Positions 1 through 34,775 of a stretch of 34,775 nt of DNA are shown here, in pieces. The translations under genes and the position numbers were made by a program. This stretch comes from an uncultured Candidatus Saccharibacteria bacterium (GTDB lineage: Bacteria; Patescibacteriota; Minisyncoccia; UBA6257; GWB1-50-10). Numbering within the stretch: the first letter of the stretch is position 1; every line of letters begins with the position of its first letter. The DNA is taken from positions 1-34,775 of the forward strand of contig CAYIEJ010000001.1 in assembly GCA_964362455.1 (NCBI GenBank). The letters are read 5' to 3'. Under the pieces are notes generated by a model. That model did no database searches. It saw only the letters and a program-made list of their open reading frames with translations, and was not told where the DNA came from.

Positions 1-63
1 ATGTTGATCATGTTTTGATGTGCGTCCGCGATTTCTAACGGGATTCATCCTGTTAAAAATTCT

Positions 64-1656
64 TTAAAGGTTGTCTGGAGGAACATTATAGTAGGTTAAA
101 ACGAATTGCGCGAGCTCCCTAAAAGCCGGCACGACGGTGACGCCGGCTAAAGTGGCGTTAGGTTTGTCTAATTTAATGAGAATCACGAAACGAGGCGCGC
201 TTGCCGGCGCAAAGCCGACGTAACTATGGATAAATTCTTCGGTGTAGCCGCCGGTTTGAAAATTCGGGATTTGGGCTGTGCCGGTTTTGCCGGCCACTCG
301 ATAGCTCGGAATTGCCGCGACCTGGGCTTTTTCCACGGCTGACACCATCATTTTTGTGACTTTTTCCGCAGTTTCTTTACTGATCACTCTTCTAACAATA
401 GACGGTTCGGTTTCGGCATTGACATAAGGTTTCATTAAAAGACCGCCATTCGCGATTGCCGAGAAAGCGTTTGCAAGTTGGAGCGGCGTTACTGCCGTGC
501 CTTGGCCAAAAGAGGCAGTCGCAAAATCAATAGGTCGCGCATCTTTTTTCTCAAGATTTTTCAAACTGCCGTTTGTTTCATCTGGCAGATCAATGTCGGT
601 TTTTTGAGCAAAACCAAATTTTTTAAGATATTCGTAAAATTTTGCATTGCCAATAAGTTTTTGGGCGTAAACCGCGCCGGTGTTGATTGAGCGTTCAATT
701 ACGTTGGTCATCGTCACTTTGCCGTAAGCTTTCTCATCCCAGTTTTTAATTGTTTTGCCGTTTAAGGTGACACTGCCAGAATCATTAAAAATTGTTTCCG
801 GCGTTAAAGCGCCGGTTTCAATGCCAGTGGCCATTGTCAGCGGTTTAAAAACCGAGCCCGGTTCATAGACGTATTGAACGGCCGGATTTAGAAAATTTTT
901 AACCGGTGATTCGCTGTATTGGTTCGGGTTAAAATCCGGGGCATTGGCCAAAGTTAGAATTTTTCCGGTCGTTGGTTCCTGGATAATAATTGTGCCGCCG
1001 GTTGCGTCGTATTCCTCAATTAATTTTTGAAGTATTTGTTCTGACTGGGCCTGAAGGTTTTGGTCAATAGTTAATTTAATATCGCCGCCCGGGGTGAGTT
1101 TCTCATTGTAAAATTTTTCAATGCCGTAGAGACCGATGGGTTCACTGTAAGTTTCGTTTACACCCACAAAACCAAGTAAATGCGAACCTAATTGCTGATA
1201 AGGATAATAGCGATATTGTTTATCTCTTATGTGAATGCCTTTGATATTTTCTGTCTTTAGATTATTAACAAAATCTATCTGTTCTTTGGTCGGTTCTTCA
1301 ACCAGCATTTCAAAGCGGCTGTTTTTTTTGCTTAAAATTTTGGTCAGTGCCTCTTCTTTAAAACTGATTGTGGCGGCAAGCAACTTGGAAGTTTTTTGAG
1401 GGTCTTTAATCTCTTCCGGACCGGCAAAAATAACCGGTTTGTCGCGGTTTTGTGAAACAGGAATTAATTTTTGGTTGCGGTCGGTAAAAAAAACCTGGCC
1501 GCGTCTTAATGCCAAGTCCGCATTAAATTTTTTTATTATTTCAGCTTCTTTAGAAAACTCAGCGCTATTTATGATTTGTATTTTATAGAGTTGAAAACCA
1601 AGCAGGCCGTAAAGCGATGTGAATGTTAAAACTAGAAGGACAAACCGGATACCCAT
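64..1656 (-). CDS. ftsI: Penicillin-binding protein, peptidoglycan D,D-transpeptidase (FtsI/PBP3-like)
   Basis: 530-aa ORF with N-terminal TM helix. Transpeptidase motifs SxxK (GSVFKP), SxN (RSINTG) and KTG (GKTGTA). Last gene of the mraZ-rsmH-ftsL-ftsI order. Confidence 0.85.
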   Translation of the reverse strand: MGIRFVLLVLTFTSLYGLLGFQLYKIQIINSAEFSKEAEIIKKFNADLALRRGQVFFTDRNQKLIPVSQNRDKPVIFAGPEEIKDPQKTSKLLAATISFKEEALTKILSKKNSRFEMLVEEPTKEQIDFVNNLKTENIKGIHIRDKQYRYYPYQQLGSHLLGFVGVNETYSEPIGLYGIEKFYNEKLTPGGDIKLTIDQNLQAQSEQILQKLIEEYDATGGTIIIQEPTTGKILTLANAPDFNPNQYSESPVKNFLNPAVQYVYEPGSVFKPLTMATGIETGALTPETIFNDSGSVTLNGKTIKNWDEKAYGKVTMTNVIERSINTGAVYAQKLIGNAKFYEYLKKFGFAQKTDIDLPDETNGSLKNLEKKDARPIDFATASFGQGTAVTPLQLANAFSAIANGGLLMKPYVNAETEPSIVRRVISKETAEKVTKMMVSAVEKAQVAAIPSYRVAGKTGTAQIPNFQTGGYTEEFIHSYVGFAPASAPRFVILIKLDKPNATLAGVTVVPAFRELAQFVLTYYNVPPDNL

Positions 1657-1943
1657 TGTTTCGTATTAAAATATTCAGGATTTTTCTCTAAAACTAACTG
1701 ATTTTCCACAGCTAAACCTTCCAATTTTGTCGGGTCCAGAATTTGATAAAGATTATTTTTTAAATCGGCATTCTGAATTTGGAGCTCAACAATCGCTTTT
1801 TCGTTAGATTCTATCTGATTTTTGATATTAACCAAAGAATTGTATTCAAAGATATAAATACTGCCGCCAAGGGCGCCAAGGGCGAAAATTGAGATAAAAA
1901 AGCGCAGATAAATATGGGTTTTATGAGGTTTTATAATGGTCAT
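1632..1943 (-). CDS. ftsL: FtsL-like cell division protein (single TM helix plus coiled coil)
   Basis: 103-aa ORF with one hydrophobic helix (FISIFALGALGGSIYIF) followed by a heptad-like segment. Sits in the conserved slot between rsmH and ftsI. The call rests on position and architecture, not sequence identity. Confidence 0.6.
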   Translation of the reverse strand: MTIIKPHKTHIYLRFFISIFALGALGGSIYIFEYNSLVNIKNQIESNEKAIVELQIQNADLKNNLYQILDPTKLEGLAVENQLVLEKNPEYFNTKQWVSGLSF

Positions 1944-1967
1944 AAGTTAGGTGGTAGGAATTAAGAT

Positions 1968-2852
1968 TTAGGGATTGGGACTTTTTGTTATTTTTATTGC
2001 TCGCAATTTTGCGGAACGAGCTCGTGGATTTTCTATAATTTCTTCTCGAGTTGGTGAAATCGGTTTTTTTGTGAGTAAAGTCACTTGGTTATTTTTTGCT
2101 AAATTGCGGAATGCGTTTTTTACTATTCTGTCTTCCAATGAATGAAAAGATATAATTACTACTCGTCCCTCCGGACGCATTATATTTGGGATTTGGTCTA
2201 AGAGTGTTTTGAGGTTTTCCAATTCCCTGTTTACAAAAATTCGTATTGCTAAAAATGTTCTTGTTGCGGGATGGATGCGGCCGCGTTCGTAATTTATCGG
2301 CACCGCAGCTTTGATGACTTCAGATAATTTTCCGCTTGTCGCGATTGGCAGATTTTTCTTTATGGCTTTTGCGATTCTCGCCGCAAACCGTTCTTCGCCG
2401 AATTCTTTAATGATTTGCGTAAGTTTTTCTTCGTTTAAATCTTTTAGCCACTCATAAGCCGGCTTTTCGTTTATATCGTAGGTCATAAGCAGCGCTTCAT
2501 CACGGAGAAAACTGAAGCCCCGTTGCGATTTTTCTATTTGGTCTGAAGAAAAACCCAAATCGAGGAGCAGGCCATCGGCTTTCGGTAGGCCGTTTCTTTT
2601 TAGAATTTCTGGCAGATCGGCGTAATTACCCCGAATCAAAATTAAATTTTTTTGATTCTTTGTCTGCTTTTCATAATTTATTATCGCCCCCTCGTCTCGA
2701 TCAACTCCTAAAAAAATTCCATTCGGTTTTATACGCTCGATTATTTTTTTTGCGTGGCCCGCATTGCCCAAAGTGCCGTCAATGAAAAATTCTCCGGACC
2801 CTGGTTTTAAAATTTCTATTGTTTCTTTTAAAAGAACTGGAATGTGCGTCAT
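1968..2852 (-). CDS. rsmH: 16S rRNA (cytosine1402-N4)-methyltransferase RsmH/MraW
   Basis: 294 aa with SAM-binding DGTLGNAGHA and the hallmark ISFHSLEDRIVK motif. Lies directly downstream of mraZ. Confidence 0.93.
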   Translation of the reverse strand: MTHIPVLLKETIEILKPGSGEFFIDGTLGNAGHAKKIIERIKPNGIFLGVDRDEGAIINYEKQTKNQKNLILIRGNYADLPEILKRNGLPKADGLLLDLGFSSDQIEKSQRGFSFLRDEALLMTYDINEKPAYEWLKDLNEEKLTQIIKEFGEERFAARIAKAIKKNLPIATSGKLSEVIKAAVPINYERGRIHPATRTFLAIRIFVNRELENLKTLLDQIPNIMRPEGRVVIISFHSLEDRIVKNAFRNLAKNNQVTLLTKKPISPTREEIIENPRARSAKLRAIKITKSPNP

Positions 2853-2940
2853 TGGAGATTTATCGAGATTCGCTCCGCGAGATTCCGTAGTGATTATTCG
2901 TAATATAATTGAATCTCCATTTGTATTTCAATTTGAATAT

Positions 2941-3372
2941 CTAAATTCCGAGCTCTGATAATTTTTCCGCTATTTCATCTGAAGCAGTTTCTGTTTTGAT
3001 TTTGTAGTGTTTCCATGTTTCGCTTTCCCAGATTTCAATACGGTTATAAAGACCAGCGACAATCACCTCTTTTTTTAAATCAGCATATTTTCGCAGGTAA
3101 TCAGGAATCAATATGCGGCCCTGGGCATCTAATTCAACATCCATTGCGCCGGCAAGCATCAGTCGTCCAAAGGCGCGGGCATCGGCCTGGGCAATCGGTA
3201 AGGCAATCAGTTTTTGGGCCAGGGTTTCCCAGTCTTTTAAATCAAAAATAAACAAACAATGATCTAATCCTTTGGTAATAATGGCGCCGGCGTTTAGTTT
3301 TGTTCTAAATTTTGCCGGTATTGCCATTCGACCTTTGGCATCCAAATTGTGATGATATTCACCTAAAAACAT
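2941..3372 (-). CDS. mraZ: Transcriptional regulator MraZ
   Basis: 143 aa with two MraZ/SpoVT-AbrB repeats carrying DxxxR motifs (LDAKGRMAIP, LDAQGRILIP). First gene of the dcw cluster. Confidence 0.93.
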   Translation of the reverse strand: MFLGEYHHNLDAKGRMAIPAKFRTKLNAGAIITKGLDHCLFIFDLKDWETLAQKLIALPIAQADARAFGRLMLAGAMDVELDAQGRILIPDYLRKYADLKKEVIVAGLYNRIEIWESETWKHYKIKTETASDEIAEKLSELGI

Positions 3373-3378
3373 TTTTTG

Positions 3379-3450
3379 GTTATCCCCAGAATTGATGGCT
3401 TATCCCCATAGTTATCCACAATTCCCTACTTAACATTTAGAATACCCCAC
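3379..3450 (-). promoter_or_regulatory. Putative MraZ operator: direct repeats of a TGGGGATAA-type box upstream of mraZ
   Basis: Read on the minus strand: GTGGGGTATT (3450-3441), TGTGGATAAC (3420-3411), TGGGGATAAG (3408-3399), TGGGGATAAC (3388-3379). The last box ends 6 nt before the mraZ ATG. MraZ is known to bind tandem GTGGG-containing repeats in its own promoter. A TTGACA lies at 3466-3461. Confidence 0.55.
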
Positions 3451-3564
3451 CTAGCTTTTTTGTCAAAATTAAAAAACCGACATATTTTTACCTGCCGATT
3501 CTTAAAAAGTTATTTATTTATGCGGATAATCGATTTATTGTCTTTGGAATTATTAACAGATTAT

Positions 3565-3984
3565 TCACTCTTTAAAAAGTGGTTTATCGTTTTCTTTTTT
3601 ATCCAATTCAAGACAGACCGAGTTTATGCAGTAGCGTTTTCCGGTCGGTTCTGGGCCATCATCAAAAACATGTCCTAAGTGAGCGCCGCAGCGTTGGCAT
3701 TTAACTTCGGTTCTTTTCATATTATGACTTTCATCTGATTCGGTTTCAATATTTTCATGAGTGAAGGGTTTAAAAAAACTTGGCCAGCCGGTGCCTGAAT
3801 CAAATTTTGTTTCAGACGAGAAGAGTTCATTACCGCAAGCGGTACATTTGTAGACGCCCTTTTCTTTGGTTTTATAATATTTACCAGAAAATGGGGGTTC
3901 AGTTCCCTTTTCGCGCATCACTTTATATTGATCTGGGGCAAGCTCTTTTTTCCATTCTTCTTCGTTTTTTATAACTTTAGCCAT
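3565..3984 (-). CDS. msrB: Peptide-methionine (R)-S-oxide reductase MsrB
   Basis: 139 aa with two CxxC zinc pairs (CTACGNE, CQRCGAH) and the catalytic RYCINS motif. Confidence 0.92.
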
Positions 3985-4027
3985 AGTTTTATTTAAGCAA
4001 ATTATTACTTTTTAAAACAGCCCATCC

Positions 4028-4061
4028 AAAAATAAAAGCAGCCCTCCTCACAAAGGCCGCT
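4028..4061 (-). terminator. Rho-independent terminator after the DUF378 gene
   Basis: Minus-strand RNA AGCGGCC-(11 nt loop)-GGCUGCU forms 7 bp including one G-U, followed by UUUUAUUUUU. Confidence 0.5.
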
Positions 4062-4086
4062 TTTATCTTAATTCACGAAATAATAC

Positions 4087-4284
4087 TTATTTTGGCATTG
4101 ACTCACCCTTCTTTGGCTTAACCAGCATTAAAATTGTTGACAGACCGACCAGAACGTAAATAATCCGCGAAATAAAAGCATCCTGACCGCCAAAGATTTG
4201 GCCAATATCCCATCCGAGGACACCAACCAAGAGCCAGTTTAAGCCGCCGATAACAAGTAGCCAATAAGCGAGTTTGTTCATCAT
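4087..4284 (-). CDS. DUF378-family small membrane protein
   Basis: 65 aa with two TM helices and a GGLNWLLVG signature typical of DUF378/YuzA-like proteins. Confidence 0.7.
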   Translation of the reverse strand: MMNKLAYWLLVIGGLNWLLVGVLGWDIGQIFGGQDAFISRIIYVLVGLSTILMLVKPKKGESMPK

Positions 4285-4377
4285 TTTATTTGACTTATTG
4301 TGGCCGACCTTTACCTTCTTTAATTATACACTATTGGCCTTAGCCGGTTGGTGGAAAACTCAAAAATAGCGTTTTTA

Positions 4378-5481
4378 TCACGGTTTTAGGAGTTTTAAAG
4401 CGGCAATTTCCTTGGCTGTTTCTCGTGAGTATTTATTTTCTTTACCGGCTTTTTCCAGAACTTTTTGCACGCTTGTTGAGATTTTTTCGTTTATTAATTT
4501 AAACATCTCTTTTTCGCCATAGCCACAATGCTCGGCGTAGGAAGAGATGACGCCGCCGGCATTCGCGACAATATCGGGGACAACCAATATTCCTCTATCC
4601 TCAAGTTGGCGTTCGATGTGTTCGCGCATCGGGATATTGGCCCCTTCGACGATTATTTTCGTTTTGATGTCATTGACGTTGTTTTCGTTAATTACATCCG
4701 GAAGGGCGGCTGGGATTAAAATATCTACGTCAAGTTCAAAAATTTTTTGGCCAATTAACTTTTGAGCATTCTTATAAGCCGTAACGCTCCCCCCAGATTT
4801 TTTAGCCGCCACTACTTCCTCATAATTTAAACCGTTGGAGTCGTATATTGCGCCACTGGAATCCGAAACTGAAACAATCTTTGCGTCCGCTTCTGATAAA
4901 AATTTAAATACGAATGTTCCGACATTGCCAAAACCCTCGATTGCGACCGCAGCGCTTTTTATGTTTAGGCCAAAAAATTTTGCGGCGATTTTCGCGGCTT
5001 CGGCTATACCGTAGCCAGTGCTTCCCAGTTCATGGGGAAGGCCGCCGAGGCTTTTGGGTTTTCCGGTGGCTGCTTTTTGATTTCCGGCGACGGCAACAAA
5101 CTGAGCCATTTCAATTTCGGTGGTATTTACATCTGGACCGGCTATATAATGTTTAATTAAAAAAGGTTTAAGTTGATAAGCAAACCATTGAATAATTTCT
5201 TGTTTTTCGGCTGGCGTGTGATTTTTTGGGTCAAAAGCGATGCCGGATTTGGCGCCGCCGAAAGGAATATCTGCCAATGCGTTTTTGTAAGTCATTGCTC
5301 TTGCGAGCCGCGCCACTTCGTTTTCCGTTACATTAGGCGTCATTCTTATCCCGCCTTTGCCCGGTCCGAGAGTAAGGTTGTCTATCACCAAATATGCCCA
5401 AGTGCCATATTTATGATTGAGAGTTTTAAAAATATATTCCGGACCCAGCGAATCGCCTTTAAGCAAGATGTCATTTTCCAT
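4378..5481 (-). CDS. Glu/Leu/Phe/Val-family amino-acid dehydrogenase (short GDH-like)
   Basis: 367 aa with the catalytic-lysine motif GPGKGGIRM, the AxxMTYKNA region and a Rossmann GFGNVG dinucleotide motif. Substrate cannot be decided from sequence alone. Confidence 0.85.
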   Translation of the reverse strand: MENDILLKGDSLGPEYIFKTLNHKYGTWAYLVIDNLTLGPGKGGIRMTPNVTENEVARLARAMTYKNALADIPFGGAKSGIAFDPKNHTPAEKQEIIQWFAYQLKPFLIKHYIAGPDVNTTEIEMAQFVAVAGNQKAATGKPKSLGGLPHELGSTGYGIAEAAKIAAKFFGLNIKSAAVAIEGFGNVGTFVFKFLSEADAKIVSVSDSSGAIYDSNGLNYEEVVAAKKSGGSVTAYKNAQKLIGQKIFELDVDILIPAALPDVINENNVNDIKTKIIVEGANIPMREHIERQLEDRGILVVPDIVANAGGVISSYAEHCGYGEKEMFKLINEKISTSVQKVLEKAGKENKYSRETAKEIAALKLLKP

Positions 5482-5604
5482 GTTGTTGGATTATTTTAGC
5501 ATAAAAATACCCACATTTGGGTGGGGCGGTTAAAGAATTTAAAAAATAACTACCTTCGAGTTGAAGTTCGAAGAAATTTGAATAAAACAATCGGTTAAAA
5601 GCTG

Positions 5605-5715
5605 TTATTTAATTTCTTTCATTTTGCGGCGGGCGCCGCATTTTAAGCAAACAATTGGCTTGTTTTGCTTTGTTCGGCGTTTTGCCTTGCAGGCTCCGCA
5701 TTTCCAAAGTCGCAT
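5605..5715 (-). CDS. Small basic zinc-ribbon protein (36 aa), absent from the ORF track
   Basis: Hand translation gives MRLWKCGACKAKRRTKQNKPIVCLKCGARRKMKEIK. Pattern is CxxC-13-CxxC and the peptide is highly basic. It fills an otherwise empty 370-nt gap. Confidence 0.45.
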   Translation of the reverse strand: MRLWKCGACKAKRRTKQNKPIVCLKCGARRKMKEIK

Positions 5716-5857
5716 AGATTTAACTTATAATTAATGACTTTCGACCTTTGGGTTACTTTAATTATAACACTGCTGTAACACACCACCATATTTGGCGTAT
5801 ATATCCGAAAGGGTGGTTAATAAAGGTCGGTAAATTAAAAGGGTTTAGTTTTCCATT

Positions 5858-6298
5858 ATGACTATGACGAAAAAAATTACAACTCTTTTTGTTGTGACAT
5901 TTATGATTTTGGGGATAAATTTGCGTGCAAGAGCAGAAACAACCCCACCGCAGAAAGTTATTCCGGCAGTTATTCAAACGCTCGGTTCAACTACAAATCA
6001 GTTGCAACAACTTCAATTCCAATCCGTCGTTGAACAGAATAGATTGATTGGGATAAGAGGTCGGCTGGTTGCGCTTATTTTAGAGCTTCAAGAACTTAGC
6101 CGTTTACCAATGAATACACCTTCAGAAATTCAAGCGGTTAAAACAGTGATCCAAAATACAAATAATGTTGTAGGTTCAGCAGCAAATGAAGTTAAAATAA
6201 TTCAAGAAAAGCGCACGACCCAAACGAAGATTCTTAAAGAACTTACTGTTAAGTTTCAGACACTGATTGGTCTTATAACGCAATTATCAAAATTATGA
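5858..6298 (+). CDS. Hypothetical secreted coiled-coil protein
   Basis: 146 aa with a signal-peptide-like N-terminus (KKITTLFVVTFMILGINLRARA/ET). The rest is Q/L-rich and helical. Followed by a strong terminator. Confidence 0.6.
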   Translation: MTMTKKITTLFVVTFMILGINLRARAETTPPQKVIPAVIQTLGSTTNQLQQLQFQSVVEQNRLIGIRGRLVALILELQELSRLPMNTPSEIQAVKTVIQNTNNVVGSAANEVKIIQEKRTTQTKILKELTVKFQTLIGLITQLSKL

Positions 6299-6320
6299 AG
6301 CCCAGACAAAATAAGAAGAT

Positions 6321-6355
6321 AAATTAAAACTCCCGTCTTGGACGGGAGGTTTTGT
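6321..6355. terminator. Bidirectional rho-independent terminator between convergent genes
   Basis: Perfect 8-bp stem CTCCCGTC/GACGGGAG (6330-6337 / 6341-6348) with a 3-nt loop. Flanked by an A-run on one side and GTTTTGTTT on the other. Confidence 0.8.
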
Positions 6356-7429
6356 TTATAAAAGTTTTTCTATTCTTATTCCCAACAATCTAATTAATTT
6401 TTGGTTTGGGTTATCTCGTTTATCTAAAAACGGCAGTAAAAGACGCAATGCTTCGAATTGAAGAGTTTTTAAATCGCGAGCCGGTTCGTTTAAGGTGTGT
6501 GAACGGCTTTTGGGTTCAAAATCATGAAAGCGGACAGTTAAAACCACGCTTTTATAACCTTTAAAATTACTTGACTTAAAACGGGTGAAAATGTTTTGTG
6601 AAAGTTTATTAAGTCGCTCGGATAAAAAATTTAAATCTTTTGTATCCTTGGAGAAAGTCTCTTGTTCGCCGATTGATTTCACTTCATATTCTTCTGTTAT
6701 CGGCGAACTATCTATACCGCGGATTTTTGCGTATAATTCGGCTCCCCACTTTCCCATAATCTTTTTAAATTCTTCTTGGGAAAAATCTTTTAAATCTTTA
6801 ACGCACTTAACCCCTAATTTTTTAAAAATTTCTTCGGTTTTCGGGCCGATGCCTGGAATTTTTCTAATTGCTAAAGGTTCTAAAAACTTTTCCGTATCTT
6901 TTTCTTCAATAATGATAAGGCTGTCTGGTTTTTTGAAGTCTGCCGCGATTTTGGCAATGAGTTTGTTGGGACCGATGCCGATTGAACAGGTTAGTTGCTC
7001 TTGTTCTTTTATCTCGCTTTTTATTTTTTCGCAGATATTTCTTGCTTTTTGAAAATTTTCGATAAAGCTTAAATCAAGATAGACTTCATCAATGCTTGCT
7101 TGTTCTATGAGCGGCACATACCTTTTGATAATAGTGATGATGCTTTGCGAAACTTGACTATAACAAGAAAAATTTGGGCTGACAAAGATAACTGCTTCTT
7201 TGCTGGCTTTTCTTGCTTCTTCAGATAAACGCCAAGCTGTTGAAATCGGCATCGCCGAATGAATGCCATATTCCCGGGCCTTGTAATTAGCAGTTGAAAC
7301 AACGCCTCGGCCTTTGCCGTCTTGCGGATCGGCTCCGACAACAATCGGTTTGTTTTTTAACCGCGGTTTATCTCTTTCCTCAATCGCAGCAAAAAACGCA
7401 TCCATATCTAAAAGACCGATTATTCGCAT
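6356..7429 (-). CDS. dinB: DNA polymerase IV (Y-family translesion polymerase)
   Basis: 357 aa with N-terminal LDMDAFFAAIEERD, SIDEVYLD catalytic acidic residues and a GIGPKTEE helix-hairpin-helix. Confidence 0.92.
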   Translation of the reverse strand: MRIIGLLDMDAFFAAIEERDKPRLKNKPIVVGADPQDGKGRGVVSTANYKAREYGIHSAMPISTAWRLSEEARKASKEAVIFVSPNFSCYSQVSQSIITIIKRYVPLIEQASIDEVYLDLSFIENFQKARNICEKIKSEIKEQEQLTCSIGIGPNKLIAKIAADFKKPDSLIIIEEKDTEKFLEPLAIRKIPGIGPKTEEIFKKLGVKCVKDLKDFSQEEFKKIMGKWGAELYAKIRGIDSSPITEEYEVKSIGEQETFSKDTKDLNFLSERLNKLSQNIFTRFKSSNFKGYKSVVLTVRFHDFEPKSRSHTLNEPARDLKTLQFEALRLLLPFLDKRDNPNQKLIRLLGIRIEKLL

Positions 7430-7456
7430 AGAGATAGATTGGTTTTATTCGCAATG

Positions 7457-7528
7457 TGGGCGCACGAGGAATCGAACCTCGACTCTTCGCAATGTGAATG
7501 CGACGTTTTACCATTAAACCATGCGCCC
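7457..7528 (-). tRNA. tRNA-Val (anticodon CAC), no encoded CCA
   Basis: Hand-folded cloverleaf. Acceptor GGGCGCA/TGCGCCC, D arm GTTT-AATGGTA-AAAC, anticodon arm TCGCA-TTCACAT-TGCGA, T arm CGAGG-TTCGATT-CCTCG, discriminator A. Confidence 0.88.
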
Positions 7529-7542
7529 AACATTTAAAAGTT

Positions 7543-7572
7543 AAAACAAAAAGACGCACTTTTCAATGCGCC
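7543..7572 (-). terminator. Rho-independent terminator after rplL
   Basis: Minus-strand GGCGCA-(8 nt)-UGCGUC forms 6 bp with one G-U, followed by UUUUUGUUUU. Confidence 0.55.
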
Positions 7573-7587
7573 TTTTTTATTAAAGTT

Positions 7588-7953
7588 TTAAGCCAATTCG
7601 ACTACAGCTCCGACTTCCTCAAGTTTCTTTCTCAATTCTTCCGCTTCTTCTTTCTTTACGTCTCCTTTTATTGGTTTCGGCGCGCCTTCAACCAAATCCT
7701 TCGCTTCCTTAAGTCCTATTCCCGTTATCTCTTTTACAATTTTGATGACATTTATTTTTTGTTCACCGGCTGATTTCAAAATTACGTTAAATGTTGTTTT
7801 TACCTCTTCGGCAGCGCCGCCTGCACCGGGAGCAGCCATTGTCATTGCCGCAGCAGAAACGCCGAATTTTTCTTCAAGCGTTTTTACTAAATCAGCAAGC
7901 TCTACAACCGTGAGCGATTCAATTTTTGAAATTATATCCTGAAATTTTTCCAT
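7588..7953 (-). CDS. rplL: 50S ribosomal protein L7/L12
   Basis: 121 aa with an Ala/Gly hinge ([17 protein letters not shown]) and a C-terminal [12 protein letters not shown] motif. Confidence 0.96.
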
Positions 7954-8012
7954 TTTAGGGTAATTGGCAATTAGTAATTTGTAATTAGTTTTTAATTACT
8001 ACTTACCATTTA

Positions 8013-8516
8013 CTAATTACTATTATCCGACCTTTTTGCTTTTTCGTTTAACACAAACAATAATTTTTTGATTGGCGTTCCAATCATTACAACTAGTTGG
8101 GTTAATAAGATTTCTCGGTTGGGCAATTGGCCTAATCGTTTGATAAAATCGGCTTCAACAAACTTTTTTTCTTTTATATCGAAACCGCCGACAATTTTGA
8201 ATGCTTCTTTGTTTTTGGAGAATTTGTAAGCAATATTTGAAGTTTCAATTAAATCTTTGGGCGAGAAAATTACTCCAGTTTGGCCGTCGAATTTTTCACG
8301 CTCGAATTTTATCCCTTCTTTTTCAAAAATAATCTTAAGCAACCGCTTTTTTAAAACTTTGAATCCGATATCCAGGGTTTTTAGAGATTTGCGAAACGCG
8401 TTCAGATCGTTGACTTTAAGACCGGTGAAATCAGCTAAAATAATAGCTTCGCTGTTTTTTAAGCCTTTCAAACCTTCTTCTATTGCTTTTGTTTTTTGAG
8501 CTTTTGTTTTTGCCAT
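8013..8516 (-). CDS. rplJ: 50S ribosomal protein L10
   Basis: L10 family, immediately upstream of rplL. I prefer the ATG at 8516 (MAKTKAQKTKAIEE...) over the track start at 8558, which would run into the leader structure. Confidence 0.88.
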   Translation of the reverse strand: MAKTKAQKTKAIEEGLKGLKNSEAIILADFTGLKVNDLNAFRKSLKTLDIGFKVLKKRLLKIIFEKEGIKFEREKFDGQTGVIFSPKDLIETSNIAYKFSKNKEAFKIVGGFDIKEKKFVEADFIKRLGQLPNREILLTQLVVMIGTPIKKLLFVLNEKAKRSDNSN

Positions 8517-8530
8517 ATTTAATAAAAATC

Positions 8531-8619
8531 CGCGGTTTTTCCGCAGATAACAAAGCAAATTTTGCTTTATCCTCGGTGGGACTTAGTTTTTGCCCACTGT
8601 CTGCGGATAGTTTAATAAT
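8531..8619 (-). ncRNA. Ribosomal protein L10 leader-like attenuator
   Basis: Minus-strand 5'UTR. UCCGCAGA pairs with UCUGCGGA and encloses two hairpins (GUGGG/CCCAC and AAAGCAAA/UUUGCUUU). The same UCUGCGG can instead pair with CCGCGGA followed by UUUUUAUU, which is a terminator alternative. A TTGACA-16-TATTAT promoter candidate lies just upstream (about 8623-8650). Confidence 0.55.
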
Positions 8620-8651
8620 AAGCGGTCTTAGTTTATTGTCAAGTCTTTCCT

Positions 8652-10085
8652 TTATTTACCCCCACTTGAATTACCGAGAAGTAAAGAATTTATAAATTGT
8701 CTTGTCATTGGTCCAAAATAGCCTGTGCCCTTTATAAGATTCAAGGGTGCAAGAATTTCCTGCCAATTAATTTCTTGAAATTTTGTAACCGCTGCTTTTG
8801 TTAATGGCCCGAAATAATTAGTTTCGTTGCCAGGCGAACCGGGATCCGCGGTTTCGGTTAGCTTGAAATTTGAAGCGTTTAAAAACTTCTGCAGAGCCAG
8901 AATGTCGTTGCCTTTTATGCCTAAATAAAGGTCGCGGGTGAAGAGAGTTACGGTTGTTTGGGTTAGCGGCGTTGAAGTGGTTGTTGGATCGGTTGAGGTG
9001 GGGGTCGTGCCTGGCAGTTCAGCGATTTCTTGAATTAAATTGATAGTGTCTGTTGCTATATCAGAAATATTGGAATAAGCATCTCGGAATTTAACATACA
9101 CAGTTTTCAAACCTGTACCTGGTGATAAAGACCAATATTTTATCGTTATAAAATCCTCCCAAGGCGCGCCTTCAAAATCATCTCTGTTTGAAATCATCAT
9201 TTGAATACCGTTAGAACTGATGCCAAGCGCTAATACAACTTCGGTTATTGTTGTATTTTCTGCGCCTTCATTGATAAGAACTGTTGGATTGGTTGGCGCG
9301 CTGGCGTAGCCTGTGCCACTACTGCCTCCGGTTTGTTGGATGGCTTCAGTTTGAAAATTCAGTTCATTAGACGTTACGGCGTTGCCGGCATTATCACGGC
9401 TTGTTACTACAAAATAGTAAGTGGTTCCCGATTGTAAATTAGAGAGAACGATGCTGTGATCTTGCGATAGTGTGGCGTCAGATTCTTCCAAAGAATATGC
9501 GCCTGACGCAGTGCTGTATCGTACTTTTGAATCAGACGCTTCATTAGTGGTCCAACTCACAAGCGCGCTCGTATGGGTGATAGCTGAAGCAAATGGATTG
9601 GCCGTGATGGTTGGCGCGGTTGTGTCTGGCGGCGGAGGGTTTACGGTTATTGTCCAAGAGCAAGAAGCAACATCAGCTGATGCCCGTGGTTGAAATAATG
9701 TTGTAGTTTCGACTAAAGGATAAGAGCAGGCTCTTGTGGCAATGTTATTTGCGATAGCGATATTGACTCCGGCATCACTAAGATCGCATTTTATTAGCGC
9801 TTGATTAGTGCCAGCTGGCAGATTTGAAAAAGTCGCAGTTATTTGGGAATTAAATGGTCCGGTGCCAGAATTTGGGTTGGCTCCCAACGTACAACTAGCG
9901 GGTGGTGGCGGGCTTTGATCGGGATAACCACTACCACCACTGTCTCCCCCTTCGATAGGCAATATCGCCAATAAATATGTTTTTATTGGTATGTTAAGTT
10001 TATCGGCAATAAAAACAAATAAAATTATTAGAATAAATAAAACTAGTACTATCTTAGTCATTAATCTTTTACTCTTTTCTGTCAT
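8652..10085 (-). CDS. Secreted or membrane-anchored protein with a fibronectin type III domain and a C-terminal peptidoglycan-binding domain
   Basis: 477 aa with an N-terminal TM anchor. FN3-like segment: ALVSWTTNEASDSKVRYS...GTTYYFVVTSRDNAGN. C-terminal PG_binding_1-like repeat: GNDILALQKFLN...FGPLTKAAVTKFQ. Confidence 0.7.
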   Translation of the reverse strand: MTEKSKRLMTKIVLVLFILIILFVFIADKLNIPIKTYLLAILPIEGGDSGGSGYPDQSPPPPASCTLGANPNSGTGPFNSQITATFSNLPAGTNQALIKCDLSDAGVNIAIANNIATRACSYPLVETTTLFQPRASADVASCSWTITVNPPPPDTTAPTITANPFASAITHTSALVSWTTNEASDSKVRYSTASGAYSLEESDATLSQDHSIVLSNLQSGTTYYFVVTSRDNAGNAVTSNELNFQTEAIQQTGGSSGTGYASAPTNPTVLINEGAENTTITEVVLALGISSNGIQMMISNRDDFEGAPWEDFITIKYWSLSPGTGLKTVYVKFRDAYSNISDIATDTINLIQEIAELPGTTPTSTDPTTTSTPLTQTTVTLFTRDLYLGIKGNDILALQKFLNASNFKLTETADPGSPGNETNYFGPLTKAAVTKFQEINWQEILAPLNLIKGTGYFGPMTRQFINSLLLGNSSGGK

Positions 10086-10123
10086 TCAGAAATTATAGCA
10101 AATCAGCCCGTCTATTGCAAAAC

Positions 10124-11788
10124 CTAAAACGGAAGATTCATTATTGGTTTTTTTATTGGCGGTGGAGAATAATCAGTGACACTAATAGTAATAATTTCTG
10201 AATCAGAGCCGCCGCGGCCGTCTGTTGCGTTAAACGTAACGTTATACTGGCCAGAATCGCTATAGGTTGGCCGCCATCTGAAAATGCCTGTTTGCGCGTC
10301 AAATGAGAACTGGCTTGGCAGAACACTTACGGCATCAGTGGAATAAGTCAGTGTATCGCCGTTTCCATCAGTGGCGCTTAAATCAATCGTAAGCCATTGC
10401 GCTTCTTGCGTTGATTTATTTCCGATAGAAGCCATAACTGGCGCGATGTTTGTAGTAAGAGCGTTATAGGCATTGATACGGCCACCTTCAATTGCCGGGA
10501 AACCCGTGACTGGATCAGAAGTGTCAATCAATGCTTGTCTTATTTGACTTGCTGCAAGCACCGCGTTTGGTCTCGAAAGCATTAAACCGATAACGCCGGC
10601 AACAATTGGGGTGGAAAAAGAAGTACCGCTTCCACCGACGTAACTGTTATTTAAATAAGGCATAGAGATTCCATCTCCTGGTGCGGCAACATCAACCCAA
10701 GTTCCATAATTCGAGAAACTTGTTTTAGTGTCGGTCCAATCGGTAGCCGCAACCGCTATTACCTCATTATGGGCTGCTGGGTATACATAAGTTGAATTAT
10801 TATAATTACCAGCCGCAGCGATTAAAACGGCGCCGGCATTATATGCATCGGTTACGCCTTGTAGTAAGAGAGAATAATTGCTTGTAAAAGCCGCACTTAC
10901 TAAAATAACATCCGAGAAATTAGGGTTTTCTGGAATGCCCACCATTCCTGTGGGATTATTGACAGCAAATTCAAGTGCTGAGTAAACAGCACTTAGACTC
11001 ATGGCACCTTGACCGGTGGTACCACGCCAGCCGGCTTTAATCGGTAAAATCATACAGTTGGGACAAGTACCCGCTATTCCTAAACCATTGTTAGTTGCGG
11101 CACCAGCAATGCCGGCGACTCCGGTACCATGGCCGTAATCATCTTCTGGAGTAAAATCGTTATAAAGCGCGTCCCACCCCGGCAAAAGTTTTCCCACTAA
11201 ATCTTCGTGTGTCGATTCTACGCCAGTATCAATTATGGCGATTACTGTGGAAGAATTGCCGGTTTCAATATCCAAAGCTTCGGGTGCATCAATATCAGCA
11301 TCTGGTGTCCACCCCTCTGCTTGGCCGGTATTATGAAGACCCCACTGTGTTGTGAAATATGGATCCTCCGGCATCATTGCGAGAACGCCAATAAAATTTG
11401 GTTCAGCAATAAAGACAAACGGATTATTTTTTACTGAATCGGCAACAAGTTGTGGGTCGGTTTTTTCGTCAAACTTTAAAGTTAGAAATCTCTTACCGTG
11501 GGGCGAAATGCTTTTTTCAAGATTATTATTATGGAGTTTTTCAACAGAATCAATGGAAACCGGACTTGATGCTTTGATTGAAGATATTAATTCTTCGTCG
11601 CTTAAATTGCTTTCACGTGTTAAAACCAAAAGTTCGCCCGGCACAAATGGATTTTCATTTATTTGGATTTGAGGCGGCAAAATTTGGAGCGGCGCCGCTT
11701 GAATAGGAGTAGTAATTAAAACGATTAAAAGAATAGGAATTATTCCGAGAAAAACCGGGCTTTGTTTAATCTGTTTAAACCTGCCCAT
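10124..11788 (-). CDS. Secreted subtilisin-family (S8) serine protease with a C-terminal Ig/cadherin-like domain
   Basis: 554 aa with a signal peptide (...TTPIQA/AP). Asp-His-Ser triad contexts are IAIIDTGV, HGTGVAGIAG and GTSFSTPIVAG. C-terminal module: DGNGDTLTYS...NATDGRGGSD. Confidence 0.88.
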   Translation of the reverse strand: MGRFKQIKQSPVFLGIIPILLIVLITTPIQAAPLQILPPQIQINENPFVPGELLVLTRESNLSDEELISSIKASSPVSIDSVEKLHNNNLEKSISPHGKRFLTLKFDEKTDPQLVADSVKNNPFVFIAEPNFIGVLAMMPEDPYFTTQWGLHNTGQAEGWTPDADIDAPEALDIETGNSSTVIAIIDTGVESTHEDLVGKLLPGWDALYNDFTPEDDYGHGTGVAGIAGAATNNGLGIAGTCPNCMILPIKAGWRGTTGQGAMSLSAVYSALEFAVNNPTGMVGIPENPNFSDVILVSAAFTSNYSLLLQGVTDAYNAGAVLIAAAGNYNNSTYVYPAAHNEVIAVAATDWTDTKTSFSNYGTWVDVAAPGDGISMPYLNNSYVGGSGTSFSTPIVAGVIGLMLSRPNAVLAASQIRQALIDTSDPVTGFPAIEGGRINAYNALTTNIAPVMASIGNKSTQEAQWLTIDLSATDGNGDTLTYSTDAVSVLPSQFSFDAQTGIFRWRPTYSDSGQYNVTFNATDGRGGSDSEIITISVTDYSPPPIKKPIMNLPF

Positions 11789-11861
11789 CTTAATATTCCA
11801 TCATACTCCTTTTCGACTCTTTGTCAAGGGCCAGGGTGTGCACAATTCAGTTAGGCAAACC

Positions 11862-11893
11862 AAGCAATTTTATCGCGGTTTTCTCCATGTTTT
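11862..11893. repeat. Copy A of a 32-nt imperfect direct repeat (partner at 13724..13755)
   Basis: aagcaattttatcgcggttttctccatgtttt versus aagtaattttatcgcggttttcgctatgtttt gives 29/32 identity. Both copies also have taggcaa upstream (11852-11858 and 13696-13702). Confidence 0.8.
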
Positions 11894-11931
11894 CTGTCGC
11901 ACTGAAGTTCAACTTCTACAAGTTCTATTCT

Positions 11932-12453
11932 TTAGAACTTATTGTTTTGGGAGTTTTTTCTCTTTAATCCTTTTTCTAATTTATTATTTATTTTCTGTGA
12001 GTACTTCTCGAGCGGATTAAGACCAACCTTTTTTCTTCGGCTGTTAATCATCTTTTTATCTTTAATCGGAAACAACTCGAGTTTCTGCCCAACTCGTCTG
12101 AACTGTGTTCCGTATAATTGCCTGCCTTCTCGTTTGATAAGAATCCTATCAGTCAGAAAGGCCTCATCTTTTTTACTGAAGCAGCACCTTTTGAGACAAG
12201 CTTTTTGAAGTTCAATGTCAAAATCTTGATGCTGAATTAATAACCAAAAATTGTGCAACCCCCCCTTTCCTATAAGTTTCAAATTAGGATAGCCGTATAG
12301 TTCTATTATTTTTTTTATTCGATAATTATGAACCCAATCAATAGCATAAATTAAAAAATTTATTGGGCCCCGCCCTCGTTTTGCCTGCCCCCGCAAATCT
12401 TGATCAACTTTATACATTTCGTTGATCTGTTTTGCTAAAGTTTTATTTATCAT
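11932..12453 (-). CDS. Hypothetical protein (173 aa, basic C-terminus)
   Basis: Clean ORF with no motif I can assign. It starts immediately after the terminator of the ATP-grasp gene. Confidence 0.55.
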   Translation of the reverse strand: MINKTLAKQINEMYKVDQDLRGQAKRGRGPINFLIYAIDWVHNYRIKKIIELYGYPNLKLIGKGGLHNFWLLIQHQDFDIELQKACLKRCCFSKKDEAFLTDRILIKREGRQLYGTQFRRVGQKLELFPIKDKKMINSRRKKVGLNPLEKYSQKINNKLEKGLKRKNSQNNKF

Positions 12454-12454
12454 G

Positions 12455-12488
12455 AAATATAAAAGGGAATAGAAGAATCTCTATTCCC
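12455..12488 (-). terminator. Rho-independent terminator closing the graspetide mini-operon
   Basis: Perfect 9-bp stem GGGAATAGA/TCTATTCCC (12465-12473 / 12480-12488) with a 6-nt loop, followed on the minus strand by UUUUAUAUUU. Confidence 0.75.
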
Positions 12489-12497
12489 ATTCTAATA

Positions 12498-13460
12498 TCA
12501 AATGAGTAGATCTGCAATTGCTTTAGCGATTTCCATGTTGGTCCGTAGTTGTACAAAATACCATTGACCGTTTGGATTAACCTCTAAAAATATATATTCA
12601 CCTGAAGGGGTCACAATCATATCAATGCACCCATATTTAAGCTCCATCTTTTTCATAAAGGAGAAAATTTTACTTACAACCTCTTCGGGCAATACCGTCG
12701 GTTCCATTTTTACATCAAAGTCATTAAGCTTTGGTTTTCTCCGCCAATCGACCGCCGTTTCTTCGTCTTGCTGCGAGAGAATTTTCACGGGGAAAATTCT
12801 ATCACCAACTACAGTAATTCTGAGCTCATAACCTTTAGGAATGTTTGCCTGAAATATCGAGGGCGAAAATCTAACAGAATCTATATTATCCATCTGTTCC
12901 GGTTTTACCCGATTTGTATAAACTACGTGGTCAAGAATCGGACTAGCGGCAAATAACTTAACTATAATATCTCGCGAGTGTGTCTCAAAAAAATCCCGTA
13001 CTTGATCGGGACTAGACGTAATAAGCGTATTAGGGACCGTAAATCCGCATTCCACGGCAACACAAAGTTGATAAATTTTATTTTCAGCCGCAAACGCCGT
13101 CCAAGAATCATTTATCCATTTTTTATGGGAGAGTAGGGTCCAGAGTGCGCGCCCCATTTCATCAAACTGACGATGGATAAACTGTCGATGTTCTGCTGGT
13201 TCATATTGTAGTAGTTCTCTAGGTAAATGCGGATGCATATACCACACAGTAGAGAAGATATCTGTATCGTATTTGACGTTATCTATCACTACGAAATATC
13301 GCGGCTTGCCGTCAATAACTTCAAAAGTGAGGTAATCGTCTTCCAAGCATTTATCTTGTTTAAAAAGTATAGCATTTTCGCCGCGCCTGCCGAGTTCTTC
13401 TAAAACCAATTTGAATGCCGCTACCTCATAAGAACCAGAATTTCCGATTGCAAGTATCAT
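12498..13460 (-). CDS. ATP-grasp peptide ligase of the graspetide/microviridin type (MdnC/MvdD-like omega-ester macrocyclase)
   Basis: About 320 aa. Blocks resemble MdnC as I recall it: FSPSIFQANIPKGYELRITVVGDRIF, AVDWRRK, YGCIDMIVTPSGEYIFLEVNPNGQW. The ATG at 13460 has AAAGGAG 6 nt upstream, so I prefer it to the track start at 13466. Confidence 0.85.
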   Translation of the reverse strand: MILAIGNSGSYEVAAFKLVLEELGRRGENAILFKQDKCLEDDYLTFEVIDGKPRYFVVIDNVKYDTDIFSTVWYMHPHLPRELLQYEPAEHRQFIHRQFDEMGRALWTLLSHKKWINDSWTAFAAENKIYQLCVAVECGFTVPNTLITSSPDQVRDFFETHSRDIIVKLFAASPILDHVVYTNRVKPEQMDNIDSVRFSPSIFQANIPKGYELRITVVGDRIFPVKILSQQDEETAVDWRRKPKLNDFDVKMEPTVLPEEVVSKIFSFMKKMELKYGCIDMIVTPSGEYIFLEVNPNGQWYFVQLRTNMEIAKAIADLLI

Positions 13461-13501
13461 CGTCATCTCCTTTCAGTGTGCTTTGCCGAATCCCAATTAT
13501 T

Positions 13502-13530
13502 AAGGGGGAGAAAATGAGTTTCTCCCCCTT
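13502..13530 (-). promoter_or_regulatory. Strong intercistronic hairpin between the precursor and ATP-grasp genes
   Basis: Perfect 12-bp stem AAGGGGGAGAAA/TTTCTCCCCCTT with a 5-nt loop. There is no clear U-tract after it on the minus strand. Confidence 0.7.
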
Positions 13531-13541
13531 AGACCTCACTT

Positions 13542-13643
13542 TCAGGCGCTGTCGTAACAATCGATGTCATCGTAGGTGCCTGTAGTCGTGGGAGAAAACG
13601 CACCTTCCCGCTTTTCCAAGAAATGTAGGATAAACGGCACCAT
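13542..13643 (-). CDS. Graspetide precursor peptide (33 aa), absent from the ORF track
   Basis: Hand translation gives MVPFILHFLEKREGAFSPTTTGTYDDIDCYDSA. A purine-rich SD (AAGGAAGGGGGTGA) lies about 10 nt upstream. The leader has a PFxxxFL motif like the microviridin PFFARFL recognition motif. The core is rich in Thr/Ser donors and Asp acceptors. It lies directly upstream of the ATP-grasp gene on the same strand. Confidence 0.8.
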   Translation of the reverse strand: MVPFILHFLEKREGAFSPTTTGTYDDIDCYDSA

Positions 13644-13723
13644 TTGTGTTACTCACCCCCTTCCTTATTGGGTTTTCGAGGTTCTGCGATAAAGGTAGGC
13701 AATCCTTTGCTATTTGTCAAATT

Positions 13724-13755
13724 AAGTAATTTTATCGCGGTTTTCGCTATGTTTT
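13724..13755. repeat. Copy B of the 32-nt imperfect direct repeat (partner at 11862..11893)
   Basis: See copy A. It lies 81-112 nt upstream of the precursor ATG on the minus strand. Copy A lies 74-105 nt upstream of the S8 protease ATG. Confidence 0.8.
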
Positions 13756-13784
13756 TTAGTTTTTATTATCTACAATTGTGTTAT

Positions 13785-14594
13785 ATGAAGCGGTTTCGTT
13801 GTATTATCCCAAAATTAGAAACCCGGAATTCGCGTGAGATTTTTATGCTCTTCTCTGCTATGAATTTAATGGGTTACAACGAAGAAAATAATCCTCGCGG
13901 CATGTCAGATGAAAGAAAACGTGTGAGAAATGTTCTGCGTGCATATGACTGGCGGAATAAATATCCGCGCCTCGCTAGTGTTATCAAAAAACATCACCCA
14001 TGGTATCTCGTGCGATGGATACTTTTAAAAGATAAACGCCTTTCTGATTTAGAAAGGTTTGCGCAAGAAAAAGATGTCCAAAAGCAGTGGAATGAATTAA
14101 AGATACGTTTCAAACAAAAGACAAAAAAAATTGCCACCATATTTGAAAGAGAGACGAATCGACTTATAACTTTTATTGGCACGCCGCCGAAGCAACTCAA
14201 GAAAATTATACTTATCGTCAATCCCCTTGATGCTTATTGGCGAGGATACGCTTTTAACATTAAGGGTACCGGTTATATCATTGTCGGTCCTGAAGCCGAG
14301 AAAAATGGTGGCCGACTTATCAGACATGAACTTTTGCATCTTTTTACGCCCACAATTCAAATTTCTAAAAACATAATTGTCGATCAACGCCATAGACGTT
14401 TAATTGCTCAAGGATATGGCAGTAATAGTGCCATCAAAAATGAATATGTGGTTCGTAGTTTAAATCTCCTTTACCAAAGAGGGATATTAAAAAAGAATAT
14501 CTCGCAAGCCATTAAAAATGAAGAAAATGACTTCCCTCACATTAGGAAAGTTATGCAGATTATTATGGTGAAATTAAAGCGGGGCGTCCGGTAA
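13785..14594 (+). CDS. Hypothetical HExxH protein (putative zinc metallopeptidase), HELLH
   Basis: The ORF contains GGRLIRHELLHLF. I prefer the ATG at 13785 (MKRFRC...). The track start at 13644 is a TTG that would overlap the divergent precursor gene and its upstream region. Confidence 0.6.
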   Translation: MKRFRCIIPKLETRNSREIFMLFSAMNLMGYNEENNPRGMSDERKRVRNVLRAYDWRNKYPRLASVIKKHHPWYLVRWILLKDKRLSDLERFAQEKDVQKQWNELKIRFKQKTKKIATIFERETNRLITFIGTPPKQLKKIILIVNPLDAYWRGYAFNIKGTGYIIVGPEAEKNGGRLIRHELLHLFTPTIQISKNIIVDQRHRRLIAQGYGSNSAIKNEYVVRSLNLLYQRGILKKNISQAIKNEENDFPHIRKVMQIIMVKLKRGVR

Positions 14595-14629
14595 TTCATA
14601 AAAATATTTTCAGGGCAGATTTTAATGAA

Positions 14630-14833
14630 TTGGATAGCGAATTTTTCAGTAAAGTAGTCAATCCTTTACTTACCATTTCTGTTATCAATGATGTTGCGAG
14701 GAGTTGTGGTAGATTACGAGAGATTGAAATTTTAAAGGAAATTGAACGATTCTGGACTGAAGGCAAAAATATTTTTATTGTGTATGGTCAAACACACGCT
14801 GTGATTCAAGAGCCGGTCTTAAAAACATTGTAA
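14630..14833 (+). CDS. Doubtful small ORF or gene fragment (67 aa, TTG start only)
   Basis: The frame is open from 14546 with no ATG and no recognisable RBS. It may be a remnant of a larger gene. Confidence 0.25.
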   Translation: MDSEFFSKVVNPLLTISVINDVARSCGRLREIEILKEIERFWTEGKNIFIVYGQTHAVIQEPVLKTL

Positions 14834-14889
14834 AAGATTATATAAGATTTCAGATTATTTGAGTGTATGGAACCTTTTAATAATTCAAA

Positions 14890-15369
14890 GTGAAAAAGAG
14901 TTATAAAAAAATAGTAAATACTTTTAGAAAGGTAGTTTGTACGCTCAATCGAATAGGAGTTGAACCAGTGATTTATGGATCGTTGGGCTTGCATCTTCTG
15001 ACTGGTAAAAATGTAAAAATAAATGATATCGATTTTCTTCTTCAAGATTCTGATTTCGACCGGAAATGGGATGATATAAAAACAATTCTAGAAGCAGATT
15101 ACTGCAAACTAGATCCGAAACATAAACAAGAATTTAAGTGCCAGGATTTGTTTGTATCTTTTTTGAAGATTAAAGACGTTTCGCAACTTACCAAAATTAA
15201 TTTTTCAAGATTGAAAAAGTATAGATATGGCGGAGGAATATATCGTAATTTAAACCCGAAACAATATTTAGATTTTTATGAAAAAAGATCTAAAAAAAGG
15301 AATAATTCAAAAATAAAAAGGAAAAAGGATTTAGAGAAAATTGAATTAATTAAAAATTATTTGAGCTAA
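14890..15369 (+). CDS. Nucleotidyltransferase-fold protein (Lnu/aminoglycoside-NTase-like minimal NTase)
   Basis: 159 aa with a GTG start. The segment VEPVIYGSLGLHLLTGKNVKINDIDFLL matches the GS...DxD pattern of pol-beta-superfamily NTases. Size is similar to lincosamide nucleotidyltransferases. Confidence 0.5.
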   Translation: MKKSYKKIVNTFRKVVCTLNRIGVEPVIYGSLGLHLLTGKNVKINDIDFLLQDSDFDRKWDDIKTILEADYCKLDPKHKQEFKCQDLFVSFLKIKDVSQLTKINFSRLKKYRYGGGIYRNLNPKQYLDFYEKRSKKRNNSKIKRKKDLEKIELIKNYLS

Positions 15370-15412
15370 TAATCAGCAAATTATCAAATTTTGCTATATA
15401 ATTAAACGATCC

Positions 15413-16057
15413 ATGCTTTATAAGCTAAATCTGAACGAGATCAGAGATAAGTCTATTGAAAGAACCTTTCGTGAATCAATGAAAGAGTTCAGTAAATTTT
15501 ATGGCATCAACTGGATAAAAAACACGCCAAAAATTATCTTTCTTCAAAATAGAAAATCAATTAATTTATTACGCGGTCAGAAAACCGAACCGTGGCTAGT
15601 TGGCTGGGCTAATGACAAAACGCGAATAATTTTTATTCTGGACCGAGATAATTTTGAAAAAGAAAGTTGCCATAAATATTCTAAGGAACGCTATTCCGTT
15701 TTAATTAAACACGAGCTTAGTCATTTATTTTATTATATACTTTCCGGCGCTATGTACACTCCAAAATGGTTGGTTGAGGGTGTGGCAATTTTTACCGCTG
15801 GTCAAAATAAATTTAAGAAAAAGCCTGATAAATTCAAAAGTTTCTTGGCATTTGATGACAAGGCCACCCCTGGAGTATATGCGGAATCAGGTTTCGTTAT
15901 TGAAACGCTAGTTAAAAAATTCGGTAAAAATAAATTAATAAAGTTAATTAAATCGTTGCGAGACGTATCTAACAAAGAGCAATTTAATAAAATTTTCCAA
16001 AAAATTTATGGGTTTAAAATGGGTTATGAAGTCATGAATAAATATTATAAAAGTTAA
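15413..16057 (+). CDS. Peptidase MA-like gluzincin (HELSH ... EG), putative zinc metallopeptidase
   Basis: 214 aa. VLIKHELSHLFYYILSGAMYTPKWLVEGVAIF gives HExxH plus a downstream Glu in an EGxA context, typical of Peptidase_MA_2-like domains. Confidence 0.65.
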   Translation: MLYKLNLNEIRDKSIERTFRESMKEFSKFYGINWIKNTPKIIFLQNRKSINLLRGQKTEPWLVGWANDKTRIIFILDRDNFEKESCHKYSKERYSVLIKHELSHLFYYILSGAMYTPKWLVEGVAIFTAGQNKFKKKPDKFKSFLAFDDKATPGVYAESGFVIETLVKKFGKNKLIKLIKSLRDVSNKEQFNKIFQKIYGFKMGYEVMNKYYKS

Positions 16058-16076
16058 TTTCAAACCAGATTAATAT

Positions 16077-16547
16077 TTATTCATTTTTTAGAATCTTTAG
16101 AATCGTATTAACTACAAACTCCTTTTGTAAATGTTCGATATTATACTTTTTGATAAATGGTTCAAGCATTATATGGATCATTTCGTGCATAATAGTATTT
16201 ATTGCATCGAGGTGAGTGTTAAGGTTAATAGTAACAGTATTATTACTCGCGTTATAAAAACCGAGCGGTCCATAATTTGAAATCTCAACAGTAAATTTGG
16301 TTTCTCCCGGTTCGTGAAAAAAGACAGATAGTCGTTCTGTAAACCCCCGTTCTCTCTTGGCCCACTCTATTTCAATCCATTTTTTGTAACTTTCATATTT
16401 TTTCGTATCGTATTCCTCTTCCACGGTTTGTTGAGGCCAGGTGAATTTTATTTTGTTGGTTTTTAAAAACTCCATGTTCCTTCGAACCATATCAAAAATA
16501 TCTTTTTCTCGTTTAATGGAACAAATGATAAATTTTACGTTTGGCAT
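16077..16547 (-). CDS. SprT-like / minimal zincin HExxH protein (HEMIH)
   Basis: 156 aa. NNTVTINLNTHLDAINTIMHEMIHIMLEP resembles the SprT/WLM-type strand, helix and HExxH arrangement. Confidence 0.55.
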   Translation of the reverse strand: MPNVKFIICSIKREKDIFDMVRRNMEFLKTNKIKFTWPQQTVEEEYDTKKYESYKKWIEIEWAKRERGFTERLSVFFHEPGETKFTVEISNYGPLGFYNASNNTVTINLNTHLDAINTIMHEMIHIMLEPFIKKYNIEHLQKEFVVNTILKILKNE

Positions 16548-16581
16548 ATTAATAATTATTCTAAATTAATAGAAAAATATA

Positions 16582-16633
16582 AAGGCGGAGAGAAGTGATT
16601 CTCCCCGCCTTAGCGGACGAAACGATCCGCTAC
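16582..16633 (-). terminator. Tandem hairpins: orphaned terminator downstream of the dnaJ 3' remnant
   Basis: Minus strand shows UAGCGGA-(8)-UCCGCUA (7 bp), then AAGGCGGGGAGAA-(4)-UUCUCUCCGCCUU (13 bp including one G-U), followed by UAUAUUUUU. The second stem is fully paired only on the minus-strand transcript. Confidence 0.7.
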
Positions 16634-16638
16634 GCATT

Positions 16639-16680
16639 TTACAGTTCTTTATCTAAATCTTCCAAGAGTTTTTTGGCTTT
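16639..16680 (-). pseudogene. dnaJ: Remnant of a dnaJ 3' end (last 13 codons plus stop)
   Basis: 39/42 nt identical to 20084..20125. It encodes [13 protein letters not shown], the same as the live dnaJ. An in-frame TAA sits immediately upstream, so it is not part of a functional gene. Confidence 0.8.
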
Positions 16681-16776
16681 GTCTTACGAAGTCCGACTTC
16701 ATAAAATCAGTCCTTCCGCTTTTTATCCGATCGTTTTCTTTCTATCATTGGCGAGTTAATGAATTATTTCCAAAAA

Positions 16777-16805
16777 TTCACAATTTTATTTTAGCCTGCT
16801 ATAAT
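16777..16805 (+). promoter_or_regulatory. Sigma70-like promoter TTCACA-17-TATAAT giving a leaderless mRNA
   Basis: The -10 TATAAT at 16800-16805 ends 6 nt before the ATG at 16812. There is no SD, and no alternative downstream Met lies near the N-terminus. Confidence 0.55.
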
Positions 16806-16811
16806 AGTTAT

Positions 16812-17702
16812 ATGCATTTATCAATAAAAATTTCTCGCCTATCTAATTTTTTATTTTTTATTCAAAAAACAGATGGATATAATTTAATTAACTCTGATTT
16901 ACGAAAATGTTTATCAGATGAAAAATTCAGTCTGTCTTTTTATGGAAAAAGCAAAAATAAAATTTGGAGACAAATTGAAAAAACAATCGGAAAAGAAAAC
17001 GCAAAACAAGTAAAAAAATCTATCGTTTCGCTGGAGCCAGTCTTTACTTTGTATTGGCGTAAAACATCCGAGCATTTACTTTCATGGAAGCGGTATTTTC
17101 AAAATAATCAGTTATTATTTCAACATATTATTCTTGAGGTAAAGAAATTAAGCGGAATAAAACATTCGGCAGCTTCTAACATTCCGATTTATTTTGTTTC
17201 TGATCCCGTGAGTAATGATAAAGAAATTAACGCGTGGTTTTCTTGGACGCCAAAAGAAAGTTTTATAATCGTTGAAATTCCGTTTAGCCTTAAGACGTCT
17301 AATCACTTTTTCCCGCTGGCTGTTTTAGCGCATGAATTTTTCCATTTAATGTTGAGAAAAAATAAAAATCTACTTTTAAAAATTATTAAAATTACCAAAG
17401 AAAACGACAAATTATTTACAGAGCTAGCAGAAGGTATGCCAAATAGAATATTCCTGGAAGAATTATTAATCAGTTCATTTATTCCGGAGGGTTATTTAAG
17501 CGAGAAGTATTTCAACGCGAAAATTATTTCTCATATTTTAAAACCAAAAAGTTTATTAACGTGGCGAAAGTTTGTCGCGTTTAAATTAAGACGGACGACA
17601 AAAGCATATATTGATAATCTTCAGTGTATTGATGAAAAATACCTTAAAGATTTAATAAAAGTTATCAAAGAAAATACAAAAAATAGCCCCTCCAGAGTTT
17701 AG
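16812..17702 (+). CDS. Hypothetical HExxH protein (putative zinc metallopeptidase), HEFFH
   Basis: 296 aa containing FPLAVLAHEFFHLMLRKN with a downstream ELAEG. Very AT-rich. Confidence 0.6.
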   Translation: MHLSIKISRLSNFLFFIQKTDGYNLINSDLRKCLSDEKFSLSFYGKSKNKIWRQIEKTIGKENAKQVKKSIVSLEPVFTLYWRKTSEHLLSWKRYFQNNQLLFQHIILEVKKLSGIKHSAASNIPIYFVSDPVSNDKEINAWFSWTPKESFIIVEIPFSLKTSNHFFPLAVLAHEFFHLMLRKNKNLLLKIIKITKENDKLFTELAEGMPNRIFLEELLISSFIPEGYLSEKYFNAKIISHILKPKSLLTWRKFVAFKLRRTTKAYIDNLQCIDEKYLKDLIKVIKENTKNSPSRV

Positions 17703-17719
17703 TCTGAAAGGGGCTTTTG
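17685..17719. terminator. Bidirectional terminator shared by the HEFFH gene and the WDK peptide gene
   Basis: AGCCCCT...AGGGGCT (17685-17691 / 17709-17715) with inner CAGA/TCTG pairing. T-runs follow on both strands. It overlaps the stop codon of 16812..17702. Confidence 0.65.
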
Positions 17720-17734
17720 GTGGGCTCGTAGAAA

Positions 17735-17902
17735 TTACTTTCTGTTTGCCCAGTGGCCCTTATCCCAAGGACCTTTGTCCCAAGCCTTGTCCCAGAGTTT
17801 CTCTTTGCCTGAAGTCTGCATAGCAGCTTCTTTTTTTGCCTGAAGCAAAACCCGTGGAACGGGATTAGGATTTGCCTTTATGGCAGGAGTGTTATTCAGC
17901 AT
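17735..17902 (-). CDS. RiPP precursor candidate with a C-terminal (WDK)x3-WAN repeat core (55 aa), absent from the ORF track
   Basis: Hand translation gives MLNNTPAIKANPNPVPRVLLQAKKEAAMQTSGKEKLWDKAWDKGPWDKGHWANRK. GGAGG lies 8 nt upstream of the ATG. It sits 42 nt downstream of the rSAM/SPASM gene on the same strand and is followed by a terminator. The three WDK units use different codons (GAC/GAT, AAG/AAA), so the repeat is conserved at the peptide level. Confidence 0.75.
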   Translation of the reverse strand: MLNNTPAIKANPNPVPRVLLQAKKEAAMQTSGKEKLWDKAWDKGPWDKGHWANRK

Positions 17903-17944
17903 GGTTTTCACCTCCTTTCGCTGAGTGGTTTGTTTTACTTTTGG

Positions 17945-19039
17945 CTACACAAGACCATACGATCTTATTTTAGCCGAAACATGCTCAAAGTATCTCCTGA
18001 GACTTCTACAGATCTCGTCTATTGGCTCAACTGCATCGACTTGCTCATAGCAGTCCTTTGCGCAACCTCCTTTGCAGATTAAATACCAATTACATGTTTT
18101 ACAACGTTCTTTCCTCTTTCTCAGTAGCTCTCGAAAACTTTGCAAACATGAATTGGATCTAACCACCGCTGATTCATCCAGTACGTTGCCAAAGCGTAGA
18201 GCGTCTGTCTTTGGAAAAGAATCGCAACCGTAAATTGAGCCGTCGGAATAGACAGTGACGAATTGATCGCATTGTCCCATGTAGATGCATTCACGTTTAT
18301 TCCCGCCGAGAATCAAATTAACAACACTTTGAATGTCTCGGATTTCAACTTCCGGATCATCTAGCTCTAGCCAGCGATCGAAGATGGCGATCATGAAATT
18401 GGTGTATTGTGCTGGTGAAATTACCAGTGACGATACATTGTTGCAATGACCGATATTCTTCACTCTGGCAAACTTTAACTTTTTTATGTTCTCCGTAATA
18501 AAAAAGTTGAAAACTTCTTCTGGGAATCTATGATTGACAGTGCTTACACCGCAGATAACCCCGTTGAAGATTTCGGCCTGGCGCAATAAATCAATGCCTT
18601 TCATAACCTCATCGTGCGACCCTCTGCTGGTAGAGTAGTGGCGAACTTGATCGTGTAATTCCTTCGGTCCATCAAGACTCACGCCGACGAGGAAATCGTT
18701 TTCGGAGAAGAAGCGTGCCCATTCTGAAGTAATGAGAGTGGCATTTGTTTGAAGAAAATTGGCTATCTTCTTTCCTTGTTGTTTCCATTGGCATTGAAGT
18801 TCCACTACCTCGCGGTAAAATTCTAGTCCGGCAAGTAGCGGCTCTCCTCCATGCCAAATGAACTCAACATCGTCCTGATCGCGACAGAAGAAATCAATCA
18901 TCGCCTTCAATACTTCGGGGCGCATACGATTTCTGACGATATATTCTTTGAGCCCGGAAGTATAACAATACGAGCAGGACAAATTGCACGTCCCGTTGAC
19001 TGGCTTGACAATTGGAGTCGAGACTGACTGGTAAAACAT
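17945..19039 (-). CDS. Radical SAM enzyme with a C-terminal SPASM domain (peptide-modifying maturase candidate)
   Basis: CNLSCSYCY (CxxxCxxC), GGEPLLAG, and auxiliary-cluster cysteines CIYMGQC...GC and CKTCNWYLICKGGCAKDC (the CxxCxxxxxCxxxC SPASM signature). The ATG at 19039 has AAGGAGG 8 nt upstream, so I prefer it to the GTG at 19048. Confidence 0.88.
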   Translation of the reverse strand: MFYQSVSTPIVKPVNGTCNLSCSYCYTSGLKEYIVRNRMRPEVLKAMIDFFCRDQDDVEFIWHGGEPLLAGLEFYREVVELQCQWKQQGKKIANFLQTNATLITSEWARFFSENDFLVGVSLDGPKELHDQVRHYSTSRGSHDEVMKGIDLLRQAEIFNGVICGVSTVNHRFPEEVFNFFITENIKKLKFARVKNIGHCNNVSSLVISPAQYTNFMIAIFDRWLELDDPEVEIRDIQSVVNLILGGNKRECIYMGQCDQFVTVYSDGSIYGCDSFPKTDALRFGNVLDESAVVRSNSCLQSFRELLRKRKERCKTCNWYLICKGGCAKDCYEQVDAVEPIDEICRSLRRYFEHVSAKIRSYGLV

Positions 19040-19112
19040 TGCAATCACCTCCTTATCTGAACGTTGTAAAAGAACGCTCTAGAAAATCACTATGATTTTT
19101 TTTACTGTACTT

Positions 19113-19141
19113 AATATAATTCACTATCAATTATTTGTCAA
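19113..19141 (-). promoter_or_regulatory. Sigma70-like promoter TTGACA-17-TATATT for the rSAM/peptide operon
   Basis: Minus strand reads TTGACA (19141-19136), a 17-nt spacer, then TATATT (19118-19113). It lies 14 nt from the left end of the IS. Confidence 0.5.
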
Positions 19142-19155
19142 GATTGTATCATGGT

Positions 19156-20062
19156 TCAATAGCTTGTAATCACCTGATAGCGTATGTACATGACATATTC
19201 AAACAATCCCAATCTCCCTCGTGTGAGACGCGAGGCAGTAAACTTCGTCCTTCGAGGATATAGCACAAGAGAGGCCGCAAGACATTTCGGATACAGCCAA
19301 GGAGCAATCGTTAAGTGGTTGAAACGAGCTCCGGCGAATCGAAGAACGCTCATTCAAACTCTTTCCTCAAAACCTCATCATCATCCGAATGAAATTGATA
19401 AGGAGATCGTGTATCGGATTCTCGAATTGAGACATGAGCGCAATGAATGCGCTGAAATCATCCATCACAAATTGAAGAAAGAAAAAATCATTGTCTCCCT
19501 TTCCTCTGTAAAAAGAGCTTTGAAGCGTCATGGGCTCATCTATCCCTCCAAATGGAAGAAATGGCACAAGTATCCGCCAAAACCAATACCGGAGAGACCA
19601 GGCGTACTCATACAAATTGATTCAATGCGAGAAGGCGTGCCCCAAGAATGCCTTCACGCGTATGCTTTGATTGATGTTTGCTCAAGATGGGGGTATGTCG
19701 AGGCCACAGAGAAAATTTCAACTCATTTGAATGCCCACTTTCTTCAAAAAGCTCAGAAGAAGTCTCCTTTCACATTTCAAACCATTCAATCAGATCATGG
19801 CCAAGAATTCTCAAAATGGTTCACGAAGAAATGTTTGAATTGCGGTTTTGCTCATCGCCATTCAAGAGTGAGGACACCAACAGATAATGCTCATGTGGAA
19901 AGATTCATTCAAACTTTTCAGAAACAATGTCTGAATCGTGTGCCTCGTTCAATCAATGCTTGGAGGAAGGAAATTCCTGATTTCCTTAAATGGTACAATA
20001 CTGAAAGGCCGCATATGGCATTGGGGATGAAAACGCCAGCCGAAGTGATTACAAGCTATTGA
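19156..20062 (+). mobile_element. IS481-like insertion sequence (907 bp, single rve-type DDE transposase)
   Basis: Perfect 18-bp terminal inverted repeats: TCAATAGCTTGTAATCAC at 19156-19173 and its reverse complement at 20045-20062. A single ORF fills the element and its stop codon lies inside the right IR. Confidence 0.8.
19184..20062 (+). CDS. DDE transposase (HTH plus integrase-core rve domain)
   Basis: 292 aa. DDE contexts are VLIQIDSM, IQSDHGQEF and DNAHVERF. Also carries the characteristic YNTERPHMALGMKTPAEV tail. Confidence 0.88.
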   Translation: MYMTYSNNPNLPRVRREAVNFVLRGYSTREAARHFGYSQGAIVKWLKRAPANRRTLIQTLSSKPHHHPNEIDKEIVYRILELRHERNECAEIIHHKLKKEKIIVSLSSVKRALKRHGLIYPSKWKKWHKYPPKPIPERPGVLIQIDSMREGVPQECLHAYALIDVCSRWGYVEATEKISTHLNAHFLQKAQKKSPFTFQTIQSDHGQEFSKWFTKKCLNCGFAHRHSRVRTPTDNAHVERFIQTFQKQCLNRVPRSINAWRKEIPDFLKWYNTERPHMALGMKTPAEVITSY

Positions 20063-20083
20063 TTAGAAAGCAAACGCTTGGAA

Positions 20084-21205
20084 TTAAAGCTCTTTATCCA
20101 AATCTTCCAAGAGTTTTTTGGCTTTAGCGGATAGATGTTTGGGGATTTTGAGGTTAAGAGTGATGTAAAGATCACCGCGGCCGAGTTCGCCTACCAAGGC
20201 GCCGAAGCGCGGCATTCCTCTGCCCGGCACTTTTAATTTTTCTCTAAAATCAAAACCGGCGGGAATTATGAAATAAAATTTTTCACCGCTTATATCTTCT
20301 TGCGCAATTTTTTTGCCCAAAAGCGCATCCGTGATACGAATATCTTTCATTACGAAGAGGTCGGTTTTCTTTCTTTGAAAAATGAAATGTGGTTTAATTT
20401 TAATTAAAATATAAAGATCGCCGGAAGCGCCGCCGCGCTCGCCGGCTTCGCCGGAGTTTTTTATTTTTATCACCTGGCCGTCCTCGATGCCCGGCGCGAT
20501 TTCAATTAATACTTCACGTTCATCCATTATTCTGCCGTTTCCCCGGCAAGCATCGCATAATTTATTCGGCACTTCGCCGCGACCATAGCATGCCGGGCAG
20601 TTTTTAATTTGAGAAAAGTTACCGAAGAAAGTTTTTTTCTGTTCCCGAATTTCGCCTTTGCCTTGGCAGGTAGCACATGATTTTGTGCCTTTGGTTTTAT
20701 CATAACCTAAGCCGTTGCAAGCGGTGCAGACCGCATAGGTTTTTAATTTAATTTTTCTCTTGACGCCCCGGAAAGCTTCTTCAAGGGTTATTTCGTGGAC
20801 CATTTCAATATCCGAGCCGTGAGTGTAGGTTTGGCGTCGTCGCCCGCCGCCGAATTGTTCAAAAATGCTTTCGAATAAGTCGCCGAAATCAAAACCTTCG
20901 CCGCCGAATCCGGCATCCCAGCGAATCCCATCCTGACCGAAGCCAAAGTCCCAGCCCGGTGTTCCTCCCCCGCCATAGGCGGGTCCGCCTCCGGCGGAAA
21001 AAACTTGCCCGAAACGATCATACTGAGTCCTTTTTTCTTTATTGGATAAAATCTGATAAGCCTCGTTTATTTCTTTAAACTTTTTTTCGTCGCCGCCGGT
21101 CTTGTCGGGGTGGTATTGATGCGCTAACCGTCGATAGGCTTTTTTTATTTCCTCTTCAGAAGCGTTGCGATTCACGCCTAAAATTTTATAGTAGTCCCTT
21201 GTCAT
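20084..21205 (-). CDS. dnaJ: Molecular chaperone DnaJ
   Basis: J domain with HPD (YHPDK), a G/F-rich linker and four CxxCxGxG zinc-finger repeats ([32 protein letters not shown]). Confidence 0.96.
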
Positions 21206-21259
21206 TTTTCTAATAGAAGGTTACACGGATTAAATTAACATTTCAATAGTCAGCGCCGT

Positions 21260-22312
21260 TTATTTTAAAAGCACAAATTCTCGGCTTCTTGTTTCAAGAC
21301 TTACATAAGCGAAGCCGACCGCAATTAAAAATTTGAATAAAATGAATGACAGAAATTCAATAAGCCAATAAAAAAGAATCGCCACACCTTTAAGAAAGAA
21401 GAAAAGAAAAGCGGCAATGATTATGCCCAAAAACGATTTAGCTTGTGGCGCTAAATCTTTGAAATAATCTTTTGTTAATCGATAAGCGGCTAAGTTTAGA
21501 GGTTCGTTAGAATTTAATGGGCCGCCAAGCAAATCTTCAAAAGTTGATTCAAGCTCTTTAGCCGCTTGACTAATTAATAATTTTTTTTGTTCTGCTGGTA
21601 AGTTGTCAAAGTTAAACGATTCGAAATCGAATGACGAATCGTTAAAAAGCTTGGGTTTGAATCTATTGAGTTGATTTTCGGCAATACCTTCCAAAAAATT
21701 TTGAGTTGTTTGGTTGTAAGAATATTGCGGCGTCCAAATCCTAAAAGCCGGCGTTGAGCCGATTAAAGTTTGATTAACCAGCGCCTGGCCTAATTTTTCA
21801 TTGAACCTCCCCCATTCAAAATAGTTGAGATAAACCAAAATAACCAGAAAAAGCAAAAGGCCGGTTACGGCTTTTGGAATAATTGTTCTGGCGACGGGAA
21901 TAAAATGTATTTTAATGCTGTTAGATAAAATTTTTGAACCGTGGTTAACCGCTAAAGCTAAGAAAATAAAAAGTAAAATTGGCGCTGATAAAAGAATGAG
22001 TGATGGTTTTGGGTAGAGGTATTTGTAAAAAATAATCAGCGTCAAAGCACTTTCAAAAAAAAGTATAAAAAAAAGTTTCACGCCGCTTTTGATGAAAAAA
22101 ACTTGGAGGACGGTGAGCGTTAAAAACAAAACACTTGAGACAATCGCCCATAAAAAATAGGAACCGCTGGCGGTTGTGATGAATAAGTTAAAAGTCGAAA
22201 CGGCGGTAAAAATAAAAATTACCCCTAAAACGGCCAAAAGAAAGATTTTGAACGTGTTGCGATCTTCTTCAAGCTCCTTGGCTTGGCTGATTATCTGTGG
22301 GTTCGGTTCCAT
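21260..22312 (-). CDS. Hypothetical polytopic membrane protein
   Basis: 350 aa with multiple hydrophobic helices at both ends and a soluble middle segment. It sits between dnaK and dnaJ and overlaps the dnaK 3' end by 44 nt. Confidence 0.55.
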
Positions 22313-24131
22313 CCTTTTTATTATACAAGGTGGCGCCTACTTTTTGGAGTTCCGCCGAGAGCTCGTTTATGGCGTTTTTAATTGTTTCTGTGTTGTCGTT
22401 TTCTTTCACGCTTTTCAGGTTTTCTATTTTTTGATTAAGTCCAGTTTTAATATCTTCGGCTATTTTATCCCCCGATTCTTTTAGTGTTTTTTCGGCTAGA
22501 TAGATAAGCGATTCAGCCTGATTTTTTGCTTCAATAAGCTCACGCTTTTTTTGGTCTTCAACTGCGTGCTCGGCCGCCTCGCGTTTTAATTTTTCAATTT
22601 CGTCTTTATTTAACGCCGTGGTCGCTTCGATTTTGACTGATTGAGTTTTATTGGTTGCTTTGTCTTTAGCCGAAACGTTCAAGATGCCGTTAGCATCGAT
22701 ATCAAACGTAACTTCAATTTGGGGAATGCCGCGCGGCGAGGGTGGAATGCCGTCTAAAATAAATCTTGCCAAAGTTTTATTGTCGGCCATCATCGGCCGT
22801 TCGCCTTGTCCAACATGAATCTCGACCGAAGTTTGGCTATCACCGGCAGTTGAAAAAACCTGTGTTTTGGCAGTCGGAATTGTCGTGTTTTTTTGAATCA
22901 TTGGCGTTGCCACGCCGCCCAATGTTTCAATGCTTAACGTGAGCGGAGTGACGTCAAGCAAAAGAATATCTTTAACATCGCCTTGAAGAATGCCGGCTTG
23001 CACTGCCGCACCCACGGCGACAACTTCATCCGGGTTAATGCCTTTGTGCGGTTCTTTGCCGAAAAGATTTTTAACCGCTTCTTGAATCGCCGGCATTCTG
23101 GTTTGGCCGCCGACCAAAATTATTTCGTTGATGTCCGAGAGTTTAAGACCGGCGCCTTTTGGCGATTGCGCAGTGACTGCGTCTTTCACGAGTTGAATCG
23201 AACGGTCGATGAAATCACGAACCAAGTCCTCCAATTTTGCCCGCGTTAATTTCATTAAAAAGTGTTTGGGACCGCTTGCATCGGAAGTGATATAAGGCAG
23301 GTTGATCTCGGTTTCCATTGCCGTTGAAAGTTCGTGTTTGGCGCGTTCGGCTGCTTCTTTCAATCGCTGAACCGCCAATGAGTCTTTTGAAATATCCACG
23401 CCTTCCTGCTTTTTATATTCAGCAACCAGATATTCAATAATACGTTTGTCAAAATCGTCGCCTCCCAAATGCGTGTCGCCGCCAGTCGCCTTCACTTCAA
23501 CCGTGTTGTCGCCAACCTCAAGAATAGAAATGTCAAAAGTGCCCCCGCCGAAATCATAAACAACAATTTTTTCGCTTTTATCGCGATTCAGGCCGTAAGC
23601 AAGGGCGGCCGCGGTTGGTTCGTTAATAATCCGGCGAACCTTGAAACCGGCAATTTCGCCTGCGTTCTTTGTGGCTTGCCTTTGGCTGTCGTCAAAATAA
23701 GCCGGAACGGTAATTACAACTTCCTCGAGTTTTTCGCCTAGTTTCGCTTCAGCATCGGCTTTTAATTTTTGAAGAACCATTGCTGAAATTTCTTCCGGTT
23801 TATACCAGCGATCCCCCATTTTTATTTCAACGCCACCCTGGTTAGAACCGCGGAGATCATAAGACAACCAATTTTTATCGCGTTCCACTTCCGGGTCAAC
23901 AAATTTCCGACCGATCAAACGCTTAACCGAAGAGACGGTATTTTTTGGATTGACAACGGCCTGCCGCTTTGCCAGAAGACCAACCAATCGTTCATTGGAT
24001 TTGCTTACAGCAACAATTGACGGCGTGGTGCGGTTTCCTTCGTGGTTTTCTAAAACCCGCGGCTCGCCGCCTTCAACAACCGCCATAGCGGAATTAGTTG
24101 TACCTAAATCAATACCTAGAATTTTTGGCAT
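22269..24131 (-). CDS. dnaK: Molecular chaperone DnaK (Hsp70)
   Basis: 620 aa with [31 protein letters not shown] and a C-terminal lid. Confidence 0.97.
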
Positions 24132-24142
24132 TTTTTCTTAAA

Positions 24143-24628
24143 TTATTTTGCGATTTTGACTCTTGTTGGTCTAATAATTTTACCGTTTAAAGTGTATCCT
24201 TTTTCTATTTCTTCGGCAATTGTTCCAACTTTTTGCTCAGATTCAATTTCGGCAACAGCTTCATGTTTCGTTGGTTCAAACGGTTGACCGATTGTAACGC
24301 TGATTTTCTCCAAACCATATTTTTTTAATAAATCTTCAAGCTGATTTTTTATTAAAAACATTCCTTTTTGGGCGGGTTCGTTGTTTTTTAAAATTGTAAG
24401 CCCCAAATCAAAACTATCAAGAACGTTTAGAAGTTCCAAAACAAGGCTTTCGTTGCTGAATTTGACAAGAGCGGCAAATCTTTCGGTCTCGTCTTTTTTA
24501 TAATTAATAAAATCAGCCTTGGTTCGCCTCCAGCCGTCGAGGTACTCATCTCTTAACTTTTCGCACTCGGCTAATTTATTTTTTAATTCATTAAGTGAAA
24601 TTTCCGGCTCGTTTTTCTGCTCCTGCAT
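24143..24628 (-). CDS. grpE: Nucleotide exchange factor GrpE
   Basis: 161 aa with an N-terminal coiled coil (RRTKADFINYKKD) and a C-terminal beta domain (GYTLNGKIIRPTRVKIAK). Immediately upstream of dnaK. Confidence 0.9.
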   Translation of the reverse strand: MQEQKNEPEISLNELKNKLAECEKLRDEYLDGWRRTKADFINYKKDETERFAALVKFSNESLVLELLNVLDSFDLGLTILKNNEPAQKGMFLIKNQLEDLLKKYGLEKISVTIGQPFEPTKHEAVAEIESEQKVGTIAEEIEKGYTLNGKIIRPTRVKIAK

Positions 24629-24636
24629 ATTCTTGA

Positions 24637-24665
24637 ATTATAAGAATAGCACTTGTTATTGTCAA
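24637..24665 (-). promoter_or_regulatory. Consensus sigma70 promoter TTGACA-17-TATAAT for grpE-dnaK, near-leaderless
   Basis: Minus strand reads TTGACA (24665-24660), a 17-nt spacer, then TATAAT (24642-24637). Only 8 nt separate the -10 from the grpE ATG, and there is no SD. Confidence 0.65.
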
Positions 24666-24670
24666 GTGGT
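24648..24670. promoter_or_regulatory. CIRCE-like inverted repeat overlapping the grpE promoter
   Basis: AGCACTTG-N7-CAAGTGGT (7/8 complementary). The left half TAGCACT matches the CIRCE consensus TTAGCACTC. The right half is degenerate. Confidence 0.4.
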
Positions 24671-24691
24671 TCTTACCCCCCCCCGTTTAAA

Positions 24692-25585
24692 TTACTGACA
24701 AGGCGTGCAAGCTCCGCCGCTTAATGTACAAGCGCCTAATGCGCCATTCGCTTTTACGCAAACTAATTTGCCAGAACCAGATACAGTTGAAATTTTGACA
24801 TCACCGTTTACATCAAGCTTCATTGATGGATTACTAGTGCCGATACCGATATTACCATTAGAATCGATTCTTAATCTTTCGGAACCGGCAGTAGAAAAGG
24901 CAAGGCCGTTTGCTACACCGAACATTCCTACGCCACTGACTCCGGCGAACGCATAAGAAGGGGTTGAGGCGGCGCCAATTGATAAAAATATTTTTTCCCA
25001 GGTTGGCGAACCAGAATTGCCAATTTTTAACGTCCCGCCATTTGGTAATATATCTGAATCAAAAGTCGCGGCTGAAATTCTTGCGATTCCGGTTTGCATT
25101 GTTCTTGTAAAAGCGGATTGGGGGTTGGTAGTGCTTGCGCTCAAAACAAGATTCACCTGCACCACAGCAAGCCCGCCAGGATTTTCATATTTGGTGACAT
25201 TAAAACTGTCAACTTTTACTTTTTCGCTGGTGATCCGTTGGGCAACACCCGTTCCGCTTGCGAACGTGCCTTGTTCTAAATAAAGCACGCTTCTGGATAG
25301 ATAAATAAAAGTTTTATCTGTTGCGGTTGCTGACGTTCTTAAAACGAGCGTTGAACTTGATGCTCCGGCCGTATTTTCAATCAAACTTGATTCTTGAACT
25401 AAACGTTTAACAATATCCTGCACTGCGGCAATCTGTTGATTAATTTCATTGGCTGAGCTTTGGCGGGTTTGAATTTTAGTAGTAACTCCTAAAATACCCA
25501 CTAAAAATAAGGCGCTCACCGCAAAAATGGCCGTATAAATCAAAAGTTCGACCAAGGTTAATCCGGCATTGCGTTTTTTATTCAT
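24692..25585 (-). CDS. Type IV pilin-like / pseudopilin protein with a large C-terminal domain
   Basis: From the ATG at 25585 the protein starts MNKKRNAGLTLVELLIYTAIFAVSALFLV, a prepilin cleavage/methylation motif (G/LTLVE plus a hydrophobic helix). The track start at 25723 adds 46 implausible residues and overlaps the divergent gene. Confidence 0.75.
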   Translation of the reverse strand: MNKKRNAGLTLVELLIYTAIFAVSALFLVGILGVTTKIQTRQSSANEINQQIAAVQDIVKRLVQESSLIENTAGASSSTLVLRTSATATDKTFIYLSRSVLYLEQGTFASGTGVAQRITSEKVKVDSFNVTKYENPGGLAVVQVNLVLSASTTNPQSAFTRTMQTGIARISAATFDSDILPNGGTLKIGNSGSPTWEKIFLSIGAASTPSYAFAGVSGVGMFGVANGLAFSTAGSERLRIDSNGNIGIGTSNPSMKLDVNGDVKISTVSGSGKLVCVKANGALGACTLSGGACTPCQ

Positions 25586-25616
25586 GGTCTTAATGTTATA
25601 ATGATAACATACTTTA

Positions 25617-27398
25617 ATGTCCGAAAAAATTTCTACTAAACTGCCGGTTATTTTATTGGGGGTAATAATTGTAGTTGCCTCTTTTTTAATGATTGGGGTT
25701 GCTCGGCAAGAATCGGCCATCATGGACGAATTAGCCCATATCCCGGCCGGTTACGGCTATGTGAAATATTTTGATTTTCGGTTGAACCCGGAACATCCGC
25801 CACTTTTAAAGGTCTTAGCCGCTCTCCCGCTTTTGACAATGGATTTAAATTTTCCGACCACTCACAGAAGCTGGACAACCGATATCAATGGGCAATGGGA
25901 AGTCGGCGCTAAGTTTCTTTACGAATCCGGCAATGACGCGGATAAGATTGTGTTTGTTTCGAGAATAATTCCGATTCTTTTTACTTTACTGACAATAATA
26001 TTAATTTATCTTTGGTCCAAGGAGCTTTTTTCGAAATGGTGGGCGCTTATCCCGCCGTTTCTTTTTGCGTTATCGCCCACGGTCCTTGCTCATGGTCATT
26101 ATGTGACAACCGATATCGCTGCCGCTTTCGGCATCATTCTTGCAACCTATTTATTTTTGAAATTTCTTCTTCATTCTTCGAGAAGGAATTTAATCTGGGC
26201 GGGCATCGGTTTGGGGATTGCCGAGCTGGCCAAATTTTCAGCGGTTTTGCTTATCCCCTATTTTTTGATTGTTTTATTATTTTTTATTTTTTCACCGCTT
26301 AGGCGTTATAGCCGTCGGTACTATTTCGGTTCCGCGTTTCTTATTTTTTTAATTGCGCTTGGTATAATTTATGCAGTTTATTTTATTTTTACCTTAAATT
26401 ACCCCTTGGAAAAACAGGCGGCAGATTCAAAATTTATTTTAAATTCATTCAGTCCGCGTTGGCTTGCCGGCATCCCCACTGTTTTGGCGGAAAATAGGAT
26501 TACGAGACCTCTCGCTGAATACATTTTGGGTTTTTTGATGGTAATGCAGCGTTCGGCCGGCGGCAACACGACTTATTTTTTAGGCGTTGTTTCCGCTGCC
26601 GGTTCAAAACTTTATTTCCCGTTGACTTTTTTTTTAAAAGAATCACTACCGGTCATTATTTTTATTTTGACGGCGTTCACTGTAGGCGTTTGGAAATTTT
26701 TCAAAAGCGTTAAAAATAAAAGCCGGGTTAAAAGATTTATTGATTTTTTAGGGACAAATTTTTCGGAATTCGCGATGTTTCTTTTTGTCGCGATTTATTG
26801 GGTTTACACCGTTCGTAGCCCGTTGAATATAGGTTTTCGCCATCTTTTACCGAGCATACCGTTTATTTACATTTTGAGCGTAATCGGACTAAAAACTCTT
26901 AGATTTAACCTAAAAAAATGGGCGCTTGGTTTGCTTTTAATTTGGTTTGCGGCGGAGACTTTTGTCGCGGCCCCATACTTCCTTTCTTATTTCAATCAGA
27001 TTGGCGGCGGCACTCGCGGCGGCTATCGATATGTTACCGATTCAAATTACGATTGGGGACAAGATTTAAAGCGGCTGGTTGCGTTTACGGACGAAAAAAG
27101 AATAAGTAAGATCGCGGTTGATTATTTTGGCGGCGGCAATCCCCAATATTATTTAAACGATAAGGTTGAATACTGGTGGTCGTCAAAAGGCAATCCTAAA
27201 GAAATGGGCGTTGAGTGGCTTGCGGTTTCAGTCAATACGCTGCAAGGCGCTTTTGGCAGGTTATATCCGGGTCATCAAAGGAGTCCGAATGACGAATATC
27301 GCTGGCTTCGCGATTTACGGTCCCAACCGACTGCTTTTGGCGAGGTGCCTCTGCCAGATTTTAGAGTCGGCACTTCGATTTTTGTCTATCACTTATAG
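25617..27398 (+). CDS. Polytopic glycosyltransferase, GT39/ArnT/PMT-like (lipid-carrier dependent)
   Basis: 593 aa with more than 10 TM helices. An N-terminal loop DELAHIPAGYGY carries the DE motif typical of GT-C enzymes. The C-terminal domain is soluble. Confidence 0.7.
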   Translation: MSEKISTKLPVILLGVIIVVASFLMIGVARQESAIMDELAHIPAGYGYVKYFDFRLNPEHPPLLKVLAALPLLTMDLNFPTTHRSWTTDINGQWEVGAKFLYESGNDADKIVFVSRIIPILFTLLTIILIYLWSKELFSKWWALIPPFLFALSPTVLAHGHYVTTDIAAAFGIILATYLFLKFLLHSSRRNLIWAGIGLGIAELAKFSAVLLIPYFLIVLLFFIFSPLRRYSRRYYFGSAFLIFLIALGIIYAVYFIFTLNYPLEKQAADSKFILNSFSPRWLAGIPTVLAENRITRPLAEYILGFLMVMQRSAGGNTTYFLGVVSAAGSKLYFPLTFFLKESLPVIIFILTAFTVGVWKFFKSVKNKSRVKRFIDFLGTNFSEFAMFLFVAIYWVYTVRSPLNIGFRHLLPSIPFIYILSVIGLKTLRFNLKKWALGLLLIWFAAETFVAAPYFLSYFNQIGGGTRGGYRYVTDSNYDWGQDLKRLVAFTDEKRISKIAVDYFGGGNPQYYLNDKVEYWWSSKGNPKEMGVEWLAVSVNTLQGAFGRLYPGHQRSPNDEYRWLRDLRSQPTAFGEVPLPDFRVGTSIFVYHL

Positions 27399-28204
27399 TA
27401 AATTCTGTTCGGTACGCGGAAGTCCAAATAAGAAAGTTTATTTAAATCAAAGCGTTGAGCGAGATTAGAAAAAATTAATTCAAGATTTTCCGGTATAAAA
27501 TCCAGGCTGAAATAAATTACGGGCTTCCAAACTGTTTTAAGCTCCCATTCGCGTAATGCCAAATCCTTTATTTCGATTTCGGCAATGGCAATGTTATTTT
27601 CTTTGGCAATTTTTACAGTCCCCAGAAAATTTTTTATCCATTCTTCGTTCGGCAAAATTTTATTACTGATTGCTAAATCGCGAGTGTTTTGATCTTCTAT
27701 TTTTGTAATTAAAACACCGTGAACTTCAGGCGTTTCCGAAAAAATAAAACCTTCAGCATCAAAAGCATAACAATTTTTTTCAGATACGCACCAAACACCG
27801 AAAAGCTCCCGTTCTTTAACTTGGATAATAACTTTTCTTTCGGTCAAATTGCTGTTAATTTTTAGTTCGGCGATAATCGGCGAGGTCTCGGCCGGAAGGT
27901 TCGGTTCAGCTCCAAATTCCCAGAATAAAATATTTTTGGAGCCAACAAACGTTCGCCAACCAGCATCTTTTTTCATTTGGGCGGTAATCGCCGAGAGCAA
28001 ACTTTCATCCGAAATCAATTCAATTCCTTTTATTTGAATATTTTTGATTTTAAAATAATCCGAATAAATCACGAAATAACCGCCCGCGGCGCCTATAAGT
28101 AGAAATAAAAATAAAACAATGAAAAACACCAATTTTTTACGGTTTCTTTTTCTGTTGCTTCGGCCGGTTAAAGAAAGTTCTTTTTTTCTTTTTGGGAAAA
28201 TCAT
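27389..28204 (-). CDS. ftsQ: Cell division protein FtsQ/DivIB-like (POTRA domain)
   Basis: 271 aa with a basic N-terminus, one TM helix and then a POTRA-like segment FKIKNIQIKGIELISDESLLSAI. Confidence 0.65.
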   Translation of the reverse strand: MIFPKRKKELSLTGRSNRKRNRKKLVFFIVLFLFLLIGAAGGYFVIYSDYFKIKNIQIKGIELISDESLLSAITAQMKKDAGWRTFVGSKNILFWEFGAEPNLPAETSPIIAELKINSNLTERKVIIQVKERELFGVWCVSEKNCYAFDAEGFIFSETPEVHGVLITKIEDQNTRDLAISNKILPNEEWIKNFLGTVKIAKENNIAIAEIEIKDLALREWELKTVWKPVIYFSLDFIPENLELIFSNLAQRFDLNKLSYLDFRVPNRIYYK

Positions 28205-28208
28205 GGTT

Positions 28209-29354
28209 TTAAATCAAGTATTTTTTAATAAGCGGATTAAGGCGAGTAATTGTTTCGTAATGACTGGTTTCTTCCAATTCCGCCAATTTCTGGGCGGTTA
28301 TTTCTTTTTTACCGTCTTTACCGATTAGGGTTGCGATTGCGCCGGCTTTTATTTTAGATTCTAACGGTAAATCAACGGCGATTAAATCCATTGAAACGCG
28401 GCCCAGAACTTTTGCAAAACGTCCGCCAATTAGAACCAAGCCAGCGCTTGATAGGATTCGCGGAAAACCATGCCAATAGCCGATAGGAATTATCCCTCCC
28501 TTGGTTTTTGTAAGAATCTTTTCCGTTAAATCATAGCCGATAAAATCGCCTGGGTTAAATTTTTTGATTTCGCTTACAATCGCCCGCCAACTTAGAACCG
28601 GTTTTAAGGATAACTTTCTTTTCCAAATTAAAGGGTGTTGGGCTTCGATTTCTTTTGTCGGCCAATAACCGTATAGGCCAATCCCCACTCGCACTATGTC
28701 AAAATGAGTTTGTGGGTAAAGAATGGCGCCGCCGGTTGCCGCCGCGTGATGAATTAAACCTTTAAAACCGGCTTTGCGGCATAAATCAATAGCATTTTTA
28801 AATTCTTTCAGCTGCCGCAAGGTGTAATCGGGATAAGTTACATCCTTTGCCGCGGCAAAATGGGTATATATTCCTTTAAGGCAGTTTTTTAGCTTTGATT
28901 TCTTGATTAATCTCAACGCGTTCGGTAAATCTCCCAAATAAAAACCTTGGCGGTGCATGCCAGTGTCTATTTTAAGATGAAAATCCGGCGCGAAGCGATT
29001 TCGCAGCAATGTTTTTAAAACATCAAAATTAGAAACAGTTAAGGTAATGCCGGTTATTCTAGCCAATTTTAGTTGTTCGTTTGTTGAAGACGGGCCCAGA
29101 ACCAAAATCGGTTTCTTAATATTGGCATTGCGGAGTTTCAAACCCTCAATAACGCTATCAACGCAAAATCCGTCTACGCCAAATTCATCGGCAATCTTTG
29201 AAAAATCAACAAGGCCGTGGCCATAAGCGTTGGATTTAACCACCGCAAAAAGTTTTGTTTGCTTTTTAAGAGTTGAACGGAACGTCTCAATATTATGGCG
29301 GAGAGCCCGCTTTTCAAGTTCGATCCAGGTCTTATACTCCGGCTTTATTTTCAT
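28209..29354 (-). CDS. alr: Alanine racemase
   Basis: 381 aa with the PLP-lysine motif AVVKSNAYGHG and the C-terminal GRVSMD motif. Confidence 0.9.
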   Translation of the reverse strand: MKIKPEYKTWIELEKRALRHNIETFRSTLKKQTKLFAVVKSNAYGHGLVDFSKIADEFGVDGFCVDSVIEGLKLRNANIKKPILVLGPSSTNEQLKLARITGITLTVSNFDVLKTLLRNRFAPDFHLKIDTGMHRQGFYLGDLPNALRLIKKSKLKNCLKGIYTHFAAAKDVTYPDYTLRQLKEFKNAIDLCRKAGFKGLIHHAAATGGAILYPQTHFDIVRVGIGLYGYWPTKEIEAQHPLIWKRKLSLKPVLSWRAIVSEIKKFNPGDFIGYDLTEKILTKTKGGIIPIGYWHGFPRILSSAGLVLIGGRFAKVLGRVSMDLIAVDLPLESKIKAGAIATLIGKDGKKEITAQKLAELEETSHYETITRLNPLIKKYLI

Positions 29355-29364
29355 TAATTCTATT

Positions 29365-30615
29365 CTATCCTATTTCTGGCTTGCCAAGATAATCTCGCAG
29401 AGCGTCGGGTACTTTAATGGTGCCTTTTTTAGTTTGATAATTTTCAATAATGGCGATAATGGTTCGGCCAATCGCAAAAGCCGTGGCATTTAAAAGATGA
29501 ACATATTCATTTTCGTTATTGCCGTTTGCGTATTTAACATTGATCCCCCTTGCTTGGAAATCGGTGGTGTTGGAACACGAATGAGTTTCTCGATACTCTC
29601 CCGAGCCAGGAAGCCAGGTTTCAAGGTCGTATTGCTTTGCGTCGGTAAAACCCATCTCGCCGGTCGGAATAAGGACGATTCGGTAAGGAAGTTTTAGGCG
29701 CTGCATCAGTTTTTCTTGAAGCGAAAGAAGAAATTCGTGTTCCTTTTCCGAATCTTTTGGTCGGCTGAAAGAAAACATTTCTATCTTGTCAAATTGATGG
29801 ACTCGTAAGATGCCTTTTGTGTCCTTGCCGTAAGAACCGGCTTCGCGTCTAAAACAAGTTGAAAAACCGACATAACGGCGCGGAAGTGTTTTATCCTCTA
29901 AAATTTCATTCATGTGCAAAGGCCCGAGAGTATGCTCGGCGCTACCCACAAGATATAAATCGTCTTTCGCTAGATAATAACGTTCGTCTTTTTGGTCGGT
30001 GGCTAATCGGCCCATGCCCTCAAATACTTTCGGGCGGATCATTACAGGCGGCACGACCGGCGTAAAACCGTTTTCAATCAAAACATCCATAGCCAATTTG
30101 AGAAGTGCAAATTCCAACCGCGCGGCATCCTTTAAAAGATAGCCGAAGCGACTGCCGGCTATTTGCGAGGCTTTTTTGATGTCAATTAAGCCTAGCGTTT
30201 CGGCCAAAGTTAAATAATCGCGCGGTTTAAAATTCAATTTTGGTTTTTCGCCCCATTCTTTTACAATTTTCGCGGCGCTTAAATCGCCAACCGGCACATC
30301 GTCAAATGGTAAATTTGGCAAACTTTGCAGAATTTCATCGCGTTTAATTTTTAAATTTTCTCTTGCGTCGCTTACCTCTTTAACTCTTTTTTTTATAATC
30401 TGGGCCCGGCTGATTGCGTCTTTTGTCTGATGCGTTCCCAGTTCTTTGTTTAGGCGGTTTTGTTCGGCTTTCAGCTGGTCTAAGGCCGTGGTTTTAATCC
30501 GCCATTCTTCATCAAGGCGTAAAAATTTATCCACCAGCTTCGGGTTCACATTTTTTTTCTGGACGCCTTCTTTAACTTTTTCCGGATTTTGACGAATGAA
30601 GTTTATATCAAGCAT
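29365..30615 (-). CDS. serS: Seryl-tRNA synthetase
   Basis: 416 aa with an N-terminal coiled-coil arm and class II motifs (FSTCFRREAGSYGKDTKGILRVHQF, ATAFAIGRT). Confidence 0.95.
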   Translation of the reverse strand: MLDINFIRQNPEKVKEGVQKKNVNPKLVDKFLRLDEEWRIKTTALDQLKAEQNRLNKELGTHQTKDAISRAQIIKKRVKEVSDARENLKIKRDEILQSLPNLPFDDVPVGDLSAAKIVKEWGEKPKLNFKPRDYLTLAETLGLIDIKKASQIAGSRFGYLLKDAARLEFALLKLAMDVLIENGFTPVVPPVMIRPKVFEGMGRLATDQKDERYYLAKDDLYLVGSAEHTLGPLHMNEILEDKTLPRRYVGFSTCFRREAGSYGKDTKGILRVHQFDKIEMFSFSRPKDSEKEHEFLLSLQEKLMQRLKLPYRIVLIPTGEMGFTDAKQYDLETWLPGSGEYRETHSCSNTTDFQARGINVKYANGNNENEYVHLLNATAFAIGRTIIAIIENYQTKKGTIKVPDALRDYLGKPEIG

Positions 30616-30784
30616 TTAAAACTGATTATAAGAAATTTTTCAGAAAAATGCACGGTTTTTAAGGTTTTTACAAAAGCTTGACTTATTTTTAAGTGAATGC
30701 TATTGTTTGAAAATACTGAATTAGTCAGTTCCCCCTCACGAGGGCATCGTGGAAACTTAGCTCTTTGAAAGGAGGGTATAATAC

Positions 30785-31402
30785 ATGGAAAGAATTTACG
30801 CGTTTCTTCCGTCTATCTTAATTATCGTCTGCATCGCTGGCACTACACTTCTTTATAACAAGTTAATTACTAAGCGCCTAGGAGAAGATAATCTAAAAAT
30901 TAACGAGTGGGTAAAAAATAATAAATGGAAAGCTTTTTCATCTTTTGCACCGGTAATTTATATTGGGACGCCGGCAATAGAAGAACTGATTTTTCGTGCA
31001 CCTCTTGTAATAATATTTAATACAATGTCTTTATCCGCTTGGTGCGGTATACTTATATCGGGCGGTTTATTTGCGTTGTTACATTGGCGCGATGGAATTA
31101 AATTCGTAGTTAATGGTTTTTCGTTTTCTTTTTCGATTTTTTCTAACAAAGAGGAAAGAACTTGGATAGAAGGCGTTAATACACTGTGTGTACTAATACT
31201 TGGTATTTTGACCGGCTACTATGGTATAAAATATCAATCAATTTGGGTAAGCGTTGGCATACATGCTCTCTGGAATCTTATTGCGCCTGTTTTTTTTGTA
31301 CTGTTTATATCAATGGGAATGATAGTTTTTCTCGTCATACGAAACAAACTAGATACTTGGAAATGGAAGCGCAACTTCATAAAAAATAATTCTTTTCGTT
31401 AA
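30785..31402 (+). CDS. CPBP-family intramembrane metalloprotease (CAAX protease / Abi-like)
   Basis: 205 aa polytopic protein with signature motifs EELIFRAP (EExxxR), FALLHW (FxxxH) and HALWN (HxxxN). Confidence 0.8.
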   Translation: MERIYAFLPSILIIVCIAGTTLLYNKLITKRLGEDNLKINEWVKNNKWKAFSSFAPVIYIGTPAIEELIFRAPLVIIFNTMSLSAWCGILISGGLFALLHWRDGIKFVVNGFSFSFSIFSNKEERTWIEGVNTLCVLILGILTGYYGIKYQSIWVSVGIHALWNLIAPVFFVLFISMGMIVFLVIRNKLDTWKWKRNFIKNNSFR

Positions 31403-31407
31403 ATCAT

Positions 31408-31446
31408 AAAGCCCCTTTCGAAAATTTTTCGGCGGGGGCCTTTTCG
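31408..31446. terminator. Hairpin terminator between the convergent CPBP and lysS genes
   Basis: GCCCC...GGGGC with inner CGAAAA/TTTTCG pairing, an A-run before it and TTTTCGTTT after it. Confidence 0.5.
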
Positions 31447-31459
31447 TTTCCCTCTTATT

Positions 31460-32908
31460 TTAATCCCCTTTTGGTCGCATTAAAGGAAAAAACACTGTTT
31501 CCCGCACAGGTTTATCCATTAAAACCGCAAATAAACGTTCTGACATGCCGAAACCAGCGGCTGGCGGCATGCCATATTCCAGCGCTTCCAAAAAATCTTC
31601 ATCCAATCTTTGCGCTTCTTTGTCCCCCGCTTCCCGTAATTTCATCTGTTCTTCAAATCTTTTACGCTGGTCAAGCGGGTCATTTAATTCGGAAAACCCT
31701 TTGCCTAATTCTGTGCCGGCGGCCATAATTTGGAATCTTTGAACGCGATTCAGGTCTTCTTTTAAGCGCTTGGCAAGCGGTTCAAGTTCAATCGGTGGGT
31801 CAACCAGAAAACAAGGTTGAATTAATTTCGGCCGGACGGTTTTTTTATAAATTAAATCAATAAGGCGTCCCCTGCCGGCGTTTACTCCAAATTCAATTTT
31901 TAATTCCTGCGCTTTCTTTTTTAGGTCTTGGATTGCCGCATTTTTTAAATCCAAACCGGTTTCCGTTTTAAAGGTCTTGTAATAATCAATCTTTGGCCAT
32001 TTTTTACCCCAATCAATTTTTTCTTTCCCGAAATTTGTTTTGAGGTTGCCGAAAACTGCCTTGATAGTTGTTTTATACATTTCTTCAATAAATTGAGCCA
32101 TGTCGTTGTAATCGGCGTAAGCCCAATAACATTCCATCTGTGTATAATCCTGCAGATGTTCTTTATCAATGCCTTCATTGCGGAAAATGCGGCCGATTTC
32201 AAAAACTTTTTCATAACCGCCGACTAATAATTTTTTGAGCGGGAGTTCAAGAGAAATTCTTAAATAAAAATCCGCGTCTAGGGCGTTATGATGAGTTACG
32301 AAAGGTTCGGCTTCGGCGCCGCCAGGAACATTTTCCAATACGGGGGTTTCCACTTCCAAAAAATCGGCTTTTTTCAGGAAATCTCTGACACTTTTCCAAA
32401 AAAGGCTTTTTTTAGCGAATATTTCTCTTGTTTCTTGATTCAGGAGTAAATCCAAATATCTTTTCCTTAAGCGGGTTTCAGTGTCTTCAAGCCCATACCA
32501 TTGGGTTGGCAGCGGTCGTAAACTTTTGGCGATAATTTTTGCATTATCGCAGAGAATGCTTTTTTCACCGCGCGCCGTCTTAAAAACTTTTCCCGAAACC
32601 TCAATAAAATCGCCGATATCAAAAGTGGTTTTGATAAGATTAAATTCTTCAGTTTCTTTTTCGTTGACAACTATTTGCATTCGGCCGCTTCTGTCTTCTA
32701 TTTTTCCAAACAGGATTTTTCCTTGATCTCGCCATTCGAGAATTCGGCCGACGACAGAAAAAACTTTCTCCGATTTTTCTAAAGCGGAAAATTCTTCGAA
32801 AGCGTCGCTGATAAAAAAATCACGCTTTATTTTGGCGGGATAGGGATCAAAACTTCCTTTGTACTTATCTAATTTTTGCTTTCGGTCGCGGATGATATCG
32901 TCAAGCAT
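31460..32908 (-). CDS. lysS: Lysyl-tRNA synthetase (class II)
   Basis: N-terminal OB fold and a class II core (EIGRIFRNEGID, GGAEAEPF, GMPPAAGFGMS). I prefer the ATG at 32908 (MLDDIIRDRK...). The track start at 32938 is a TTG overlapping greA. Confidence 0.93.
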   Translation of the reverse strand: MLDDIIRDRKQKLDKYKGSFDPYPAKIKRDFFISDAFEEFSALEKSEKVFSVVGRILEWRDQGKILFGKIEDRSGRMQIVVNEKETEEFNLIKTTFDIGDFIEVSGKVFKTARGEKSILCDNAKIIAKSLRPLPTQWYGLEDTETRLRKRYLDLLLNQETREIFAKKSLFWKSVRDFLKKADFLEVETPVLENVPGGAEAEPFVTHHNALDADFYLRISLELPLKKLLVGGYEKVFEIGRIFRNEGIDKEHLQDYTQMECYWAYADYNDMAQFIEEMYKTTIKAVFGNLKTNFGKEKIDWGKKWPKIDYYKTFKTETGLDLKNAAIQDLKKKAQELKIEFGVNAGRGRLIDLIYKKTVRPKLIQPCFLVDPPIELEPLAKRLKEDLNRVQRFQIMAAGTELGKGFSELNDPLDQRKRFEEQMKLREAGDKEAQRLDEDFLEALEYGMPPAAGFGMSERLFAVLMDKPVRETVFFPLMRPKGD

Positions 32909-32910
32909 AA

Positions 32911-33369
32911 TTATTCTATGTTCAAAATTTGATAGCAAATTTCACCTTTTGGAGTGTTGATATAATTCGTATCGCCGATTTTTTTCCCGAGTAAGCTTCG
33001 TCCCAGCGGCGATTCGTTGGAAATTAAACCTTTAGCCGGGCTTGCTTCGTTTGAACCAACAATTGTATATGAGATAACCTCCTTGTTCTTTTTTACCTTT
33101 ACTTTTGAACCGATTCTTACAGTTTCTGAACCGTTCGGTTTTTTAATGATTGCCGATTTTTTAAGCAATTCTTCAAGCTGGCTCAGTTTTTGCTCCAAAC
33201 GCATTTGATCTTCGCGGGCCTGCTGATATTCGGAGTTTTCCGAGAGATCGCCAAGTTCTTTGGCGTGCCTCAACCTTTCGGCGACTTCTTTTCTGCCTTT
33301 AGTTTTTAAATCATTGAACTCCGCAAGAAGTTCATTATAACGTTCTTGGGTTAAGTAAGCCTTATCCAT
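32911..33369 (-). CDS. greA: Transcription elongation factor GreA
   Basis: 152 aa with an N-terminal coiled coil carrying GDLSENSEY. The C-terminal domain ends ...SPLGRSLLGKKIGD. Confidence 0.93.
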   Translation of the reverse strand: MDKAYLTQERYNELLAEFNDLKTKGRKEVAERLRHAKELGDLSENSEYQQAREDQMRLEQKLSQLEELLKKSAIIKKPNGSETVRIGSKVKVKKNKEVISYTIVGSNEASPAKGLISNESPLGRSLLGKKIGDTNYINTPKGEICYQILNIE

Positions 33370-33373
33370 ATTT

Positions 33374-34775
33374 TTAGTTTGACGATGTTTTTTTGTCTTT
33401 TATTCTGTTTTGATAGTACCACATAAAAATATCTCTTGCTACCGGAACGGTATTCAAACTGCCTTCTTTGGCATCTTCAACCAAGACAAGAATGGCAATT
33501 TCCGGATTTTCGTAAGGAGCATAGCCTACAAAAAACGCATTGAGCTTTTTGTTGTTTTCAACTTGGGCGCTACCGGTTTTGGCGGCAACCTGTAGCGGCA
33601 AATTGGCAAGATAATGCGCGGTGCCGTAAGATTCGTTAACTGCATCGCGCATCCCTTTTTTAACGTCGGGTAAATAACTTTGGATTTCTGCGCCTAAATC
33701 TTTAAGTATGCTTGGTTCGCTTTGTAAAATTACCTGGTTGTTCTCATCCAAAATTGATTGCATTATCCGAGGTTTATATATTTTACCGCCGTTGGCAATG
33801 GCGCTGATGTAGTTTAGGATTTGAATTGGAGTAACAAGTAAATCGCCCTGGCCGATAGTTACGTTATAGGTATCACCCAACAGCCATGGTTTTTGAGTTG
33901 TTTTTTCTTTCCATTCCGGATCGGGTAAAAAGCCCGATTCCTCGCCAATTAAATCAATTTTTGTTTTCTCATTAAGAGCGAATTTTTGCCACCAGGCGTT
34001 CAGTTTTGAAATGCCTAATCCTTTTTGATCCTTAAAGCCGCCGCCAATCTCGTAGAAATAAACATTGCTCGATTTTGCAAGCGCGGCCCAGAGGTTAACC
34101 CAGCCGTGAGCTTTCCAATCGACAAAACGATTGGGTTTTTCGGGGTTATAAGGGTTGGGCAATTCAATGAAGCCGGCCGAATAAATTTGTTTTTCGGGCA
34201 CGATGATACCTTCTTTTAACGCGGCGGTGGCAACAAGCGGTTTAATGGTTGAGCCGGGCGTATACAAACCGCTTATGGTTCTATTGAACAAAGGTTGATC
34301 GGGCATATTTAAAAATTTTGCCACTTTTGTTGAATCAAAACTGGGAATGCTGACTAAAGCCAGCACCTCGCCATTTCTGGGGTTTATGGCAATACCCGCG
34401 CCGATATCTTGTCCGAGGTTCGTTAACGCCTCTTTCAATCGGTCGTAAAAAAAATCTTGAAACTCTAAATCAACGAATGTTTTTAGTTTTTTGCCTGGCG
34501 TTGATGATTGAACGATGCGCTCATCTTCTTTTTCGCCGCGAGCATCACGAAAAATAATTTCTTTGCCGTTTATGCCTCGGAGATATTGGTCGTAGATCGC
34601 TTCAATCCCCACCCGGCCGATTTCGTCGTCAATCACCAATTCGGAATTGCGCTCCAAATCTTCCTTGTTGACTAGGCCGGTATAACCGATTAAATGCGAT
34701 GCTTTAAGCGGGCTGGCATGAACCCTTTTAAAACTCGGTTCAATCTCGAGCCCAGAAATTACAGCCGAGGAAAGG
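33374..34775 (-). CDS. mrdA: Penicillin-binding protein 2-like D,D-transpeptidase (5'-partial, runs off the window)
   Basis: Motifs SxxK (GSTIKP), SxN (KSSNVY) and KTG (KTGSA). The frame stays open upstream of the track TTG start to position 34775 (LSSAVISGLEIEPSFKRVHASPLKASHLIGYTGLVNKEDLERN...), so the N-terminus lies outside the window. Confidence 0.85.
   Translation of the reverse strand, partial: LSSAVISGLEIEPSFKRVHASPLKASHLIGYTGLVNKEDLERNSELVIDDEIGRVGIEAIYDQYLRGINGKEIIFRDARGEKEDERIVQSSTPGKKLKTFVDLEFQDFFYDRLKEALTNLGQDIGAGIAINPRNGEVLALVSIPSFDSTKVAKFLNMPDQPLFNRTISGLYTPGSTIKPLVATAALKEGIIVPEKQIYSAGFIELPNPYNPEKPNRFVDWKAHGWVNLWAALAKSSNVYFYEIGGGFKDQKGLGISKLNAWWQKFALNEKTKIDLIGEESGFLPDPEWKEKTTQKPWLLGDTYNVTIGQGDLLVTPIQILNYISAIANGGKIYKPRIMQSILDENNQVILQSEPSILKDLGAEIQSYLPDVKKGMRDAVNESYGTAHYLANLPLQVAAKTGSAQVENNKKLNAFFVGYAPYENPEIAILVLVEDAKEGSLNTVPVARDIFMWYYQNRIKDKKTSSN

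Follow-up and report, generated by a model that had tools for sequence, protein, structure and literature searches.

Insertion with long target duplication was reportedly described by Nobusato et al. in 2000. In the published cases, which come mostly from naturally competent bacteria, an insert of less than 20 kb that carries no mobility gene lies between direct repeats of over 30 bp, and these have no other copy in the genome; the length of the repeats varies, with 46 bp in H. influenzae (Furuta et al. 2010, PMC2853133). During natural transformation, homology-facilitated illegitimate recombination incorporates foreign DNA by way of one homologous anchor and an illegitimate joint, as outlined in PMC2884548 (de Vries & Wackernagel 2002; Prudhomme et al. 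2002). Graspetide loci of CPR bacteria, from ATP-grasp branches 1 and 2, encode an ATP-grasp ligase together with a short precursor whose leader carries a P-hydrophobic motif and whose core is rich in Thr and Asp; an uncharacterised partner, "cluster 23," is ever present, and SPASM radical-SAM and zincin genes are frequent neighbors (Makarova et al. 2022, PMC8939145).

The window analyzed here, the whole 34,775-nt stretch of contig CAYIEJ010000001.1, belongs to an assembly of 372,795 bases that is 72% complete. It contains a pair of short direct repeats around a graspetide module, and this pair is probably a junction duplication that arose by integrase-free insertion ("insertion with long target duplication"). 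The likeness to the published class lies in the small size of the unit, in direct repeats of more than 30 bp without further copies in the genome as assembled, and in the lack of a transposase or integrase. The cargo differs, being a RiPP (graspetide) here and a restriction-modification system in the published cases, and the copies are 84% identical here and 94 to 100% identical there; the assignment is made from two copies, whereas the class is defined by a genome with one uninterrupted copy of the target. Homology-facilitated illegitimate recombination would explain short, displaced anchor copies that differ as two strains do, and RecA is present in the assembly; in contrast, the anchor here would be non-coding, and the 72%-complete assembly yielded no ComEC homologue. 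Repeats also border gene cassettes at integron attC sites and integrase att sites, but the present repeats lack the nearby integrase, imperfect palindrome, conservation of sequence between cassettes, and tRNA target of such sites. The make-up of the island is that of the CPR graspetide loci described by Makarova et al. (PMC8939145), who report neither flanking repeats nor an S8 protease partner.

Sequence and uniqueness of the repeat pair

The two copies of the repeat lie as follows.

11851..11893, 43 nt ungapped with a 32-nt core at 11862-11893: repeat copy A, between the DUF6624 stop codon and the protease promoter (nhmmer E = 5.5e-11)
13713..13755, 43 nt with the core at 13724-13755: repeat copy B, in the divergent intergenic region between the precursor gene (minus strand) and a DUF4932-like HExxH gene (plus strand) (nhmmer E = 9.7e-9)

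The 32-nt direct repeat reported in the initial annotation is real: the cores, aagcaattttatcgcggttttctccatgtttt in copy A and aagtaattttatcgcggttttcgctatgtttt in copy B, agree at 29 of 32 positions, far above chance. Both copies contain CGCGATAAAATT, as had been noted, and the 22-mer AAGYAATTTTATCGCGGTTTTC has two sites in the window, one per copy, where none is expected from 100 shuffles. In a repeat search of the window, ungapped extension widened the match to 36 of 43 positions (84%), and local alignment of the two intergenic regions scored 51 against a shuffle maximum of 29 to 32. The repeat exceeds 30 bp on both sides of the insert whether measured by gapped-scoring local alignment (38 nt) or ungapped (43 nt). 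The distances originally given are correct. Counted upstream on the minus strand, copy A occupies positions 74-105 nt before the start codon of the protease (ATG, 11788), and copy B positions 81-112 nt before that of the precursor (ATG, 13643). The intergenic regions that hold the copies are almost equal in length (143 and 141 nt), with the genes on the same strand.

The earlier description extended the likeness to a shared taggcaa (11852-11858 and 13696-13702) and an 18-nt insertion; both are present in the sequence, but they do not represent flank likeness above chance. The flanks outside the 43-nt block are no closer to each other than shuffled sequence (p = 0.15 upstream, 0.68 downstream), and an ungapped alignment that sets TTGACA of copy B opposite TTGCCT of copy A is at least as good as the gapped one with the 18-nt insertion. 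The run of 18 perfect bases is unremarkable given 7 mismatches in 43 positions (P = 0.12). A stretch beyond copy B that might be left over from the protease promoter (TTGACAAATAGC--AAAGGA versus TTGACAAAGAGTCGAAAAGGA) gave p = 0.03 to 0.2, depending on the scoring scheme, and was not established.

The copies had been called non-coding on the grounds that their frames differ. The argument is invalid, and the conclusion stands. On the plus strand, both copies occupy the same relative frame of the open frames 11821-11967 and 13644-14594. The repeat is nonetheless non-coding because the homologue of the plus-strand DUF4932-like gene in another genome (G026; 45% identical) starts at the equivalent of ATG 13785 and because no minus-strand ORF of at least 30 aa spans either copy. 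Peptides translated from the repeat in all frames had no match elsewhere in the genome, and Rfam had no match for the repeat. The RNA folds of the copies were no better than those of shuffles, with none common to both copies, and no dyad symmetry or inverted repeat was found inside the element.

The 372,795 bases contain the exact 17-mer core at two places only. An nhmmer profile built from both copies recovers only these two in the assembly (next best E = 0.22), and the sole match with two mismatches falls within an extended coding frame of contig C10. Searches of the 72%-complete assembly by exact, fuzzy, and profile methods thus yielded no site beyond the two copies, neither the further motif sites that had been proposed as a check for a regulon nor the many unrelated loci of a generic dispersed repeat, which had been named as the outcome that would speak against the pair. 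Over 185,579 species genomes, the 17-mer gave at least 119 matches, all at chance level (at most 30 of 43 positions when compared with the full repeat), the pattern being too short. The 22-mer had no match over metagenome contigs, and the junction pattern ATTGTGCACACCC-N6/7-TTGACAA had two chance matches in metagenomes, in unrelated coding DNA, and none in genomes. A comparison of the repeat DNA with 400 genomes of the same order returned short chance-level matches only, the best of them at a coding 3' end in genome G050, and the repeat profile found nothing in 31 loci from relatives.

The graspetide module and its island

The segment between the 43-nt copies (11894-13712; 1,819 nt) contains three genes and no mobility gene, with ATP-grasp and DUF6624 as the only Pfam families. 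Its features, and that of the gene beyond copy B, are as follows.

13542..13643, minus strand: graspetide precursor of 33 aa, MVPFILHFLEKREGAFSPTTTGTYDDIDCYDSA, from the ORF list
12498..13466, minus strand: ATP-grasp ligase with RimK-like and MvdD pre-ATP-grasp domains (Pfam PF08443 and PF21068, the latter matched at 24.0 bits, under the Pfam cut-off of 27 bits)
12465..12488, minus strand: terminator-like hairpin with a trailing T-run, between the ATP-grasp gene and the DUF6624 gene
11932..12453, minus strand: DUF6624 protein of 173 aa, the constant partner of the ATP-grasp family (Pfam PF20329, E = 2.6e-18)
13785..14594, plus strand: DUF4932-like HExxH protein (weak Pfam match), divergent from the precursor

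The precursor reads MVPFILHF...TTTGTYDDIDCYD. In gene content, the module is that of a predicted CPR graspetide cluster, namely, an ATP-grasp ligase with an MvdD-type pre-domain, a short precursor in which a P-hydrophobic leader precedes a Thr...Asp core, and an adjoining DUF6624 gene. We take "cluster 23" of Makarova et al. to be, putatively, Pfam DUF6624. There were 288 homologues of the ATP-grasp ligase (E <= 1e-30); those with names are from Patescibacteria, and the closest is just 64% identical.

The same genes travel together elsewhere. The DUF6624 gene adjoins the ATP-grasp gene in L131, L144, L145, L146, L162, L163, and L164. The full unit of precursor, ATP-grasp, and DUF6624 genes recurs in L131 (from genome G053), L146, L162, and L163, where small ORFs homologous to the precursor lie upstream of related ATP-grasp genes and no copy of the repeat was found upstream of the precursor; the ATP-grasp and DUF6624 genes are also together in L144/L145 and L164. 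The G053 cassette has a hairpin at the same place as the one between the ATP-grasp and DUF6624 genes here. The seven related modules each lie amid different, unrelated housekeeping genes, and neither the repeat nor an S8 protease was found within 5 kb of them. In base composition, the module is not distinct from the rest of the genome.

Both copies of the repeat lie in an accessory island.

11789..20083: accessory island with the S8 protease gene on one side and dnaJ on the other, holding both repeat copies (compared with L148, L149, and L150)
11834..11847, minus strand: AATTGTGCACACCC, the leftmost piece of the island, common to L147 and the last homologous stretch before copy A

The relatives L148, L149, and L150 share the order GrpE-DnaK-x-DnaJ-protease-(fn3)-L10-L12, with dnaJ 18 or 55 nt from the protease ATG and with flanking genes alike on both sides. 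Because dnaJ directly abuts the protease gene in these three relatives, window positions 11789-20083 represent an inserted island. The locus L147, whose protease is 73% identical, carries a variant of the island that has no graspetide module, DUF4932-like gene, or repeat. Its alignment covers window positions 11847-10301 and 15355-14905, so that the window is longer by 3,057 bases; the homology breaks off at 11847, and copy A starts 3 nt past this point. An insertion here or a deletion there may each account for the contrast with L147. A single uninterrupted copy of the repeat at an empty site was not found in these loci, as L148, L149, and L150 lack the island and L147 lacks the module and the repeat, and no closer relative was found in 5.8 billion protein clusters or in pattern scans of metagenomes and genomes. 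The closest homologue of the DUF4932-like gene (L151; 75% DNA identity) is truncated beside what by eye is an FtsA-like frame and is uninformative on the empty site, and the G026 homologue lies in a different gene order.

Proposed insertion and parallel brackets at other peptide cassettes

In the preferred reading, recombination would have brought a portable three-gene module of about 1.8 kb into the variable island that separates dnaJ from the S8 protease gene. A piece of local non-coding sequence, about 40 nt long, would have been left on both sides of the module, with one copy ending up before the module and the other before the protease promoter. The mechanism was presumably integrase-free, and the copies, at 84% identity, would differ because donor and recipient had diverged and not because the duplication is old. 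The repeat itself would have no dedicated regulatory function, and any effect, such as that of A-tract-rich DNA upstream of the -35 region of the cassette, would be a by-product. The second of two readings offered in the initial annotation, a duplicated junction or att-like scar around the segment from the precursor through the ATP-grasp gene to the 173-aa ORF, is supported in its first half: the 1.8 kb between the copies coincides exactly with a module that is found again as a unit in other Patescibacteria, in a different context each time, copy A starts 3 nt beyond the end of the L147 homology, and similar two-copy brackets occur at other peptide cassettes.

One of these brackets lies in the same island.

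16639..16680: displaced copy of the dnaJ 3' end, 42 nt, 93% identical to the real dnaJ end at 20084-20125
20084..21205: dnaJ

A radical-SAM cassette lies together with an IS between the two dnaJ tails. The pair in L162, about 30 nt long and placed around a homologous graspetide module, is the duplicated end of a ComF-like gene, the real tail reading ...IVVARA* and the relic ...AMVARA*. A genome of the same family (G020; 100% complete) contains a 92-nt pair with 84% identity, present in two copies in that genome, around a precursor, a TPR gene, and an ATP-grasp gene. The brackets in these cases are 30 to 92 nt long and 84 to 93% identical, and no recombinase gene was found inside them. They resemble the present pair in being two-copy, genome-unique repeats placed around a peptide cassette in a recombinase-free setting; unlike the present repeat, which has not been traced to a source, they can be traced to the last codons of a gene (dnaJ and the ComF-like gene of L162) or to a terminator (G020). 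No bracketing repeat was found at 9 of the 13 other cassette loci examined, and the flanking repeat of L163 is a dispersed element with at least three copies in 11 kb. The two-copy bracket signature is recurrent, not universal.

Proposed shared regulation and other readings

The following features bear on possible shared regulation.

10124..11788, minus strand: secreted S8 (subtilisin-family) protease with C-terminal Ig-like domains (Pfam PF00082, E = 5.7e-40)
11800..11827, minus strand: the protease's own predicted promoter, TTGACA-16-TATGAT (11/12), with the -10 ending 11 nt before the ATG, of the leaderless type
11817..11828, minus strand: CTTGACAAAGAG, relic of the last dnaJ codons (L-D-K-E), now the -35 region of the protease promoter
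13692..13720, minus strand: best sigma-70-like match before the precursor, TTGACA-17-TACCTT (9/12), a consensus match only

The other reading of the initial annotation was a shared promoter or operator. A shared cis-regulatory element (a regulator site, an UP-like element, or a promoter) that couples expression of the S8 protease and the graspetide is unlikely, though it ranks first among the alternatives; the graspetide might act as an inhibitor of the protease or undergo maturation by it, and the element, which may well stem from a duplication, would now be maintained by selection. Graspetides such as the microviridins and marinostatin do inhibit serine proteases (PMC8939145), and both copies lie on the coding-sense side, 74 to 112 nt upstream of the start codons, in intergenic regions nearly matched in length. 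Three A-tracts, read from the sequence as AAAAC-N6-AAAAC-N6-AAAAT, are phased at exactly 11 nt. The core lies 7 nt upstream of the best -35 in copy B, where the predicted -35 hexamer of the precursor overlaps the 3' end of the copy, and 38 nt upstream in copy A; this 31-nt difference corresponds to about three helical turns and also means that the copies are placed differently relative to the best promoter of each gene.

Several observations weigh against such an element. The assembly contains no third copy of the repeat and therefore no regulon, and the pattern of mismatches, with the probability of 0.12 given above, fits neutral drift. Dyad symmetry, a shared RNA fold, and an Rfam match are all lacking. 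The TAAAAT proposed as a possible -10 within the repeat belongs to promoters that score 8/12 in both copies, which is background level: among the best scores for 173 upstream regions in the genome, 8/12 is the most frequent. The protease promoter block is conserved upstream of the orthologues (60 to 73% identical) in L147, L148, L149, and L150, where the repeat is absent. In L148, dnaJ closes with the bases that correspond to the -35 region (…CTTGACAAAGAACTATAA), and the protease ATG follows 18 nt later. None of these four loci has a graspetide next door, the seven related cassettes have no S8 protease nearby, and the adjacency of protease and graspetide was seen in this genome alone among the loci examined. 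On the preferred reading, the adjacency is a matter of chance, produced recently by insertion into a variable island, and does not represent a conserved pairing; the idea of a protease and its cognate inhibitor under one switch is therefore without comparative support.

Somewhat less probable again is a broader version, in which the 40-nt element would be a working cis-regulatory site that was copied with the insertion, so that a single control would govern a secreted subtilisin-type protease and a graspetide in a CPR bacterium, and in which peptide cassettes of these ultra-small bacteria may more generally spread by a dedicated integrase-free mechanism that duplicates 30 to 90 nt of target. 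A further proposal keeps the insertion scar and changes the origin of the 40 nt: as with the dnaJ and ComF-like tails, they would derive from the last codons, since decayed, of a gene formerly next to the insertion point. In one minus-strand frame, both copies translate to ...KTAIKLL... with two synonymous differences, and the repeat is 88% identical over 32 nt to the 3' end of a coding frame in G050, by eye the end of nusB. This origin is improbable: the G050 match (E = 6e-4 per genome) is at chance level with 400 genomes searched, no gene in the assembly ends in a similar peptide, and the differences between the copies are mostly non-synonymous in the ...KTAIKLL... frame. The poorest candidate, and a very improbable one, is the att-like part of the earlier proposal, which would make the copies attL/attR-like or cassette-end sites of a dedicated recombinase that moves the module: direct repeats of about 40 nt do stand at both ends of a discrete module, and the island has an rve-type (IS3-like) transposase gene (19184-20062), the nearest one at 5.3 kb, and contig C19 a tyrosine recombinase gene, but there is no recombinase gene inside or beside the bracket, no tRNA gene near it, and no attC-kind inverted-repeat structure, what was duplicated in L162 and in the dnaJ case of this window is clearly host gene sequence, and homologous modules elsewhere have unrelated flanking repeats or none and therefore no conserved site.

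The pair is thus most likely an ordinary gene-transfer scar and not a demonstrated genetic switch. With insertion as the preferred reading, graspetide and radical-SAM peptide cassettes would join the cargo that enters Patescibacteria genomes by a recombinase-free route and leaves duplicated targets of 30 to 90 nt, with four instances now at hand. For annotation, short two-copy repeats of this kind would serve to mark the borders of modules in Patescibacteria genomes.

The repeat pair and its genetic surroundings

The 32-nt direct repeat reported in the initial annotation is real: copy A (aagcaattttatcgcggttttctccatgtttt, 11862-11893) and copy B (aagtaattttatcgcggttttcgctatgtttt, 13724-13755) are identical at 29 of 32 positions in the window sequence, and when the complete intergenic regions (143 and 141 nt) are aligned locally the score is 51, compared with a maximum of 29 to 32 for shuffled sequence. 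The distances to the two start codons, 74-105 nt for the protease and 81-112 nt for the graspetide precursor, are likewise correct. A repeat search of the window gave an ungapped similarity of 43 nt at 84% identity (11851-11893 and 13713-13755), and the 22-mer core pattern occurs at 2 sites in the window, with 0 expected from 100 shuffles. The similarity of the sequences on either side of the 43-nt block does not exceed that of shuffled sequence (p = 0.15 and 0.68), so the additional shared taggcaa and the 18-nt insertion that had been described represent one of two equally good alignments rather than an established feature. With 7 mismatches spread over 43 positions, a perfect run of 18 bases is not unusual (P = 0.12).

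Features around the two copies, in minus-strand order from high to low coordinates after the diverging gene
start 13785, plus strand: DUF4932-like HExxH gene, diverging from copy B
13713-13755: copy B of the repeat
13720-13692, minus strand: best promoter-like match upstream of the precursor, TTGACA-17-TACCTT, its -35 overlapping the end of copy B
13643-13542, minus strand: graspetide precursor ORF, 33 aa
13466-12498, minus strand: ATP-grasp ligase (Pfam RimK and MvdD pre-domain)
12488-12465, minus strand: strong hairpin with T-run, between the ATP-grasp and DUF6624 genes
12453-11932, minus strand: DUF6624 protein (Pfam)
11851-11893: copy A of the repeat, between the DUF6624 gene and the protease promoter
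after copy A and before the protease promoter, minus strand: block AATTGTGCACACCC
11827-11800, minus strand: near-consensus putative protease promoter, TTGACA-16-TATGAT (sequence match)
11788-10124, minus strand: secreted S8 protease (Pfam)

A perfect GC-rich inverted repeat without a T-run, GGGGGAGAAA...TTTCTCCCCC, lies at 13504-13528, in the spacer that separates the precursor stop codon from the start of the ATP-grasp gene.

Relatives of the island and of the graspetide module

The closest full-length protease orthologues are found in loci L148 and L149 (62% identical) and L150 (60%), which share the gene order GrpE-DnaK-x-DnaJ-protease-(fn3)-L10-L12 and have only 18 or 55 nt between the dnaJ stop codon and the protease ATG. 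The same genes flank window positions 11789-20083, which are therefore an insertion relative to these three loci. A fourth locus, L147, encodes a protease 73% identical to that of the window and has its own version of the island, with a radical-SAM gene, HExxH genes, and a nucleotidyltransferase gene diverging from the protease gene; the graspetide module, the DUF4932-like gene, and the repeat are all absent from it. L147 aligns to window positions 11847-10301 and 15355-14905, leaving 3,057 extra bases in the window (11848-14904). Copy A starts 3 nt past the alignment breakpoint, which places it at a recombination junction. L147 is not an ideal empty site for the single-copy comparison proposed in the initial annotation: it lacks the module, but it has zero copies of the repeat where one would be expected. 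The nearest genomes in the collections searched reach 64-73% protein identity.

In L147 (842-2211), a 58-aa ORF that follows the radical-SAM gene and overlaps its end reads ...CQAISICGGGCPA..., like a SPASM cysteine motif, and is probably the C terminus of the radical-SAM enzyme, split off by a frameshift or a sequencing error, and not a precursor peptide. Homologs of the HExxH genes at window positions 13785-17702 (DUF4932-like, Peptidase_MA_2-like, and the HEFFH protein) and of a 67-aa ORF (14630-14833) are clustered in another genome (L143, G026:C1:224164-227931) in a different order and orientation, and these genes form a separate conserved accessory set.

The ATP-grasp protein has 288 homologs at E <= 1e-30, those named being Patescibacteria, and the nearest is only 64% identical. 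A DUF6624 gene comes immediately after the ATP-grasp gene at seven related loci (L131/G053, L144/L145, L146, L162, L163, and L164), each in other housekeeping surroundings (EF-P, S20, pilM, a restriction-modification system, secA/murB), and a clearly homologous precursor is encoded in four of them (L131, L146, L162, and L163; for example, MTAFILSFLVKRTGVIGSWTSSGTYQDIDCFDAS). All seven lack a match to the window repeat, and no Peptidase_S8 gene lies within 5 kb of any of them. By this distribution, the segment between copies A and B is a portable module. It corresponds to the candidate-phyla-radiation graspetide loci with a leader starting P-hydrophobic, a Thr...Asp core, and the constant partner "cluster 23," in which SPASM radical-SAM and zincin genes are frequent neighbors (Makarova et al. 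2022, PMC8939145). In the near-identical loci L144 (5580-6000) and L145 (100-505), the region upstream of the ATP-grasp gene yielded no precursor-like ORF, and the precursor may have been lost there; L145 also carries a 40-aa HTH_38 (IS30-type) fragment just upstream. A run of N in L131 (4297-4394, G053:C7) lies between two identical copies of ~125 nt (terminator plus TTGACA), a pair that was rejected as a scaffold gap with overlapping ends, an assembly artifact.

Promoters, copy number, and possible regulation

A shared regulatory element for the protease and the graspetide is an unlikely reading of the repeat, though compatible with an origin by duplication. Each copy lies upstream of a gene on the same strand, the A-tracts of the repeat recur with an 11-nt phase, the copies differ by 31 nt, near three helical turns, in how far they lie from the best -35, and known serine-protease inhibitors occur among graspetides (PMC8939145). 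However, the promoter match within the repeat is at background level (8/12); no dyad symmetry, RNA fold, or Rfam match was found for it; it is not conserved in relatives at either the protease or the graspetide gene; and the two genes are adjacent in this genome only.

The proposed search for a regulon yielded nothing beyond the two copies in the assembly containing the window (372,795 bases, 33 contigs, 72% complete), which represents a small Patescibacteria genome, judging by its size and its relatives. The 17-mer core occurs exactly twice by exact search, the sole two-mismatch match in a fuzzy search is on another contig, within a long coding frame, and a profile built from copies A and B matched them at E = 5.5e-11 and 9.7e-9, with the next best match at 0.22. 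The two copies thus form a local pair and do not belong to a dispersed repeat family or a regulon.

The -35 of the protease promoter lies 23-34 nt from copy A, which is upstream, and a TTGACA-16/17-TATRMT promoter ending 7-11 nt before the protease ATG is also present in L147, L148, L149, and L150. The S8 protease therefore seems to have its own conserved, leaderless-type putative promoter and no need of the repeat. In L148, where dnaJ ends 18 nt before the protease ATG, the -35 falls within the last dnaJ codons (CTTGACAAAGAA); CTTGACAAAGAG is retained at the same place in the window (11817-11828), in the -35 region, and is another remnant of the dnaJ 3' end, the third. Promoters this close to the start codon are common in the genome: among its 29 upstream regions scoring at least 10/12, ten, including that of the protease, have a near-consensus sigma-70 promoter whose -10 ends 6-14 nt before the start codon. 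In this lineage, mRNAs with no leader or almost none may be common.

Bracketing repeats and the origin of the pair

The second-strongest direct repeat in the island (42 nt, 93% identical) pairs the real dnaJ end (20084-20125) with a displaced copy (16639-16680) and brackets the radical-SAM cassette and an IS. In L162 (GCA_021814545.1, JAKAID010000003.1), a repeat of ~30 nt (2621-2650 and 4452-4479) brackets the homologous graspetide module and derives from a ComF-like phosphoribosyltransferase gene, one copy being the genuine 3' end (...IVVARA*) and the other a displaced remnant of it (...AMVARA*). A genome of the same family, G020 (100% complete), contains a 92-nt repeat with 84% identity and a terminator hairpin, present in only two copies (G020:C2:33599-33701 and 35780-35873, equal to L134 4600-4702 and about 6781-6874), that encloses the genes for an 89-aa precursor with a PFLTRFA leader, a TPR protein, and an ATP-grasp ligase; past this cassette, at the contig end, is a transposase fragment. 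No bracketing repeat was found in nine other loci examined, and the two-copy bracket signature is recurrent, not universal. The ~100-nt repeat flanking the module in L163, on a 438-kb Patescibacteria contig, proved to be a dispersed intergenic element, of which 11 kb hold at least three copies measuring 60-100 nt (2498-2557, 4520-4620, and 7144-7245). Every copy has a promoter-like site just downstream, two flank the graspetide module, and the element, with its 10-bp hairpin (AACACTTCAA...TTGAAGTGTT), looks like a dispersed terminator/promoter-region repeat.

The repeat in the window is most likely an ordinary gene-transfer scar at the borders of the inserted graspetide module. Its pattern would match "insertion with long target duplication," in which genome-unique direct repeats of >30 bp flank inserts of <20 kb without a mobility gene, and which is known chiefly from naturally competent bacteria (Furuta et al. 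2010, PMC2853133). RecA is present in the 72%-complete assembly, and no ComEC homolog was found in it. In a closely related account, incoming DNA from a related strain would have been joined by homology-facilitated illegitimate recombination, which combines one homologous anchor with one illegitimate joint (PMC2884548); this would also explain copies that were just 84-93% alike from the outset.

Follow-up and report, generated by a model that had tools for sequence, protein, structure and literature searches.

The locus described here is, with high probability, a minimal biosynthetic module for a graspetide (omega-ester peptide), located in the genome of a groundwater member of the Patescibacteria (candidate phyla radiation). 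Three genes make up its conserved neighborhood and encode a 33-aa precursor peptide, a graspetide-type ATP-grasp ligase and a DUF6624 protein. The first-pass annotation had taken precursor and ligase as the unit, whereas 24 of 26 homologous loci also contain DUF6624, which makes the conserved unit one of three genes. The module of this uncultured bacterium is a new member of a predicted, uncharacterized graspetide family. To our knowledge, the graspetides of the candidate phyla (Patescibacteria) have been predicted and never made or tested. Patescibacteria, whose genomes are tiny, live on other cells, and a peptide-maturation module that is retained under these circumstances is therefore likely to matter for their interactions. 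The family also lends itself to a first experiment by its very small size, with a precursor of 32-33 aa, one ligase and one partner. The window (the whole 34.8-kb stretch of DNA analyzed here) carries the features below, for whose proteins no names or accessions on record were found.

13652..13665, minus strand: Shine-Dalgarno-like site, read from the sequence
13542..13643, minus strand: precursor peptide gene, 33 aa, from an ORF search and orthologues at homologous loci
13501..13531, minus strand: stem-loop between precursor stop and ligase start, from folding and its same position in 11/11 loci
12498..13466, minus strand: graspetide synthetase (ATP-grasp macrocyclase), 322 aa, from NCBIfam, PDB sequence matches and AF2/Foldseek
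12455..12488, minus strand: intrinsic-terminator-like hairpin with T-run, directly 3' of the ligase stop codon, from folding
11932..12453, minus strand: DUF6624 protein, 173 aa, Pfam PF20329 (2.6e-18)

The precursor ORF, MVPFILHFLEKREGAFSPTTTGTYDDIDCYDSA, is omitted from the ENA gene calls of the contig. It had been noticed at first pass in the seemingly empty DNA upstream of the ligase, with the proviso that it should be conserved there in homologues, and orthologues do lie beside 22 of the 26 homologous ligases. The peptide cannot extend N-terminally, since a TGA stands four codons 5' of the ATG, and the Shine-Dalgarno-like AAGGAAGGGGGTGAG is found 8 nt 5' of this start. GGAGG-type sites likewise precede the start codon by 6-9 nt in L001, L004, L006, L010, L017 and L023, the start being taken in these six loci at the PFIL motif or at most three codons from it. 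In a six-frame scan of the whole window, the leader pattern and the core pattern occurred once each, together, directly 5' of the ligase.

Besides the peptides beside the homologous ligases, 54 further called peptides fit the family profile in a search run with long-leader forms of the peptide, and the family comprises 62 unique peptide sequences. The 62 distinct versions follow the pattern PFILxFLE-x3-GA-x3-T-T/S-S-G-x-Y/W-x3-D-x2-D. Pairwise differences fall on codon positions 1, 2 and 3 at 28, 22 and 50 %, respectively, and the invariant residues are encoded by several synonymous codons. By this pattern of sequence conservation, the 33-aa ORF is a real gene. The promoter scan found no sigma-70-type promoter or recognizable -10 element 5' of the precursor; by eye, the only element seen there is a -35-like TTGACA at 13715-13720.

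The stem-loop that follows the precursor gene has a 13-bp G+C-rich stem (centroid hairpin -21 kcal/mol, z -2.19). In all the loci examined, a strong hairpin is found at this place between the two genes; its sequence is unconserved, and several copies carry a T-run. It is probably a partial terminator or an mRNA stabilizer that sets the ratio of precursor to enzyme. The regularity of this hairpin, often with its T-run, would also suit a small ORF that serves with it as a regulatory leader peptide (an attenuation uORF) instead of as the substrate of the ligase. Such a role is very unlikely, as selection acts on the residues expected of a graspetide precursor, namely the PFxxxFLE helix motif and Thr and Asp at fixed spacing. 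It is also incompatible with L014, where the peptide is encoded downstream of DUF6624 and not upstream of the ligase, and with L016, where its gene lies about 600 nt upstream of the ligase. Moreover, RiPP operons commonly have hairpins behind their precursor genes.

The 322-aa ATP-grasp protein is a graspetide synthetase and not a RimK enzyme, as judged from sequence, profile and predicted fold. All the motif blocks reported at first pass (YELRITVVGDRIF, DWRRK and CIDMIVTPSGEYIFLEVNPNGQW) were found. Among the NCBIfam models, the ligase scores 221 bits with MvdC (curated cut-off 425), 210 with GRASP_SAV_5884 (350) and 198 with MvdD (475), and it reaches 41 bits with rimK_fam (143). The Pfam MvdD pre-ATP-grasp model falls just short of its gathering threshold (24 against 27). 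Since all NCBIfam graspetide cut-offs are missed and the Pfam MvdD model is just under threshold, the enzyme belongs to no characterized subgroup. Full-length sequence matches in the PDB are MdnB (1.3e-45), AMdnB (2.3e-45), MdnC (8e-38) and CdnC (5e-35), while PsnB is distant by sequence (E 1e-6). In a Foldseek search with the AF2 model (pLDDT 90.9), ranks 1-32 are all graspetide synthetases (CdnC, AMdnB, MdnC, PruB, MdnB and PsnB; E 5e-30 to 1e-17, TM up to 0.87), and RimK enters the list only from rank 33 (E 7e-14, TM 0.65). The Mg/ATP motif residues K170, K211, R216, D240-W241-R242, E295 and N297 do not vary among 39 homologues.

A housekeeping ligase of the RimK or glutathione-synthetase type, preceded by a spurious ORF, might be read from two of the database results. 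RimK is the only Pfam match of the ligase above threshold (24.8 bits), and several homologues carry the JGI label "glutathione synthase/RimK-type ligase-like ATP-grasp enzyme". The graspetide maturase models nevertheless outscore rimK_fam by a wide interval, the fold ranking places RimK behind 32 graspetide synthetases, and the 62 conserved peptide versions with their coding-type substitution pattern do not fit a spurious ORF. Together with the PDB scores, these results refute the housekeeping reading, to which we attach next to no probability. The grouping with RimK or glutathione-synthetase enzymes against which the first-pass annotation had cautioned did not appear, and the ligase groups with graspetide synthetases. 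The more specific assignment to an MdnC/MvdD type was retained only as regards the graspetide clade: the enzyme is no closer to MdnC/MvdD than to MdnB/MvdC, and by sequence score the latter are slightly favored. MdnB and AMdnB, the nearest solved relatives by sequence, are amide-forming enzymes, even though the window core is without Lys.

The window precursor consists of the leader MVPFILHFLEKREGA(FSP) and the core TTTGTYDDIDCYDSA; in the family, precursors measure 32-33 aa and leaders about 17 aa. The leader motif PFILxFLE, with P in 57 and F in all of the 62 unique sequences, fits the leader signature Phhx(1,2)h (PMC8939145). The initial proposal was that PFILHFL mirrors the microviridin motif PFFARFL, and the family form PFILxFLExR parallels the microviridin consensus PFFAxFLExQ. 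The two motifs are not identical but have P, F, F and L in common, plus the next E, and from their sequences they look homologous. Beyond the leader helix, the spacer is fixed at 9 residues in 57/62 sequences and G14 is invariant (57/57). F4, G22 and D31 are invariant across all 62 sequences, T19 and D28 are present in 61 each, position 20 holds T or S throughout (62/62), and D26 occurs in 50.

The core composition was correctly counted at first pass (4 Thr, 1 Ser, 4 Asp, 1 Cys and no Lys), as was the single ATP-grasp gene that goes with a Lys-free, ester-only core; Lys occurs in only 2 of the 62 family cores. Without Lys, the core can form no Lys lactam. The Cys is indeed part of the window core but is not a family feature, being found at that position in 15/62 sequences. 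Since T19, T/S20, D28 and D31 alone are invariant or nearly so, two and at most three dehydrations are expected, which lowers the earlier estimate of 2-4. Going by conservation, T19 and T20 would be the donors and D28 and D31 the acceptors of a bicyclic core formed by the C-terminal 13 residues. Most members, the window peptide included, could form a third ester between S/T21 or T23 and D26. The predicted product would accordingly bear two, possibly three, ester rings, with ring number and connectivity as conservation suggests them. The family-wide conservation map provides targets for mutagenesis (T19, T20, G22, D28 and D31) and marks G14-A15 as a possible hinge or cleavage site.

By homology with MdnC, CdnC and PsnB, the ligase would bind the short leader helix PFILHFLE, the counterpart of microviridin PFFARFLE. 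The invariant Gly14(-Ala15) may be a hinge or a cleavage site of the GA type. As in the homologous systems, the enzyme would phosphorylate the side-chain carboxylates of Asp using ATP, and the acyl-phosphates would be attacked by Thr hydroxyls to yield side-chain macrolactones. Protease inhibition, as with other graspetides, is the default guess for the biological role.

Among the known systems, the microviridins (group 1; MdnA with MdnC/MdnB, or MvdE with MvdD/MvdC) have the same ligase fold and are nearest by sequence. Their leader helix motif and that of the window family both fit PF(F/I)(A/L)xFLE, and a microviridin-like, ATP-dependent side-chain ester chemistry would be expected of the window ligase by analogy. 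In contrast, the family core TTSGTYxDIDxxD differs from the microviridin core TxKYPSDx(D/E)(D/E), there is no Lys and hence no lactam, one ligase stands in place of two, and DUF6624 is found instead of the GNAT and the ABC transporter.

These differences also bear on whether the locus could be a true microviridin (group 1) cluster stripped of its accessory genes. The resemblance of PFILHFLE to PFFARFLE would agree with such a loss, the nearest solved enzymes are microviridin ligases, and an orthologous ligase is placed next to cyanobacterial microviridin-type ligases in the table of Makarova et al. (PMC8939145). The probability is nonetheless very slight. As the first reading had recognized, TTTGTYDDIDCYDSA lacks both Lys and the classical TxKxPSD pattern, here TxKxPSDx(D/E)(D/E); the family cores are almost devoid of Lys; the locus has a single ligase with neither GNAT nor ABC transporter; and the scores are far under the MvdC/MvdD equivalog cut-offs. 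The DUF6624 architecture is, in addition, stable over more than 25 loci, which argues for a family of its own and not for a decayed microviridin cluster.

Plesiocin, made by PsnB (group 2; hairpin-like bicyclic TTxxxxEE), likewise has two adjacent Thr donors and two downstream acidic acceptors, and the analogy suggests a nested two-ester hairpin for the window product. The acceptors differ in that they are Asp spaced by x2 within a single core, whereas those of plesiocin are adjacent Glu in a repeated core.

The novelty implied at first pass was overstated, as the family already figures in two published bioinformatic catalogs (PMC8939145, PMC13097080). In 2022, Makarova et al. (Biol Direct 17:7, PMC8939145) described candidate-phyla graspetide clusters, together with cluster1865 and cluster 23. 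The cluster1865 precursor (consensus MEKVDLKQTKEQEPTRQLPFILGFLEYREGAMAPTTCGIITDIDAYDAA) accompanies a 320-aa ATP-grasp protein in Candidatus Giovannonibacteria and was represented by three near-identical sequences of one lineage, whose conserved donors and acceptors were not analyzed (PMC8939145). It belongs to the same precursor family as the window peptide, likewise in candidate-phyla hosts, and its associated "cluster 23" protein is DUF6624 (QH, DR and QxYGTQ motifs). The window peptide and the cluster1865 sequence share 64 % identity; L016 encodes the exact cluster1865 peptide, with a ligase 59 % identical to that of the window. Unlike the cluster1865 precursors of 49-52 aa, the 33-aa window peptide has no N-terminal extension, and the window lacks the second (Branch 2) ATP-grasp and the second precursor (cluster1874) of the Giovannonibacteria locus. 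The loci of the window family are hosted by Patescibacteria genomes assembled from metagenomes.

The second catalog entry is graspetide group 42 of Carter, Ramesh, Saad, Mubarik and Mitchell (Carter 2026, ACS Chem Biol, PMC13097080), an experimentally uncharacterized group of 22 clusters, many from candidate phyla, with DUF6624 (82 %) as the only recurrent neighbor. The group was defined by a ligase sequence-similarity cluster at an alignment score of 70 (PMC13097080); the window ligase is a candidate member, and DUF6624 is the dominant neighbor in both. Its representative has the core FTTHGTPNDPDSGGTD and the leader PLILDRL with a longer spacer (PMC13097080). The core pattern TTxGTxNDPD is common to the group-42 representative and L006 (TSSGTYNDPDASD), L007 and L093, while the leader and spacer differ from the PFILxFLE form of the window family. 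No group-42-type precursors (PLILDRL / TTHGTPNDPD) were found in the 67 more distant loci L026-L092. No experimental work on the precursor family or on group 42 was found in the literature. The window adds one member and leaves knowledge unchanged in kind.

DUF6624 accompanies the ligase whether co-directional, convergent or displaced, and no other neighbor recurs in more than 4 of the 26 loci. It is also present in the loci L093-L095 outside the candidate phyla. Its near-universal link to the module makes the function of the domain testable. Candidate roles are those of a partner protein, a tailoring enzyme, a leader peptidase and an immunity factor. If it were required as an obligate partner or tailoring enzyme, the chemistry of the product would not stop at simple esters, or the ligase would have no activity by itself. 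This is a real possibility, albeit one that we consider somewhat improbable. Its presence in nearly all loci whatever the orientation speaks for it, as do ten invariant polar residues (R21, D39, Q74-H75, Q83, D102-R103, Q112 and T116-Q117) and the lack of a visually evident signal peptide in the window protein or the other candidate-phyla members. There is already a graspetide synthetase known to depend on a partner, and the possibility that DUF6624 is a new biosynthetic enzyme has been raised before (PMC13097080). On the other hand, the family is very large, its 12,568 representatives extending far beyond the graspetide-linked members. Many of these proteins have a signal peptide or lipobox, and their fusions are heterogeneous (M28 peptidase, PfpI, esterase, AhpC, DUF4440 and DUF3455), features that agree at least equally well with a general function in binding, in immunity or as a hydrolase accessory. 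The fold of the AF2 model (pLDDT 95.4) matches no enzyme; no relatives were detected in the PDB by sequence, profile or fold, and comparison with defense-system models gave no match.

A terminator-like hairpin between ligase and DUF6624 in many loci also argues against a required partner. In the window, the stem of the hairpin at 12455-12488 is 10 bp long and closes a 4-nt loop, the tail is TTTTATATTT, and the folding z-score is -3.17 (1 of 200 shuffles folds as well); an equivalent hairpin with a T-run lies 3' of the ligase in L003, L004, L005, L007 and L008. The claim that a terminator bounds the operon here is correct as to the hairpin, but the conserved partner gene begins 2 nt beyond it. 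A broader and still more doubtful proposal is that DUF6624 is obligate, as a partner or a new tailoring or leader-removing enzyme, and that the module is exchanged horizontally between ultra-small Patescibacteria and the conjugative elements of bacteria with large genomes. If DUF6624 were obligate, the mature product would have a chemistry or mechanism new to graspetides.

As to the remaining genes, a scan of the ORFs of 100 aa or more across the 34.8-kb window detected no ABC transporter, GNAT or C39 peptidase, in agreement with the first pass for the first two, and no exporter or dedicated protease for the product is encoded. The radical SAM/SPASM gene (17945-19048) was considered as a part of the module and rejected; its relatives near family loci are about 20 % identical, no WDK-type peptide was found when this gene was checked at other family loci, and it represents a separate locus. 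HExxH proteins beside the precursor show a weak association, with only a Peptidase_MA_2-like one recurring, in 4 loci. The S8 subtilase (10124-11788), a candidate leader protease or target, is absent from all homologous loci and was treated as unlinked; a strong promoter-like site of its own lies at 11800-11827.

The graspetide locus of the window belongs to an accessory stretch (~8.6-20 kb) in an otherwise ordinary chromosome carrying penicillin-binding proteins, mraZ/mraW, rplJ/rplL, dinB, dnaK/dnaJ/grpE and tRNA synthetases. The contig derives from Hainich groundwater (well H43, 0.1-µm filter fraction). The locus and the genes just downstream of it are arranged as follows.

13542-13643, minus strand: precursor ORF of 33 aa, MVPFILHFLEKREGAFSPTTTGTYDDIDCYDSA (ORF scan)
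13501-13531, minus strand: stem-loop between precursor and ligase, folding z -2.19
12498-13466, minus strand: ligase ORF of 322 aa, 75-nt spacer from the precursor ORF (ORF scan)
12455-12488, minus strand: hairpin after the ligase, folding z -3.17
11932-12453, minus strand: DUF6624 protein of 173 aa, ATG 2 nt past the 12455-12488 hairpin
10124-11788, minus strand: S8 subtilase with Ig-like C-terminal domains and a strong promoter-like site of its own at 11800-11827
8652-10085, minus strand: fn3/peptidoglycan-binding protein

Judged by its sequence and modelled fold, the ligase is a graspetide synthetase. All the sequence blocks cited for it in the first-pass annotation are found in the 322-aa ORF, and its NCBIfam scores are highest for MvdC (221 bits), GRASP_SAV_5884 (210), MvdD (198) and grasp-with-spasm (126), with rimK_fam at 41; for every one of these models the curated cut-off is missed. 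By sequence, the closest solved structures are MdnB (1.3e-45), AMdnB (2.3e-45), MdnC (8e-38), CdnC (5e-35), PruB (9bou; 8e-23) and PsnB (1e-6). With an AlphaFold model built from 39 homologues (pLDDT 90.9), Foldseek ranks 1-32 are occupied by graspetide synthetases only (E 5e-30 to 1e-17, TM up to 0.87), and the first RimK appears at rank 33 (E 7e-14, TM 0.65). Profile, sequence and fold matches all favour graspetide synthetases; therefore the ligase does not cluster with RimK or GshB, the outcome named earlier as evidence against a graspetide reading. The label "MdnC/MvdD-type" holds as far as a graspetide ligase is meant, but not as a special closeness, since MdnB/MvdC is at least as near. 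MdnC/MvdD enzymes form esters and MdnB/MvdC enzymes amides. A total of 328 homologues were retrieved at E < 1e-10 (top identity 64 %), and all those with a source name come from Patescibacteria or candidate-phyla metagenome-assembled genomes; K170, K211, R216, D240-W241-R242, E295 and N297 do not vary among homologues.

The 33-aa ORF, left out of the contig's public gene calls, codes for a protein and evolves under purifying selection. Its length is set by a stop codon four codons 5' of the ATG, which is preceded by a Shine-Dalgarno-like purine run. Family loci numbered 26, made up of the window and 25 retrieved from genomic and metagenomic collections, and a copy of the ORF adjoins the ligase in 22; a profile search added 54 called peptides. 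Pairwise nucleotide differences fall at codon positions 1/2/3 in proportions of 28/22/50 %, and the invariant Gly, Asp and Thr use the full range of synonymous codons. The unannotated precursor proposed in the first-pass annotation is thus genuine and conserved. It is missing from four loci: L011 and L025, two copies of one locus, where the ligase is truncated at the N terminus; L024, a short contig whose ligase is also truncated; and L026, a contig starting at the ligase. In the Saccharibacteria loci L011 (6001-7184) and L025 (4001-5184), the pre-ATP-grasp domain at the N terminus of the ligase homologue is missing, the match being confined to residues 108-321; no precursor lies upstream and DUF6624 still adjoins. 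These loci may represent a decaying or repurposed module. Gene order also varies: L014 (3277-5241) reads ligase, DUF6624, precursor, and in L016 (3300-4960) the precursor lies ~600 nt upstream of the ligase.

Conservation was counted over 62 unique precursor sequences (57 for some leader positions), numbered on the window's peptide. F4, G22 and D31 occur in 62/62, G14 in 57/57, T19 and D28 in 61/62, P3 in 57/62, E10 in 51/57, A15 in 48/57 and D26 in 50/62; position 20 is T or S without exception, and position 24 is Y/W in 54/62. The spacer from leader motif to T19 measures exactly nine residues in 57/62. The Cys emphasized earlier stands at its position in just 15/62 precursors and loses its significance, while the absence of Lys from the core proves typical (Lys in 2/62 family cores). 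The leader reads PFILHFLE, as against the microviridin consensus PFFAxFLExQ. In at least seven loci, window included, the ribosome-binding site sets the translation start 0-3 residues ahead of PFIL, and the N-terminal extensions elsewhere (6 to ~27 residues) are not conserved; the functional leader therefore spans only ~17 residues.

By comparison with MdnC, CdnC and PsnB, the helix PFILHFLE would bind the ligase, Gly14-Ala15 would act as a hinge or GA-type cleavage site, and the ligase would spend ATP on Asp acyl-phosphates, whose attack by Thr hydroxyls would yield macrolactones. The family conservation map narrows the predicted chemistry to two or three esters: two are expected to link T19/T20 with D28/D31, either nested in the manner of the plesiocin hairpin or crossing each other, and an optional third may join S/T21 or T23 to D26. 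A lactam is predicted not to be possible in the window's product. In L018 (800-892), Lys replaces the otherwise invariant Thr19 (AVKTSGTYGDIDSADTN), and a lactam could become possible there. In the precursor P0187, Asn replaces Asp28.

A G+C-rich stem-loop separates precursor stop and ligase start in 11/11 loci examined; its sequence is not conserved, and several copies are followed by a T-run. Such a stem-loop is the usual RiPP layout yielding more precursor than enzyme transcript, an effect that it probably has here by analogy. Five further loci carry elements similar to the hairpin and T-run after the ligase. The hairpin that was taken to bound the operon is real, but the two-gene limit is not, as the DUF6624 gene starting 2 nt on had been overlooked.

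The link of DUF6624 to the ligase is near-obligate. It accompanies the ligase in 24/26 family loci, the exceptions being one contig that stops at the ligase and another, 1.8 kb long, whose ligase is truncated; other gene families recur in at most four of the 26. Usually DUF6624 lies directly downstream in the same direction. It overlaps the stop codon of the ligase in L010, and L001 and L002 carry it on the other strand at a distance of 1.5-2.5 kb. Invariant polar residues (n=10) are R21, D39, Q74-H75, Q83, D102-R103, Q112 and T116-Q117. The DUF6624 fold is predicted with confidence by AlphaFold (pLDDT 95.4); a PDB fold search with this model gave nothing significant (best E 1.9, TM < 0.4), and a DUF6624 profile search gave no match. 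The family is very large (12,568 cluster representatives at E ≤ 1e-3), with frequent two- and three-fold tandem copies (homologues P0206-P0354) and frequent fusions to a variety of hydrolases and redox domains; recorded partners are M28 peptidase plus OppC-like permease, DJ-1/PfpI, esterase, AhpC/thioredoxin, DUF4440 and DUF3455. Among the window ORFs scanned, neither GNAT nor ABC transporter was found, as previously stated, nor was a C39 peptidase. The S8 subtilase and fn3 genes are not conserved near homologous ligases in the family loci.

Outside the candidate phyla, ligases 47-48 % identical to the window's occur in modules of the same three parts (L093, 4822-6515; L094, 4832-6515; L095, 1597-3280), one of them on a 6.25-Mb contig. 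Their DUF6624 gene is convergent and their precursor takes the form ...KPF(I/V)LxFLTYRKG...TTTGTxxDxDxxDN(S/T). The neighbouring genes are those of conjugative or integrative elements (TrwC relaxase, TraG-like coupling protein, ArdC, RadC, Toprim primase, Fic). This setting marks the module as horizontally mobile and is evidence that it travels on conjugative elements. The window's module has the G+C of its host (0.39).

The first-pass interpretation was essentially right, and the locus adds one more member to a family that two bioinformatic surveys had listed before. Makarova et al. (2022) described graspetide clusters in candidate-phyla bacteria, among them precursor cluster1865, three near-identical Giovannonibacteria sequences, ...LPFILGFLEYREGAMAPTTCGIITDIDAYDAA (PMC8939145). 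By sequence comparison, cluster1865 and the window peptide are of the same family; L016 encodes the exact cluster1865 peptide next to a ligase that shares 59 % identity with that of the window. The "cluster 23" protein, unexplained in that survey, shows the DUF6624 motifs QH, DR and QxYGTQ. Of the 43 graspetide groups defined by Carter et al. (2026), group 42 comprises 22 clusters, many from candidate phyla, with DUF6624 as sole recurrent neighbour in 82 % (PMC13097080); the core of its representative, TTHGTPNDPD, is similar to cores in the window family. A literature search found no experimental work on this family or DUF6624. The present analysis contributes the conservation map of the whole family, which sets the Cys aside; the RNA hairpins as a conserved feature; the near-obligate association with DUF6624, whose fold is an orphan; and the evidence for travel on conjugative elements.

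Adjoining the precursor is a cluster of genes for four small proteins that carry the HExxH motif of zincins (13785-17702), in a stretch of low G+C (0.30-0.32 versus ~0.40); only the MA_2-like one recurs (4/26 family loci).

13785-14594, plus strand: HExxH protein, IRHELLHLF
15413-16057, plus strand: HExxH protein, IKHELSHLF, Peptidase_MA_2
16077-16547, minus strand: HExxH protein, IMHEMIHIM
16812-17702, plus strand: HExxH protein, LAHEFFHLM

An IS-type transposase with an rve integrase core and an HTH (19184-20062, plus strand) lies on the margin of the accessory stretch, between rplJ and dnaJ, and L006 has a related one. A second RiPP-like locus (17735-19048) contains a radical SAM/SPASM peptide-maturase-like gene (17945-19048, minus strand), whose top NCBIfam scores, all under cut-off, are anaerobic sulfatase maturase 285, DynA 270 and GrrM/OscB 178 bits. 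Directly downstream, a 58-aa ORF (17735-17911, minus strand) ends in ...LWDKAWDKGPWDKGHWANRK; no peptides like it occur in the other fetched loci, and its Trp-X-Lys repeats presumably resemble those of cyclophane ("triceptide") precursors.

Follow-up and report, generated by a model that had tools for sequence, protein, structure and literature searches.

A dnaJ 3' end present in two copies around a composite insert of a radical SAM peptide cassette and an IS481-like element: a probable recombination scar

The last 13 codons and stop of dnaJ occur twice on the minus strand of the 34,775-nt stretch of DNA analysed here (the window), once at the end of an intact gene and once as an isolated fragment 3.4 kb away. 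The locus raises the question of how a chaperone gene acquired a second 3' end and where the DNA between the two copies came from. The features from which the argument starts are the following.

16582..16634, minus strand: two tandem hairpins followed by a T-run (terminator scan and RNA fold)
16639..16680, minus strand: dead, displaced dnaJ 3' end, last 13 codons and stop (39/42 identity to 20084-20125)
20084..20125, minus strand: live dnaJ tail, last 13 codons and stop (3' end of the intact dnaJ, 20084-21205)

The two tails form a direct repeat of 42 nt, identical at 39 positions, and both encode the same 13-residue peptide followed by a stop. The differences, at plus-strand positions 16642/20087, 16645/20090 and 16654/20099, are TTA/TTG, GAA/GAG and CTG/CTT; all three (3/3) are synonymous, so sequence comparison bears out what the first-pass annotation of this DNA had reported. 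The first 26 nt of the tail are identical in the two copies and the last 16 nt hold all 3 differences, the live copy carrying the variants G, G and T next to the spacer TTCCAAGCGTT. The edges of the homology are sharp: the 150-nt flanks of the two tails have no common run longer than 8-9 nt, and the sequences 3' of the two stop codons are unrelated. A match of at least 39/42 has a chance of 1e-19 per pair, which corresponds to about 6e-11 pairs expected in the window. By a hand combinatorial estimate, three third-position changes would all land in the last 5 of the 13 codons with a chance of about 0.035. Were all three changes neutral, the synonymous-only pattern would have a probability of about 0.007-0.012, against about 0.03 with drift confined to the dead copy. 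The tail peptide is strongly conserved across the family and is identical even in L002, a relative with an overall DnaJ identity of only 61 %. The earlier proposal that the copies had diverged under purifying selection before the event is thus sound, but the support these probabilities lend it is modest.

The copy at 16.6 kb had been described as a dead fragment with an in-frame stop upstream and two minus-strand hairpins beyond it, and the TAA, the terminator scan and the RNA fold agree with this. Directly upstream of the tail lie the in-frame TAA and unrelated sequence. The first hairpin 3' of the dead tail has an 8-bp stem and the second a G+C-rich stem of 12-13 bp; the scan scored 13 pairs, 7 of them G-C, at 16611..16582 with the tail TATATTTTTC, and folding of the tandem hairpins showed both stems (-36 kcal/mol, z = -3.0). 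Originally they presumably terminated the grpE-dnaK-dnaJ transcription unit, but they now lie 3.4 kb away from the live dnaJ. The live gene (20084-21205) has the complete DnaJ/CXXCXGXG/DnaJ_C architecture. The terminator scan detected no strong terminator 3' of it, as had been noted before, and the first strong minus-strand terminator downstream is the hairpin at 17712..17687; dnaJ transcription could read through the insertion sequence (IS) into the same-strand radical SAM and precursor genes up to that point. The distance of 21 nt previously given between the dnaJ stop and the IS holds for the perfect inverted repeat, but the true IS end may lie only 11 nt from the stop, judging from the comparison with a related element.

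The arrangement was recovered in independent assemblies of two replicate samples of groundwater source. Contig L171 (ERZ1292632) is 100 % identical to window positions 14811-17749 and spans the dead-tail junction, whereas L176 (ERZ1292629), 99.8 % identical to 18191-20481, spans the live tail and the IS in its full length; L167 (99.9 % identical to 20041-22267) together with L176 reproduces the junction of the live tail with the IS. Since both tail junctions and both IS junctions recur in assemblies of other samples, the arrangement is not the assembly artefact against which the first-pass annotation had advised a check.

The only close relative found was L168 (DnaJ 88 % identical, 79 % at the nucleotide level). 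In this genome the dnaJ stop overlaps the 3' end of a homolog of the window gene 15413-16057, which here lies past the dead tail (the homolog is 82 % identical in nucleotides to window 15843-16021). The dnaJ locus of L168 contains neither the IS nor the cassette; it is also without the two hairpins and the 156-aa gene 16077-16547, and therefore at least two events separate the lineages. Its DNA is 21 % diverged, and it therefore does not represent a true empty site. Downstream of dnaJ, 12 family-level relatives have rplJ-rplL, mostly within 150-800 nt, and the stretch 8559-20083 is absent between dnaJ and rplJ; the insert sits in this larger lineage-specific island of 11.5 kb. A second dnaJ tail was found at 0/156 dnaJ loci and the cassette within 10 kb of dnaJ at 0/160 loci. 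The synteny comparison suggested earlier thus gives a two-copy arrangement that is not shared by relatives. As to the companion question, whether dnaJ in relatives runs directly into the terminators, L168 has no insert and no hairpins either.

Between the tails lie the HEFFH gene, a W-D-K repeat peptide, a radical SAM gene and an rve-type transposase, with the following features.

16681..16775, no strand: junction filler and degraded outer cassette flank (blastn and short-word search)
16777..16805, plus strand: promoter-like site of the HEFFH gene, TTCACA, 17 nt, TATAAT, with extended TG (promoter scan 11/12)
16812..17702, plus strand: HExxH (HEFFH) protein, 296 aa, conserved cassette partner gene (orthologs)
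17687..17712, no strand: hairpin where the HEFFH and precursor genes converge (10 pairs at 17712..17687 in the terminator scan)
17735..17911, minus strand: W-D-K repeat precursor peptide, core LWDKAWDKGPWDKGHWANRK (orthologs)
17945..19048, minus strand: radical SAM/SPASM-type peptide maturase (Pfam Radical_SAM, 4.9e-17)
19113..19141, minus strand: promoter-like site upstream of the radical SAM gene, TTGACA, 17 nt, TATATT (promoter scan 11/12)
19132..20072, plus strand: IS481-like insertion sequence (inverted repeats, transposase, L177 flanks)

Positions 16681-16708 matched no fetched locus, and 16709-16775 aligned weakly and only to the cassette flank of L162, whose blastn alignment ends at window 16709. 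The blastn alignments of L161 and L166 end at 16776, and the short-word search returned cassette homologs from 16773 onward only. The promoter-like site at 16777..16805 is kept in L162 and L173. HEFFH orthologs (62-71 % identity) adjoin radical SAM and precursor genes in L161, L162 and L173; the protein had no match in Pfam, NCBIfam or PDB, and that it serves as a leader peptidase is a guess. Translation of the precursor likely starts at the ATG at 17902. Its orthologs (L161/L166, L162, L173, L175) contain 2-3 W[D/E]K repeats and terminate in an invariant GHWANRK, and the five orthologous precursors have a common leader, ...P[KR]VLL[QE]AKKE....

The maturase likely starts at the ATG at 19039 (364 aa). 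Its translation shows a CNLSCSYC cluster motif near the N-terminus and a Cys-rich C-terminus, Pfam assigned Radical_SAM and Fer4_12 domains, and 3917 homologs were found at E <= 1e-10. It aligned in full length to SPASM maturase models of NCBIfam (bits/cut-off: anSME 285/349, DynA 270/450, GrrM/OscB 178/310, DarW 178/650, XyeB 94/450), with no named family (DynA, DarE, DarW, GrrM/OscB, XyeB, anSME) reaching the curated cut-off. The full-length match and the short adjacent precursor with repeated aromatic-x-x motifs, here W-D-K, are shared with the cyclophane radical SAM/SPASM systems (dynobactin DynA, darobactin DarE/DarW, triceptide GrrM/OscB, XyeB). These systems differ from the present one in that the maturase here falls under every curated cut-off and is best matched by the anaerobic sulfatase maturase model, and in that the HExxH protein that accompanies it is uncharacterised. 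In darobactin the Trp-Ser-Lys cross-link (PMC9055067) has the same Trp-x-Lys spacing as the repeats of the putative precursor here. None of the papers searched pairs a WDK precursor with a radical SAM enzyme.

The three-gene cassette was found in at least three other genomic neighbourhoods at 77-80 % nucleotide identity: in L162-165 among hypothetical genes and a restriction-modification system, in L166 between glycosyltransferases on one side and an MFS transporter on the other, and in L173 flanked by tyrS and HTH/L33 genes. The edges in these genomes lie at unrelated sites and contain no dnaJ-like sequence. The suggestion that the radical SAM RiPP cassette is horizontally mobile gains support from this distribution.

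The IS has a 907-bp core with perfect 18-nt inverted repeats at 19156-19173 and 20045-20062, and its termini, TCAATAGCTTG, are also present in the L177 element; from the flanks conserved with that IS its outer limits would be 19132 and 20072. The transposase (19184-20062, plus strand) contains rve, rve_3 and HTH (HTH_28) domains in Pfam. Its best NCBIfam match is the IS481 model NF033577 (193.5 bits, E 5e-57, full-length, under the cut-off of 224), as against 111 bits for the IS3 model. In common with the IS481 family, the element has one rve-type DDE transposase with an N-terminal HTH, measures about 0.9-1 kb, ends in inverted repeats and may carry an outward-facing -35 element. It departs from the family by its sub-threshold score, by the lack of a visible target duplication and by asymmetric conservation outside the perfect repeats, which extends over about 24 nt to the left and 10 nt to the right. 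No target-site duplication was seen, whether the boundaries are set by the perfect repeats (catggt / ttagaa) or by the putative outer limits; the related L177 IS likewise has none, so its absence here is no sign of rearrangement. The -35 box of the promoter-like site 19113..19141 sits in sequence that recurs beside a related IS, as a comparison of the flanks with L177, L173 and L162 showed.

The GC content changes within the insert from 0.29 in the HEFFH gene to 0.43-0.47 in the peptide and radical SAM genes and the IS. The composition check that had been proposed picked out the radical SAM/IS part as the most deviant: at 18001-20000 the tetranucleotide correlation with the contig is 0.58, the lowest in the window, compared with 0.88-0.97 for most of the contig. 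The 3.4-kb insert is composite, consisting of a conserved cassette of about 2.4 kb and an IS481-like element. Relatives and assemblies thus uphold the earlier statement that 16681..20083 was inserted at the dnaJ end, but not as one homogeneous unit. The ORFs of at least 30 aa examined in this segment yielded Radical_SAM and rve/HTH domains only (Pfam and NCBIfam), with no recombinase of the tyrosine or serine type. As a side observation, the low GC of the HEFFH gene matches the 0.28-0.32 of the genes on the left side of the dead tail, which is awkward for a single foreign block; HEFFH orthologs nonetheless accompany the cassette elsewhere.

The reading favoured here, with a probability of roughly 0.6, is that dnaJ received foreign DNA at its 3' end by recombination, the donor being a diverged relative among the Paceibacteria (Candidate Phyla Radiation). 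Read along the minus strand, as dnaJ is, the incoming DNA would have comprised a dnaJ tail, a short spacer, the IS481-like element and the radical SAM/precursor/HExxH cassette. Strand exchange would have occurred within the first 26 nt of the tail, identical in both copies; all three differences lie 3' of this block, as a crossover within it would predict. Either a circularised fragment entered by one homologous crossover of the Campbell type, which would duplicate the homologous segment, or a linear fragment was anchored in dnaJ by homology and its far end joined illegitimately 42 nt before the recipient stop. By both routes the live dnaJ would end in the donor's last 16 nt with the three synonymous differences, followed by donor downstream DNA, and the recipient tail with its two hairpins would be displaced 3.4 kb downstream as a dead fragment. 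The dead side is taken as native, and the end of the live tail as foreign, because in L168 dnaJ abuts the homolog of gene 15413-16057, which here is found on the dead-tail side. No donor sequence was found, which leaves 3 nucleotides as the basis for calling the live tail foreign. For RecA-type exchange, a homology of 42 nt that includes a 26-nt perfect block comes close to the lower limit. The native side, moreover, differs from L168 by the hairpins and the 156-aa gene, which calls for extra events.

Incoming DNA is documented to enter genomes by homology-facilitated illegitimate recombination and, when circularised, by single crossover (PMC3240628), and displaced 'orphan' 3' ends have been accounted for by such recombination (PMC5361080). 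In the systems of the former kind (Acinetobacter, S. pneumoniae, P. stutzeri, E. coli; PMC3240628) short homology likewise anchors non-homologous cargo and insertion scars are left at a conserved gene. At dnaJ, too, a stretch of homology lies at one insert edge (26 nt identical), and the differences are confined to one side of the exchange point (the next 16 nt); the present case differs in being read from sequence alone and in its anchor of only 42 nt. The Rhs, CDI and T6SS effector loci (PMC5361080) are similar in that a new 3' module arrives via conserved upstream sequence and the old 3' end is pushed downstream, dead. They differ in that the gene here is a housekeeping chaperone whose protein is unchanged and the cargo is an unrelated RiPP cassette with an IS rather than an alternative toxin tip. 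Recombination at dnaJ would thus be an event of a known kind, an ordinary gene-transfer scar of modest interest.

The position of the IS exactly at one junction means that it may have had a role outside this explanation. Delivery of the cassette to dnaJ by the IS481-like element, with the tail duplication as a by-product or separate event, is nevertheless unlikely. It could be envisaged through two recombining IS copies, through transposition (one-ended or composite) of the IS with neighbouring DNA, or through an adjacent deletion: the IS forms the junction of cassette and dnaJ without a target-site duplication, and its transposase family is very abundant, mostly on lone contigs of 920-946 nt occupied by related copies, a signature of multicopy active elements. 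Cassettes without the IS (L173, L162) keep 14-19 nt identical or nearly identical to the IS flank here and in L177, and these remnants suggest an old association of the IS family with the cassette. However, an imperfect 42-nt duplication 11-21 nt from the IS end is not a product of transposition, the junction 16680/16681 has no IS end, the missing target duplication is uninformative as L177 lacks one too, and the window holds no second copy of the element.

Site-specific integration appears less plausible than this. Prophages e14 and 21 integrate in the icd 3' end of E. coli and carry a replacement tail; a remnant of a comparable element, with the dnaJ 3' end as attachment site, could have lost its recombinase later, e.g. 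by an IS-associated deletion by the live tail. As at icd, the insert lies between two copies of a gene 3' end, of which the host one is dead and displaced while the element-side one keeps the protein by mainly synonymous differences. The in-frame element-side tail with its synonymous differences, the 26-nt identical core and the displaced host tail at the far end would all fit, and the IS occupies the usual integrase position beside the attachment site. Unlike at icd, there is no integrase and there are no phage genes, and the site is not reused in relatives; the only enzyme of recombinase type is the DDE transposase, with its own inverted repeats. The absence of second tails (0/156) and of cassettes near dnaJ (0/160) gives no sign of dnaJ as a recurrent attachment site, and the dnaJ-free edges of the cassette at its unrelated sites elsewhere argue in the same direction.

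A purely local origin, in which 42 nt of the resident dnaJ were duplicated by insertion or repair and the three differences arose later in the lineage, is rather improbable. It would need no donor tail, and mutations in the live copy are filtered to synonymous ones, which leaves the pattern a probability of about 0.03 and not zero. All 3/3 changes are synonymous, however, although the dead copy should drift freely, and the unrelated sequence after the two stop codons is not predicted by a simple duplication. A divergence of 7 % would make the event old, but apart from these changes the dead tail is intact, and between samples the strain is 99.8-100 % identical.

Slightly more doubtful still is that the dnaJ tail mimic is a functional part of a small integrase-less mobile RiPP unit which homes to the chaperone 3' end and travels with the IS481-like element. 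The left end of the IS would supply the -35 box of the radical SAM promoter, its end fossils persisting in the IS-less cassettes, and the peptide genes would, if so, stand under read-through from a heat-shock operon. That the contig fuses different genomes via a short repeat or the IS can hardly be credited. The sample assemblies do have a low coverage (2-6x), scaffold L161 combines an L166-like genome with window-like sequence as a mosaic and holds a run of N, and contig L170 breaks within the dead tail at 16673. Joining through a repeat, however, leaves one repeat copy, not two, and each junction recurs in at least one assembly from a different sample.

A 42-nt stretch ending at the dnaJ stop codon is present twice, both times on the minus strand: at 16639-16680 (dead tail) and at 20084-20125 (live tail), with 39 of 42 nucleotides matching (repeat family D1). 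Both copies read AAA GCC AAA AAA CTC TTG GAA GAT TT(A/G) GAT AAA GA(A/G) CT(G/T) TAA, that is 13 residues and a stop. The edges of the repeat are sharp, one lying exactly at the stop codon and the other at the AAA of Lys-361, and the 150-nt flanks of the two copies have at most 8-9 nt in common. Pairs of this kind are expected by chance at ~6e-11, given the base composition of the window. The three differences all fall beyond a 26-nt identical block, at third codon positions, where the dead tail has A, A and G and the live tail G, G and T. The duplication with synonymous-only changes (3/3) described in the first-pass annotation is thus real.

The dnaJ body ends ...CATCTATCCGCT before the tail start AAAGCC..., and the 53-mer AAAGCCAAAAAACTCTTGGAAGATTTGGATAAAGAGCTTTAATTCCAAGCGTT comprises the live tail and the spacer sequence. 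The live tail closes a DnaJ of 373 aa that is intact, its J, CXXCXGXG and C-terminal domains all present. The dead tail, AAAGCC...GAACTGTAA, is preceded by an in-frame TAA and non-dnaJ sequence and continues into the hairpin side, AATGCGTAGCGG, where two hairpins and a T-run follow (13 pairs at 16611..16582 in the terminator scan; fold of the region -36 kcal/mol, z = -3.0). Sequence, scan and fold all bear out the earlier view of a non-functional copy still followed by two terminator hairpins. The scan found no strong terminator after the live dnaJ, also as proposed, and the perfect inverted repeat of the insertion sequence (IS) begins 21 nt past its stop, although the IS end may lie at 11 nt. 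The spacers after the two stop codons match over 6 nt at most, which was taken as chance.

The 3403 nt between the copies (16681-20083) hold the following features.

16812-17702, plus strand, HEFFH protein of 296 aa without a family match
17687-17712, hairpin
17735-17911, minus strand, precursor-like peptide ending LWDKAWDKGPWDKGHWANRK
17945-19048, minus strand, radical SAM (rSAM) enzyme with NCBIfam matches below cut-offs
19156-19173 and 20045-20062, perfect 18-nt inverted repeats bounding an IS of 907 bp with an rve/HTH transposase

The best NCBIfam matches of the rSAM enzyme (anaerobic sulfatase maturase, DynA, GrrM/OscB and DarW) are full-length and all below the curated cut-offs. Pfam, NCBIfam and PDB profile searches gave no match for the HEFFH protein, and its single-sequence structure model reached a pLDDT of 37. 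Base composition varies along the block. GC is 0.43-0.47 in the genes of the peptide, the rSAM enzyme and the IS, and the lowest tetranucleotide correlation with the contig falls at 18001-20000 (r = 0.58). The GC of the HEFFH gene is 0.29, as in the genes at 14.9-16.5 kb. The insert is a composite.

The source organism is present in Hainich groundwater well H43, and the same arrangement recurs in contigs assembled from two replicate 0.1-um samples of this well.

14811-17749, contig L171 (ERZ1292632), 100% identity, spans the dead-tail junction
18191-20481, contig L176 (ERZ1292629), 99.8%, rSAM 5' end, whole IS and live tail
20041-22267, contig L167 (ERZ1292632), 99.9%, live dnaJ side
10646-16673, contig L170 (ERZ1292629), 99.9%, breaks off within the duplicated 26-mer, the usual behaviour at a short repeat

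The first three carry the junctions, which rules out the assembly artefact that had been named as a caveat; moreover, a chimeric join through the repeat leaves one copy of it, and two are present.

Within the Candidate Phyla Radiation the lineage is Paceibacteria/Jorgensenbacteria-like. With DnaJ as the query, GTDB genomes and JGI metagenomes yielded no close relative (best match 63% identical) and hence no true empty site. An exact look-up of the window DnaJ gave no record, and the protein was later reached via its 90% cluster. A search of 5.8 billion proteins found one close relative, the Rifle aquifer scaffold L168, with a DnaJ 88% identical and DNA 79% identical across 4.7 kb. L168 has neither the cassette (HEFFH, precursor and rSAM genes) nor the IS. 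Its dnaJ and a convergent gene overlap at their stop codons; the latter is homologous to window gene 15413-16057 (82% nucleotide identity to 15843-16021), which in the window lies on the dead-tail side, so it is the dead tail that is contiguous with the ancestral downstream neighbour. The expectation that in relatives dnaJ would run directly into the terminators held in part: the L168 dnaJ adjoins the homolog of the dead-side gene, but L168 lacks the two hairpins. It also lacks the 156-aa gene 16077-16547; more than one event must separate the lineages and L168 falls short of a perfect empty site. Another Rifle scaffold, L169 (scaffold_52869, 1277-1474), carries a dnaJ 3' fragment (residues 308-373) with downstream sequence as in L168. 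Ahead of the fragment is an unrelated opposite-strand ORF, which has peptidoglycan-binding and Ig-like regions and at its end passes into a SecY-like fragment. For this reason, and because the scaffold is only 1.5 kb long, it was judged too unreliable to be counted as a parallel event; either dnaJ is truncated here too or the scaffold is chimeric.

At the family level, dnaJ is followed by rplJ and rplL in 12 loci, usually after a gap of 150-800 nt. The dnaJ-rplJ gap is 1.7 kb in loci L003 and L099 and 8 kb in L018, where it is a single 2554-aa ORF (11162-18826), so this spacer takes very different cargo across lineages. Since rplJ lies at 8013-8558 in the window, the whole of 8559-20083, the dead tail included, is a lineage-specific island in a variable spot. 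The proposal that 16681..20083 was inserted at the end of dnaJ was essentially right, with the reservation that the insert is composite and the surrounding island larger. A second dnaJ tail was found in 0 of 156 loci, which together with L168 upholds the synteny argument, and cassette genes within 10 kb of dnaJ in 0 of 160.

The cassette itself is a conserved unit found at different genomic places. Homologs of the rSAM enzyme at 65-85% identity are numerous, many of them on contigs of 2.38-2.46 kb, as if the unit assembled alone. Where context is available, the rSAM gene, a 50-55-aa precursor and a convergent HExxH gene (~290 aa) co-occur, surrounded by hypothetical genes and a restriction-modification system in L162-165, with glycosyltransferases on one side and an MFS transporter on the other in L166, and with tyrS on one side and HTH/L33 genes on the other in L173. 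The DNA homology of these cassettes to the window runs from 16709/16776 to 19055/19150, i.e. over the whole stretch from dead tail to IS. The precursors end in GHWANRK and have a common leader and 2-3 W[D/E]K repeats. Among orthologs (window, L161, L162, L173 and L175) the repeat number is 2 or 3, the window and L161/L166 differing by exactly four codons, and contig L171 breaks, at 17749, in this repeat region.

Inverted repeats bracket the cassette in L162 (147 + 93 nt at 89%; 7561-7907 and 10234-10468) and L166 (36 nt at 94%; 7679-7714 and 10078-10113). They hold G+C-rich terminator-like hairpins, and may represent the ends of a mobile element, regulatory regions present in duplicate or terminators that insulate the unit. 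In the window the rSAM-side arm is lost, the IS now being there, and the other arm is a weakly similar ~60-nt remnant, which argues that the DNA entering dnaJ was a trimmed fragment and not an element moving by its own ends. Locus L161 (Hain_H43_01um_R2_1067, 3575-6880) is 100% identical to L166 left of ~18050, and from 18100 up to the end of the IS, where the scaffold stops, it is 100% identical to the window. It has an internal N run and, upstream of the rSAM gene, 32 nt without a match. Being such a mosaic, L161 was not counted as another context of the IS; either the scaffold is chimeric or the rSAM 5' half and IS were swapped very recently between two co-occurring Paceibacteria.

The IS transposase is nearest to the IS481 family, and relatives of this transposase are very abundant, mostly on lone contigs of 920-946 nt. 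One related IS with flanks was available (L177/L178; transposase 62% identical). Beyond the perfect repeats it has in common with the window IS TATTTGTCAAG-N3-GTnTCnTGGT on the left (19132-19155; L177 1445-1468) and TTAGAAAGCA on the right (20063-20072; L177 2382-2391), so judged by sequence the IS is probably ~941 bp (19132-20072), ending 11 nt from the dnaJ stop. Comparing L177 with L178 to define the left end proved invalid, since both represent one locus, with 29 nt hidden by an N in L177. Neither the window IS nor the L177 element has a target-site duplication; its absence is consequently uninformative on rearrangement and this test was dropped. The TTGACA of the predicted rSAM promoter falls in the conserved left flank, 14-19 nt of which are kept in cassettes without the IS (to 19146 in L173, 7870-7914; to 19150 in L162, ~7900-7920). 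This could reflect a fossil IS end serving as promoter, or target preference.

With all changes neutral, a synonymous-only outcome has P ~0.007-0.012; with drift in the dead copy alone, P is ~0.03. The tail peptide is conserved across the family, and identical in locus L002, whose DnaJ is 61% identical overall; this favours the reading, based on three sites, that the copies are two functional alleles, and with it the earlier suggestion that one tail came from a diverged relative. A crossover inside the 26-nt block between the resident dnaJ and a diverged incoming dnaJ tail would be expected to leave just such a residue: 26-nt identity, differences only in the distal 16 nt, and unrelated sequence past the stops. 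The incoming DNA could have been a circularised fragment integrated by one crossover or, alternatively, a linear fragment anchored in dnaJ with its far end joined illegitimately. Both are documented fates of incoming DNA (PMC3240628), and the displacement of 3' ends in toxin loci has been attributed to the latter (PMC5361080).

The anatomy of a duplicated tail would also agree with site-specific integration in which the dnaJ 3' end served as a replacement-tail attachment site. Attachment sites of this kind are exemplified by e14 and phage 21 in icd. However, no tyrosine or serine recombinase is present within 16681-20083, nor is the dnaJ site used recurrently among the related loci compared. 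The IS may have contributed to the dnaJ-side junction, but an IS-driven route alone cannot make a 42-nt repeat. General recombination rather than a dedicated mobile element is thus the most likely mechanism. The rSAM cassette is mobile, as the first-pass annotation supposed, in that the same genes occur in differing neighbourhoods, but a dedicated element is the less likely vehicle. The class of event is well known and the mechanism not new; here it is met in an under-studied lineage.

The rSAM and precursor genes are on the strand of dnaJ, the old dnaJ terminator is now 3.4 kb off, and the first strong minus-strand hairpin past the live dnaJ is at 17712..17687, just after the precursor. Transcripts running on from the chaperone operon, antisense to the transposase, could thus extend into the peptide genes. 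The locus offers a clean sequence-level case of a Candidate Phyla Radiation bacterium having recently gained genes; genomes in this group are tiny, and its gene-transfer mechanisms are mostly inferred indirectly. A radical SAM peptide cassette that is widespread in Paceibacteria and moves among genomic sites was in this case accompanied by an IS, and its landing place was the end of the grpE-dnaK-dnaJ operon. A marker is built in with the displaced tail: by primers or read mapping over 16680/16681 and 20083/20084, strains carrying the insert and strains lacking it could be looked for within one aquifer.

The same island holds a second peptide-modification locus (12498-13466, 13542-13643, 10124-11788 and 11932-12453, all minus strand). 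Its ATP-grasp maturase resembles MvdC/MvdD (221 and 198 bits, both under the cut-offs). Just upstream lies a 33-aa ORF that ends SPTTTGTYDDIDCYDSA and is a candidate for a graspetide precursor, and a secreted subtilase and a DUF6624 protein are encoded close by. A 43-nt direct repeat (84% identity; 11851-11893 and 13713-13755) lies in the intergenic/5' regions flanking the locus. Four proteins with HExxH motifs are encoded within 4 kb (13644-14594, 15413-16057, 16077-16547 and 16812-17702), one exactly at the Peptidase_MA_2 curated cut-off (32.4 bits) and one with a weak DUF4932 match. Their paralogy was unconvincing, the alignment covering the surroundings of the motif only, at 21-24% identity. 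On the far side of the island, a tRNA-Val gene (7456-7528, minus strand) follows rplL, and then come ~4 kb of genes including a DinB/IMS-type polymerase (6356-7429). These genes are missing between rplL and the homolog of 2941-3372 in the related loci L002, L005, L007 and L021, and 3373-7528 is a second variable segment, adjoining a tRNA gene.

Follow-up and report, generated by a model that had tools for sequence, protein, structure and literature searches.

A candidate radical SAM/SPASM peptide cassette with a conserved C-terminal decapeptide in Patescibacteria

The question raised by this locus is whether a short reading frame directly behind a radical SAM/SPASM gene encodes the substrate of that enzyme, and what the product of such a pair might be. 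The stretch of DNA that was analysed (the window) is 34.8 kb long, and its ORFs of at least 110 aa were screened for domains. An earlier note had proposed the pair as a WDK-repeat peptide and the enzyme that cross-links it. Comparison of related loci indicated that the two genes, together with a convergent gene for an HExxH protein, most likely belong to a new family of radical SAM-cross-linked RiPP typical of Patescibacteria/CPR, in which the C-terminal end of the peptide would carry the cross-links.

The locus and its precursor peptide

The genes and sites of the locus were found at the following positions.

19113..19141, minus strand: promoter-like site upstream of the radical SAM gene (TTGACA-17-TATATT, 11/12 consensus), predicted from the consensus match only
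17945..19039, minus strand: gene of the radical SAM/SPASM peptide maturase, which has 364 aa when read from its ATG; a GTG at 19048 is an alternative start
17903..17944, minus strand: intergenic spacer of 42 nt, in which a GGAGG Shine-Dalgarno sequence precedes the start codon of the precursor by 8 nt
17735..17902, minus strand: gene of the precursor peptide, with 55 codons and a stop (ORF translation, 63 homologues, purifying selection seen in the codons of the tail)
17825..17860, minus strand: conserved motif of the leader, VPRVLLQAKKEA, which reads [VI]PKVLLQAKKEA in the family consensus and presumably serves for recognition
17774..17794, minus strand: two upstream W-D-K units, W37-K39 and W41-K43, non-conserved, optional extra repeats
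17738..17773, minus strand: conserved core GPWDKGHWANRK, in which the decapeptide W46-K55 runs to the stop codon
17687..17712, both strands: GC-rich terminator-like hairpin with a 10 bp stem and T runs on both strands, between convergent genes
16812..17702, plus strand: convergent HExxH protein gene, 296 aa (HEFFH at 17331..17345, invariant EE at 17457..17462)

The 55-aa ORF was found where it had been described, after the radical SAM/SPASM gene, whose stop codon occupies 17945..17947, and both its Shine-Dalgarno sequence and the terminator-like hairpin after its stop were confirmed. Its translation is MLNNTPAIKANPNPVPRVLLQAKKEAAMQTSGKEKLWDKAWDKGPWDKGHWANRK. The earlier note had regarded this ORF as overlooked by the ORF track; it is indeed a real gene, but it was already called in a public collection, as the unnamed protein P0001 (sources ncbi and ena). 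The translated Shine-Dalgarno region ('KEVKTM') recurs 5' of the precursor start in most related loci. The predicted promoter (19141..19113) and the predicted terminator (17712..17687) frame a two-gene transcription unit of enzyme and precursor. The same hairpin covers the final 16 nt of the HExxH ORF and is a predicted terminator common to the precursor and HExxH genes.

Homologous peptides were retrieved from the database (n=63), and their conservation far exceeds chance. Over 59 distinct DNA versions the tail W-D-x-G-H-W-x-x-R was invariant, and its synonymous codons varied freely, with Asp encoded 28 times by GAT and 31 times by GAC, Gly by all four codons and Arg by six. This invariance of the amino acids together with free synonymous variation indicates that the precursor is a real gene and that its tail is under selection at the protein level. 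In the same 59 versions K48 was replaced once each by D, R and Q, five versions had S in place of A52 and one had R in place of N53, and the stop codon followed immediately after core residue 10 in 57.

Previously, the (WDK)x3 repeat had been taken as the defining feature of the peptide. The units do use different codons in the window (tgg gac aag, tgg gac aaa and tgg gat aag), but 21 of 61 distinct precursors had no upstream WDK unit, 12 had one, 26 had two and 2 had more, and in the relatives these units often had L, R or G in place of the Trp, or were deleted or absent. Similarly, four aromatic-x-(K/N) triplets are present in the window peptide as described, but only the last two are conserved. 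The conserved unit is the C-terminal decapeptide WDKGHWANRK, not (WDK)x3, and its invariant Gly-His had not been weighed before. The core has neither Cys nor Ser and contains three aromatic-X-X motifs (WDK, HWA and WAN), in agreement with the suggestion that the tail fits motifs used by cyclophane-forming radical SAM enzymes. The third positions were K, R, Q or D in WDK and N or R in WAN, all of them residues with a beta-CH2, a pattern that C-beta cross-linking would tolerate. Precedents for links of this kind are darobactin (PMC10125368), HaaB and dynobactin (PMC11002830).

In the leader, P16 and L19 were invariant, and V18, L20, A22 and K23 were conserved in at least 90% of the sequences. 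The core was better conserved than the leader, even where the enzymes share only 42-47% identity. Precursor lengths ranged from 34 to 55 aa, with MRIPKVLIQAREEANTETARKKGPWDKGHWANRK (locus L126) as a short natural example. The cores of antibiotic RiPPs usually diversify, and a near-invariant core is unusual among them.

On an unrelated GC-rich contig (L136), EKGPWDKGHWAN ends the available sequence of a multihaem cytochrome-like ORF that bears a signal peptide. A chimeric assembly was considered for this case and is probably not the cause, as the DNA differs at synonymous sites from all cassette loci.

The radical SAM/SPASM enzyme

The assignment of the larger gene to the radical SAM/SPASM enzymes was upheld. 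The CX3CX2C motif at C18, C22 and C25 aligns to C15, C19 and C22 of anSMEcpe, and PF04055 scored 63 bits (cut-off 29.5). C22 and C25 are invariant in the family and C18 is conserved in at least 90%. The SPASM motif CX2CX5CX3C is present as CKTCNWYLICKGGC (C313, C316, C322 and C326), and the Pfam SPASM model remained below threshold for this enzyme. Together with C251, C257, C272 and C344 these residues make up eight cysteines that align to anSMEcpe cysteines, which we take to be the eight ligands of the auxiliary clusters in the anSMEcpe structure. Within the family each of the eight is either invariant or shared by at least 90% of the sequences. As read from these motifs, the predicted architecture is that of a three-cluster radical SAM/SPASM enzyme. 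The radical SAM motif begins at residue 18, thus there is no N-terminal domain, and the enzyme has no RRE domain.

Among the curated models the enzyme stayed below every family cut-off. The highest score was obtained with the anaerobic sulfatase maturase (anSME) model TIGR03942 (285 bits, cut-off 349) and the second highest with the DynA model NF041298 (270 bits, cut-off 450). Genuine DynA scored 609 bits on its own model and 257 bits on the anSME model, which makes the anSME top match uninformative. Other matches were far below their cut-offs (GrrM/OscB 178 bits, YhhB 149, AmcB 141, FxsB 137 and XyeB 94), and the DarE model gave 143 bits with a profile match that begins at position 81. The best sequence match in the PDB was an anSME (E = 5e-58). 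The AF2 model of the enzyme (pLDDT 90.8) gave TM-scores of 0.86 with anSMEcpe, 0.83-0.84 with ChlB and 0.62 with SuiB. The Patescibacteria enzymes formed their own clade (bootstrap 100/100), apart from DynA and from a Bacteroidota anSME-like clade. The enzyme of the window was about equidistant from DynA and from anaerobic sulfatase maturases (30-34% identity), and the nearest relatives outside Patescibacteria include DynA of Photorhabdus australis (32-33% identity).

These data also bear on a simpler explanation, in which the enzyme is an anaerobic sulfatase maturase with its sulfatase encoded elsewhere and the small ORF is an unrelated neighbour. Known maturases (anSMEcpe, AtsB) are the best match in both sequence and structure, with 33% identity and the cysteines of all three clusters in common, and C272-D273 aligns to C276-D277 of anSMEcpe. 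However, the score lies below the anSME cut-off and is nearly equalled by that of genuine DynA, and the clade is separate from the Bacteroidota anSME-like one. No ORF of 110 aa or more in the window carries a sulfatase domain, in line with the earlier note, and at 21 of 22 genome loci the gene 3' of the enzyme encodes the Cys/Ser-less core peptide, which lacks the Cys/Ser-x-Pro/Ala-x-Arg target. A sulfatase maturase is therefore extremely improbable, and the earlier view of the enzyme stands. A role in anti-phage defence was likewise rejected, the sole match being generic radical SAM similarity to pVip (47 bits).

XyeB, StrB and WgkB had been named among the references for this enzyme, but the closest characterised enzyme was DynA; by curated HMM it is the closest characterised peptide maturase, and by identity it is among the nearest cellular relatives. 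The dynobactin system of P. australis resembles the locus in enzyme size and architecture, with no N-terminal extension, and in having the radical SAM gene followed by the precursor gene (59 aa in the dynobactin locus, 55 aa here). The dynobactin precursor carries a 10-residue core, WNSNVHSYRF, at the end of the protein. Both 10-residue cores begin with Trp, carry Arg at position 9 and end the protein, and in both two separate aromatic cross-link sites are plausible. In contrast, the Patescibacteria enzyme falls below the DynA cut-off and in a separate clade, its core ends in Arg-Lys whereas that of dynobactin ends in an aromatic residue, the inspected dynobactin loci have no HExxH partner, and the dynobactin hosts are Enterobacterales. 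Homology between the precursors was rejected (hhalign probability 0.2%), so that only the layout is common to the two systems. A resemblance of the leaders in 'K-[AV]-L-[IL]', seen by eye, had no statistical support and was also set aside.

The three-gene cassette and the HExxH protein

Gene order was compared in two sets of loci, peptide-anchored metagenome loci and species-representative genomes with a radical SAM enzyme of at least 46% identity, and genes were counted where the contig left room for them. The radical SAM gene adjoined the precursor in 33 of 36 peptide-anchored loci, and the precursor lay 3' of the radical SAM gene at 21 of 22 genome loci. The expectation that the peptide is conserved beside homologous radical SAM genes was thus borne out. 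The distance between the two genes was 33-112 nt in nearly all loci and 130-330 nt at three decayed radical SAM remnants.

The earlier note had described a two-gene pairing. The pairing itself holds, but a third conserved gene had been overlooked, as the order is radical SAM gene, precursor and convergent HExxH gene. The HExxH gene was present at 40 of 41 peptide-anchored loci and at all 19 genome loci with room. The genes that flank the triad vary from locus to locus, and no transporter, immunity gene or recognisable protease family was conserved in the cassette. In the literature searched, which left supplementary tables and subscription journals outside, no peptide with WDKGHW, GHWANR or KGHWAN was found. 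The same search returned no link between SPASM enzymes and Patescibacteria and no earlier description of the cassette, consistent with the proposal of an undescribed family.

Some variation was observed in the integrity of the cassette. Of the 42 loci that left room for it, 30 had an intact radical SAM gene on the same strand as the peptide gene and closely spaced with it. In about 10 of the 42 it was disrupted or deleted, with the peptide still intact and, except in L097, the HExxH gene intact too. This hints either that peptide and HExxH protein may function without the radical SAM enzyme or that the cassette often decays. If the former, the functional pair would be the peptide and the HExxH protein, for example with the latter as a protease and the peptide as its inhibitor or substrate, or with the peptide as a small basic molecule that stays unmodified. 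The radical SAM enzyme would then be dispensable or act on another target. Both genes of this pair are intact beside a broken or missing radical SAM gene in L005 (TAG at W62), L009, L017, L021 and L103, and likewise in L110, L094, L119, L126 and L137, and the HExxH gene accompanies the peptide slightly more faithfully than the radical SAM gene does (40/41 as compared to 33/36). However, the enzyme gene is intact and tightly spaced in those 30 loci, in the window the two genes have one predicted promoter and one predicted terminator, and the peptide is found at nearly every genome locus that was anchored on the enzyme. Some of the disruptions may moreover be recent decay or stem from errors in the assembly or sequencing of the MAGs, and an intact copy may lie elsewhere in the genome. 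We consider a pair that works without the enzyme distinctly improbable.

The HExxH protein belongs to a family of 219 representatives at 50% clustering that appears unclassified. Its invariant residues are H174, E175, H178, E216 and E217. In the AF2 model (pLDDT 89) a three-stranded sheet (strands 126-157) is followed by helix 167-183 with HEFFH, and E216-E217 lie on helix 211-221. The motif and the predicted order of secondary-structure elements are zincin-like, and Foldseek matches were weak, the best E-values being 0.66 (MMP-11, PDB) and 0.04 (phage peptidase). Pfam matches to SprT-like, M48 and PhageMetallopep were all sub-threshold. These weak Foldseek and Pfam matches were zincins nearly throughout, and distant family members from a profile search gave likewise only sub-threshold zincin matches. 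Nothing significant was found in Pfam, NCBIfam, PADLOC, the PDB (by sequence or profile) or Foldseek against the PDB and a viral library, and the alpha-KG-HExxH model TIGR04267 (IPR026337) matched 0 of 42 family members, even at E up to 5. Three other HExxH proteins nearby in the window were rejected as paralogues, as hhalign aligned the motif alone. As to its role, removal of the leader by peptidase action and hydroxylation are the two candidates.

Both of these roles have known counterparts. The protein has its invariant HExxH in common with zincin leader peptidases and with alpha-KG HExxH hydroxylases (ChlH, BpmH, PflC, PesO), but differs from them in having no significant match to TIGR04267, a peptidase family or a PDB entry. 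Association of HExxH proteins with cyclophane radical SAM enzymes is common (PMC12636437). Such partners are reported to hydroxylate Asp and His on the pre-formed cyclophane (PMC12636437, citing Morishita et al. 2024). The known alpha-KG-HExxH enzymes act in this way on Asp and His (PMC12636437, PMC13060819), and in the core studied here both an Asp and a His are invariant.

Proposed modification of the core and its meaning

Taken together, the locus is probably a self-contained three-gene RiPP cassette, in which the radical SAM enzyme would cross-link the core and the HExxH protein would process the peptide. We infer from the comparisons above that the neighbouring peptide is the substrate of the enzyme, and the type and position of the cross-links as well as the biological function of the product are proposed on the same footing. 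The 55-aa precursor would be made with an N-terminal leader, and its [VI]PKVLLQAKKEA element would be bound by the adjacent enzyme. SAM would be cleaved reductively, and the 5'-deoxyadenosyl radical would take a side-chain hydrogen in WDKGHWANRK, most plausibly from a C-beta. The substrate radical would then add to a Trp or His ring, with the two auxiliary [4Fe-4S] clusters accepting an electron. Each cross-link would give a small side-chain macrocycle and a mass change of -2 Da. The most likely products would be two three-residue rings, W46-K48 and W51-N53 (or H50-A52), and the optional upstream WDK units of the window precursor could add up to two further rings. The HExxH metalloprotein would act next, by zincin-type removal of the leader or by Fe/alpha-ketoglutarate hydroxylation of the invariant Asp or His.

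The triceptide systems (XyeB, GrrM/OscB, FxsB, YhhB, HaaB, ChlB) provide the model for such rings. Their cross-link is a C(sp2)-C(sp3) bond from the aromatic ring of residue 1 to the C-beta of residue 3, and their precursors typically have variable numbers of repeated motif units. The Patescibacteria system resembles them in its radical SAM/SPASM enzyme with an anSME-like fold and no RRE, in the adjoining precursor with aromatic-X-X motifs and in the variable number of WDK units. It differs in that one fixed decapeptide, and not an array of repeats, forms the conserved core, and in that the alpha-KG-HExxH model gave no match with its HExxH partner. Darobactin, streptide and WGK peptides have Trp and Lys side-chain cross-links made by radical SAM/SPASM enzymes, a likeness that would hold here if the proposed cross-links form. 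StrB/SuiB-type enzymes have an N-terminal RRE (PqqD-like) extension, and the streptide core is KGDGW. DarE differs from the present enzyme in its N-terminal extension of about 80 residues. The darobactin core has W-x-K as the present core does, with a link from Trp C6 to Lys C-beta in W3-S4-K5 (PMC10125368).

It is also possible, although rather unlikely, that the same peptide undergoes a chemistry other than three-residue Trp cyclophanes. The options taken together are a streptide-like link from K48 to W51, a dynobactin-like bond from a His N to a C-beta (H50 to A52), a Trp-Trp or ether bridge, epimerisation, and modification of the C-terminus. Two simple W-X-X rings leave the invariant G49-H50 and the fixed C-terminus unexplained, and precedents exist in dynobactin, with a His-Tyr C-N link and a four-residue Trp-Asn ring, and in HaaB, with a link from His C2 to Ala C-beta (PMC11002830). 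The substitutions of K48 by D, R and Q imply that a Lys-specific reaction is not required, which is compatible with other chemistry in general and argues against an obligatory Lys-Trp link. For the streptide-like option, the K48-G-H-W51 spacing resembles the Lys...Trp of streptide, but the N-terminal RRE of StrB, SuiB and WgkB is missing here, where the radical SAM motif starts at residue 18, and the TM-score was lower with SuiB than with anSME and ChlB.

Within the preferred reading of a cross-linked core, the product could, instead of a diversifying antibiotic, be a decapeptide of fixed sequence that carries two cross-links, and perhaps a hydroxyl group, and that meets the same conserved molecular partner throughout Patescibacteria. 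The stronger conservation of core than leader, the absence of a conserved transporter, the invariant His, Asp and Trp and the L136 sequence are compatible with this reading, which we hold to be quite unlikely. If true, the decapeptide would be a signal or an adhesion or recognition factor of the episymbiotic lifestyle, or alternatively a peptide-derived redox or metal-binding cofactor like PQQ, mycofactocin or the quinohemoprotein gamma subunit. A product that resembles dynobactin beyond layout would be of antibiotic interest; the likeness described here is one of layout only.

For RiPP chemistry the cassette is a compact trio, in which an enzyme of 364 aa, placed between dynobactin synthase and the sulfatase maturases, is joined by a substrate of 34-55 aa and by an HExxH protein that falls in no class so far. 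The W-D-K-G-H-W-A-N scaffold may turn out to carry a cross-link pattern that is new, and the HExxH protein may represent a new enzyme family. Patescibacteria are ultra-small bacteria whose genomes are tiny, and to our knowledge hardly any secondary metabolism has been described in them. A cassette that is kept in many of their lineages with a nearly frozen core would point to a molecule relevant to the interaction of the episymbiont with its host or neighbours.

Layout and distribution of the three-gene cassette

The earlier note had described an rSAM/SPASM gene followed by a 55-aa peptide gene, including the ORF, its Shine-Dalgarno sequence, the 42-nt gap, the terminator, the WDK codons and the lack of a sulfatase gene nearby, and this description was accurate. 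The features of the locus in the window are:

19184..20062, plus strand: IS481-family transposase gene (NF033577, 193 bits, cut-off 224), adjoining the rSAM promoter upstream
19141..19113, minus strand: promoter-like site TTGACA-17 nt-TATATT, a near-consensus match, upstream of the rSAM ORF
17945..19039, minus strand: rSAM ORF, 364 aa, with its own GGAGG Shine-Dalgarno sequence
17735..17902, minus strand: precursor ORF, 55 aa (MLNNTPAIKANPNPVPRVLLQAKKEAAMQTSGKEKLWDKAWDKGPWDKGHWANRK), starting 42 nt past the rSAM stop codon
17712..17687: GC-rich 10-bp hairpin with a T run, 3' of the precursor ORF
16812..17702, plus strand: HExxH ORF, 296 aa (HEFFH), directly downstream of the precursor on the opposite strand

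A second GGAGG was found 8 nt ahead of the precursor start, and the terminator hairpin is common to the precursor gene and the opposite-strand HExxH gene. Codons differed among the three WDK units of the precursor, and no sulfatase domain was detected in the window's ORFs of at least 110 aa. The remaining genes are housekeeping genes (PBPs, MraW/MraZ, L10 and L7/L12, DnaK/DnaJ/GrpE, SerRS, a LysRS/AsnRS-type synthetase, GreA and alanine racemase), and a tRNA-Val (anticodon CAC, 7456..7528, minus strand) was the sole RNA gene found.

A metagenome scan anchored on the peptide pattern PWDKGHW gave 54 distinct loci, which were counted as having room with at least 1.2 kb upstream for the rSAM gene and at least 1 kb downstream for the HExxH gene. 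The rSAM gene was located directly upstream on the same strand in 33 of the 36 loci with room, at a distance of 33-112 nt in nearly all loci and 130-330 nt at three decayed rSAM remnants. The convergent HExxH gene, absent from the two-gene pairing proposed in the earlier note, was present in 40 of 41, and its homologues held the same position at every related locus opened. When the scan was instead anchored on the rSAM enzyme (one genome per GTDB species, enzyme identity at least 46%), peptide and HExxH gene were both present in all 22 loci with room; the two loci lacking both stop at a contig edge. Conservation of the peptide beside homologous rSAM genes was thus seen in both scans.

Beyond the triad the flanks varied by locus (transposases, IF2, RecG, HSP20, L19), and because the outside genes differ the triad behaves as a self-contained and probably mobile unit. 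An IS1595-type transposase was found on the same side of the cassette in four loci, L001-L004 (L001 3985..4755). Together with the adjoining IS481-family gene and the variable flanks, this suggests that the cassette moves. The matches were labeled as Ryan-, Wolfe-, Jorgensen-, Portnoy- and Kuenenbacteria, Paceibacterota, Minisyncoccia and 'Parcubacteria group'. Where the label read, for example, Gammaproteobacteria, Heimdallarchaeota or Nanoarchaeota, the contig was roughly 2-3 kb long, and such labels probably reflect binning noise.

The conserved core of the precursor

Searching a collection of 5.8 billion proteins, we found 63 homologous peptides of about 41-70 aa, nearly all unnamed and originating from metagenomes or Patescibacteria MAGs. 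P16, L19, P45, W46, D47, G49, H50, W51 and R54 were invariant in the alignment, and V18, L20, A22, K23, K43, G44, K48, A52, N53 and K55 were conserved to at least 90%. The tail DNA of all fetched loci yielded 59 distinct versions, in which W-D-x-G-H-W-x-x-R was constant at the protein level, while Asp was encoded by GAT 28 and GAC 31 times, Gly by GGA 12, GGT 21, GGG 9 and GGC 17 times, His by CAC 37 and CAT 22 times, and Arg by six different codons. The stop codon directly followed the tenth core residue in 57 of the 59. As the residues are invariant and their degenerate codons vary freely, the tail is, judged from these alignments, selected as a protein and not as RNA or DNA, and the 55-aa ORF is a genuine gene under selection. 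The triad exists and is conserved, and its core is under protein-level selection.

The (WDK)x3 repeat, which the earlier note took as the unit of interest, was not borne out as the conserved one. Among 61 distinct precursors 21 had no extra WDK-type unit, 12 had one, 26 (including that of the window) had two, and 2 had three or four. The 21 with the terminal unit alone comprised 18 with W[D/E/N]K and 3 with WDR, WDQ or WDD. Relatives carry L, R or G at the upstream Trp positions or have lost these by deletion, and the shortest natural precursors were 34-37 aa (e.g. MRIPKVLIQAREEANTETARKKGPWDKGHWANRK). Since the upstream units vary or vanish, the family signature consists of the leader motif [VI]PKVLLQAKKEA, the fixed C-terminal core (G)PWDKGHWANRK and, between them, a spacer that varies and may hold up to four xW(D/E)K units.

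Two core-like sequences were seen on GC-richer contigs. On L136 (55% GC), a signal-peptide-bearing cytochrome-like ORF with three CxxCH haem motifs (764..1163; NCBIfam matches: cytochrome domain of UshA-like selenoprotein, cytochrome c-550 CycA) reaches the contig end reading ...APEKGPWDKGHWAN, the cassette core motif. A chimeric join is unlikely, because the core-motif DNA differs from every cassette locus at synonymous sites. On L125 (58% GC), a contig truncated upstream, a precursor-like ORF (14..313) ends ...QLPKVLQKAQEAATQESRGNGAPYVIAQAAEKAPWDKAPWDKGPWDKGHWANRK and is followed not by an HExxH gene but by a gene for a 387-aa protein in which CxxC...CKECKAEHDAKW units are repeated.

The rSAM/SPASM enzyme and the HExxH protein

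Against NCBIfam the rSAM enzyme scored highest with the anSME model (285 bits, cut-off 349) and second with DynA (270 bits, cut-off 450), followed among the cyclophane/darobactin-type models by GrrM/OscB and DarW (178 each) and YhhB (149), and further by DarE (143), AmcB (141), FxsB (137) and XyeB (94). No curated cut-off was reached. The first rank of anSME carries little weight, because a true DynA, that of Photorhabdus australis, scores 609 bits with the DynA model and still reaches 257 bits with that for anSME. With phmmer, residues 10-356 aligned to anSMEcpe (E = 5e-58), including the three SAM-cluster and all eight auxiliary-cluster cysteines. The AF2 model (pLDDT 90.8) gave TM-scores of 0.86 to anSMEcpe, 0.83-0.84 to the cyclophane synthase ChlB, 0.76 to CteB and 0.62 to SuiB, and an N-terminal RRE-type domain was absent. 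When 50 enzymes from the one-per-species genome scan were placed in a neighbour-joining tree (100 bootstraps), those of Patescibacteria formed a single clade (100/100), nested neither in the DynA-containing clade nor in the Bacteroidota anSME-like clade. The nearest outsiders, at 30-34% identity, were DynA and enzymes from Bacteroidota, together with some from actinobacteria and alphaproteobacteria. Clustering with sulfatase maturases, the alternative raised in the earlier note, was therefore not observed, with the enzyme in a separate clade and the anSME cut-off missed. The enzyme has a three-cluster architecture and is distinct from both sulfatase maturases and DynA.

For the HExxH family 166 close matches and 219 representatives at 50% clustering were obtained, with invariant H174, E175, H178, E216 and E217 and also an invariant WFSW strand and PEGY motif. 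In the AF2 model (pLDDT 89) a three-stranded sheet precedes the HExxH helix and a later helix with the Glu-Glu pair, a predicted order that is that of zincins. Pfam, NCBIfam and PDB sequence searches gave no match and Foldseek nothing significant; its weak top matches were mostly metallopeptidases (MMP-11, leishmanolysin, then phage peptidases, M34, SprT, IrrE), and distant family members had sub-threshold SprT-like, M48 or PhageMetallopep matches at the motif. The protein has neither a signal peptide nor an obvious membrane segment. By analogy, a leader peptidase or an Fe/alpha-ketoglutarate HExxH-type hydroxylase is plausible. Such hydroxylases have a zincin-like fold, frequently occur as fusions with cyclophane rSAM enzymes or beside them, and act on Asp and His of the pre-formed cyclophane (PMC12636437, PMC13060819); in the cassette core one Asp and one His are invariant. 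The TIGR04267 model matched 0 of 42 family members.

Of 42 related loci with room, about 10 had a disrupted or lost rSAM gene:

L005: TAG (5049..5051) replacing W62 of WHGGEP, and GGEP changed to GGEL
L009: stop at codon 80
L017, L103, L110: N-terminus missing or shifted
L021: C-terminal frameshift
L094, L119: remnants
L097, L137: deletion

In all of these the peptide core was intact, as was the full peptide ORF except at L137, where the core alone survives, fused to an rSAM remnant (...HWHGGKHLLAGLEFYRKAVEIQHTWEKQDPWDKGHWANRK); the HExxH gene was intact in all but L097. Some disruptions may be MAG errors; otherwise they indicate either frequent decay or an rSAM-independent role of the peptide/HExxH pair. 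At L126 (4193..5515) and L137 (4514..5746), where the cognate rSAM is absent, an unrelated rSAM/SPASM gene lies just past the HExxH gene, encoding a TIGR04463/Clo7bot/CefB-like (440 aa) and a PapB-like (410 aa) maturase, respectively. These could be non-orthologous replacements or simply neighbouring RiPP loci. At L027 the cognate rSAM itself sits just past the HExxH gene.

The HExxH gene of the cassette is one of four in series in the window (13644..17702; GC 0.30-0.35 versus 0.40-0.47 elsewhere). Profile comparison gave no kinship among the four proteins beyond the motif, and the cassette partner alone was kept beside the peptide in other genomes. The other three are:

13644..14594: HELLH, weak DUF4932
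15413..16057: HELSH, Peptidase_MA_2
16077..16547, minus strand: HEMIH

A second candidate RiPP locus is suggested by gene content at 10124..13643 (minus strand):

13542..13643, minus strand: 33-aa ORF MVPFILHFLEKREGAFSPTTTGTYDDIDCYDSA, 75 nt upstream of the ATP-grasp maturase, its Thr-rich then Asp-rich tail looking like a graspetide core
12498..13466, minus strand: ATP-grasp maturase (NCBIfam MvdC 221, SAV_5884 210, MvdD 198 bits, all below cut-off)
11932..12453, minus strand: DUF6624 protein, after the maturase
10124..11788, minus strand: secreted S8 subtilase, after both

On L001, a 117-kb digester contig, another rSAM gene (2618..3765, minus strand) beside the cassette is preceded by a 50-aa Cys-rich ORF (MKRDWSKFQPKAVVASPEKQNRTNMGRPCCGGSCIGGNCKAVPKIAAAFK), a candidate further RiPP pair in a Patescibacteria-like genome.

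Proposed pathway and placement of the family

The dynobactin loci examined have the same layout, with the rSAM gene ahead of a precursor of 55-75 aa (59 aa for P. australis), and the dynobactin core WNSNVHSYRF is likewise the C-terminal decapeptide. Homology between the dynobactin and cassette precursors was not detectable (hhalign probability 0.2%). In dynobactin, Trp1 C6 is bonded to Asn4 C-beta and His6 N to Tyr8 C-beta (PMC11002830), and in darobactin Trp C6 is joined to Lys C-beta across W-S-K (PMC10125368). In the HaaB product His C2 is bonded to Ala C-beta; other enzymes, YhhB among them, use Tyr or His (PMC11002830). The cassette core contains the three-residue motifs WDK, HWA and WAN and a Lys...Trp motif, K-G-H-W. 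Among the 59 tail versions, D, R and Q each replaced K48 a single time, S replaced A52 in five and R replaced N53 in one, while K55 rarely gave way to R, Q or G. The third positions thus vary solely among beta-methylene residues (K, R, Q, D; N, R), which fits what a C-beta cross-link would tolerate.

We consider it fairly probable that the product is an rSAM-modified RiPP with the modification within the decapeptide; the specific cyclophane topology W46-K48 plus W51-N53 is put forward more tentatively. The rSAM enzyme would bind the precursor leader without an RRE, as the title of PDB entry 9gm3 states for ChlB and its substrate's leader. The enzyme would then abstract hydrogen and the resulting radical would add to Trp or His, closing one or two rings within the decapeptide; the optional WDK units of the window's precursor may gain extra rings, and the HExxH protein would trim or hydroxylate the ring-bearing product.

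The earlier note's expectation of an undescribed family member agrees with the searches: the enzyme reached no equivalog cut-off, the peptide and the HExxH protein are not named in any curated model, and neither the core sequence nor SPASM enzymes with Patescibacteria appeared in the searched literature, whose scope excluded supplementary tables and subscription journals. As the rSAM/SPASM-precursor-metalloprotein layout is standard for such systems, we regard the cassette as a new family within a known class. The cassette core ends in Arg-Lys, whereas dynobactin and darobactin cores end in an aromatic residue, through which they imitate the beta-signal that BamA recognises. Since the cassette core has no C-terminal aromatic, a common target is not implied. 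Within the family the core is better conserved than the leader, which is unusual for antibiotic RiPPs and closer to cofactor or signal peptides.
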